Part shown: piece after piece, positions 1 to 32,091 of the stretch | Layout of the letters: the number at the start of each line of letters is the position of its first letter | How positions within the stretch are numbered: the stretch's first letter is position 1 | DNA from: an uncultured Candidatus Saccharibacteria bacterium | Lineage (GTDB): Bacteria > Patescibacteriota > DYJS01 > CAYMEI01 | Direction of reading: 5' to 3' | DNA: 32,091 bases | Assembly: GCA_964389605.1 (NCBI GenBank) | Contig: CAYMEI010000003.1 | Span: 1 to 32,091 of the forward strand | Notes under the pieces: generated by a model | Seen by the model: only the letters and a program-made list of their open reading frames with translations | Databases searched by the model: none | Told to the model about the DNA's origin: nothing | Program-made: the position numbers and the translations under genes

Positions 1-540
1 AATTGGAGTGGCACAGGGATGAGTTCTGGCGATGAATTCATAGAACTTTATAACACAACAAGCTCTGCTGTGGTACTTGATGGGTGGACACTTGCTGGAG
101 CTGGACTTAATGGAGATCCACTTACAATCCCGGACCCTACAGCTTCAAATGATTATGTAATACCTGCAAACGGATACTTTGTAATATCTAACTTTGCAGA
201 TATGGCATCCTTCTCAGGTGACCAGGTTTCCTTAATGAAAGTTGGGACAGAAGACACAGGTACAAATAGAGCAAGGCTTGTTGACCCTGACTTAATACTG
301 AGTGATGATCAGTTGCAGATAATACTTTTAGACTCATCAGGTTCTATAGTAGATGTTGCAGGTGGTAGAACAACACCTCTTGCAGGCTCCTCAGCATGCC
401 AGACAGGAACAGAAGGACTATGTAAATCAATGGTCAGAACTAAACCATTTGCAGATGGCACACTGGCATCAAGCTGGACTGATACTAAACAAGGTATTAA
501 GCCTTCAGCACCCAAGACCTGTAGCAAGATACAACAATAG
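1..540 (+). CDS. Lamin-tail-domain (LTD) surface protein, C-terminal fragment (5' end outside window)
   Basis: Frame 1 is open from nt 1 (NWSGTGMSSGDEFIELYN...). GDEFIELYN ... LDGWTL ... IPANGYFVI is the usual LTD signature. Ends at TAG 538-540. Confidence 0.6.
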   Translation, partial: NWSGTGMSSGDEFIELYNTTSSAVVLDGWTLAGAGLNGDPLTIPDPTASNDYVIPANGYFVISNFADMASFSGDQVSLMKVGTEDTGTNRARLVDPDLILSDDQLQIILLDSSGSIVDVAGGRTTPLAGSSACQTGTEGLCKSMVRTKPFADGTLASSWTDTKQGIKPSAPKTCSKIQQ

Positions 541-547
541 TATATGA

Positions 548-1423
548 GGATTAAAAGCAACACCAGGACTTGATGAAGGAATTGGTTATGAAGCAGAGCA
601 TTTAAATTCAAAAGGGCGGGAGATTTCTGATCCAGATGCTTCAAATGGCTTTGCCACACAGGCACTTGCAATAGATGATTGTTCAGACTTTTGTTATGTA
701 ACATCAGGACCACAGAGTGAACTGGAAACAACTGGCAACTTCTTTAGAGCTGATTATAGAATTAAAGTTTCTGACAGCTCACTGGACACTCCAGCTGTAA
801 GGTTGACTGTAAGAAATGGAGATATGGTAGCTAAAAGAATAGTAAGTGCCAATGAATTTTCAGAAGATAATCGGTATCAGGATCTTACACTTTACTTCAA
901 AAAGACTTCCACCGAAGATGTAAGCTACAGTGTTTACTCTTACCAGTCAGTTGATGTAACAGTTGATAGTATTAAAGTAACAGATCTTGGGGCTGACAAT
1001 AACTTCAGTAAGACTTACGAAGCTGAAAACTATTCAATCATGACAGGTGAAGTAGTAGATGATGGAGGAGCAACTGCTGTTAAGAGTTCTGCTACATCAA
1101 GATTTGCTGCACTTTTATCATGGTCTGTTAACAGCCTTGAGCAGAGGAGTGGAGACTTTAAAGCTGAGTTCTACCTGAAGGTTGCTGACAATACTCAAAA
1201 CCAGAAGATTGGTAGAATTGAAGTATATGATAGATCAACAGGAGCATTCCTGTATACAGAATTTATTTATGCTGATGATGCAAGGTTTACAGATACTACA
1301 GAATACCATGTATTTGAAACACCATCCTTTACCACTGGTGCTGATGCTGTAGTAGATTACAGAGTAAAATTTTATTCTGTCCCAGATCTTTATTATGATA
1401 AAGTAGTGGTTAGCGGAGTATAG
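548..1423 (+). CDS. Protein with two CBM6/35-like YEAE modules; probably the downstream part of a disrupted LTD-CBM gene
   Basis: The ORF track calls TTG 803..1423, but the same frame is open from 548. A first module begins GYEAEHLNSKGREISDPDASNG at about nt 584. It is paralogous to the second module, KTYEAENYSIMTGEVVDDGGATAVKSS, at about nt 1012. There is no ATG, GTG or TTG between 548 and 803. TAG stop at 1421-1423, then a terminator. Confidence 0.5.
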   Translation, partial: GLKATPGLDEGIGYEAEHLNSKGREISDPDASNGFATQALAIDDCSDFCYVTSGPQSELETTGNFFRADYRIKVSDSSLDTPAVRLTVRNGDMVAKRIVSANEFSEDNRYQDLTLYFKKTSTEDVSYSVYSYQSVDVTVDSIKVTDLGADNNFSKTYEAENYSIMTGEVVDDGGATAVKSSATSRFAALLSWSVNSLEQRSGDFKAEFYLKVADNTQNQKIGRIEVYDRSTGAFLYTEFIYADDARFTDTTEYHVFETPSFTTGADAVVDYRVKFYSVPDLYYDKVVVSGV

Positions 1424-1444
1424 TATTTTAACCTGTAATAATAA

Positions 1445-1474
1445 ACACAGTCGATTCGTTCGGCTGTGTTTTTT
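1445..1474 (+). terminator. Rho-independent terminator
   Basis: ACACAGTCGA-ttcgt-TCGGCTGTGT forms a 10-bp stem (one G-U pair), followed by a T6 run, 22 nt after the stop at 1423. Confidence 0.7.
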
Positions 1475-1488
1475 GCTGGAGAGGAAGT

Positions 1489-1600
1489 GTGTAGTTTAGT
1501 AGGCTTGGTGATTACTCGCCAAGTACCTCAAAGTTAGAACCTTAGACTTTGAAAAACTGAGTGCATTAAAGCCTTGTGTGGAGTGTGAATAGAGATGAAA
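1489..1600 (+). repeat. Left copy of an inverted repeat of about 95-125 nt (partner at 13081-13215)
   Basis: Core 1507-1600 aligns with the reverse complement of 13081-13176 at roughly 85% identity. An example shared stretch is TACCTCAAAGTT-N-GAACCTTAGACTTTGAAAAACT. It contains the hairpin TCAAAGT-11nt-ACTTTGA (1528-1552). A short outer match (GTAGGCT, about 1489-1505) is separated in the right copy by an insert of about 22 nt. Confidence 0.75.
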
Positions 1601-1649
1601 TTTAGTTGACCCCAAACTTACTTACCACCAATAAGCTGGTCTAAAAACA

Positions 1650-1937
1650 ATGATCCAGAGGAAAAGGTTAAGTAAATATATACTCAAAAAGATCATCAGC
1701 CTCTTATGTTTATATCTACAGACAGATAAAACATCTAAAATACTCAACCTCAATAGAAATACAATCAATAAATACTTTATGCTATTCAGGAAATGCATCT
1801 ATCTTAAAAGAAACCTCGAGATGAATAAACTTGCAGGGTTAATAGAATTGGATGAGAGTTATTTCGATTCGAATCTATATTCTGTCACAAGCTCATCTTT
1901 GGGTACTGATCTGACAGTATCTACTAATCTAAGGTAG
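1650..1937 (+). pseudogene. IS1595-family (IS1016-group-like) transposase, N-terminal stub only
   Basis: TSKILNLNRNTINKYFMLFRKCI ... LAGLIELDESYF matches the conserved N-terminal region (HTH, then G-x-[IV]E-x-DE-[ST]-YF) of IS1595/IS1016 transposases. Similarity ends right after ELDESYF, so the DDE domain is absent. Confidence 0.5.
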
Positions 1938-2010
1938 TTTTTAGTGTGTGAATCAAGCAGTTCGTTCTTGGTTTTCGTGCGTGCCATTTTGTGGTTCTTA
2001 TTAATTCTTA

Positions 2011-2385
2011 CACAAAAAAGAGCGATTTAATTTTCTGCCAAAGGGACATATTTTTGTAAGCCACTTTGCATATCTGACTATACTACTGCGAATAGTTAGA
2101 TACAAGTGCCTTGATTTTCTTGTGTCTGTAGAACATGTAGCAGAAATCATTAATATTCAGCCTAGCTATCTCAAGGAGCAGTTCATCAAGGCAGTTACTC
2201 CTGTCGATATATCCAGATACTACTCTCCATATAAACCTATCAAACTGTGACTTATCGGAGTTTCTGGGTAGCTCCAGAAGGTACTCCTGTCTTTCGTCGA
2301 TACCAAATCTGGGAAACTCTACTAGTCTGAGTAATCGCTCAAGGACTGCCTTCTTTAGTTTACTGTACAGTGATATGCCCGATAG
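2011..2385 (-). pseudogene. Unassigned ORF remnant without start codon, with in-frame TAG
   Basis: The minus-strand frame is open from 2385 down to TAA 2008-2010, with a single internal TAG at 2083-2085 (...KIKALVSNYSQ*YSQICKVAYKNMSLWQ...). There is no initiator codon near the 5' end. No family was recognised. Confidence 0.2.
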
Positions 2386-2466
2386 TTAACTATAGAAGAT
2401 GCACTGAATTCGTGGTCATATAGGTTATTGCTAAGGAATATTTTAGTGATTAGCTGGTCTCTCTGA

Positions 2467-3069
2467 GGTGTTTTCGAGAGAGAGGAGAGGGTCAAAACTG
2501 CATCACTCTGGCTGTGCTCCTTAACAAAAGGACACAGCCAGAGAGTAACAGAGATGACAGTCATGTTAGCAGAAAAAATGGGAATAAAAGAAGAAGAAGA
2601 ACTGGAGCATATTAGAAGAGGAGCTCTTCTTCATGACATTGGTAAACTTGGAATACCAGATTCAATACTTTTAAAACCAGGAAAACTTACAGAGGATGAG
2701 TGGGTTATAATGAAACAGCATCCAGTGTATGCATATACCTAGCTGGCTCCTATAGACTTTCTACGGCCTGCCCTTGATATACCTTACTGCCATCATGAGA
2801 AGTGGGATGGGAGTGGGTATCCAAAAGGGTTAAAAGGTGAAGAGATACCTTTGTCTGCAAGGATATTTGCTATTGTTGATGTGTGGGATGCACTGACAAA
2901 TGACAGACCGTATAGAAAGGCATGGGATAGACAGAGAACACTTGAGCACATACAATCACAATCAGGGACACATTTTGATCCGGAGGTGGTTGGTGCTTTT
3001 GTTGATATGATGGATGAAGGGGGTGGTCTGGGATTGACAGAAGAGGCTGATGGTCAGGCTGGCACTTAA
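2467..3069 (+). pseudogene. HD-GYP domain phosphodiesterase remnant (5'-truncated, in-frame TAG)
   Basis: Reads TKGHSQRVTEMTVMLAEKMG ... GALLHDIGKLGIPDSILLKPGKLTEDEW ... HP ... then TAG 2740-2742. The same frame continues with YCHHEKWDGSGYPKGLKGEEIPLSARIFAIVDVWDALTNDRPYRKAW. The frame opens only at 2467 and no upstream sensor or receiver domain is present. Confidence 0.75.
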
Positions 3070-3162
3070 AGTTTCCTAGCTACTGGCAGGGCTAGATCAT
3101 CTCTCTGGTATAATTATTGTATTATTAACAAATTAATCTAATTAATTAGAGTTGCCTTGAAA

Positions 3163-3233
3163 TCGGGTGTCGTCTAATGGTAGGACAACAGACTCTGAAT
3201 CTGTTAATCGAGGTTCGAATCCTTGCACCCGAG
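3163..3233 (+). tRNA. tRNA-Gln (anticodon CUG)
   Basis: Cloverleaf by hand. Acceptor TCGGGTG/CACCCGA; D arm GTC..GAC; anticodon stem ACAGA/TCTGT with loop CTCTGAA; T arm CGAGG-TTCGAAT-CCTTG; discriminator G. No encoded CCA. Confidence 0.85.
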
Positions 3234-4511
3234 CATATCACTACTCTCAGTCAAAATCTTACTCACCCTTAGCTCATTTATTAAGGTAATATCTAGTTTT
3301 TCATTCTCAATTGAGAGGTTCGAACTTGATAGTTTTAAAATCATGTTTTTTTGTTCAGGGTTCGAACCACTATAAATTTCAGGTAACATATTAATTATCT
3401 TCTGAATGGTAATAAGGTTAATATAAGGTAAAGACTTATTAGATTTTAAATCATCTATTCTTTTATTAACTCTATCTAATTCTAACTCTTTTTTATGTAT
3501 AATTTCTTCTGCTTTTTCTATAGTTATACTTCCTGTATCTCCTAGAAAAACTTTTTCCCTGCCTTCTGCTATCTGTTTTTCAAGCCTAGTTTTCTCTCCT
3601 TCCGTTCTTACAAGCTCCTGATTATTAGATATAAACTGTTCAGTTTGCCACTCTATAAGAATATCCATAGCTTTTTGAGCGTCTTGTTCGGGTACATATA
3701 GATTGCTTAATGAGTCTATTATTTGAGGTTCATATCTCTTCTCATCTACATACTTAGTCTTCCCTCCATTGTGTTTTTTGCAGTAGCTACAGTAGCATAT
3801 ATTGATTATATGCCCATTCTTTTTAAATGTAGGGCTTACGCCTATCTTGTGACCACATACACCACAGGTAGCAATCCCATCAAGTATTCTTGGTACTTCA
3901 GAACTTCTGGTTTTCTTCTGTTTCTTGATATTAGCACATCTATTGTTCTTACCTGCAAGCTTATTCTGAACAATCTCAAAGGTTTCAGGGTCGGTTAAGC
4001 GTTCGTACTTATGCTTAAATGAACCTTCCCTAGTTTCAATAATGCCTATATAGAATTTGTTTTTGAGTATCTTGCCTATACCGCCCTTATCGTATTTATT
4101 GCCCTTCTTATTCTTTAGATTTTTTACCTCTGCCCACTCAATCAGATCGGCTAGGCTATAGTTATGGTAAGCATACAGATTAAATAATTCAGTAATCTTT
4201 GGTGCAACTGCTTCATCTTTAAGTTTACCACCAACCCTGCCTCGTTCGTCATACTTAACATAAAAACCTTTTGGCATACCAGTAAATGGGTATTCACCAT
4301 CTCTAAGCATTTTCTTATGGGTTTGAAACTGCCTGTCTGAATTAACCTTAGATTCAATATGACTGTTTAAAGAAGAAAGTACATACTGGTAAAGCACACC
4401 AGTATTCTCTATTCCTATAGCTCCTCCAAAATCAGTCACTGAATGTATTTTACTTGCAATAAGTGATAAACCACCTATACCTTCCTCCATATTTCTTGCC
4501 AGCCTATCCAC
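3204..4511 (-). CDS. Large serine recombinase, C-terminal part (end of catalytic domain, recombinase domain, zinc ribbon, coiled coil)
   Basis: Reads VDRLARNMEEG ..., then GMPKGFYVKYD, and a Cys cluster CGVCGHK...CYCSYCKK typical of large serine integrases. The annotated start is GTG. The frame is open upstream to 4547 (RIPELAVIVVKSVDRLARN). The stop TAA 3204-3206 lies within the tRNA-Gln gene. Confidence 0.8.
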   Translation of the reverse strand: MDRLARNMEEGIGGLSLIASKIHSVTDFGGAIGIENTGVLYQYVLSSLNSHIESKVNSDRQFQTHKKMLRDGEYPFTGMPKGFYVKYDERGRVGGKLKDEAVAPKITELFNLYAYHNYSLADLIEWAEVKNLKNKKGNKYDKGGIGKILKNKFYIGIIETREGSFKHKYERLTDPETFEIVQNKLAGKNNRCANIKKQKKTRSSEVPRILDGIATCGVCGHKIGVSPTFKKNGHIINICYCSYCKKHNGGKTKYVDEKRYEPQIIDSLSNLYVPEQDAQKAMDILIEWQTEQFISNNQELVRTEGEKTRLEKQIAEGREKVFLGDTGSITIEKAEEIIHKKELELDRVNKRIDDLKSNKSLPYINLITIQKIINMLPEIYSGSNPEQKNMILKLSSSNLSIENEKLDITLINELRVSKILTESSDMLGCKDSNLD

Positions 4512-4800
4512 ACTCTTTACAACAATTACCGCTAATTCTGGAATTCTTTAGCATACCAATAATACCAGAATACAAAGCTCTTTCACCCTGCCTATACGCA
4601 CTCTTAGATTCTTCAACAATATACTTGCATTTCAGGTTGTTCTTTTGCACATAATCCAGACATATACCCTTCTGAGTCTTAAGACTGTTATGCTGTTGAG
4701 ACTCACCTTCACTGGATTTTCTTAGATAGATAACAAGGCTACCCTTATCCTTAATTTTTTGCAAATCTGCAGGATCAGTTATTCTAATAATACCCTCCAT
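4504..4800 (-). CDS. Serine recombinase, N-terminal catalytic part (separated from 3204..4511 by a frameshift)
   Basis: VIYLRKSSEGESQQ matches the Y-x-R-x-S-[ST]-x2-Q catalytic serine motif. The reading frame switches near 4540-4550 (...GIIGMLKNS in one frame, RIPELAVIVVKSVDRLARN in the other). Confidence 0.8.
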   Translation of the reverse strand: MEGIIRITDPADLQKIKDKGSLVIYLRKSSEGESQQHNSLKTQKGICLDYVQKNNLKCKYIVEESKSAYRQGERALYSGIIGMLKNSRISGNCCKECG

Positions 4801-4803
4801 CTG

Positions 4804-4992
4804 CTAGTTTAGATTGATAATAAACTTATTCAGATTTTCCTCAGATATGCGTATATTCTTACCTATTCTATAAGCCTTAAGCTTACCACTTTTAATGTAT
4901 CTATATATTGAAAGCTTAGTTATTTTAAGCTTCTTAGATACCTCCTCAACTGTATAAAAATTACTTTCCATTTTTCTATCACACTTATACAT
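4804..4992 (-). CDS. Excisionase-family / MerR-like helix-turn-helix DNA-binding protein
   Basis: YTVEEVSKKLKITKLSIYRYIKSGKLKAYRIGKNIRISEENL is the typical excisionase-family HTH pattern. Its ATG overlaps the upstream stop as TAATG. Its TAG stop is followed by CAG and then the recombinase ATG in the same frame. Confidence 0.75.
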   Translation of the reverse strand: MYKCDRKMESNFYTVEEVSKKLKITKLSIYRYIKSGKLKAYRIGKNIRISEENLNKFIINLN

Positions 4993-6128
4993 TAGTTATC
5001 ACTGATAACAATTTTTTCCGTTTCATAGTTTTCTACTCCATCAACTAGGCAATCGTACATTCCATATTTTTCAGTTATCATTGAGTACAATAGTTTTTTA
5101 CACCTTTTGACTATATCCTTACCATGCTTTTTACTGTAGTGCCTCTGAAGCAGTTTAAGCAGATGATCTTCCCCATCTTTCAGCATAATATTAATATACC
5201 CAGTATTAAGAATAGTATCGTTTAATTCTTTCTTACTGGATGCTTTTTCCAGCATACTGATATTATAAAAATCACCCATGTTCATAGACAGATGACTGTC
5301 AACCCCTTCCAGAAATAAAATCTGATTTAACATGCATTCCTTATATACAGTAATATCAAAAGCGTTTTCCAGTGTATTGTCCAGACCATTATCTTTAAAG
5401 AACTTGTCAACTTTACTCTTTTTGTACATCCTGTACTCAACCCTCAATATTTCTTTATCTTCTATATAATTCAACACATTTTTTATATGCTCACCCTCTT
5501 CCAGTGAACTGGTAAGACCCTTGCCTATTCTTTTGTTTAGCACATCAGAAGCCTCTTTTGATTTATTATAAAATATTATTTCATGCTGTTGATTACGAAA
5601 ACTACAGCTAAGGACATTCTTATTAATATACATCTTACTAGCTACCTGCAAATGACCACTTGGAGGGCAGATTTTGCTAATAGCATGTATTACGCAATCA
5701 GTTTTTTTCTGCCTCAATAGATAGTTCTTTGCATAGTGTAGCTGTGCAAGCGAGGAGTTAATTATTGCTTCTGGAGCAACATACAATCCATAGATACCCA
5801 GTGTCCTTGATAGCTTTGTACAAACTGCCATTGAGTCCTCTGGATCAGTCTCACTTACATTTTCACCAAACATAAGCTTACTCAAAGAAATATCTACATA
5901 CAAGTACTCTGTAATCTGCCCTGTATCTCTTATAACTCTTTGAGTTATTTCAAGCTTCGGATAGCACCCTGCCAGTACCTCTGTATCAGTCTTGCTTTTA
6001 AACCCTTTATTTTGCGTAAACTTTTTTGTCTTGGTTAGGCTACTGCCAACTGGTTTATATTCAGGGTAAAATGCCTTACGGTTCGTTACCTCAAAATTTT
6101 CTATCTGTAATACTACTGTATCAATCAT
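4992..6128 (-). CDS. Hypothetical protein; possible replication initiator (weak)
   Basis: 378-aa intact ORF, translationally coupled to the HTH gene. The only similarity cue is the N-terminus MIDTVVLQI..., reminiscent of gpII/CRI-type replication proteins (MIDW/FL...). This has not been verified. Confidence 0.55.
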   Translation of the reverse strand: MIDTVVLQIENFEVTNRKAFYPEYKPVGSSLTKTKKFTQNKGFKSKTDTEVLAGCYPKLEITQRVIRDTGQITEYLYVDISLSKLMFGENVSETDPEDSMAVCTKLSRTLGIYGLYVAPEAIINSSLAQLHYAKNYLLRQKKTDCVIHAISKICPPSGHLQVASKMYINKNVLSCSFRNQQHEIIFYNKSKEASDVLNKRIGKGLTSSLEEGEHIKNVLNYIEDKEILRVEYRMYKKSKVDKFFKDNGLDNTLENAFDITVYKECMLNQILFLEGVDSHLSMNMGDFYNISMLEKASSKKELNDTILNTGYINIMLKDGEDHLLKLLQRHYSKKHGKDIVKRCKKLLYSMITEKYGMYDCLVDGVENYETEKIVISDN

Positions 6129-6436
6129 TGCTTTAAATTATTATTAATCTTATCTCCAAATTCAGACATCAGGTACTTTATCAACTCACAAAACTGCACA
6201 GATGTATCGCTATGTTTGCCTTTAGCGACATCTTGCTTTTGTTTAACTTGAGGATTTTCCGACCTCTTTCCTCTGCCTTTGATTACACTGGTATTATTTA
6301 GAAGCAGTTCACTAAAAATTGGGATTTGTATTTAACCAACTGTAGGTACTTGATAGGTTATTTAGTGATGAGAGGGGGATGGTATTTCAAAAAGTTCAAC
6401 ATTTATTATATTTGTATAGTTTAATCACAGATTAAT

Positions 6437-6625
6437 ATGGATCACACAACAGTAAGACAAGCTATTGAAGAAGTCTTAAAAAATGATGACAGACTCTGGA
6501 ACGAAGATAAAACAGAGCTTAACCATCCGTTGCTTATGGATTTAGTAGAAAAAACTGATGAGATTCTAATTGATCTGCCACTTCGGGAAGAAGAAGTAAA
6601 CAATAAGTCAAAAAGTGATGTCTAA
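6437..6625 (+). CDS. Small ORF, possibly a remnant of a Mod N-terminal domain
   Basis: 62-aa ORF overlapping the mod start by 11 nt in another frame. VLKNDDRLWNEDKTELNHPLLMDLVEKTDEILIDL resembles N-terminal helices that, from memory, occur in some Type III-like methyltransferases. Confidence 0.3.
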   Translation: MDHTTVRQAIEEVLKNDDRLWNEDKTELNHPLLMDLVEKTDEILIDLPLREEEVNNKSKSDV

Positions 6626-8441
6626 ATATCAGAATTATACAAGAGACCAGCTTGTTCAGCTTTTGGAAGAGAAAGATAAAAACTCTGAAAAAAAGTATGG
6701 GCTTTTTTGGGACGAAGAGAGGGAGAGAGAAAAGGTGGTTGTGGAATGCGAGGATAATTTGCCAGTTTTGGAGAGGGTGGGAAGTAAAGAAATTAGAACA
6801 GGTGAAAGTGGACACAATCTTTTGATTGAAGGTGATAATTACCACGCCTTGACTGTTCTAAACTACACCCACAAAGAAAAAATTGATGTTATTTATATTG
6901 ATCCGCCGTATAACACAGGGAACAGGGATTTTGCTTACAATGACAGGTACATAGACCGAGAAGATAGTTTTCGTCATTCCAAATGGCTTAATTTTATGGA
7001 GAAGAGGCTAATTTTAGCCAAAAGATTATTGAGTGAAAAAGGGGTGATTTTTATTTCCATTGATGATAATGAACAGGCTTATTTAAAAGTTTTGTGTGAT
7101 GCGATTTTTGGAGGGGAAAATTTTGTTGCAAATATAATTATACAAAGCAACCCAAGAGGCTCACAATCAAGCAAGCATTTAGCAAATGTCCATGAATATC
7201 TTTTGTGTTATGCAAAAGCAAGTGATAAATTAAACTTAATAGGAGAAGATAAAAAAGATGATACAGTTCTAGAGTATAATTTAGTAGATAAGAAAGATGG
7301 TGAAGTTTTGAGATATAGGCTTCTAGGGTTAAGGCAAAGAGGTGGAGCATGGAAAAGAGAGGACAGACCTAAAATGTTTTATCCAATTTATATTGATCCG
7401 AAAACTGGAAATTGTTCTTTAGAACAAAATGATATTTTTACAGAAGTTACTTTACCCAAAAGACCAACTGGAGAAGAAGGAAGATGGACATGGTCAAAAG
7501 AAAAATTACAAAAAGATATAAAATTTTTAATTGGGAAAAAAGTAAGCAGAAGAGGGGAAGAAAACTTTTGGGATATTTTTAGAAAAGATTATTTGCTAAA
7601 TGATGATGGAGAGGTAAAAACCTCCAAGACAAAAACAATTTGGATTGAAAAAGAGTTAAATTATCAAAACGGAAGAACTGTATTAAAAAATGTTTTGAAT
7701 GCCGATGCTTTTGATTACCCAAAACCTGTAGAATTACTAAAAAGAATACTTAAAATTTCAAGCCAACCGAACTCAACTGTTCTTGATTTTATGGCAGGCA
7801 CAGGAACCACAGGGCAGGCAGTTTTGGAGCTAAACAAAGAAGACGGAGGGAATCGTCAATTTATTCTTTGCACCAACAACGAGCTAAATGGAGTAGGTAG
7901 CCAACTAGCTGAAAGTGAAAAACTAAAAACTAATAGTGAAAATTTTAATCCAGAACAGTTTGGAATTTGCCAAAGGGTAACTTATCCAAGGCTACAAAAG
8001 ATCATTCAAGGTTATAATAAAAATGGAGATGGTGAGTGGGTTGATGGTTTGGGTGGAAACTTGATGTATTTCAAGACTGCTTTTGTGCAGAGTAGCAACA
8101 ACAGAGACCAAGTTAAATTTGCTTTGTTGAACCAATGCACAGAAATGCTTTGTGTTAGGGAAGGAGCTTTTGATTTGCAAGAGGAGAATGAAAACTACAA
8201 AATTTTTATATCTGCCGACAAAAAGAGGGTGATGGGAGCTTATTTTGATTTTTTCAAGCTAGACCTAGAAGAGTTTGCAAGCAAGATAGCAGGTTTTGAA
8301 GGACGAAAAAGGGTTTATATTTTTTCAGAAGACAAAAAGGTAGATAAGACACTTTTTAGAGAAATTCCAAACTGCACAGTTGAAGCCATCCCCGAACCAA
8401 TTTTAGAAATTTACAAAGAATTAATAAAGTTAAGTAAGTAG
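6615..8441 (+). CDS. mod: Type III restriction-modification methyltransferase (Mod), N6-adenine/N4-cytosine beta class
   Basis: Motif IV, VIYIDPPYNTG, lies upstream of motif I, LDFMAGTGTTGQA. NLLIEGDNYHAL precedes motif IV. The gene lies directly upstream of a res helicase-nuclease. Confidence 0.9.
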   Translation: MMSKYQNYTRDQLVQLLEEKDKNSEKKYGLFWDEEREREKVVVECEDNLPVLERVGSKEIRTGESGHNLLIEGDNYHALTVLNYTHKEKIDVIYIDPPYNTGNRDFAYNDRYIDREDSFRHSKWLNFMEKRLILAKRLLSEKGVIFISIDDNEQAYLKVLCDAIFGGENFVANIIIQSNPRGSQSSKHLANVHEYLLCYAKASDKLNLIGEDKKDDTVLEYNLVDKKDGEVLRYRLLGLRQRGGAWKREDRPKMFYPIYIDPKTGNCSLEQNDIFTEVTLPKRPTGEEGRWTWSKEKLQKDIKFLIGKKVSRRGEENFWDIFRKDYLLNDDGEVKTSKTKTIWIEKELNYQNGRTVLKNVLNADAFDYPKPVELLKRILKISSQPNSTVLDFMAGTGTTGQAVLELNKEDGGNRQFILCTNNELNGVGSQLAESEKLKTNSENFNPEQFGICQRVTYPRLQKIIQGYNKNGDGEWVDGLGGNLMYFKTAFVQSSNNRDQVKFALLNQCTEMLCVREGAFDLQEENENYKIFISADKKRVMGAYFDFFKLDLEEFASKIAGFEGRKRVYIFSEDKKVDKTLFREIPNCTVEAIPEPILEIYKELIKLSK

Positions 8442-8446
8442 AGGTT

Positions 8447-9166
8447 ATGTCAGATAATTATCATTTAATCGAAATTAGACACAGTGAATATTATGGAAGT
8501 AAAGAACCCCTCATGTTTACAAAAGCAACAATTGATAAGCACGCTGAGGAATGCCCTGTATGTGCTAGAAAAATATCACCGATTTTTATTTGGTCAGGAC
8601 TGAATCATAAAGGAAATTTGGATGTAGTTTATAGGTGTACAAGTTTAGAATGTGATGAATTTTTTATTAGTCACTACCAAAATACACATACTCAGATATC
8701 TGGAAAAATTTGTTATTCGTACAAATTTCTAAACTCGCAACCAAAATTTTTTAGACCGCAAGATTTTAGTGCAGAAATACAAGATATTTCCTCAGAGTTT
8801 GTAGCTATTTTTAATCAGGCAAGAGAAGCGGAGAGTAAAAATTTAGATCGGATAGCCGGTGTGGGGTATAGAAAGGTTTTAGAGTTTTTAATAAAAGACT
8901 ATTGTATCTCTTTAGTTGAAGAAGATAAACAGGAGTCTATTCGTAAAAAATTTTTAACAAAGGTTATTAAAGAAGATTTAGATAATCAAAAAATAGCAAC
9001 TTTTGCTGAAAAAGCTGTTTGGTTAGGTAATGATGAAACTCACTATGTAAGGGTGTGGGAAGATAAAGACATGAAAGACTTAAAACTTTTGATTGATATA
9101 GTTGTTGATGCACTTGACTTTGAGTTGAAAGGAAAAAAATTAAATGAATCTTTTAATCGAGAATAA
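8447..9166 (+). CDS. Zinc-ribbon plus DUF4145-like protein inserted between mod and res
   Basis: N-terminal Cys pairs (CPVCARK ... YRCTSLECDEFF). The C-terminal helical region AGVGYRKVLEFLIKDYC ... AVWLGNDETHY ... LKLLIDIVV fits the DUF4145 pattern (R/K..lE ... lgN..aH). It starts 5 nt after the mod stop and ends 3 nt before the res start. Confidence 0.65.
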   Translation: MSDNYHLIEIRHSEYYGSKEPLMFTKATIDKHAEECPVCARKISPIFIWSGLNHKGNLDVVYRCTSLECDEFFISHYQNTHTQISGKICYSYKFLNSQPKFFRPQDFSAEIQDISSEFVAIFNQAREAESKNLDRIAGVGYRKVLEFLIKDYCISLVEEDKQESIRKKFLTKVIKEDLDNQKIATFAEKAVWLGNDETHYVRVWEDKDMKDLKLLIDIVVDALDFELKGKKLNESFNRE

Positions 9167-9169
9167 CCT

Positions 9170-10663
9170 ATGTCCCTAAAATCACTCAAAACCTACCAAG
9201 AAAAAGCAGTTGAAGAGCTAATTTACAAGTCCAAGCTACTTTTGGAAAAAGATCAAGACAAGCGGACTTTGGTTTTTCAAGCCCCGACTGGAAGCGGAAA
9301 GACTTTTATGATGTCTAACTATATCCGAGAGTTGATCGATGAACTGGAGAGAAATGTCTGTTTTATTTGGGTGAGTATTGGCAAAGGGGATTTGCATATT
9401 CAAAGCTATCAGTCCATCAAAGAAGAACTTTTTTATTTTCCAAATGTCTGTCTTCTTGAGCAAGAATATTTTGGACACAAAGCCCATATTCAAAACAACG
9501 ATGTAGTTGTTGTTAATTGGGAAAAACTGCGAACCAAAGACAGAGAAACGGGAGACTGGAAAAACAAACTGATGAGAGACGGTGAACTGTGGAACTTTAG
9601 GGAACTGATTGAAAACACCAAAGAACTTGGAAAGTTGATTGTGATGATAATTGACGAAAGCCACTCAAACTCAACCAGTGAGAGAGCTTTGGAACTGCGA
9701 GACGAAATTGTAAAAGCAGATTTGACGGTGGAAATGTCCGCCACTCCAGTTTTACGAGAAGGTAATTATCAAGAAAAGGTGGTTGTAGAGCCAACGGATG
9801 TCATCAACGAAGGAATGATCAAGAAGGAAATCATCATCAACGAAAATTTAGATCAGTTTTCAGAAGACGAGCTAACCAGCCAAGAATTGATTTTGGAAAG
9901 TGCCTATCAAAAAAGGCTAGAGCTAAAAGAACAATACGAAAAAGCCAATATCCGAGTTAATCCTTTAGTTTTAATCCAACTACCGACAGGAAACGAGGGG
10001 GAAGACAAAAGGGACTTTGTAGAGCAGTTTTTGGCAAAAAAAGGCATTACTTACGACAACGAAAAATTAGCCGTTTGGTTAAGTGAGGAAAAGGTCAATA
10101 ACGAAAAAAGTCTTGTTACTCCAAACGACAGCAAAGTAGAATTTTTGATTTTCAAACAAGCCATAGACACAGGGTGGGACTGCCCAAGAAGCCAAATTTT
10201 GGTTCGTTTCCGTGAAATCCGAAGTGTCACCTTTGAAATCCAAACAGTAGGACGGATCTTGAGAATGCCAGAAGCCGAGCATTACGAAAACGAGAACTTA
10301 AACCGTGCCTTTGTTTATCTCAACACAAGCGAGTTTTCAGTCAATCAAGAGACTTACAACCCCAACATTATCAAGTCGATCAGTGTCAAAAGAAGTGAAA
10401 AATATCAACCTTTACCGCTAACTTCTTACTACCGAAACCGTTTTGACTATGGAGATATAACTTCTAGCTTTTATCGGAGTTTAGAAAAAGTTTTGTGTAA
10501 TTATTTTGGCTTAGAAATAGGCAAACAAGAGTTTTTTGAACAGAACAAGGCTAAAGTTAAAGAAAAAATTGATTTGGTTGATTTGGCTGGTAAAGACGAG
10601 ATAATTTTGAATCGAGAAATCAAGGCAGAACTCTTTGACCAAATCACAGAGGAAAAAATCTAG
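9170..10663 (+). CDS. res: Type III restriction enzyme Res subunit, helicase part (ends at an in-frame TAG)
   Basis: Walker A VFQAPTGSGKTF and motif II IIDESH, followed by helicase C-terminal motifs (IDTGWDCPRSQIL, QTVGRILR). TAG 10661-10663 is in the same frame as 10664..11458. Confidence 0.85.
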   Translation: MSLKSLKTYQEKAVEELIYKSKLLLEKDQDKRTLVFQAPTGSGKTFMMSNYIRELIDELERNVCFIWVSIGKGDLHIQSYQSIKEELFYFPNVCLLEQEYFGHKAHIQNNDVVVVNWEKLRTKDRETGDWKNKLMRDGELWNFRELIENTKELGKLIVMIIDESHSNSTSERALELRDEIVKADLTVEMSATPVLREGNYQEKVVVEPTDVINEGMIKKEIIINENLDQFSEDELTSQELILESAYQKRLELKEQYEKANIRVNPLVLIQLPTGNEGEDKRDFVEQFLAKKGITYDNEKLAVWLSEEKVNNEKSLVTPNDSKVEFLIFKQAIDTGWDCPRSQILVRFREIRSVTFEIQTVGRILRMPEAEHYENENLNRAFVYLNTSEFSVNQETYNPNIIKSISVKRSEKYQPLPLTSYYRNRFDYGDITSSFYRSLEKVLCNYFGLEIGKQEFFEQNKAKVKEKIDLVDLAGKDEIILNREIKAELFDQITEEKI

Positions 10664-11458
10664 GGTGAGCAAAAAATCCAAGCAGGACTTTCCCAAAATG
10701 ACCTCTTTTATACTTTTGAGAACTTAATCAAAAAGAATTTACAGGGATTTGCTCCCAAGCGTTCAATTCCAATAATCAAAAACTCACTTTATAGATGGTT
10801 TGCTCTTTATTTGGATATAATCCCGACTGTAGATAATGGAGCGATTTTTACTCAAAATATAATCTTGAATAACGCCGAAACCTTTGACAGGCTATTAGAT
10901 CAAACAGTGAGAGAATACAAACCAGTCAAAGAAAAGGAGATTGAAGCCAAGATCGAAGAAACGGAAAGCTGGGACGAAAACTGGGAAATTGCCAAAACTA
11001 GAAACTACAACCCCAACACTTACAAAAAATATAACTACCAAAAAAGCCTTTATCAGCCTTGTTATTTGAATTTTGACAGTCAAATTGAACAGGATTTTGT
11101 AGAATTTTTGGATAAAAAAGAAAGTGTAGTTTGGTGGTGGCAAAACGGAAACGAACATTTGCAAGATAATTTTGGAATCAAGCACAGCAAAGACAAAACT
11201 TTTCAGCCTGATTTTCTAGTTTTGTTTGAAGATGGACGAGTTGGCATTTTTGATACTAAGGCAAGCGGACAAAATGAAGATGACAACAAATCCAAAGCCG
11301 AAGCCTTGCAAGACTACATCCAAAAAGAAAACCAGAAAGGCAAAAAACTTTTTGGTGGTTTAGTTGTAGAAGAAAACGGACATTTTAGAATCAATCAAAA
11401 ACCCGAATACAAAGGTTTTAAGGAATCTTTGGAAGATTGGGAGTTTTTAGAGGTTTAA
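10664..11458 (+). CDS. res: Res subunit, C-terminal PD-(D/E)XK nuclease part (same frame as 9170..10663)
   Basis: The frame stays open immediately after TAG 10663; the track calls 10811..11458. FQPDFLVLFEDGRVGIFDTKA provides the PD...(D/E)xK nuclease motif expected at a Res C-terminus. Confidence 0.7.
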   Translation, partial: GEQKIQAGLSQNDLFYTFENLIKKNLQGFAPKRSIPIIKNSLYRWFALYLDIIPTVDNGAIFTQNIILNNAETFDRLLDQTVREYKPVKEKEIEAKIEETESWDENWEIAKTRNYNPNTYKKYNYQKSLYQPCYLNFDSQIEQDFVEFLDKKESVVWWWQNGNEHLQDNFGIKHSKDKTFQPDFLVLFEDGRVGIFDTKASGQNEDDNKSKAEALQDYIQKENQKGKKLFGGLVVEENGHFRINQKPEYKGFKESLEDWEFLEV

Positions 11459-11480
11459 TCCCCAGAATAAACACTTACCC

Positions 11481-12176
11481 CTACTGTTTCTTGTTCATTC
11501 TATCTGGAGCAACTGCTGATAAACTACTAACAGTAGGGTAAACAATAAACACCCCCTGCTTTATGGCAAATAGATTAAAGCCAAAACACTCTTTTGTTTT
11601 CTTGTTGATAGACTTAATAGCACCTCTTAAATGCCCTTCATCTGTACTATCGGGACTATCTTTACTGTATACCTTACCTGCCAGATCATTAATATCTACC
11701 CTCTCTCCAAACCCATAATATTTAATCATTTGATCACAAAGTCTGGATTCTTGGGTATCTGGTTTAATATTACATACAAGATCGTAAAAGAATATCTTTC
11801 CGTTCTCGCTATCATAGAACAGTATGTTATGGAATATATTTTCAATTCTCTGGTAAAGATCACATAGAAACTCAGTTACTATCGAAGCGTGCTTTGCAAA
11901 AGTTAGTGCCTTAGGATTTACACCAAATCTATCCACTTCATCTTTTTGAGGCTGAAGGTATTTAAACTTATTTATGACTATTAAAAGAAACTGATTTACT
12001 CCAACCATCATTTCACCCACTTCCTTAAAGACATTGTTAACTAACTCTGTAACCATTTCAGCTTGTTCGTTTATAGCATTCTGATTAACATAATCATCAA
12101 TAAAGCGTTCCCCGTCCGTATGTATAATTAGAGTGAATTTTCTTTTACCTGTGTTGATCTGGAACCTGCTCACCAT
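11481..12176 (-). CDS. Hypothetical protein, possible C-terminal OmpR/PhoB-type winged-helix domain
   Basis: 231-aa ORF. The C-terminal stretch LCDQMIKYYGFGERVDINDLAGKVY...GHLRGAIKSINKKTKECFGFNLFAIKQGVFIV follows the trans_reg_C pattern (hI..lR.Kl....i.tv.g.GY). This is a weak assignment. Confidence 0.5.
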   Translation of the reverse strand: MVSRFQINTGKRKFTLIIHTDGERFIDDYVNQNAINEQAEMVTELVNNVFKEVGEMMVGVNQFLLIVINKFKYLQPQKDEVDRFGVNPKALTFAKHASIVTEFLCDLYQRIENIFHNILFYDSENGKIFFYDLVCNIKPDTQESRLCDQMIKYYGFGERVDINDLAGKVYSKDSPDSTDEGHLRGAIKSINKKTKECFGFNLFAIKQGVFIVYPTVSSLSAVAPDRMNKKQ

Positions 12177-12246
12177 GTAATTAAACTTCTTGGCAGTGTC
12201 TAATTCACTTGGTGATATACATTCAGATTCTTTGATTATAGTAGTT

Positions 12247-12591
12247 TTATTTATCTACTGTTATATGGTATAGATAGTATTGTCTTTCTTCAGTTTCTCC
12301 TGTTTTTTGATTAATACAATTAATATTGTCTATCAGTGTCTTGCCAATAGCAATATTGTTCCTGGTTAGCAGATCTCTAGCTGTACCCCACTTGTCTTTA
12401 TCTTCAGTTAGATGGAACTCATAGTCATAACCAGATGCTCCCAAATCTTCTAGTGCAATATTAATTTTATCTGCAGCCTCCTGATGCTTAACTTGTGCAC
12501 TGTTTATTACATTATGCTCAATCTTGGCTCCACAAGTAATCAAATATTCCAATCTATTGAGGGCAACTTTACTTGATACTCTAAGTCTCAT
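12247..12591 (-). CDS. Hypothetical protein
   Basis: 114-aa ORF with an ATG start, upstream of and co-oriented with 11481..12176. No recognisable motif. Confidence 0.45.
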   Translation of the reverse strand: MRLRVSSKVALNRLEYLITCGAKIEHNVINSAQVKHQEAADKINIALEDLGASGYDYEFHLTEDKDKWGTARDLLTRNNIAIGKTLIDNINCINQKTGETEERQYYLYHITVDK

Positions 12592-13080
12592 CTCTAATTA
12601 AATATTAAGCATAATAAAACATATACAAGTACACTAAAGATATAGAGTATGCACTCTACACCATTTATTTTAAAAGTGGCTATAAGACTCTATTTAAGGC
12701 ATTTAAATTACTAAACCATAAAAAATATACTACTTTAAATAAAAAGTGTCTTAAATGGCAATGTACATTGTCTGGTAAATGACATGGTGGCGTAATCCCC
12801 AAACACCTACCCCCCATATATATAATTCTGCGGGAATATATACCCCATATATTACTTCTTACTGGTATTACCATAAAACTTAGACTCTTCTAACACGCTA
12901 TGATTCTATGGAACTATTCACTTAATAAACTTATGCAATAATAGAGAATTGACTATTCTTAAATCAGGGGAAAGTACAATCAGATATAACTTCAGGAGAG
13001 TTAGTAAGAGTAATCAAGTCTGGCAAATAATTTAATACTCAGGATTATCTGTCTTCAGATTAATGATATAAAATTCTAAA

Positions 13081-13215
13081 TCTCATATCTACTCACACTC
13101 CACACAAGGTTTTAAATGCACTAAGTTTTTCAAAGTCTAAGGTTCGAACTTTGAGGTATTTTGCGAGCATATCACCCCTTATTCTTCTTAATAAAGTGAG
13201 CCTACTATACTATCC
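13081..13215 (-). repeat. Right (inverted) copy of the repeat at 1489-1600
   Basis: The reverse complement of 13081-13176 aligns with 1507-1600 at about 85% identity. It lies 63 nt upstream of the Type IIG start. Confidence 0.75.
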
Positions 13216-13278
13216 AGTACCGCCACCCCTACCAACTGTTAACACAACCTTTATAACAAAACTGAATCAAGCTTAACA

Positions 13279-14697
13279 TTGAGCAGTATTGTAAAAACTT
13301 ACATCGAAAACATTAATAAAGAACTTAAGAGCGGGCATGCACGCGAGCACTCTTACCGACCGTACTTAAAAGAGCTTCTGGAGCAGATAAGCCCAAAGAT
13401 CAGTGCCATAAATGAGCCGAAACAGCAGAAAGTTGGTGCGCCGGATTTTGTACTGTTAAAAGGCAAAACACCTGTTGGGTATATTGAGGCAAAAGATGTT
13501 GATATAAACCTGGATAAAGAGCTGAAAACCAGCAACCAGATAAAACGGTACTCTGTACTTGGCAACCTGTGCTTCACCAACTACCTCGAGTTTATCTTTT
13601 ACGGTAACCAGACCGAGTACGACCGTGTTGAGATAGCAAAACTAGTAAACGGCAAACTGGAGTTTTTAGAGCAGAACTTTACCCACCTGCACAACCTGCT
13701 TAAAGATTTCTCTAATCGCTACGGTCTGACTATTGCCTCATCTAAGCAACTCGTGTCGTTAATGGCAGATAAAGCCCGTTTACTTAAAGAAACCACACTT
13801 AACGCCCTGAACGACGAAGACGATTCCGAGAACTCTGTTACCCGTCAGTTCCATGTTTTTAGAAAGATGCTCATAAAAGACCTGACCCCAGAGCAGTTTG
13901 CAGATATTTACGCCCAGACTGTTACCTACGGAATGTTTGCAGCCCGTTACCACGACAAAACTCTCGAAACATTTACCCGCGACGAAGCAAACACCCTGCT
14001 ACCTAAATCTAATCCGTTTCTGCGCAACTTTTTTCAGTCAATTGCCGGGTACAACATAGACGAGCGGATTGTATGGATAGTTGATGACCTTGCTGAGCTT
14101 TTCAGCCATGTAAATATAAAAAGCCTCCTTGAGAACTTTGGTAAAACCACCCAGCGAAGCGATGTTATAATCCACTTCTACGAAACATTTCTTGCCGAAT
14201 ACGATCCGCTCCTCCGTAAAGCCCGCGGTGTTTACTACACACCTGAGCCGGTTATTGGTTATATAATCCGCTCTGTGGACAGTATCCTGAAATCTGAGTT
14301 TGGAATCTCTACCGGTATTGCCGATACCTCTAAGGTTGAAGTAAAAAAGGAGATTAACGGCAGGAAACAGAAAGTTTTAGAACATCGGGTGCAGATTCTG
14401 GACCCTGCTACCGGTACAGGAACTTTTCTGGATCATACCATAAAGCATATTTACTCCAGCTACTTTAAGGGGCAGGAGGGGTTGTGGCAGACATTTGTTG
14501 ATGAGCATCTAATCCCCAGGCTTCACGAGTTTGAGTTGCTTATGGCAAGTTACGCAATGGCACACCTGAAACTTGACATAACACTCAGTGAAACCGGCTA
14601 CAGCTTTAAAAAAGGTTCGGGGAAACGGCTTGGGGTGTACCTTACAAACTCACTTGAAGAGGCGGAGATTATGCACAATAACCTTTTTGCTACCTAG
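13279..14697 (+). pseudogene. Type IIG/ISP-like fused endonuclease-methyltransferase, N-terminal part (ends at in-frame TAG)
   Basis: N-terminal PD-(D/E)XK motif (GAPDFVLL ... GYIEAKD). SAM motif I ILDPATGTGTFL. After TAG 14695-14697 the same frame continues ...LSDESLAANEVKKQKPIMVVIGNPPYSG, with NPPY at 14764-14775. Confidence 0.8.
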
Positions 14698-14885
14698 TTG
14701 TCGGATGAGAGCCTGGCGGCAAACGAGGTAAAGAAACAGAAGCCGATTATGGTGGTGATTGGGAATCCACCGTATTCGGGAGTTTCCACAAATAACGGAA
14801 AGTGGATAATGGATCTGATTGAGGAATATAAGTATGTAGATGGCAACCATTTTAAGGAAAAAAGCACTGGCTAGGAGACGACTAT

Positions 14886-16919
14886 GTGAAGTTTATTCGT
14901 TTTGCAGAACACTTTATAGAGAAAAACCAGGAAGGGGTGCTTGCTTTTATCACAAACTATGGCTACTTGGATAATCCAACCTTCAGGGGAATGCGTCAGC
15001 ATTTAATGAGAACTTTTAATAAAATCTACCTACTTGATCTACACGGAAACAGTCTGAAAAAAGAAACCAGTCCAGATGGCTCAAAAGACGAAAATGTTTT
15101 TGATATTCAGGCAGGTGTGTCAATTATACTTGGCGTTAAAACTAACACTGGAAAATCTAATAAATGTGAGGTTTACCATAGCGATCTGTTTGATAAAAGA
15201 GACGACAAGTACAGTTTTCTGGAACAAAACTATCTAGGAACAACTAATTGGGTGAAATTATCGCCGCAAGCTCCGTACTACTTTTTTGTTGAGAAGGACT
15301 TGAGATTAGAAGACGAGTATGCTCAAGGTGTAAAATTAAATGAACTGTTTCCGGTTAATACGACTGGGATTGTTACCATGGGAGACAGCTTTATTATTGG
15401 AAGTAAAGAGTATGTTGAGCAAAACACTAGATATCTTCTTTTTAATGACGTGTCTGAATCTGAACTAAAAGAAAGTTTTGGGCTTGGCAAGAACTATGCA
15501 AAATGGGTTATTCAGAATAAGGACAGAATACATTTTTCATCTAACAGGATTACTCCCATTGAATATAGACCATTTGATACTCGATACACATATTTTGATG
15601 GTAAGTTGGTTTGGAGGCTTAGAGAGAAAGTTATGCAACATATGCTTAACGGTGAGAATTTGGGGTTGATCTCAGCTAGGTCAAATAAATCTCAAAGAAT
15701 GGATCACTTTTTTATGACTGATAAGATAATGGAGACTAAGTGTGGGGAGTCAACAACACAGTCAGCCATTTTCCCCCTCTACTTCTACCCACCCAAAAGG
15801 GAAGAGGAGAAGGAGCTGTTTGGGGAGGGTAAAAACACCCCGCCCTACGGGCACCCCTCCCGCACCTTATTAGGGCGGCTTACGCACGCCCAAAGCTGCT
15901 TTAAGGGGAACTTAGTGCGATCTTCTACATATTCAAATGAAAGTAGCAAAGCCAATTCCCCTTCTCAGAAGGGGTGGACGCTGAAAGCGGACGGGGTAGT
16001 CCCTGATCAGAAGGGGTGGCAGGCGGAGCCTGACGGGGTAGTCAAAAAAACAGACTGGTACAATCTGCCATTTAATCCAAAACTAAAAGATAAAGCCAAG
16101 GAGCTAAGAAAGGCAGGAAACCTCTCAGAGGCACTCTTCTGGAATAAAATAAAAAACAGACAGCTAGCTGGTTTAGATTTTGACCGACAAAAGATAATCG
16201 GAAACTACATTGTAGATTTTTACTGTTCTGAAATAGGCCTTGTAGTAGAAATTGATGGAGAGAGTCACAGTTATAAAGGAGAGTATGATGAACAGAGAGA
16301 TGAGTTCTTAAAAAGTCTGGGGCTGACTGTAATCCATCTGAGTGATAAAGAAGTTAAGCAGAATCTGGATTTGGTAGTTGAAGGGTTGGTCGGGTGGATT
16401 GAAGAGGTAATCATAAATCAAGACTTTAACAGTACTCGTATTCAGAGCAGTAACAAAAACACCCCGCTCTTCACACCCGAAGATGCTTTAGAGGGGAACT
16501 GCTACTTCACCCCAACAGATCTTTTAGACTATATTTACGCTGTACTCCACTCACCCACCTACAGAGAGAAATATAAAGAGTTTTTAAAAATAGATTTTCC
16601 AAAAGTTCCAATAACAGAAGATAAAGAAAAGTTCTGGAAACTGGTTGGGCTTGGGAAAGAGCTGAGGCAGTTTCATTTACTGGAACACCCGGAAAGCAGT
16701 GAGTTTATTACACAGTTCCCGGTTTCAGGAAGCAACAGAGTTACAGATACACCAAAGTTTAGCCCAAGTATTGAAAATAGAGAGATTGGGAGCGTATTTA
16801 TAAACGAATCACAGTACTTTAAAGGAGTACCAAAATCTGTATTTGAGTTTTTTATAGGCGGTTACCAGCCAGCACAGAAATGGCTTAAAGACAGAAAAGG
16901 GAGGGAGGTGCTTTTTTAA
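14886..16919 (+). pseudogene. Type IIG/ISP-like enzyme, C-terminal part carrying an inserted DUF559 cassette
   Basis: This frame is open from 14856 (KKHWLGDDYVKFIRFAE...). It is joined to the upstream part by a frameshift in the A6 run 14858-14863. The conserved C-terminal block is DYIYAVLHSPTYREKYKEFLKIDFPKVP ... GGYQPAQKWLKDRKGRE. After TAA 16917-16919 the frame continues DILHYQKNIVAL... to TAA 17004-17006. Confidence 0.8.
15831..16499 (+). mobile_element. GC-rich hairpin-module plus DUF559 (Vsr-like) endonuclease cassette, in frame within the host gene
   Basis: The DUF559 signature is LRKAGNLSEALFWNKIKNRQLAGLDFDRQKIIGNYIVDFYCSEIGLVVEIDGESHSYKGEYDEQRDEFLKSLGLTVIHLSDKEV. It is flanked by modules repeated at 30732-31180. 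AAAAACACCCCGC occurs at both 15831 and 16455. Confidence 0.6.
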
Positions 16920-16991
16920 GATATTTTACACTACCAGAAAAATATAGTTGCACTTTTCAGTACAGAAAAAATAATGAAAGAGGTTGATAGC

Positions 16992-18458
16992 CTACCCCTC
17001 CCTTAAGGCATTTATAGGATCAGTCCTGGAAGCTCTGGTTACTGGGATAAACCCTCCAAGCATACCCGCCAGAATACAAATACTAAAAAGTATCAAAACT
17101 CCTCCTGCAGGAAATCCCAAAAATACAAATGCGGGTTTGCCATAATCAAGAGAATTACCCAGAATTGCAATAGAGTAAAACGCATCATCGCCAAAAAATA
17201 CAGAAAGCAGGACAACTACAAGGACTGCTAAAATAAGTCCCATAATAAACCCTGCCAGTACAATTAAAAAAGTAAAACTAAAAAATATCTTTTTTATATC
17301 TCTCTTTTGAGCTCCAATTGCTCTAAAAACACCTATTTCTCTTTTAGAATCAGAGGCAATTTTACTGATTGTAGTGGCAACCAGTATTGATGAAACTGCC
17401 AAAAGCACTCCACCAATCACAAAAAAGACATTCTGAGCAATTCTTATAGGTTCTGCAAAAATATCAAAAGCGGATCTTAGCTGGTACTTGGAGCCCATCC
17501 CCAGAAAAATATTTGACGAAGCAAAAGATTCCAGATCTGCCTGAGATTCAAACTCAACCAGATAGTTTATGATTTTATCATCAAAAAGTTTTTCTACTTC
17601 TTTGTCTTCCATTGCCCAATTGGGTATAATTATAGAATCCTGCAAAGGAGATCTATTGAGCGGAAAGTCTGCATTAAATCCAACTACAATAATTTCCACT
17701 TCTGTGTCTTTACTGTTAAAAGATTCTCTGGAAGGTACTGGGTCTATGCCGTTCTGCCCGGTGATTGTTGCAAAATCCAGCCATTTTAACCGGTAGGTCT
17801 TACCTAGATATTCTGGTATCAGCTCCTGAAATTTATTATACAAGCCTTCTCTACCGTCCGATTCCATAATGTTATTAGCAATGGACATGTACCCTAAAAT
17901 GCTTAGTGGGCTGTCTTCTATATCTTTAACAGCTTCAAGAAAAAACAGGTAGTTTCTGGGCATTATAACCGGTATTTTACCATCGTACTCATCTTCAAAC
18001 GAATAATCCTGGTAAATGTAATCCTGAACTAAAAAGTCTGGAGATTGTACCATCTGAAGACCATTATTTATTAGAATGTCATTATTTTCAATTTCTGTAT
18101 CATTCTGCACAAAAAGAAATTTGTCCTGTGTTTTATCAACTGCATAAATATCTTTTGGACCAAATTTTTTTATCTGATCTTTATATTCTGAAATACTTTT
18201 TGGAGTTTTTTTCTGCAAGTCGGCATCTTGCAGATTTTGATCTGACGAAGCAAAAAATTGCTCAACTGCCAGAAATCTGTCTGAGTTAGAATTTTTGAAT
18301 GCCTTTGAACCTAGGTCTAAAACACCAGTAACCGCAAGCATAACAGTCATTATTACAAGTATGCTCATAGAAACAACTAAAGAAGAAAAAATACTTCTGC
18401 CTTTTCGGGTCTTAAATTTAATTTTTGCCAGTTTAAAAGAATCTTTAAAGTTTATCAT
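16992..18458 (-). CDS. ABC transporter permease, FtsX/MacB-like
   Basis: N-terminal transmembrane helix, a large extracytoplasmic domain and three C-terminal transmembrane helices. The family-typical end is ...RASRTDPINALREG. Its ATG overlaps the ATPase stop as ATGA. Confidence 0.85.
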   Translation of the reverse strand: MINFKDSFKLAKIKFKTRKGRSIFSSLVVSMSILVIMTVMLAVTGVLDLGSKAFKNSNSDRFLAVEQFFASSDQNLQDADLQKKTPKSISEYKDQIKKFGPKDIYAVDKTQDKFLFVQNDTEIENNDILINNGLQMVQSPDFLVQDYIYQDYSFEDEYDGKIPVIMPRNYLFFLEAVKDIEDSPLSILGYMSIANNIMESDGREGLYNKFQELIPEYLGKTYRLKWLDFATITGQNGIDPVPSRESFNSKDTEVEIIVVGFNADFPLNRSPLQDSIIIPNWAMEDKEVEKLFDDKIINYLVEFESQADLESFASSNIFLGMGSKYQLRSAFDIFAEPIRIAQNVFFVIGGVLLAVSSILVATTISKIASDSKREIGVFRAIGAQKRDIKKIFFSFTFLIVLAGFIMGLILAVLVVVLLSVFFGDDAFYSIAILGNSLDYGKPAFVFLGFPAGGVLILFSICILAGMLGGFIPVTRASRTDPINALREG

Positions 18459-19318
18459 TGAATTTCTCCGTCGCTTAATCTTACCTGCCTGTCTGCCATT
18501 TCTGCTGTTTTTTCATCATGTGTAACTATTATTACAGTTGTATTAAAATCCTGATTTATTTTTTTAATAAGCTCCATTATTTCATTTCCTGTTGCTCTAT
18601 CCAGGTTGCCTGTTGGCTCATCGGCTAAAATGATTTTTGGTTTATTTACCAGTGCCCTTGCAATTGCCACTCTTTGCATCTGACCTCCACTTAACTGGTT
18701 AGGAAGATGCCTGATTCTGTTTTCCAGTCCAACGGATTTTACAACTTCTAAAGAAATCCTGTGCCTTTCTTCGGGTGGCATACCTGCAAAAGTGAGCGGT
18801 ATTTCTACATTTTCCTGAACATTCAAAAAGGGTTGAAGATAAAAAAACTGAAAAATAAACCCGATTGTTTCATTTCTGAATCTGGAAAGTTCAAAATCTT
18901 TAAGTTGAGAAATAGATTTGCCGTTTATGGTAATTGATCCTGATGTTGGAGTATCCAAACCTCCAAGCAGGTTTAAAAGTGTACTTTTTCCGCTTCCTGA
19001 AGATCCAACCAGCGCTACAATTTCGCCTTCAAAAATTTCCAGATTTATTCTTTTTAAAGCCTTAATAGTTTCAGCTTTTAGTCTGTATTCCTTGTGTATA
19101 TCATTTAACTGAATAATTTTACTGGTCTGCGATCTTTTTTTGTCTAAATCTGTTGATTGCCCTGCATCTTCAGACTGCACAGATGTCTGAAGGATGTTTT
19201 TTGAGTCTTCTTCATCAGCAATTCCGTGCTTTTCCAAGTATGCAGTAAACTTTTTTGCGTCTCCACTAAACTCTTTTTGTACTATGTTTTTTATTTTTTC
19301 TAAAAAATCCTGATCCAC
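18455..19318 (-). CDS. ABC transporter ATP-binding protein (MacB/LolD/FtsE-like) with an N-terminal extension of about 75 aa
   Basis: Walker A GSSGSGKST, signature LSGGQMQRVAIARAL, Walker B ILADEPTGNLD, H-loop VTHD. Confidence 0.9.
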   Translation of the reverse strand: MDQDFLEKIKNIVQKEFSGDAKKFTAYLEKHGIADEEDSKNILQTSVQSEDAGQSTDLDKKRSQTSKIIQLNDIHKEYRLKAETIKALKRINLEIFEGEIVALVGSSGSGKSTLLNLLGGLDTPTSGSITINGKSISQLKDFELSRFRNETIGFIFQFFYLQPFLNVQENVEIPLTFAGMPPEERHRISLEVVKSVGLENRIRHLPNQLSGGQMQRVAIARALVNKPKIILADEPTGNLDRATGNEIMELIKKINQDFNTTVIIVTHDEKTAEMADRQVRLSDGEIQ

Positions 19319-19589
19319 AATTTACAACTTAATACAGAAGATTTTTAGAATTTTACAAGATTCTATCAAACCAGTGCATTTGATGTTAAGCCTTTATTGC
19401 CTGTTAATTTACTGATTTATGAAAAATACAAATCCACAGATTTTTAAATCTGCTTTCAAAGGTACAATCACAGAGCAGGATGGGAAGAGAAGAGCTTTAC
19501 AGCCAAAAAATTGCAATCTGAAAATTAAAACAGGCAAAATAGTTGCATGTGGCCCTTTAGCACTTTACCAGAATACACCCTATTCCCGA

Positions 19590-20360
19590 TTACCCGTATT
19601 CCTGAAAATACCACCCACCCCTGTTCCAGAATTTATTGGAAATAAAAAACATTGCACCTATCCAGAAAACCGACACAGACAGACTAAAAAATAATTGATT
19701 AAAATCTGAGCCACTAAAGTCTTTAGCAATAGCTCCAAAAGCATATGTAAAAGGCATAAAACTTAAAAACATGGTCTGCAATAATCCAAGCAAAAAGTTT
19801 ACTGGAATCAACTTGCCCGACAGAAAATCAAAAATAATATTAAAAAACCAGATATCAAAATGTTCTGAGCAAAAATTTACGCAAGTTGCAGTGAAGAATA
19901 TAAGATGAGTAAGTAGGAATCCGATTATTACAGAGGGAACAAAAAGAAGGATACCAAGAAGACTGTACTCAATAAAAATCATATACCCGACACTGAAAAG
20001 TAGAAGCAACATAAACACTAGGAAATTCTTCCCGACTGATTTCAGGAAATAGTAAACAAACGGATTTATGGGCATCCTGTTTATATTGTTATATCTTTCG
20101 GTAGTTATATCTGATTGAATTTCCTGGCTGAACCTTGCAATTTCTGCACTTGAGACAACCAGTATGAACAAAAAATAAATTAAAATCTGATTGTCCACAG
20201 ATCCGCCTGTAGCACCATCTGGTCTGACCAGGTAACTAAAAAACAGTATAAATCCAAAAGTCTGGATTATTGGGTAGAGCAAAGAAAAAAAGACGGTGGT
20301 TTTGTTCAGATTATTTTCCAAGTAGGAGTTTTTTATTATGTAAAAATATTTTTTAAGCAT
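19590..20360 (-). CDS. Polytopic membrane protein, ABC-2-type permease-like
   Basis: 256 aa with about 6 hydrophobic helices. The organisation resembles ABC-2 / DUF990-type permeases. The assignment is by topology only. Confidence 0.55.
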   Translation of the reverse strand: MLKKYFYIIKNSYLENNLNKTTVFFSLLYPIIQTFGFILFFSYLVRPDGATGGSVDNQILIYFLFILVVSSAEIARFSQEIQSDITTERYNNINRMPINPFVYYFLKSVGKNFLVFMLLLLFSVGYMIFIEYSLLGILLFVPSVIIGFLLTHLIFFTATCVNFCSEHFDIWFFNIIFDFLSGKLIPVNFLLGLLQTMFLSFMPFTYAFGAIAKDFSGSDFNQLFFSLSVSVFWIGAMFFISNKFWNRGGWYFQEYG

Positions 20361-20442
20361 TGTGCTTTATCAACTGAGTTTGACCGGTAGCTTAAATATA
20401 TTATTAAAATACAGAAAATAAGATTGCTTAATAGTAATATCT

Positions 20443-21543
20443 CTAGTGATATCTTAGAAGTCTCAGCTTTCGTTTTGAAGCAAGAAAACTTTTTTTGAGC
20501 CTCTCTGGAGAGTCTGTGAAGTTTTCTACAAAATCTTCTGCTGGTTTTTTATACACAGTCTTACCAACCTCAATCAAAAATAATGCTGCAGGTATAGCAA
20601 GTAATCCCCCTATTAAGCCAAAAAGCGTAGCCCCTACCATAAAAGAAAACAGTGATACATTGGGGGATAGCCCAACTACGGACCCCATGACTTTGGGCAC
20701 AAGTATATTATTTTCAATCTGCTGTACAATTATTACCACACCCAAGGCACCTACACCCGTAACAGGATCTTCACTGAACCCTACAATTATCGGAAATATC
20801 CCTCCAACTATAGGACCAACTATTGGAACTACTTCTAGTATTCCATTTATCAATGCCAAAGGAACAGCATACTCTAAGCCTATAATCAAAAAACCAGTAA
20901 GATTTAACAAAGCTACTATAAACATTAAGGCTAGCTGGCCAAAAATCCAGCTCTCTGCCTTTTTAACTAGAACTGGAGTCATTCTGGCTACTTTGGAAGA
21001 TGGAAGTAGAAAATCTAGTAGCTTTTTTATTGAGTCTTTATCTATTAAGTAGAAAAATGCGACTAAGGCGATTGTTAAAGCAGAAAGCACACTGCTGAAT
21101 ATTACCCCAATTGAACTAATTAAAAAATTACCTACCTCCTGAGCAGCTTGTCCTATAGAGGAAGCATTCCCCTGAATCCATTCTGTAATTTTATCAGCAG
21201 ACACTTCTGGTATGTATGGAGTTACCAACTCTAAGCCAACTGTGTAATTATCTTGCACCCAATGAGTTAATTCATTTGTTTGCGTGATAAGTATTGGAGA
21301 TACAATTAGTATTACAACTACAAATAGAGACAGTATAAATACCAGACACAGTATTGCAGACAAAAAGCGTGGTATGCCAAATCTTTGCAAATAGTCTACT
21401 ATAGGTGTTAAGGAAAAGCTAAGTAAAAATGCTATCAAAAATGTCTGAATAACACCCCCTAACGAACTAAATAAAAGCACTGCCATCTGAGCAAGAAATA
21501 TACCAGATGCAATCTTTAGGATATCTGCTTTCTTCAACATCAA
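20443..21543 (-). CDS. AI-2E family transporter (PerM/YdiK-like)
   Basis: 366 aa with multiple transmembrane helices. The conserved C-terminal core is ...ILEVVPIVGPIVGG ... QQIENNILVPKVMG.... Confidence 0.8.
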   Translation of the reverse strand: MMLKKADILKIASGIFLAQMAVLLFSSLGGVIQTFLIAFLLSFSLTPIVDYLQRFGIPRFLSAILCLVFILSLFVVVILIVSPILITQTNELTHWVQDNYTVGLELVTPYIPEVSADKITEWIQGNASSIGQAAQEVGNFLISSIGVIFSSVLSALTIALVAFFYLIDKDSIKKLLDFLLPSSKVARMTPVLVKKAESWIFGQLALMFIVALLNLTGFLIIGLEYAVPLALINGILEVVPIVGPIVGGIFPIIVGFSEDPVTGVGALGVVIIVQQIENNILVPKVMGSVVGLSPNVSLFSFMVGATLFGLIGGLLAIPAALFLIEVGKTVYKKPAEDFVENFTDSPERLKKSFLASKRKLRLLRYH

Positions 21544-21600
21544 GTAGACATTACATTTTTACTGGATTTAGAAAATAAGATATATGTATTATAACTTATC

Positions 21601-22485
21601 TTAACTAAACTCCACTCTGATCCTCCTGACACCAGATCCACTGCTTTCTGTTTTTACTATTCTTGGAGTTCCAAACTTTGAAACATCTGATGTTTTTTCT
21701 ACATGAGGACCTGCACAAAACTCCTTTGAAATAATACTCTTTTTGGATCCTATTTTAGAATTATTTACCAGATCGGCGGGTAAATTGCCACTCTTCTCAA
21801 AATATTTTTTTAATGCTTCTACTTCAAGGGTTAGCAACTGGGCAGATATCAAATTAGAATCATAAATAAAATATACCCTTACTACATCGTCATACTTCTG
21901 CTTAAATAAGGTCTCGGCACCAATCTGTAAAGCAAAATCTTTTGGCAAATCCAGGTACAGCACCTTTAAATCCTGACTTATCCAGAAGTTTATCATTTCC
22001 TCTATTTTTGCCAGCTCAAACTCGTCAATTTTTCTATCCAGAGAAATATCGTACCTTAGTCTTTCACCAGTAATATTTTGTCCTGCCTGGTGTACTTCTC
22101 CTGTATTGTTTTGTGCAAGAACTTTTTTACAGGCAGATAAGAGTAGATGAGCAACAGTATGGTAGGCCACAACTACTTCAGAATTATCCGACAGCCCGGA
22201 CTTAAACTTTTGAGTCATTCCTGCCCTGGACACCTCCTGATGTCTCTTAAATGCCTTATTAAATTCTGATTCCAGACGATCGGCATCTTTGGGGCTTGCG
22301 TTAAATTCTTCCAAAGACATCTCCAGTGGAAATCCAAAGGTTTCATAGATAAAAAACAAATCATCCCCGGTTAAATCATGGATACTCTTCCTGTGTTTAA
22401 GATTATGAATATGCTCCACACCCTTTCTTAAAGTCTGCCTGAAAGTAGACTCTTCTTTCTGAATGGTTTTTTGTACACTGCTCAT
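21601..22485 (-). CDS. Alanyl-tRNA synthetase fragment: tRNA-recognition linker plus editing domain, no catalytic core (AlaX-like or split AlaRS)
   Basis: EESTFRQTLRKG and FFIYETFGFPLE match the AlaRS mid region (EE.rF..TL..G; F.LyDTyGFP). The editing zinc motifs are HTVAHLL (HxxxH) and CAGPH (CxxxH). The C-terminal end is SGVRRIRV. Confidence 0.75.
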   Translation of the reverse strand: MSSVQKTIQKEESTFRQTLRKGVEHIHNLKHRKSIHDLTGDDLFFIYETFGFPLEMSLEEFNASPKDADRLESEFNKAFKRHQEVSRAGMTQKFKSGLSDNSEVVVAYHTVAHLLLSACKKVLAQNNTGEVHQAGQNITGERLRYDISLDRKIDEFELAKIEEMINFWISQDLKVLYLDLPKDFALQIGAETLFKQKYDDVVRVYFIYDSNLISAQLLTLEVEALKKYFEKSGNLPADLVNNSKIGSKKSIISKEFCAGPHVEKTSDVSKFGTPRIVKTESSGSGVRRIRVEFS

Positions 22486-22566
22486 TTCAATTATAAAATA
22501 ACTGATAAAATTGCTTTATTAAATACTTTTTTTGACACTTATTAAAGATTTTATAAAAAAACCCTG

Positions 22567-23772
22567 ATGAAAGCATTATCAAAGTTTATACTTCTTGCCA
22601 GTTCGGTAGCACTAACAGGGTGCTTTGGCATTTCCGAAGATGAAAAAAAAGATGAGCAGAAATCAGAAGAGCAACTTGTAGAAAGGCTGGATAAAAACGA
22701 AGCTTTTTCACAAAACATGCAGGAAATGCTTGAGTCTGTAAAAGACCAGAAATCTCTGAGTGTGAGCGATTTATTTTCAACAGATGGAGTTAAGGGAGAT
22801 ATATCTGTAAAAATGAAAGTTCCTGCCGGTGAAGATTTTAAAAATCAGACAAGTATAGACTTTACAGATGATTTTGCAGAAGCTCAGGTAGATGTATCGG
22901 TTAGACAAGTCCAAGATTTAATAAATCTAAGAATGTCTCTATCTGACGACAATAACACACAAGACTTTATTGGTTCAATAATTAACTCTCTGTCTTCTCA
23001 AGGAATTCCTACTGAGATTAACAGTAGTGATATAGAGATTGATATCTTCCTAGAAGATCAGGGTGGAGACTATGTAGCATATATAAAGTCTCCTGCAATA
23101 TTTAAAATTGTAGAAGCACTGACTAGTCCTGGAATTGATGTGGATGGTTACGGAGAATTCCCTGTCACAAAAGCACAGATCAGCGATGCATTCAACTTCA
23201 CAAACACATTCACAGGTACACGCAGTCTGCCCTCCGGAGATTTAGATGTAAATACAGATGAGCCCGGTGGAGAATATCTTGATGAACTGATAAAAGCTTC
23301 CGGATCAGAATTATTTGTAAAATTCACAAACACTAATCACGAAAAAGATGAAAAAGCAAATGGTGAGGATACAGAAAAATATTCCTACAGCTTGGATTGG
23401 GATGAGATCTTCAAACTTGTTGAAGAATCCAATAAATATGCAGTAGCAACAGAGGACGCAGAAGAAATAAATCAAGATGAAATGGATTCATTAAAGGATG
23501 CACTCAAAGAAGATGTTTCAATAAGTGGAGATTTATGGATAGACAAAGATGGTGTTATTCAGAAAAGCTCTGTCTCTGTTGATATTTCCTGCTCCGAAGA
23601 ACTATTTGAAGCACTAGAAAGCACTGGATCAAGTGTAGATAGATCTTTAGAAGGGATCGAAATGACACTCAAATGGGAAATAGAAAATGACAGTGGATTG
23701 AGCATGGAAAAACCAGAGGATACATTTGACGGCGAAGAAGCACTTTCGGACTTATCAGCACTACTTGGATAA
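22567..23772 (+). CDS. Acidic lipoprotein, unknown function
   Basis: Signal peptide with lipobox MKALSKFILLASSVALTGC. 401 aa, rich in D/E/S. Confidence 0.7.
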   Translation: MKALSKFILLASSVALTGCFGISEDEKKDEQKSEEQLVERLDKNEAFSQNMQEMLESVKDQKSLSVSDLFSTDGVKGDISVKMKVPAGEDFKNQTSIDFTDDFAEAQVDVSVRQVQDLINLRMSLSDDNNTQDFIGSIINSLSSQGIPTEINSSDIEIDIFLEDQGGDYVAYIKSPAIFKIVEALTSPGIDVDGYGEFPVTKAQISDAFNFTNTFTGTRSLPSGDLDVNTDEPGGEYLDELIKASGSELFVKFTNTNHEKDEKANGEDTEKYSYSLDWDEIFKLVEESNKYAVATEDAEEINQDEMDSLKDALKEDVSISGDLWIDKDGVIQKSSVSVDISCSEELFEALESTGSSVDRSLEGIEMTLKWEIENDSGLSMEKPEDTFDGEEALSDLSALLG

Positions 23773-23802
23773 AAAAATCAAAATCTGAATAATCTTAAAA
23801 AA

Positions 23803-23828
23803 GCCCTCTTTCGTAGAGGGCTTTTTTA
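23803..23828 (+). terminator. Rho-independent terminator (possibly bidirectional)
   Basis: GCCCTCT-ttcgt-AGAGGGC followed by T6 and preceded by an A-run. Confidence 0.75.
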
Positions 23829-24292
23829 TTGAATTATTGCGTAAAGCACCCTAGCTATACATGAACAACTCTACATTTAAACTATCCGGCAAAACTGAGT
23901 CTCCGGTAATTGATCTTTGGGTATAGCAGATACCATACAATGATGCTAAAAATGTAGCAGGGTGGGGCATAGCGTTTGACTGTAGATATTGTACTACTGA
24001 TATACGACAATGAAGAAAAAGCAGGGGTATCATAAAAGAAGAAGGTGGCACTGTAAATAATTTTTTTGTTACAACTTAAGCAGTCTTTATTTTTGTTCTA
24101 ACCAAAAGTACCAACTAATAAAATAGTCACTACTAAGGCTCCAATTATGACAGAACCACGAACAGGAGCACACATTAGTCTTTGATCATGCATACACTGG
24201 AATCAGACTTGTTAAATTATAGTACATCTGTATTCACAGCTGACCCTGATAAAAAATACTAAAAATGAAGGCTTTTTTAAAAACTAAAAAAA

Positions 24293-24408
24293 CTTGGCAA
24301 TGACCTACTTTTCCACAACGCTTGCGGAAGGGTATCATCGGCGGTTTAGAGCTTAACTTCTGAGTTCGGAATGGGATCAGGTGTTTCCTCTAACCTATGA
24401 TTGCCAAG
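24293..24408 (-). rRNA. rrf: 5S rRNA
   Basis: The reverse complement reads CTTGGCAATCATAGG...CCTGATCCCATTCCGAACTCAGAAGTTAAGC...GGTCATTGCCAAG, with a closing helix I. Confidence 0.9.
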
Positions 24409-24436
24409 TTTGATTAGTAATTAAAAACAAATTTAA

Positions 24437-24634
24437 TTATGCTAAAAATTGTGAAAATGGATACAAGATACAGCACACACTACAGAGACCAAGACATATA
24501 TTGCTGATACCCCGTATATAGATAGATACTGGTTTATCTTTTTTGTGTTTTAATACATACAGAGCACCCAGTGTGCTCACAATAATAGAAACAGCATACA
24601 CAATAAATATCCAAAAATAATCTACTATGACCAT
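24437..24634 (-). CDS. Possible small membrane protein encoded in the 23S-5S spacer
   Basis: ATG at 24634 gives MVIVDYFWIFIVYAVSIIVSTLGALYVLKHKKDK... (one clear transmembrane helix plus a basic patch). It lies on the same strand as the rRNAs and could be spurious in AT-rich spacer. Confidence 0.25.
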   Translation of the reverse strand: MVIVDYFWIFIVYAVSIIVSTLGALYVLKHKKDKPVSIYIRGISNICLGLCSVCCILYPFSQFLA

Positions 24635-24668
24635 TTGTAACAAAATTTTTAAAAATTGCTAATTTACT

Positions 24669-24706
24669 AATTTATATCCAGTAACATGAAGGCTAATATA
24701 AAAAAT
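24669..24706 (-). other. 3' strand of the 23S precursor processing stem
   Basis: Complementary to 29103-29141 as blocks of 14 bp and 16 bp around an internal loop, bracketing the mature 23S. Confidence 0.7.
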
Positions 24707-24809
24707 TTAAAGTTATTAGTACCTCACGGCTCAGTACATTACTATACTTACACCTAAGGCCTATCAACCAAGTGTTCTTCTTGGAACTTAAGAAACCTTT
24801 TCAGGGCTA

Positions 24810-24840
<31 letters not shown>

Positions 24841-25612
24841 TAATCCGAACATAGCTACCCAGCGCTGCCACTGGCATGACAACTGGTGCACCAGAGGTTC
24901 GTTCATTCCGGTCCTTGCGTACTAGGAACAAGTTCCTTCAGGTTTCAAAACTACCACAGCGGATAGGGACCGTACTGTCTTGCGACGTACTGAACCCATC
25001 TCACGTACCACTTTAACGGGCGGACAGACCGACCCTTGGGAGCTTCTTCACCCCCAGGATGTGATGAGACGACATCGAGGTGCCGAGCCTCGCCGTAAAT
25101 GTGAACTCTCGGGCGAGACTAGCCTGTTACCCCCAGAGTAACTATTAGCCGATAAGCACTACCCCTAACCAAATAGAGATAGAAGATCACTAAATCCGTG
25201 TTTCCACTCTGCTCACTGCGTAAAGTTTGCAGTCAAGCCAGTTTATGCTTTTATACTTTCACTTGGATTGCCATCCCAAGCAAACTGACCTTTGAACGCC
25301 TCCGTTATCTTTTAGGAGGCAACCTCCCCAGTTAAACTCCCCGCCTGACAATGTCCTCTTTGAGTTAGATTTCACTTCTCTGGAAAGTTGGTATTTCACT
25401 GACGGCTCCACTGCCCCCGAAAGAGCAGTCTCAGTGCCTCCCAACTATACTACGCATCCAAAGTGCGAAACCAATGACAAGTTAGAGTAAAGCTTCTGGG
25501 GTCTTAATGTCCTGCTGTGGTTACCCGGCATTTGCACCGGGCGTGTAATTTCATCGAGTTCCTTGGAGAGACAGCGCTCAGATGGTTAAGCCATTCGTGC
25601 GGGTCAGAACTT

Positions 25613-26337
25613 CATAAATTGCTGAAAAGCTTTTTCCTTTTTTTCAAAAGGGATCAGACTATATCTTCACCTTGAAATAAGCTTTAGGAGATCTTCCTTT
25701 TGATATTTCCCAGTGCCACTCAAATTACTCTTGAAGGCAACTTCTAATATCTCCTTTATTTTAACGGGACTGTGATGAAAATTCTGCTTCATCATCAAAC
25801 AAACTTGTCTGAAGTTATCAAAATCGTTTTTTTTATTTGTCATCAAAGAATATCTCAAGAAGTGCGGAATAATTTTATCATTTAAATCCTTTAGATTTCT
25901 TACTTCATATTTATAAGTATTGTCTTGTTTTGAAAATCTGATTCCTCCACAAGAAAAATGATCCTTCATTATTTGCAGCACATTTAAGCTTCTTTGACTT
26001 TGCGACACGGAAAAACCTAGTTTAACTTCTACTTTAACATTTAATTTTTCTCTAAAATTAAATGATACTGAAAAGCATCCTTCTCCATCTACAAATCCTG
26101 TTATATAAGAATTAATCTCCATGACTCATACTTGATTTTATCTTCAAGGGCTGGCGTATTACGCAAATTGCGTCTCACCTTTCGGCTCAGTCGTTACGGG
26201 TCACTTTAATCATAATTAATTAAAAATTAAATAAACCAAAATGTTCCCTCGGTATTACCATATTATTAAACTTAGGCTTCACCGATATTAGCCAGGTTAC
26301 TTAATGACTGTCACCAGTCATTTCAGGCAAGTTCTTT
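25613..26337 (-). mobile_element. Group I intron at 23S position 1951 (E. coli numbering)
   Basis: The 5' exon ends ...GUCAGGU and the 3' exon resumes AAGUUCUGACC. The intron ends in G. The internal guide GCCUG (nt 10-14 of the intron) pairs with exon CAGGU, giving the U-G pair at the splice site. Confidence 0.8.
25667..26122 (-). CDS. LAGLIDADG homing endonuclease (single-motif, I-CreI-like) in intron L1951
   Basis: Reads MEINSYITGFVDGEGCFSV... and IIPHFLRYSLMTNKKNDFDNF. 151 aa. Confidence 0.85.
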   Translation of the reverse strand: MEINSYITGFVDGEGCFSVSFNFREKLNVKVEVKLGFSVSQSQRSLNVLQIMKDHFSCGGIRFSKQDNTYKYEVRNLKDLNDKIIPHFLRYSLMTNKKNDFDNFRQVCLMMKQNFHHSPVKIKEILEVAFKSNLSGTGKYQKEDLLKLISR

Positions 26338-26357
26338 ACCTGACAAGGAATTTCGCT

Positions 26358-27135
26358 CAATTGTTTCTTAACTAAACTATGTTAAGCGGATAGAATTTGC
26401 GATTCTACCTCCTGCATATCTCTATGCAGATCGGACTATCTCTTCATCCTTATTTTTATTATCAATTTTCTTAAGTATTTCTTCTTTAGCTTCCATTGTA
26501 ACTTGTTTGCTTCGTTTATTCATAGTTGAAGAAATATCTATTATTTTAACGATGCCTTGCAAATCCAGATGATATTTTTTATTTATCATTAGATTGACTA
26601 CTTTGGAAAACTTAAGAAAATCCAATTGTTTCTTGGTCTGCAATTTATACTTGAAAAAGAATGGTATAACTTTTTGATGTAAGAAATTTATATTTCTTAT
26701 TCTAAGCTCAAACCTGTCTTCATGATTAGATCTTACCACTCCAGAACCAAAAAAATCTCTGATCCTGTACAGTAGTTGCACATCTATTTTGTGCTGAACT
26801 ATCCTGAATTCGGGTAAAACTTGATAACCAAGAAGAGTATGATTATTCTTATTTATACCTACATAAAAAGTACCTTCTCCATCAGTAAAACCTGCAATCC
26901 AGTTTGAATCCAGCTTTTTCATTTTTATTTATAAAAGGATGTCTGGCGTATAGTCTCTGAGGATCCTGCAAGATTGAACTTGCAGTTTCCTGCTGATTGT
27001 CTGTATCAAGATGATTTTTACTTTTAAGCTGAACTATAAAAACAACTTAATGAGTACACCTTGCCTAACCAGATGTTTCAGCATACAGCCAGATGTTTAC
27101 CTGATTATTACTAACCAGGGAGGCAGCAAAATTCT
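26358..27135 (-). mobile_element. Group I intron at 23S position 1931 (E. coli numbering)
   Basis: The 5' exon ends ...GCUAAGGU and the 3' exon resumes AGCGAAAUUCC. The intron ends in G. GCCU near the intron 5' end can pair with exon AGGU. Confidence 0.75.
26422..26922 (-). CDS. LAGLIDADG homing endonuclease (single-motif) in intron L1931
   Basis: Reads LDSNWIAGFTDGEGTFYV... and VIPFFFKYKLQTKKQLDFLKF. 166 aa. Confidence 0.85.
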   Translation of the reverse strand: MKKLDSNWIAGFTDGEGTFYVGINKNNHTLLGYQVLPEFRIVQHKIDVQLLYRIRDFFGSGVVRSNHEDRFELRIRNINFLHQKVIPFFFKYKLQTKKQLDFLKFSKVVNLMINKKYHLDLQGIVKIIDISSTMNKRSKQVTMEAKEEILKKIDNKNKDEEIVRSA

Positions 27136-27945
27136 ACCTTAGCACCCTCAGGATTAGGGCGGGCGTTCACCGGACATTAAGTTCAAAGCTAGGCGATATT
27201 TCTATCGCTTCACCAATCCCCATAAGTTACCGGCACTGGCCAGGCTTCAGTCCCTATACTTCCTCTTACGAGTTTGCAGAGACCTGTGTTTTTGATAAAC
27301 AGTCCCCTGAGCACTTTTGCTGCGACCACCCCGTAGGGTGGCAAGCCATATCCCAAAGTTACGGCTGCTTTTTTGCCGAGTTCCTTTCCAAGGATTCTCT
27401 CGTATGCCTGAGTCTCCTCGACTCATCTACCAGTGTCGGTTTGCGGTACGGTTTGAATATTTCACATAACGAGGTTTTTCTAGCCTCCACCTTCCCGGAA
27501 GTTGCGATTTCTCACTTCCACTCGGTGCACTGATTATAGTAACGGATTTTCCTGTTACCCACAGAAACACCTTAGACGCCCATAGCCAAAGGACGCTTCC
27601 AGCTTGGCAAAGGGTCACCCCTTTATGTATAGAAATATCCAAGTACAGGAATATTAACCTGTTATCCATCGAGTATACCTTTCGGGATCCCCTTAGGACC
27701 GACTAACCCTCCGCTGAACTACATGACGGAGGAAACCTTAGATTTTCGGCATATCAGATTCTCACTGATAAATACACTACTAATGCCAACATACTCACTT
27801 GTAACCGCTCCACAGTTCCTCACAGACACTGCTTCACCGCTGTTACAACGCTCTCCTACCACTCAAAAAAATTGAGTCCCTTTCTTCGGCGTATGATTTT
27901 AGTCCCGATATATTTTCTGCGCATAGCAACTAGACTAGTGAGCTG

Positions 27946-27988
<43 letters not shown>

Positions 27989-29102
27989 AGTTGTTTCAGT
28001 CGCTACACAACATTTAAAACACTTAATCATAACTTAGGGGCCTTATAAGAAGGTCTGGGCTGTTTCCCTTTCGACTGTGGAGCTTCGCCCCCACAGTCTA
28101 ACTCTCAGTTGAACAATGCATATTCGGAGATTATCTGATAATTGTACAGTTTCCCGCCGCATATCAAACAGTAGCTCTACCCTACATTGAATTTAAAACT
28201 GAGGCTAGCCGTAAAGCTATTTCGGAGAGAACCAGCTATCTCCAAGCTCGATAGGCATTTCACCACTAACCACAAGTCATCCGAGCCATTTGCACCTGAC
28301 ACCGGTTCGGTCCTCCAGTACCTGTTACAGTACCTTCAACCTGCTCATGGTTAGATCGCTTGGTTTCGGGTCTAGCGATACAAACTTACGCTTTTTACAG
28401 CTCGCTTTCACTACGACTACAACATTATATGTCTTAACCTTGCTTGTACCGACTAACTCGTTGGCCCATTATGCAAAAGGTACACCGTCAGAGTTAAACT
28501 CCTCCGGCTAGTTATCTGCAAGGTGGTTTCAGGTTCTATTTCACTCCCCTTATTGGGGTTCTTTTCACCTTTCGCTCGCGCTACTAATCTCTATCGGTCA
28601 TTAAATGTGTTTAGCCTTAGACCTTGGCCGGCCTAGCTTCCAACGGAACTACCGTATACCGTTGTACTTAAGAGCTTACATTGTTTTGTTATTGCATTCC
28701 ATACAAGACTATCACTCTCTATGGTTAACTTTCCCAAGTTATTCTGGTTTACAATAACAAGACTTACCTTCATCCACATCCGGTGTGTAAGTCTTGCAAC
28801 ACCTAGTTGAGCATAAGTTGTGGAACCGTTTAGCTCAGCAGGTTTAGGCTTTTCCCTGTTCGCTCACCGCTACTGAGAGAATCTCATTCGATTTCTTTTC
28901 CTCCGCTTAATAAGATGATTCAGTTCAGCGAGTTCCTTCCGGAAGCTAAAGCTTCCGGTGCCAAGAATTCTTGGCGGGTCGATTCCCATTCCCACACCTC
29001 TGGATCAATGTCTGCTTGTCGACTTCCCAGAGATTTCGGCGACTACACCGTGGTTCATCAGCATTTAATGCCTAGGCATCCACCACCTGCATTAGTTTTA
29101 GT

Positions 29103-29141
29103 ATTTTTTATATTAGCCCTCCATGAAACTGGATATAAATT
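29103..29141 (-). other. 5' strand of the 23S precursor processing stem
   Basis: The reverse complement AATTTATATCCAGTTTCATGGAGGGCTAATATAAAAAAT matches the plus-strand 24669-24706 (AATTTATATCCAGTAACATGAAGGCTAATATAAAAAAT). Confidence 0.7.
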
Positions 29142-29230
29142 AAAACTTTTTAATGTGCTTAACTGCTGTTACTGTTAAATTCTTTGACACTAACTTACTT
29201 AATGCTCAGAACTTACACTGCTTTTCTATG

Positions 29231-29304
29231 TGGAGCTAAGGAGACTCGAACTCCTAACCTCCTGCATGCAAAGCAGATGCTCTAGCCAATTGAGCTATAG
29301 CCCC
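29231..29304 (-). tRNA. tRNA-Ala (anticodon UGC)
   Basis: The reverse complement reads GGGGCTATAGCTCAATTGGCTAGAGCATCTGCTTTGCATGCAGGAGGTTAGGAGTTCGAGTCTCCTTAGCTCCA. It has the G3-U70 identity pair and the anticodon loop TTTGCAT. It lies about 90 nt upstream of the 23S processing stem. Confidence 0.9.
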
Positions 29305-29367
29305 ATTTTTTATTTTTACAGTACACGCTCACACTAATAACTTTAAAAATAAAATCAAGCCCTTTTA

Positions 29368-30354
29368 TTATTCTCTGCTCTCTTTTTCTTCTGAGTCTCT
29401 TTTTATCTTTAGATCAGAGTTTTCTACTATGGTCCCATCAGAACTGTCCGATACAGCTCCAGACTCAAGAGACCCCGATGCAGGTGAATGCTCTTCCTCC
29501 TGTCGCCTCATTGAATTCATTATCTTTCGTCTTTTTGATCTTCTGTAAAAAATAGCACCTGCAAGCAAGACTATCAACAAAGAAACTATCATGGCTATAG
29601 CTAAAGGATTGGTCAGGAAGTCTACAATCTTATCTTCTTTTTCTCTTTCTTCTTCTCTCACTGTCTGAGGCGATAGCTGCCTTTTAAGAGTTTCTATACT
29701 TGGCCTCTGCCCAAATACCTTTCTTGAGTTTCTGGTAAAATCATCATAACTGAAACCGGCAACAGAACCGCTTTCTTCTACTACTAAAGCATTTCCAAGG
29801 TCAACCAAGAATCTTTTGTCCTCTGTGGGCTCAGCATTACTAATCTTACCCACAAGATTACTATTAGAAACTATCAAGCCCACCTGAGACAAATCACCTA
29901 CTTCGTTTATCATTCTTTGCTGAAGATCAATTTTTTCATTAGTTGTAACAACCTTCAAAGAATAACCCTGAATCTCAGACACTTGGTACCTTTCCGAGCT
30001 GGATGTACTTGTGTTTTCATAGATAAAAATATCCGACTTCCCACCCAAGGCAGAATAAGCACATACTTTTTGTGCTTTTTGCTTACACACTACGGTTCCA
30101 AGAGGCTGCATGTTATTTAATCTAGGTAAATCTACATATACAGAAGGGGCAAAATCAATTGTAAGAGTTCTATAGTCGGCAAAGTTGTCTTGTATAACCG
30201 GGTCTTCTATTGGAATCTCTGTTGCAGGAGTATCCGTCGTATCATTCTGTGTAGGATCCGAGAAAAAGTCATCTCCTTGGGACAACCCGCTTGCAGGAGC
30301 AAAGAATACAAATATAAAAGTTGTTAATGCCCAAAATCTTGTATTTTTATTCAT
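29368..30354 (-). CDS. Type I membrane protein, unknown function
   Basis: Signal peptide MNKNTRFWALTTFIFVFFAPASG. A C-proximal transmembrane helix LAIAMIVSLLIVLLAGAIFY is followed by RRSKRRK and an acidic, Ser-rich tail. Confidence 0.7.
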   Translation of the reverse strand: MNKNTRFWALTTFIFVFFAPASGLSQGDDFFSDPTQNDTTDTPATEIPIEDPVIQDNFADYRTLTIDFAPSVYVDLPRLNNMQPLGTVVCKQKAQKVCAYSALGGKSDIFIYENTSTSSSERYQVSEIQGYSLKVVTTNEKIDLQQRMINEVGDLSQVGLIVSNSNLVGKISNAEPTEDKRFLVDLGNALVVEESGSVAGFSYDDFTRNSRKVFGQRPSIETLKRQLSPQTVREEEREKEDKIVDFLTNPLAIAMIVSLLIVLLAGAIFYRRSKRRKIMNSMRRQEEEHSPASGSLESGAVSDSSDGTIVENSDLKIKRDSEEKESRE

Positions 30355-30731
30355 CTCTACTCATCTTTTAAAAGTTAAAAAATAAAAATAAAATGTTCAG
30401 GCTGATTTGATATAAAAACCTTTCAAAAAAATACTGAATTGTTGCTGTGTATTTATCTTTATGGTGTAATTTTTTCCATTCTACACGGTCCCACTGTCCG
30501 CTTCTTTTGCTTCTCCCCTGCTGGTATGGTCAAGATTGTGGTCCAATAAGCATCCCCGGATAATATTAAGCGTTTCCTGTATAGAACCTGCACCAGACAC
30601 GCTTAACCTTAACCCTCCCGTGTTTCTATTGTAGCTTGTTTTATCCCTGCAGTCTACTTCTCTGGTCGCTCCTTTTTTTCTTTTCTTACCTCTCCCAACA
30701 CTCACTCCAACACTGTTTTAATCTTTATTAC

Positions 30732-31180
30732 GGGGGGGGCGGGGTTCTCCCGCCCCCCCCTACAATTATATAATAGTAGCGAAGCTAATTCCCCCTCCCG
30801 TAACCTTAACAGGCGGCTAAAGCACGCCTTAAGCGGTTACACCTTAACAGGCGGCTAAAGCACGCCTTAAGCGGTTACAGGGGTGGACACCGAAGGTGGA
30901 CGGGGTAGTCCCTGATCAAAACCTGAAAAACACCCCGCCTGGCAAGCCAGGCACCCCTCTACAGAGGGGAACTTAGTGCGATCTTCTACACACTCAAGTG
31001 ATAGTAGCGAAGCTAATTCCCCTCTAAAGCAGCTTTGGGTGTGCGTAAGCCACCCCAATAAGGTGCGATAGGGGTGGCAGGCGGAGCCTGACGGGGTGGA
31101 TTAAAACAGTGACGGGCGGACACGGGTCCGCCCCTGCAATAATAATACAACTGGATATTAAGGGCGGGAGAACCCCGCCC
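30732..31180. repeat. Mosaic array of GC-rich hairpin modules (REP/BIME-like), same family as 15831-16050
   Basis: Bounded by a 12-bp G/C hairpin (30732-30760) and a 7-bp hairpin (31162-31180), each followed by TACAAT(T/A)ATATAAT. The internal modules match 15831-16050 in both orientations (coordinates are given in the findings). Confidence 0.8.
30803..30878. repeat. Perfect tandem duplication, 38 bp x 2
   Basis: ACCTTAACAGGCGGCTAAAGCACGCCTTAAGCGGTTAC occurs at 30803-30840 and again at 30841-30878. Each unit holds the hairpin AGGCG-9nt-CGCCT. Confidence 0.9.
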
Positions 31181-31220
31181 TTACAATAATATAATTAGAT
31201 GTTAAAGATAAAATATATAT

Positions 31221-31270
31221 ATAATCATAGCCAGTCATTTAATCATTAAGAATCATAGCTCATGATAATA
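31221..31270. promoter_or_regulatory. Cluster of Fur-box-like hexamers
   Basis: AATCAT occurs at 31223, 31241 and 31251, and the inverted ATGATA at 31262. These resemble the NATWAT hexamer array of Fur boxes. The cluster is about 270 nt upstream of the fur-family gene. Confidence 0.3.
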
Positions 31271-31537
31271 GAACATAGTAATATATCCGCTTGGGATTTT
31301 TAAAGATATGGGTAAGGGTGGTGTTTTTACATCTTATGATCCACATTTATAAGTACTTCTTGGTCCAACACTGATTTACCAGGGGATAAATGTAAAAGAT
31401 TAACATATGCACCCTCTGTATTGTAATTTTTATGATTTGAGTTATTTTTTAAATGAAACTGTGTTTTTTAGTAATCTCTGTGTTATTTTCAGGGATTATT
31501 TTCAGGCAGGTAAAGACTGGTTATTAAAGCAAGAACA

Positions 31538-31909
31538 TTGAGAACAACAAAGAAAAGACAGAAAATCTTAAATTTATTCAAAACTCATAAATTTTTGAAT
31601 GCTGACGAGATTATAAAAATGCTTCCAGATATTGACCCGGCTACAATTTATCGGGGACTTAAAGTTCTCAGTGCTGAAAAACTTATAAGAGAAGTAGGCA
31701 TAGAAAAAACAAGAGCCAATTATGAGCTTAATCAGGGTAATCATCAGTATTTTAAATGTTCCTTGTGCGGAGAAGTTTACAGGATATATGATTTCAGAGC
31801 AGAGATAACCCAGGAGATGAAAAAACTTGGTTTAAGCATTGATTCATATGAGCTTATTATCAGAGGGAAGTGTAAAAAGTGTAAAGAAGAAGAGCTTTCA
31901 CTTGACTAG
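31538..31909 (+). CDS. Fur-family transcriptional regulator (short form)
   Basis: RTTKKRQKILNLF...NADEI...IDPATIYRGLKVLSAEKLIREV matches the Fur winged helix (aTVYR.L..l...Gl). It has two CxxC pairs (CSLCGE, CKKC). TTG start, TAG stop. Confidence 0.75.
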   Translation: MRTTKKRQKILNLFKTHKFLNADEIIKMLPDIDPATIYRGLKVLSAEKLIREVGIEKTRANYELNQGNHQYFKCSLCGEVYRIYDFRAEITQEMKKLGLSIDSYELIIRGKCKKCKEEELSLD

Positions 31910-32091
31910 ACTCTTTTTGCCGGATGAAAACTTGCACGGTATTTTGTGATGATAATATCGTCTTCTTTGGAGCTTATATTGCTTAGAATTTTAATAAGTT
32001 GAACTATTTTCAATAAACTTTCGCTTAAAGATGACCTTTTCTTGTATATCTGGCTCAAAGAAGCACAGTATCTACTTGTGTTTAATAGTTT
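31906..32091 (-). CDS. 3' end of an unidentified gene running off the window
   Basis: The minus-strand frame is open from the window edge to TAG (plus-strand CTA at 31906-31908), convergent with and overlapping the fur stop. It has 61 codons and no recognised motif. Confidence 0.3.
   Translation of the reverse strand, partial: KLLNTSRYCASLSQIYKKRSSLSESLLKIVQLIKILSNISSKEDDIIITKYRASFHPAKRV

Follow-up and report, generated by a model that had tools for sequence, protein, structure and literature searches.

The segment at 15831-16499 of the window, by which we mean the whole 32,091-nt stretch of DNA analysed here, is probably (about 75%) a decayed copy of a widespread, hairpin-bounded nuclease cassette, a selfish element whose mobility we infer and which is translated through as a linker-flanked domain of its host protein. 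A broader proposal, to which we give somewhat less than even odds, is that DUF559 proteins are the nucleases of an unrecognised class of prokaryotic mobile elements that are bounded by double-hairpin inverted repeats, stop-free in all six frames, and that can be translated through. These nucleases would act on their own units or on alleles lacking the ORF, and the units and unit pairs found without a nuclease would be non-autonomous derivatives.

The original prediction described an open, in-frame insert of about 670 nt with GC-rich modules at its ends, and this description holds up well. The insert measures 669 nt, a multiple of three, and is stop-free in the host frame. Its first residues are K-N-T-P, and the nuclease was correctly seen to have no ATG of its own, as the insert contains no in-frame ATG and only one in-frame GTG, at 15915. 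The GC content is 54.5% in the left-end modules and 51.1% in the right-end modules versus 37.4% for the whole window, with the nuclease part at 38.1%. The predicted recurrence of the left-end repeat at the right end was also found: AAAAACACCCCGC has exactly three copies, at 15831, 16455 and 30926, and AGGGGAACT is found at 15904, 16492 and 30965. Within the outer loop of the first hairpin unit (15831-15911) is nested a small second module, with 15852-15915 forming the reverse complement of 31013-31076. The left terminal unit, whose inner half is tandemly duplicated (16012-16043), is translated as NSPSQKGWTLKADGVV..QKGWQAEPDGVV, and its type also flanks the closest DUF559 relatives (L011, L007 and L029). 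The right terminal unit, translated as KNTPLFTPEDALEGN, appears to derive by deletion from a unit of the 15831-15911 type. The junction specific to the window, GGGGAACTTAGTGCGATCTTCTAC, had no exact match in the metagenome contigs scanned.

Modules of the insert reappear some 15 kb away, as had been noted, in the cluster at 30726-31191, where the shared sequence includes a 59-nt block that is 90% identical. This cluster is composed of an L unit (30787-30915) into which two 38-nt modules are nested, an R unit (30926-30972), a spacer (30973-31014) and a further L unit (31015-31103), also with a module nested in it. The stretch at 30787-30972, in which 10 nt separate L from R, constitutes an ORF-less, MITE-like pair, and the single-stranded DNA fold of the cluster has a z-score of -9.2.

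The enzyme encoded by the insert belongs to DUF559. The Pfam profile PF04480 matches residues 399-501 of the 677-aa ORF (nt 16080-16388) with an e-value of 5.6e-30 over profile positions 2-104 of 109, essentially the full-length profile, and the characteristic D..E-x-D..H..D..R residues are present. The window copy retains all 25 columns that are invariant in a 24-sequence family alignment in which it is itself included. In the AlphaFold2 model the nuclease core has a pLDDT above 90, while the flanks encoded by the modules score 39-59. The best fold match in Foldseek was 3HRL (TM 0.91; sequence match e-value = 1e-20), followed by 3R3P, the catalytic domain of the homing endonuclease I-Bth0305I (TM 0.71, probability 1.0). 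All six putative catalytic residues are kept in each of 42 embedded copies from loci that were preselected for similarity.

An in-frame segment within a conserved gene that contains a nuclease domain could in principle be an intein or a self-splicing intron with a homing endonuclease, or else an assembly chimera, and the end of the insert (...EGN followed by Cys) superficially resembles an intein C-terminal junction. We regard this explanation as hardly credible. The insert has no Hint or intein domain, its sole Pfam match being DUF559; the AlphaFold2 model comprises only the nuclease core and low-confidence flanks; and the N/C junction varies among copies (EGN/F, GGE/F and EGN/L). Rfam searches gave no match in 15700-16600 at E <= 1 apart from a chance serC hit, and nothing inside the insert at gathering score over the whole window, although group I introns that interrupt the 23S gene elsewhere in the window were picked up; with no Rfam match in the insert, the intron reading was dropped. 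A chimera is contradicted by an identical 677-aa product from an independent 4968-nt ENA contig and by the recurrence of the architecture in hundreds of assemblies. At the level of the tools used, the domain, Rfam and independent-contig evidence refutes all three.

The cassette sits in an MmeI-like Type IIG restriction-modification (R-M) gene at 13285-17000, where it interrupts the Type_ISP_C domain (Table 1). In the ORF at 14886-16919 (677 aa), Pfam matched Type_ISP_C in two stretches (e-value = 2.8e-72) separated by DUF559, so the C-terminal half of the enzyme is indeed split in two as first described. All domains of a Type IIG/MmeI-like enzyme are detectable (HSDR_N, N6_Mtase, the NPPY motif at 14764-14775 and Type_ISP_C), but they do not lie in one intact ORF. 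An in-frame TAG at 14695 stands at a position that is Trp in homologues, and uninterrupted homologues align straight across TAG 14695-14697 in tblastn. This is followed by a -1 frameshift in an A-run at about 14852-14858, near 14855 (tblastn HSPs run in frame +1 to 14862 and in frame +3 from 14844), and by a second in-frame stop, TAA 16917. Judged from its sequence, the host gene is a pseudogene of the Type IIG/MmeI-like family, and it became one after the cassette had occupied the linker that we call site A. An alternative genetic code as the cause of the stops was rejected by inference, as a TAG, a TAA and a frameshift are all involved; the remaining ORFs of the window translate normally under code 11.

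The proposed in-frame insertion into a defence gene was thus right as to the insert itself, whereas the host is a pseudogene that has also lost sequence. Alignment to uninterrupted homologues, which had been expected to fix the junctions, did yield edges of homology (similarity ends at ~15788-15806 and restarts at ~16443-16512 in tblastn). However, the host has lost a segment of about 37 residues ('RxPNLNxEIVxxIAxxLGLxF') at the insert, so this was not a simple insertion. An empty allele of the window's own gene was not found in the protein collection, where no uninterrupted homologue exceeds 56% identity.

Table 1. Features of the interrupted host gene, its insert and the distant module cluster, in window coordinates.
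Feature	Position	Strand	Basis and remarks
Host N-terminal part (nuclease and start of N6-methyltransferase)	13285-14697	+	Pfam N6_Mtase, HSDR_N; ends at TAG 14695-14697
Host continuation in frame 1, with NPPY at 14764-14775; frameshift to frame 3	14698-14862	+	tblastn HSPs
Host Type_ISP_C, first part	14863-15830	+	Pfam, tblastn; homology ends ~15788-15806
R-orientation hairpin unit, AAAAACACCCCGCC..CACCCCTC..AGGGGAAC	15831-15911	+	Repeat comparison
42-nt spacer	15912-15953	+	Recurs at 30973-31014 together with both adjoining units (block 90% identical)
Left terminal unit, AATTCCCCTTC-TCA-GAAGGGGTGG-[hairpin]-ACGGGGTAGTC	15954-16043	+	Repeat and unit comparison
DUF559 (Vsr-like PD-(D/E)XK) domain without its own ATG	16044-16454	+	Pfam; conserved core 16065-16388
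Right terminal unit, truncated and rearranged, AAAAACACCCCGC..TGCTTTAGAGGGGAAC	16455-16499	+	Repeat comparison
Host Type_ISP_C, second part (FTPTDLLDYIYAVLHSPTYREKY...)	16500-17000	+	TAA 16917-16919; host frame continues to ~16994-17000
Intergenic cluster of cassette-type units without nuclease ORF	30726-31191	.	Repeat comparison, single-stranded DNA fold

Comparison of filled and empty alleles argues for the selfish character that had been proposed for the insert. Not all close homologues of the host are filled: only 18 of the 120 best carry a DUF559 domain, and GC-rich modules are present in every one of these. At the Type IIG site A, the alleles P0041 (empty) and P0100 (filled) share 83% DNA identity over ~1 kb. 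The same pattern was found in HsdR among alleles that are 84-96% identical at the protein level to a filled one. Of these, 96 have a parsable linker, which is a plain 13-aa linker in 63 and the cassette in 10, the remainder carrying other short inserts; a single-hairpin footprint occurs in 2 of the 96. Type IIG site A and HsdR therefore both display the presence and absence at a fixed site among close relatives that is the mark of homing endonuclease genes. Filled and empty alleles also differ in the adjoining linker residues, which is compatible with co-conversion. At least four separate DUF559 lineages occupy the site A linker, and the window copy clusters with copies from other hosts. The HsdR cassette clade, on the other hand, is coherent, identity being ~75% for DUF559 against ~82% for the motor domain of the host, and its pattern would also fit a single ancient insertion that has travelled with a horizontally mobile gene.

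These alleles bear on the suggestion, already raised as an alternative by the original prediction, that the host captured the nuclease domain. In its fuller form it holds that R-M enzymes took up a Vsr-like nuclease or nickase for restriction or repair and that the GC-rich flanks are linkers. The age and coherence of the HsdR-borne clade would agree with this, as would the catalytic-type residues in all 42 embedded copies, the predominance of R-M and defence proteins among the hosts and the intact appearance of filled full-length genes such as P0040 (1074 aa, on 20 contigs) and L015 (an HsdR with all its domains). Most close alleles, however, have no DUF559, at least four separate DUF559 lineages are found at site A, and the cassette also resides in housekeeping genes (QueA, PriA, TrpF and a LipA-like gene). 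Linkers, moreover, give no reason for inverted repeats at the DNA level with compensatory hairpin pairing, and free-standing copies with the same inverted repeats exist, as do ORF-less pairs. Given this evidence, we consider domestication quite improbable and favour a selfish cassette.

The association of modules with DUF559, whose occurrence elsewhere had been set as a test, is abundant in other host genes and phyla. A search of one-genome-per-species contigs returned 578 relatives, of which the best 80 come from more than 15 phyla at 59-69% identity, and this DUF559 subfamily query matched 20,174 cluster representatives at E <= 1e-3. In contrast, 2.9 million viral contigs held only 7 relatives, which suggests that the cassette is not mainly phage-borne. 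We sampled 81 DUF559 copies independently; the 80 loci have the highest similarity to an embedded query and thus carry a sampling bias. When copies are counted as embedded if the frame stays open over 100 or more codons on the upstream side and 60 or more on the downstream side, 34 of the 81 (about 40%) lie in frame inside long ORFs, and judged across relatives this two-sided open frame exceeds chance. Free-standing copies have their own ATG and stop, whereas read-through copies have neither and sit in frame in a linker of the host protein. Consistent with this, 14 of 31 free-standing copies but none of the 34 embedded ones have the start M-R-x-T-x-x-Y. Hosts confirmed by Pfam are HsdR, HsdS, Eco57I/TaqI_C, N6_N4 methyltransferases, QueA, PriA and a radical-SAM protein, and by gene the hosts include HsdR, HsdS, Type IIG, Type III Mod, QueA, PriA, TrpF and the LipA-like gene; most are R-M or defence proteins.

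Across these relatives, an intact cassette consists of two inverted ~42-nt units that bound a DUF559 ORF of ~110 aa. Each unit is a double hairpin of the form ACCACCCC-[variable hairpin]-CACCCCTCC-NNN-GGAGGGGAAT(T). Inverted repeats at the DNA level were seen directly in L001, L003 and L004, and of the 70 copies that could be tested, 54 have a flank-to-flank inverted repeat with a score 1.4 or more times that of the best among 20 shuffles. In the window copy no significant repeat of this kind is left (best score 16 against a shuffled maximum of 21), because its right unit is truncated and its clade has a specific asymmetry between L and R (ACTACCCC/CCCCTTC versus AACACCCC/CCCCTCT). The hairpin structure of the units is kept despite sequence change: 99% of cells are paired, and cells with double changes number 37 against 5.7 in shuffles, none of 500 shuffles being as high, so that compensatory changes maintain the pairing. 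The inner hairpin is represented by 121 distinct sequences across 229 units. By eye, the consensus unit is stop-free in all six reading frames and individual units are translated in whichever frame is open. The resulting peptides are rich in Pro, Gly and Ser, are modelled with low confidence and are linker-like.

The units could themselves be the mobile agents, similar to REP or Rickettsia palindromic elements and spread by another enzyme or by replication and repair, with DUF559 as a passenger or as a resident gene that has units on its flanks much as RAYT genes have REPs. Units are plentiful singly and in tandem (229 in 590 kb), and single units without DUF559 lie within host proteins (P0002, P0011, P0013, P0026, P0039 and also L004), in frame and translated in unrelated proteins as coding palindromes are. 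Further in favour of units as agents, the same HsdR linker has also collected an unrelated coding palindrome, other small modules are nested in loops of units in the window, and cassette length is not a multiple of three. Tip-to-tip lengths of embedded copies leave remainders of 0, 1 and 2 in 4, 9 and 13 cases, which rejects a built-in multiple of three and implies that the frame is restored by variable junctions or by selection. Yet among 52 adjacent unit pairs enclosing DUF559, 46 have the order L...R with tips outward and none the order R...L. The inverted-repeat variant also tracks the DUF559 clade, even inside a single QueA gene in which two cassettes have different variants, and ORF-less L-35 nt-R pairs keep the ATG region or first codons of the ORF, behaving as internal-deletion derivatives would. 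Finally, by inspection, no other enzyme was recurrent beside the units at the loci examined. We therefore think it unlikely that the units spread on their own account, and retain the unit-bounded nuclease as the element.

In the cassette no transposase of the DDE, HUH, serine or tyrosine type is encoded, DUF559 being the only encoded domain, and the filled/empty comparisons in Type IIG and HsdR revealed no consistent target-site duplication, the linker being replaced rather than cleanly inserted into. The constant AAT/ATT tips together with the outer hairpin are ambiguous as a target-site duplication. In 40 pairs of outer-hairpin loops we counted 8 inverted matches, 6 direct matches and 26 of neither kind; the outer hairpin could belong to the inverted repeat or else represent a palindromic target that was duplicated.

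A cycle consistent with these observations may be outlined. The host protein would likely be made with an extra, independently folding nuclease domain, such that the nuclease is expressed as part of the host and would need neither intron nor intein. Within a host-gene family, the nuclease would break alleles that lack the ORF and repair would copy the cassette in, which amounts to homing, with the flanking linker co-converted. The units, being conserved, could provide portable homology or a landing pad. A cassette may be lost when its palindromic outer hairpins recombine or slip against each other, with a single-hairpin footprint as the remnant, and rare moves to new genes would survive only if in frame and in a permissive loop. 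A PD-(D/E)XK nuclease alone cannot carry out strand transfer and so would not by itself account for moves to new genes.

If this interpretation is correct, DUF559, a very large family of unknown function, would gain a concrete function, open to testing, as a nuclease of selfish elements; on the broader proposal, homing-type nucleases would have a third strategy beside introns and inteins. A nuclease gene could then live unspliced and harmlessly translated in essential or defence genes, a situation for which ShiLan is the only recent similar case. Low-complexity peptides that are very common in bacterial proteomes (NSPPLEGCPxGGVV, FPSxGGVxxGRGG, TTPxxGHPSxGGE and HPALRAPLxRRG) are accounted for as one DNA unit read in different frames. 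In HsdR, Type IIG and Type III enzymes the linkers are hot spots for gain and loss of coding palindromes and nuclease domains, and their turnover bears on annotation, REBASE-type classification and enzyme engineering, as permissive insertion sites and natural linkers.

The original prediction knew of no mobile-element class with this architecture, and the searchable full-text literature, a scope outside which subscription-only papers lie, likewise gave no description of the cassette. Measured against known classes, we rate the cassette as new in kind because it has no Hint domain, no ribozyme, no transposase with target-site duplication and no HUH RAYT, though it could instead be a variant of homing-endonuclease or MITE biology. 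Inteins are in-frame selfish insertions in conserved genes that are translated with the host and often contain a nuclease. Unlike inteins, the cassette has no Hint domain and no conserved splice-junction residues, and it apparently stays in the mature host protein. Like inverted-repeat transposons and MITEs it ends in inverted repeats, has deletion derivatives that lack the ORF and occurs in many host contexts, but it encodes no transposase of the DDE, HUH, serine or tyrosine type, and a target-site duplication could not be demonstrated.

The Rickettsia palindromic elements (RPEs) are summarised as in-frame palindromes that are translated and tolerated in unrelated genes (PMC10969869, citing Ogata et al. 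2000). Like RPEs and intragenic MITEs, the units are small palindromic repeats that lie in frame in unrelated genes and are translated as an extra peptide. RPEs as summarised there, however, are restricted to Rickettsia and lack an enzyme gene, while the cassette units bound a conserved nuclease ORF, occur in more than 15 phyla and favour R-M genes; the cassette is thus RPE-like but not an RPE, because it also carries the nuclease ORF. In REPIN-RAYT systems an enzyme gene lies between inverted GC-rich hairpins and many ORF-less singlets and doublets are found in the genome (PMC3116915). The cassette is analogous in architecture, with an enzyme gene flanked by inverted hairpins and ORF-less repeats alongside. 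RAYTs, though, are HUH/Y1 single-strand transposases in intergenic positions with their own start and stop, and the cassette has a Vsr-like PD-(D/E)XK enzyme in place of an HUH Y1 protein flanked by REPs.

A survey of PD-(D/E)XK proteins placed the EDxHD/Vsr-like I-Bth0305I and DUF559 in one clade (PMC3424549), and the EDxHD/Vsr-like nuclease family was described in fractured genes by Dassa et al. 2009 (PMC2677866). The cassette resembles homing endonuclease genes in its Vsr-like fold and in its presence or absence at fixed sites of conserved, horizontally mobile genes. Known homing endonuclease genes lie in introns or inteins or free between genes; unlike these, the cassette has neither ribozyme nor Hint domain, is bounded by inverted hairpin repeats and is translated through in frame with its host. 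ShiLan is a non-splicing insertion that is open in the frame of a phage methylase, evolves in a homing-like manner and carries an endonuclease (PMC11855218). Its HNH nuclease is read in another frame, from a GTG to a stop that are its own, and hairpin inverted repeats are not described for it, whereas the nuclease of the cassette is translated in the host frame and has no start of its own.

The DUF559 nuclease domain of the window lies, bounded by GC-rich hairpin modules, inside a Type IIG restriction-modification (R-M) gene. As the original prediction expected, a Pfam search of the 677-aa ORF at 14886..16919 found the Type ISP C-terminal specificity domain split into two matching parts (E = 2.8e-72), with a full-length DUF559 between them (aa 399-501, nt 16080-16388, E = 5.6e-30). 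The segment 15831-16499 is 669 nt long, a multiple of 3, with no stops and no in-frame ATG. Its GC content is 54.5% and 51.1% at the two ends and 38.1% in the nuclease part, the window having 37.4%. AAAAACACCCCGC occurs in the window at 15831, 16455 and 30926 only, and the insert modules are found again in an intergenic cluster at 30726-31191. The domain matches, open frame, GC values and repeat positions therefore bear out the description of the insert made beforehand, including its coordinates and the distant recurrence of its modules.

Coordinates of features in the window
Feature	Position
Inverted repeat, ~91 nt, ~90% complementary	1515-1605 and 13076-13167
N6_N4 methyltransferase of Type III-like R-M system	6615-8441
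ORF with weak RnlA-toxin-like match	8447-9166
ResIII helicase of Type III-like R-M system	9170-10663
R-orientation unit, another small module nested in outer loop	15831-15911
42-nt spacer	15912-15953
Left terminal unit, inner half duplicated	15954-16043
DUF559	16044-16454
Truncated R unit, apparent deletion derivative of the first R unit	16455-16499
23S rRNA gene (-)	24697-29110
LAGLIDADG endonuclease ORFs	25667-26122 and 26422-26922
G/C-run inverted repeat	30726-30755 and 31162-31191
ORF-less unit pair	30787-30972
38-nt hairpin module, two perfect copies in tandem	30803-30878

The repeated unit is a ~42-nt double hairpin, termed L or R by orientation, and a cassette consists of an L unit, a DUF559 ORF and an R unit. 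The window's copy shares its unit types, ACTACCCC/CCCCTTC for the left end and AACACCCC/CCCCTCT for the right, with its nearest DUF559 relatives, and a comparison of its flanks found no significant flank-to-flank inverted repeat left. The block of R unit, spacer and L unit is present again at 30926-31103, so an inter-element junction was copied whole. An ORF-less unit pair also lies within the window. The intergenic cluster is bracketed by a G/C-run inverted repeat, and the tandem 38-nt modules sit in the loop of a unit; thus small modules nest inside one another. In an AF2 model of the insert the nuclease core has a pLDDT above 90 and the module-encoded flanks 39-59, and these flanks are predicted to be linker-like.

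Uninterrupted homologues of the host are ~1050 aa long, are named type ISP or N-6 DNA methylases by their sources, and match N6_Mtase, MmeI_Mtase, Eco57I and Type_ISP_C in Pfam. By tblastn they align in three pieces across 13285-17000. The alignment reads past two in-frame stops, TAG at 14695 (where a Trp is conserved) and TAA at 16917, and between these it changes from frame 1 to frame 3 within an A-run near 14855. The conserved RxPNLN...LGLxF segment, ~37 residues of the host, is absent exactly at the insert position. With these stops, the frameshift and the lost residues, the host gene is thus a pseudogene that arose by recent decay of an MmeI-like Type IIG enzyme gene. It adjoins a Type III-like R-M pair, and this second R-M system beside it therefore places the pseudogene within a defence island. 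The ~91-nt inverted repeat spans 11.5 kb, encloses a tRNA-Gln and the Type III-like system, and ends ~110 nt before the pseudogene; it could mark island ends or an invertible segment. The 23S rRNA gene measures 4414 nt against a 2925-nt model and contains two or more group I introns (RF00028 matches below threshold), each with a LAGLIDADG endonuclease ORF. Together with ~37% GC and Parcubacteria-like best matches, these introns suggest a CPR/Patescibacteria-type genome rich in selfish elements.

DUF559 was found inside Type_ISP_C in 18 of the 120 best homologues of the 677-aa ORF, and the majority, the most similar ones included, are insert-free. Reading the homologue sequences revealed two insertion sites: site A, between ...LGLxFxxEK and F[AST]PIDLLDYIYAVLHSP, where the window's insert lies, and site B, between ...GDNxVxKPxF and GxVYINETQYF. 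All inserts are flanked by module peptides of the kinds NSPPLEGCPxGGVV or FPSxGGVxxGRGG on the left and TTPxxGHPSxGGE, PPRPxGTPPxEGN or NHPALKGTPPxEGN on the right, so DUF559 in all close homologues without modules, the pattern named at the outset as contrary to a mobile cassette, is not what was found. At site A, an empty allele (P0041) and a filled one (P0100) share 83% DNA identity over ~1 kb, the cassette standing in place of an 18-nt linker. DUF559 trees place at least four separate lineages at site A and two at site B, and the window's DUF559 groups with copies from other hosts, not with the other Type IIG copies. Residues ~95-130 of another Type IIG homologue, P0042, read IPAQAGIH...RLRGNDE, which looks like a translated in-frame insertion of another widespread GC-rich repeat.

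At the DNA level, the cassettes of three sampled loci (L001, L003 and L004) lie between two inverted arms, the left being AATTCCCCTCC-NNN-GGAGGGGTG-(small hairpin)-GGGGTGGT and the right its reverse complement, ACCACCCC-(small hairpin)-CACCCCTCC-NNN-GGAGGGGAATT. The differing flank peptides are one DNA unit in different reading frames, and the consensus unit, read directly, has no stop in any of six frames. An unbiased sample was drawn by searching the six-frame translations of one genome per species with a DUF559 alignment as query; this gave 578 DUF559 relatives, the best 80 spanning more than 15 phyla at 59-69% identity, and the association of modules with DUF559 that the original prediction proposed to seek in relatives recurs in other host genes across this range. 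In 54 of 70 testable copies, the score of the best flank-to-flank inverted repeat exceeded the highest of 20 shuffles by a factor of 1.4 or more. We counted 229 units in 590 kb; adjacent pairs enclosing DUF559 (n = 52) comprised 46 L...R with tips (outward ends) outward, 4 LL, 2 RR and 0 RL. The inner hairpin takes 121 distinct sequences with pairing always kept, and in an ungapped alignment of 64 units 99% of cells pair, with 37 double-change cells versus 5.7 in 500 shuffles (0/500). The inverted-repeat variant co-segregates with the DUF559 clade, tip-to-tip lengths of embedded cassettes are mostly not multiples of 3, and ORF-less L-35 nt-R pairs exist that retain the ATG region. No target duplication was found between filled and empty alleles of Type IIG and HsdR, and the outer hairpin may be part of the inverted repeat or a duplicated palindromic target. 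DUF559 matches are in many cases no more than a few hundred bases from a contig end (L018, L032, L037, L041, L043, L068, L074 and others). Short-read assemblies would be expected to break there if the cassette or its units are repeated in multiple copies.

The cassette occurs in two forms, embedded in a host frame or free-standing as its own short ORF. Among 81 copies in which the openness of the DUF559 frame was measured, 34 had an open frame of at least 100 codons on the upstream side and at least 60 on the downstream side, 31 were short free-standing ORFs and 16 either ran into a contig end or were fused on just one side; in-frame embedding is far beyond chance. Pfam-confirmed hosts are full-length HsdR, HsdS, Eco57I/TaqI_C and MmeI-like Type IIG enzymes, N6_N4 methyltransferases, QueA, PriA and a LipA-like radical-SAM protein, with RhuM, TrpF, DUF1016 and Bro-N as further contexts from protein matches and a strong bias of embedded cassettes towards R-M genes. 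Free-standing copies start at M-R-x-T-x-x-Y, 9-10 codons before LPYNP and immediately after the left unit, and terminate ahead of the right unit or exactly at it; the Met of this motif is found in 14 of 31 free-standing versus 0 of 34 embedded copies. In all 42 embedded copies, from loci chosen for similarity, the six putative catalytic residues are conserved and the frame is free of internal stops. In one QueA gene of Candidatus Enterousia sp. (L053 2549-4606), a single 686-codon open frame holds two DUF559 cassettes that differ in their inverted-repeat variant, and P0361, a protein of 520 aa, contains three stretches of DUF559. A subfamily query returned 20,174 cluster representatives at E <= 1e-3, and the domain is internal (>100 residues upstream, >80 downstream) in 32 of the best 150.

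Close alleles of HsdR also differ in the presence of the cassette. With a filled allele minus its cassette as query, the best 120 homologues were 84-96% identical over their full length, and the linker could be parsed in 96: 63 have a plain 13-aa linker, 10 a DUF559 cassette (156-177 aa), 16 an unrelated 16-aa coding palindrome of the RRDVACNVS type, 2 a 12-aa single-hairpin footprint (LPPLEGN, FPSMEGN) and 5 other short inserts (17-30 aa). The four main states were compared at the DNA level. The palindrome (AGAGACGTTGCATGCAACGTCTCT, peptide RRDVACNVS) and 24-nt single-hairpin footprints occur in this linker in 85-96% identical alleles (L094 ~1216-1254, L095 (P0270), P0268), and P0270 also has an in-frame GIY-YIG domain at a different HsdR site. 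In the DUF559 trees, QueA and PriA copies cluster together, within alphaproteobacteria, and two methyltransferase copies are nested in the HsdR clade. The HsdR cassette clade is coherent and about as old as its host lineage; the cassette may have resided there for long and even been of some benefit to the host.

We favor a selfish, hairpin-bounded, read-through nuclease cassette, at a probability of roughly 0.75, in support of the selfish interpretation first proposed. The nuclease would be made as part of a host polypeptide that tolerates it, and would spread within a host-gene family by breaking ORF-less alleles into which recombination then copies the cassette. Different linker residues stand beside filled and empty sites, which is compatible with co-conversion. 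The units could act as portable homology or a landing pad, and loss might proceed via recombination or slippage between the palindromic outer hairpins. This specific homing and landing-pad mechanism is tentative, and we consider it possible rather than probable. The window's copy itself is a degraded member in a dead host gene, but the class of elements to which it points is large, phylogenetically broad and, it appears, not yet described.

By sequence, the only solved relatives of the nuclease are 3HRL (E = 1e-20), a structural-genomics 'endonuclease-like protein', and, weakly, 3R3P. The best fold matches are likewise 3HRL (TM 0.91) and 3R3P, the catalytic domain of the homing endonuclease I-Bth0305I (TM 0.71), followed by PvuRts1I/AbaSI-type nucleases and Vsr. 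In a survey of PD-(D/E)XK nucleases, Vsr, DUF559 and I-Bth0305I fall into a single clade, and no function is assigned to DUF559 (PMC3424549). A search of the openly readable full-text literature yielded no account of a DUF559 cassette bounded by hairpin inverted repeats. The cassette fails the defining features of each known class that could be tested, having no Hint domain (intein), no ribozyme (self-splicing intron), no DDE/HUH/Ser/Tyr transposase (transposon) and no RAYT (REPIN-RAYT). It works like a Rickettsia palindromic element as an in-frame translated palindrome (PMC10969869), resembles REPIN-RAYT systems in its enzyme between inverted hairpin repeats and many ORF-less repeats (PMC3116915), and is similar to homing endonuclease genes in its Vsr-like fold and its presence or absence at fixed sites (PMC2677866). 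In concept, the closest precedent is ShiLan, an insertion in phage methylases, which is open in the host frame but differs in that its HNH endonuclease is hidden in another reading frame (PMC11855218).

Follow-up and report, generated by a model that had tools for sequence, protein, structure and literature searches.

Two GC-rich loci with related hairpin modules lie in the window, that is, the whole stretch of 32,091 nt of Candidatus Saccharibacteria DNA that was analysed. Locus A (15.83–16.50 kb) interrupts a restriction-modification gene and contains a DUF559 nuclease domain, and locus B (30732–31195) is an array that contains no gene and has insertions nested in its loops. A scan for GC islands found these two loci to be the longest islands outside rRNA, and the other islands carried no module sequence. 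Modules were identified using covariance model R1, which was built from 26 modules, all from other organisms. Its matches in the window were restricted to 15.83–16.50 kb and 30.86–31.10 kb, and five of them had E values of 1e-15 to 3e-5.

Organisation of the gene-less array

Locus B holds one gene-less pair of a 5'-type and a 3'-type module, a second 5'-type module and the spacer M1, and its hairpin-1 loops enclose the sub-modules M4 and M5. These contents are bracketed by three unrelated G/C hairpins without assigned strand: T1 (30732..30760, GGGGGGGGCGGGG-TTCT-CCCGCCCCCCCC), followed by TACAATTATATAAT at 30761–30774; T3 (31114..31133, GGGCGG-ACACGGGT-CCGCCC), followed by CTGCAATAATAATAC; and T2 (31162..31195, GGGCGGG-AGAAC-CCCGCCC), followed by TTACAATAATATAAT. 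T1 and T2 have the same stem and complementary loops. The motif TACAAT[TA]ATATAAT, which the earlier note had placed after the bounding hairpins, occurs only at 30761 and 31182, each time directly 3' of a G/C hairpin.

The first 5'-type module (30787..30911, plus strand; AATTCCCCC .. AGGGGTGG-ACACC-GAA-GGTG-GACGGGGTAGTCC) has a hairpin-1 loop enlarged by two tandem copies of the 38-nt M5 (30803–30878), and matched the model at 30858–30911 (plus strand, E 3e-5). The 3'-type module (30926..30974, minus strand; AAAAACACCCCGCC-TGGCAAGCCAGGC-ACCCCTC-TACA-GAGGGGAAC), matched at 30927–30974 (minus strand, E 1e-10), forms the gene-less pair with it. M1 (30965..31023, no strand), a 59-nt imperfect hairpin, separates a 3' end (AGGGGAAC) from a 5' end (AATTCCCCT), is lineage-specific, and has a partial third copy of its right arm at 30773–30794. 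The second 5'-type module (31014..31102, plus strand) carries M4 in its hairpin-1 loop in reverse orientation (31024–31067), continues with AGGGGTGG-CAGGC-GGA-GCCTG-ACGGGGTGG and matched at 31048–31102 (plus strand, E 4.5e-11). The array lies upstream of minus-strand genes. A promoter and terminator scan of locus B gave counts at the level of shuffled sequences.

The GC-rich hairpin mosaic that had been described at 30732–31180 is real, and the repeats that were said to link it to locus A were reproduced on recomputation. The 25-mer GGGGAACTTAGTGCGATCTTCTACA is identical at 15905–15929 and 30966–30990, and the similarity extends over about 58 nt with 52/58 identical positions, which is the identity of M1 to its copy at 15904–15962. 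The 27-mer GGGGTGGCAGGCGGAGCCTGACGGGGT is identical at 16013–16039 and 31071–31097; 15971–16009 equals 30880–30918 at 35 of 39 positions; 15861–15902 equals the reverse complement of 31026–31067 at 39 of 42; AAAAACACCCCGCC occurs at 15831 and 30926 and nowhere else in the window; and the tandem 38-bp duplication is exact (30803–30840 and 30841–30878). A repeat search of the window recovered the same pairs independently. We calculate that 32 kb should contain about 5e-7 exact 25-mer repeats by chance alone, which excludes a chance origin. The reported shuffling of module order and orientation also stands; it reflects two kinds of end, 5'-type and 3'-type, together with sub-modules inserted within the hairpin-1 loop.

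Locus B varies between strains in loop orientation, copy number and synteny. In the related strain L081, the T1 loop is flipped (AGAAC), M4 is placed elsewhere and the right-hand neighbouring gene is different; strain L083 has at least three M5 copies, and the contigs of L082 and L083 end within the array. M1, M4/M5 and the T hairpins are known only from loci A and B, the L081–L083 contigs and an M1-like composite in contig P0241, a related genome, which was the single match when translated M4/M1 modules were used as a protein query. A metagenome scan with the M1 arm returned one chance match inside an unrelated GC-rich gene and did not return a JGI contig known to carry the motif.

The DUF559 cassette in the type ISP-like gene

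The host ORF of locus A (14886..16919, plus strand) covers the C-terminal portion of a type ISP/IIG-like restriction-modification gene, as assigned by Pfam Type_ISP_C. Profile positions 1–159 correspond to residues 153–307 and positions 184–316 to residues 538–674; between them, the ORF is interrupted in frame by approximately 230 residues of modules and DUF559. The order is 3' module, M1, 5' module, DUF559 and a degenerate 3' module. The first 3'-type module (15831..15911, minus strand, read from the sequence) carries M4 (15861–15903) in its hairpin-1 loop, and its match to the model is weak (E 1.4) because of this loop insertion. The copy of the M1 spacer hairpin (15904..15962, no strand) was found by the repeat search, with its identity recomputed. 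Directly upstream of the DUF559 domain, a complete 5'-type module (15953–16002) and a second hairpin-2 unit (16004–16044) occupy 15953..16044 on the plus strand and gave model matches with E 1e-15 and 1.5e-8.

The nuclease domain, of the Vsr-like PD-(D/E)XK type, lies at 16080..16388 (plus strand; residues 399–501 of the ORF) and matches Pfam PF04480 with E 5.6e-30 over profile positions 2–104 of 109. It also matches PDB 3hrl (E 2.6e-15), with GNYIVDF and VE.DG..H aligned. Its GC content is 38.5%, against 55% in the modules. The cassette is closed by a degenerate 3'-type module (16452..16501, minus strand; AAAAACACCCCGC..CACACCCGAAGATGCTTTAG-AGGGGAAC), which was detected by the model at 16456–16501 (minus strand, E 0.22) and by the repeat search; judged by its sequence, it looks like an internally deleted copy of 15831–15911.

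The host gene looks like a pseudogene, and reading in frame may therefore no longer matter there. Among its closest homologues, 117 of 120 lack DUF559. Rfam gave no intron match at 15700–16600, and translation of the ORF continues uninterrupted; among the Pfam domains reported in the host ORFs, none was of the intein or Hint type, a search that did not cover splice-junction residues. The contigs retrieved with the window ORFs largely overlapped the window, and an allele of the type ISP gene with an empty site was not found.

The double-hairpin unit

The repeated unit is a double hairpin of 42, 48 or 54 nt. Hairpin 1 is conserved in sequence (ATTCCCCTCC-NNN-GGAGGGG), and hairpin 2 is preceded by a GGGGTGG motif and followed by GGGGTGGT, the end of the unit. 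Read from the sequence, GTGG or GTAG stands directly 5' of hairpin 2. The GC content of modules is 55%, compared with 37% for the genome, and the DUF559 gene itself is at the host level. The 3' module repeats the 5' module in reverse complement, and the model matches the two on opposite strands; the units are thus terminal inverted repeats of DUF559 cassettes, approximately 50 nt long, with the ends AATTCCCC...GGGGAATT. No target-site duplication was resolved at these termini, and there was no empty-site DNA to separate terminus from duplication.

Distribution and association with DUF559

The absence of further copies would have refuted a repeat family, and copies were found in large numbers. 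The association was counted at 81 loci, made up of locus A and 80 DUF559 loci fetched from many phyla. The 80 fetched loci contained 230 R1 matches, and 72 of the 81 had at least one module. Genomes that carry cassettes include that of Candidatus Haliotispira prima (NZ_CP123443, L020) as well as OZ242051 (L006), OY759729 (L012) and OY759981 (L024). A plus-strand module was present within 400 nt upstream of DUF559 at 68/81 loci and a minus-strand module within 400 nt downstream at 52/81. Near-upstream modules numbered 95 on the plus and 32 on the minus strand, and near-downstream modules 62 on the minus and 14 on the plus strand. This orientation-specific flanking is systematic across the 81 loci, and the suggested link to a DUF559 nuclease rather than a transposase is upheld. 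DUF559 was the only domain between the ends of nearly all cassettes examined. Up to about 15 model matches fell within 2 kb at one locus (L049), and gene-less 5'+3' pairs were seen at L010, L023, L025, L029 and L091. Solo, tandem and gene-less units exist within and between genes; locus B and most IMG/VR copies are intergenic. The plasmid collection yielded one distant DUF559 match only and was uninformative.

We consider locus B to be, more likely than not, a gene-less array of a mobile double-hairpin repeat whose autonomous form is a 5' module, a DUF559 gene and a 3' module. A rival explanation, which we regard as unlikely but which survives best, is that the REP-like units are moved by another enzyme (e.g. 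RAYT/Y1), or by host recombination or replication slippage alone, with DUF559 as a passenger or as a separate homing gene that landed in or was captured between units. A module-first scan of IMG/VR using a 3-nt hairpin-1 loop pattern returned 13 contigs, 12 of which had no DUF559; solo modules thus far outnumbered DUF559-linked ones in this sample, which leaves room for movement by another enzyme. Recombination alone would suffice for the loop flips and the change in copy number at locus B, and the GTGG/GTAG motif recalls the GT[AG]G of REP elements. However, the oriented flanking at 72/81 loci from many phyla is the type of evidence that ties RAYTs to REPs. No Y1 transposase was found among the scanned window ORFs and no transposase-like gene stands beside the window arrays, although the 80 fetched DUF559 loci were outside this screen.

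Covariation and the nature of the structured molecule

Pairing in hairpin 2 is kept while its sequence is free: it has 128 variants, and a stem formed in nearly all of the variants inspected. In alignment A1, 99.4% of the hairpin-2 cells were paired; in alignment A2 (150 matches), 98.5% were paired and 126 cells were changed on both sides. None of 500 shuffles was as good for either alignment, and slid controls paired at only 46–63%. The substitutions in additional copies are pair-preserving rather than random, as the covariation check put forward in the earlier note demanded of a REP/BIME-like family selected for hairpin structure, and that inference holds generally. Within the window, the compensatory difference CGCT/AGCG versus CACC/GGTG is real and comprises two double changes. 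The variants GGGCG..CGCCC, GGGTG..CACCC and AGGCG..CGCCT are likewise compensatory and all belong to one sub-module (M4/M5), in which double-sided changes affect 4 of the 13 predicted pairs and a single cell has lost pairing.

Selection for hairpin structure leaves unresolved whether the folded molecule is RNA, single-stranded DNA or a cruciform. Acting in RNA, the hairpins could stabilise or terminate transcripts, mark processing sites or form a regulatory leader ahead of the tRNA-Ala/23S/5S operon, with spread being secondary. The predicted fold of the 481-nt region is strong on both strands (z = −9.6 on the plus and −8.6 on the minus strand, against 100 dinucleotide shuffles), the covariation is compatible with RNA structure, and locus B does stand upstream of genes on the minus strand. 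G.T pairs slightly exceed A.C pairs (16:6, p = 0.05), a comparison meant to show which strand folds, in a count that is biased by the RNA model. Against such a role, 97–99% of the pairs are Watson–Crick, so that both DNA strands are able to fold equally, and one transcript would bear two different end sequences, given the reverse-complementary relation between 5' and 3' modules. Copies are found in either orientation, within ORFs and between genes at unrelated loci, and the array differs between close strains. The modules do not correspond to a known structured RNA: Rfam 15, searched with gathering thresholds over the whole window and in E-value mode at both loci, gave best scores of 13–21 bits against thresholds of 38–150. 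An RNA function as the primary explanation is therefore improbable in our judgement, more so than movement by another enzyme.

Insertion sites and reading frame

The family is not purely extragenic, which refines the first reading, since many copies lie in frame within genes. At each of the 19 loci flanked on both sides by long host ORFs, the reading frame runs through DUF559 with no stop codon, and the tandem period was divisible by three in 33 of 41 cases (p = 8e-10). Host genes include HsdR, HsdS, type ISP/IIG, Eco57I-like, N6_N4 methylase and type III methylase genes; the cassettes are typically co-oriented with the restriction-modification gene and sit at few recurrent sites. One HsdR site is common to 16 loci, and one type ISP site is common to the window, L016, L020 and P0200, the cassettes of L016 and L020 standing at the same point as in the window gene, before FAPIDILDYIYAVLHSP. 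The nearest DUF559 neighbour belonged to the same host group in 30 of 31 cases, a clustering equally compatible with transposition and with co-inheritance or homing along with the host gene; the window DUF559 does not cluster with other type ISP insertions.

Module DNA is translated as NSPPLEGW.. at one site and FPSSGGV.. at another, and this reading in different frames indicates a constraint on the nucleic acid, not the peptide. That the modules are merely protein linkers of an ancient DUF559 domain insertion, similar through recent horizontal transfer of host restriction-modification genes, is hardly tenable: read-through is indeed the rule, DUF559 sequences cluster by host gene, and the peptides NSPPLEGW..GVV and TPP..EGN recur in database proteins, but the same DNA in other frames, between genes and in reverse orientation already contradicts it, hairpin-2 changes compensate each other pair by pair and alter the encoded amino acids, the same termini occur in five unrelated host genes, and nearly all close homologues of the window gene have no insert.

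A role of inverted cassettes as phase switches found no support in assembled genomes, the hosts being almost always co-oriented and only L049 having minus-strand ORFs on both sides. Predicted targets of programmed inversion are enriched for DUF559 proteins (odds ratio 14; PMC9881135), an enrichment that flanking inverted repeats would fit.

Proposed mechanism

For the mobile double-hairpin repeat with a DUF559-carrying autonomous form, we infer that the nuclease would recognise the folded or duplex termini, although its activity on the modules is untested. By analogy with RAYT on REP/REPIN, it may move the cassettes and, in trans, the gene-less units, and homing between homologous restriction-modification genes may add to their spread. 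Units inserting into one another's loops would produce the nested, inverted and copy-number-variable arrangement of locus B, to which recombination between the short CCCCT/AGGGG arms could also contribute. No mobility event was observed, and no pair of empty and filled alleles was found between close strains. No host function of the array is implied.

Comparison with known systems

The closest resemblance is to REP/BIME sequences and REPINs with their RAYT (TnpA-REP, Y1) genes. Both are short GC-rich imperfect palindromes selected for hairpin structure, occurring singly, in inverted pairs and in mosaics, and a single-copy nuclease gene has units in inverted orientation on both sides. REP architecture includes a GT[AG]G motif, and a similar motif adjoins the hairpin here. 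REPs typically reach tens to hundreds of copies per genome; at L049, up to about 15 model matches to the present unit cluster within 2 kb. Unlike the HUH/Y1 transposase of the REP–RAYT system, the enzyme of the DUF559 cassettes is a Vsr-like PD-(D/E)XK nuclease, and the unit is a double hairpin. Furthermore, REPs are extragenic and species-specific, whereas many of the present copies lie in frame within genes, with unit lengths in multiples of three, and one consensus extends across many phyla.

Rickettsia palindromic elements (RPEs) are similar in being in-frame palindromic repeats translated as an extra peptide without stops. RPEs are 100–150 nt long and are not known outside Rickettsia or with an associated nuclease gene, whereas the present units are 42–54 nt, cross-phylum and bracket a nuclease gene. 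MITEs share the terminal inverted repeats, the gene-less 5'+3' derivatives of a gene-carrying parent, the nesting and the breaking of assemblies at the repeat. However, the DUF559 parent has no DDE or other recognised transposase, a target-site duplication is not established, and the cassette termini are themselves hairpins, one with covarying pairs.

VSR, DUF559 and DUF2726 have been placed in one nuclease superfamily grouping (PMC3424549), and the Vsr-like (EDxHD) homing endonucleases, such as I-Bth0305I and those of the 'fractured gene' type (PMC3239194, PMC2677866), fall in the same grouping. These are also small selfish nuclease genes found at the same site in homologous genes of distant taxa, and DUF559 cassettes meet this homing-type criterion, with a shared insertion site and most homologues uninterrupted. 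Vsr-like homing endonucleases reside in group I introns or between split-intein halves and are removed from RNA or protein (PMC3239194, PMC2677866), whereas DUF559 is read through in frame with no intron (Rfam) or intein detected, and has on either side conserved hairpin inverted repeats, which occur without the gene as well. Literature searches using DUF559, COG2852, Vsr-like homing endonucleases and the consensus strings revealed no description of the repeats, and we could not find a prior description of DUF559 cassettes with hairpin ends in the literature available.

Implications

The units have practical consequences: they break metagenome assemblies, as contigs end in them, inflate ORF predictions, and mark rearrangement hot spots, as the differing synteny of locus B between strains indicates. 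More tentatively, and with the odds in our view somewhat against it, DUF559 cassettes may represent a class of mobile element not yet recognised in prokaryotes, a 'translated transposon' whose sole gene encodes a Vsr-like PD-(D/E)XK nuclease. Its ends would be structure-specific double hairpins, stop-free and with lengths in multiples of three nucleotides, and could therefore enter coding sequences without breaking them; the cassette and its gene-less derivatives would colonise coding sequences, preferring restriction-modification genes, and would have spread across phyla with one conserved end sequence. If the inferred mobilisation of the units by the nuclease holds, a very common domain that has no known function, DUF559, would serve a REP-like repeat system as its nuclease. 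Thousands of odd database proteins with NSPPLEGW..GVV or TPP..EGN tails would be explained, as would restriction-modification enzymes annotated as DUF559 fusions. The family would then constitute a second, independent partnership between hairpin repeats and a dedicated nuclease beside REP/RAYT, one that tolerates or exploits insertion inside genes.

Modules shared by the two loci of the window

The earlier note had described a GC-rich hairpin mosaic at 30732-31180 (within locus B, 30732-31195) sharing repeats with a cassette at 15831-16050 (locus A, closed by a degenerate 3' module to ~16.50 kb). All items of this observation were recomputed and confirmed, each in position: the 25-mer and the 27-mer have one identical copy in both loci, the loci match at 35 of 39 positions and, in reverse complement, at 39 of 42, AAAAACACCCCGCC occurs in the window at 15831 and 30926 only, the copies of the 38-nt tandem duplicate are exact, and TACAAT[TA]ATATAAT occurs only twice, both times just after a G/C hairpin. 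A separate repeat search of the window independently recovered the same relations. The GC content of the mosaic is 56% against a window mean of 37%, loci A and B were the longest GC islands outside rRNA in a GC-island scan, and the mosaic region has a much more stable predicted fold than its shuffles (z = -9.6 on the plus strand and -8.6 on the minus strand).

A covariance model (R1) was built from 26 modules of other organisms without any window sequence. The mosaic can be parsed into modules, that is, double-hairpin repeats of a 5' type and its reverse complement, the 3' type, because R1 matches the window at defined positions: on the plus strand at 15953-16002 (E = 1e-15), 16004-16044 (E = 1.5e-8), 31048-31102 (E = 4.5e-11) and 30858-30911 (E = 3e-5), and on the minus strand at 30927-30974 (E = 1e-10), 16456-16501 (E = 0.22) and 15832-15882 (E = 1.4). 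The covariance-model search found no modules in the window outside the two loci. Module order and orientation had been called shuffled; the mixture was seen, and the R1 parse resolves it into 5'-type and 3'-type ends together with inserts nested in loops. Locus A comprises a 3' module (sub-module M4 in its hairpin-1 loop), the spacer hairpin M1, a 5' module, an extra hairpin 2, the DUF559 gene and a deleted 3' module. Locus B comprises the G/C hairpin T1, a 5' module (two M5 sub-modules in its loop), a 3' module, M1, a 5' module (inverted M4 in its loop) and the G/C hairpins T3 and T2. The DUF559 module model has no match in T1, T2 or T3.

Genomic setting

Locus B is intergenic. Its minus-strand neighbours on one flank are a 328-residue ORF and then tRNA-Ala, 23S and 5S rRNA; the opposite flank has a plus-strand gene of the Fur family. 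A 74-residue ORF without Pfam match (30481-30705, minus strand) separates the mosaic from the 328-residue ORF and was called in all strain contigs. The operon consists of tRNA-Ala, 23S and 5S, with no adjacent 16S and the 328-residue ORF upstream in its place. The 23S rRNA (24697-29110, minus strand) is 4414 nt long against a 2925-nt model and contains two LAGLIDADG endonuclease ORFs (25667-26122 and 26422-26922, both minus strand; Pfam E ~1e-25), which are probably located in introns.

Locus A is not intergenic and lies within a 677-residue ORF (14886-16919), the Pfam Type_ISP_C domain of which is split by ~230 residues corresponding to the repeat cassette and the DUF559 nuclease domain; the closest solved structure to this DUF559 by sequence is 3hrl. 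A stop codon (14695-14697) and a frameshift within an A-run (near 14860) divide the host type ISP/IIG-like gene (13279-16919), leaving three ORFs. The gene also lacks the ~30-residue RxPNLNxEIVNxIA..L.L.F segment that uninterrupted homologues carry before the insertion point. Read from its sequence, it is probably a pseudogene. Inverted repeats of ~95 nt, 90-91% complementary (1515-1605 and 13076-13167), enclose an 11.5-kb segment. It encodes tRNA-Gln, a large serine recombinase on the minus strand (3204-4511) and, as a type III-like restriction-modification pair, an N6_N4 methylase (6615-8441) and a ResIII helicase (9170-10663). The segment could represent an island that is invertible or was integrated, and one JGI contig terminates just beyond its left arm.

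Module family around DUF559 genes in other organisms

The locus A insert peptide matched DUF559 proteins of Cloacimonadales, Parcubacteria, Aenigmarchaeota, Gallionella, Nitrosomonas, Desulfuromonas, cyanobacteria and others. Their N-termini (NSPxLEGWQAQPDGVV) and C-termini (NTPxxxxxTPLKEGN) are, by sequence comparison, translated modules of the window type. We sampled 80 DUF559 loci from many phyla (48-69% protein identity; source genome absent). Their flanks read (A)ATTCCCCTCC-NNN-GGAGGGGTGG-[stem-loop]-(GAC)GGGGTGGT upstream and the reverse complement, ACCACCCC-[stem-loop]-CCACCCCTCC-NNN-GGAGGGGAAT(T), downstream, with units often in tandem (2-4 copies). When locus A was added (81 loci), a plus-orientation module was present within 400 nt upstream of DUF559 in 68 loci, a minus-orientation module within 400 nt downstream in 52, and at least one of these in 72. 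The earlier interpretation as a hairpin-repeat family linked to DUF559 is thus supported and extends across many phyla.

Covariation and constraint on nucleic acid

Hairpin 2 occurs as 128 different sequences; almost every one that was inspected folds into the stem, including CCC/GGG, GTC/GAC, GCT/AGC, CAGGC/GCCTG, CAGAC/GTCTG, CATTC/GAATG and CTCCGCC/GGCGGAG; hairpin 1 is conserved at the sequence level. In the 26 equal-length modules, 99.4% of cells were paired and five pairs were altered on both sides. In 150 covariance-model matches, 98.5% were paired, with two-sided changes in 126 cells; 500 shuffles never equalled this pairing, and slid controls reached only 46-63%. Substitutions in further copies therefore preserve pairing, as the earlier note had proposed. 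The M4/M5 sub-module had four double changes in 13 pairs, among four variants only. The Watson-Crick share of pairs was 97-99%, and the G.T to A.C ratio among module pairs (16:6) leaves the folding strand undecided.

Given matching codons, the peptide variant GWQAQPDGV would correspond to CAGGC..GCCTG and the variant GWQTQSDGV to CAGAC..GTCTG. Both are common among hairpin-2 stems in DNA; the peptide difference is accordingly read as compensatory in the underlying DNA. The modules have a GC content of 55% against 38% in the DUF559 gene, which equals the host level, and of 41 tandem periods 33 are divisible by three (p = 8e-10). Within a Chitinophagales HsdR ORF (L021), solo units at three further sites use a different frame, giving FPSSGGVAESRGGK rather than NSPPLEGWLKAGVV. 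These patterns indicate that the constraint on the modules is on nucleic acid. In the L021 ORF (1498-5904), the solo modules (3, 2 and 3 at the three sites), the DUF559 cassette and a GIY-YIG nuclease domain (residues 275-343) are all in frame. The hairpin ahead of the GIY-YIG domain, CCTGTCTGCGTGCAACGCACAGGCAG, is a different one; other small nuclease genes may likewise insert in frame, with repeats of their own.

Cassettes, solitary modules and strain variation

Nineteen loci have a long host ORF on either side, and in each of them the frame stays open through modules and DUF559 without a stop. By Pfam, the hosts are HsdR, HsdS (between its two target-recognition domains), type ISP/IIG, an Eco57I-like enzyme and N6_N4 methylase. 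Within the type ISP C-terminal domain, the insertion point of the window cassette is shared by Desulfobulbaceae (L016), Candidatus Haliotispira (L020) and the database protein P0200, and 117 of the 120 closest homologues lack DUF559, with the alignment continuous across the site. DUF559 sequences group by host site (nearest neighbour in the own group for 30 of 31), the window copy being the exception.

Pairs of 5' and 3' modules without a gene were found in five loci (L010, L023, L025, L029 and L091), and an IMG/VR scan selecting on the module yielded 13 contigs, only one with DUF559 (L099, a textbook cassette). Two MAGs also have dense arrays of modules in both orientations at a distance from DUF559: one of Fimbriimonadaceae (L049, 2377-4246), with ~15 units in 2 kb, and one of Pseudomonadales (L006, 1055-2031), where an HsdS-like C-terminus (KGLMQQLFP) occurs twice ahead of the array. 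Contig ends inside or adjoining modules or cassettes (L001, L005, L011, L015, L017, L022, L082, L083 and others) are consistent with multi-copy repeats breaking short-read assemblies.

Contigs carrying the gene neighbouring locus B were compared between strains. In L081, the left flank is the same as in the window, M4 sits in the loop of the 3' module, and the neighbour beyond the array is lycopene cyclase instead of Fur. The T1 loop is flipped, AGAAC in L081 (2209-2239) versus GTTCT in the window (30732-30760), between identical flanks, which suggests recombination across the palindrome arms; T2 of the window has the L081-type loop. L083 has at least three copies of M5, and both L082 and L083 terminate within the array. 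In a related genome, protein P0241 is a translated composite of a 3' module, an M1-like spacer and a 5' module.

Relation to known systems

Nothing comparable to the modules was present in Rfam, and the match to a known structured RNA that would have refuted the earlier reading did not appear there. No prior description of the family was found in the accessible portions of open-access texts mentioning DUF559 or in those retrieved for COG2852, Vsr-like homing endonuclease or the consensus strings. DUF559 is grouped with Vsr and a group I intron homing endonuclease in PMC3424549, and a table in PMC9881135 gives DUF559 proteins as enriched among predicted inversion targets, with no mention of them elsewhere in that paper. 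Like REP/RAYT, the family combines a nuclease gene with inverted hairpin units on either side, and these units occur far more often alone; like homing endonucleases, it uses the same site in homologous genes. No activity, mobility event, empty site or target duplication was observed; by analogy with these systems, a plausible but untested mechanism would be that DUF559 acts on the module termini.
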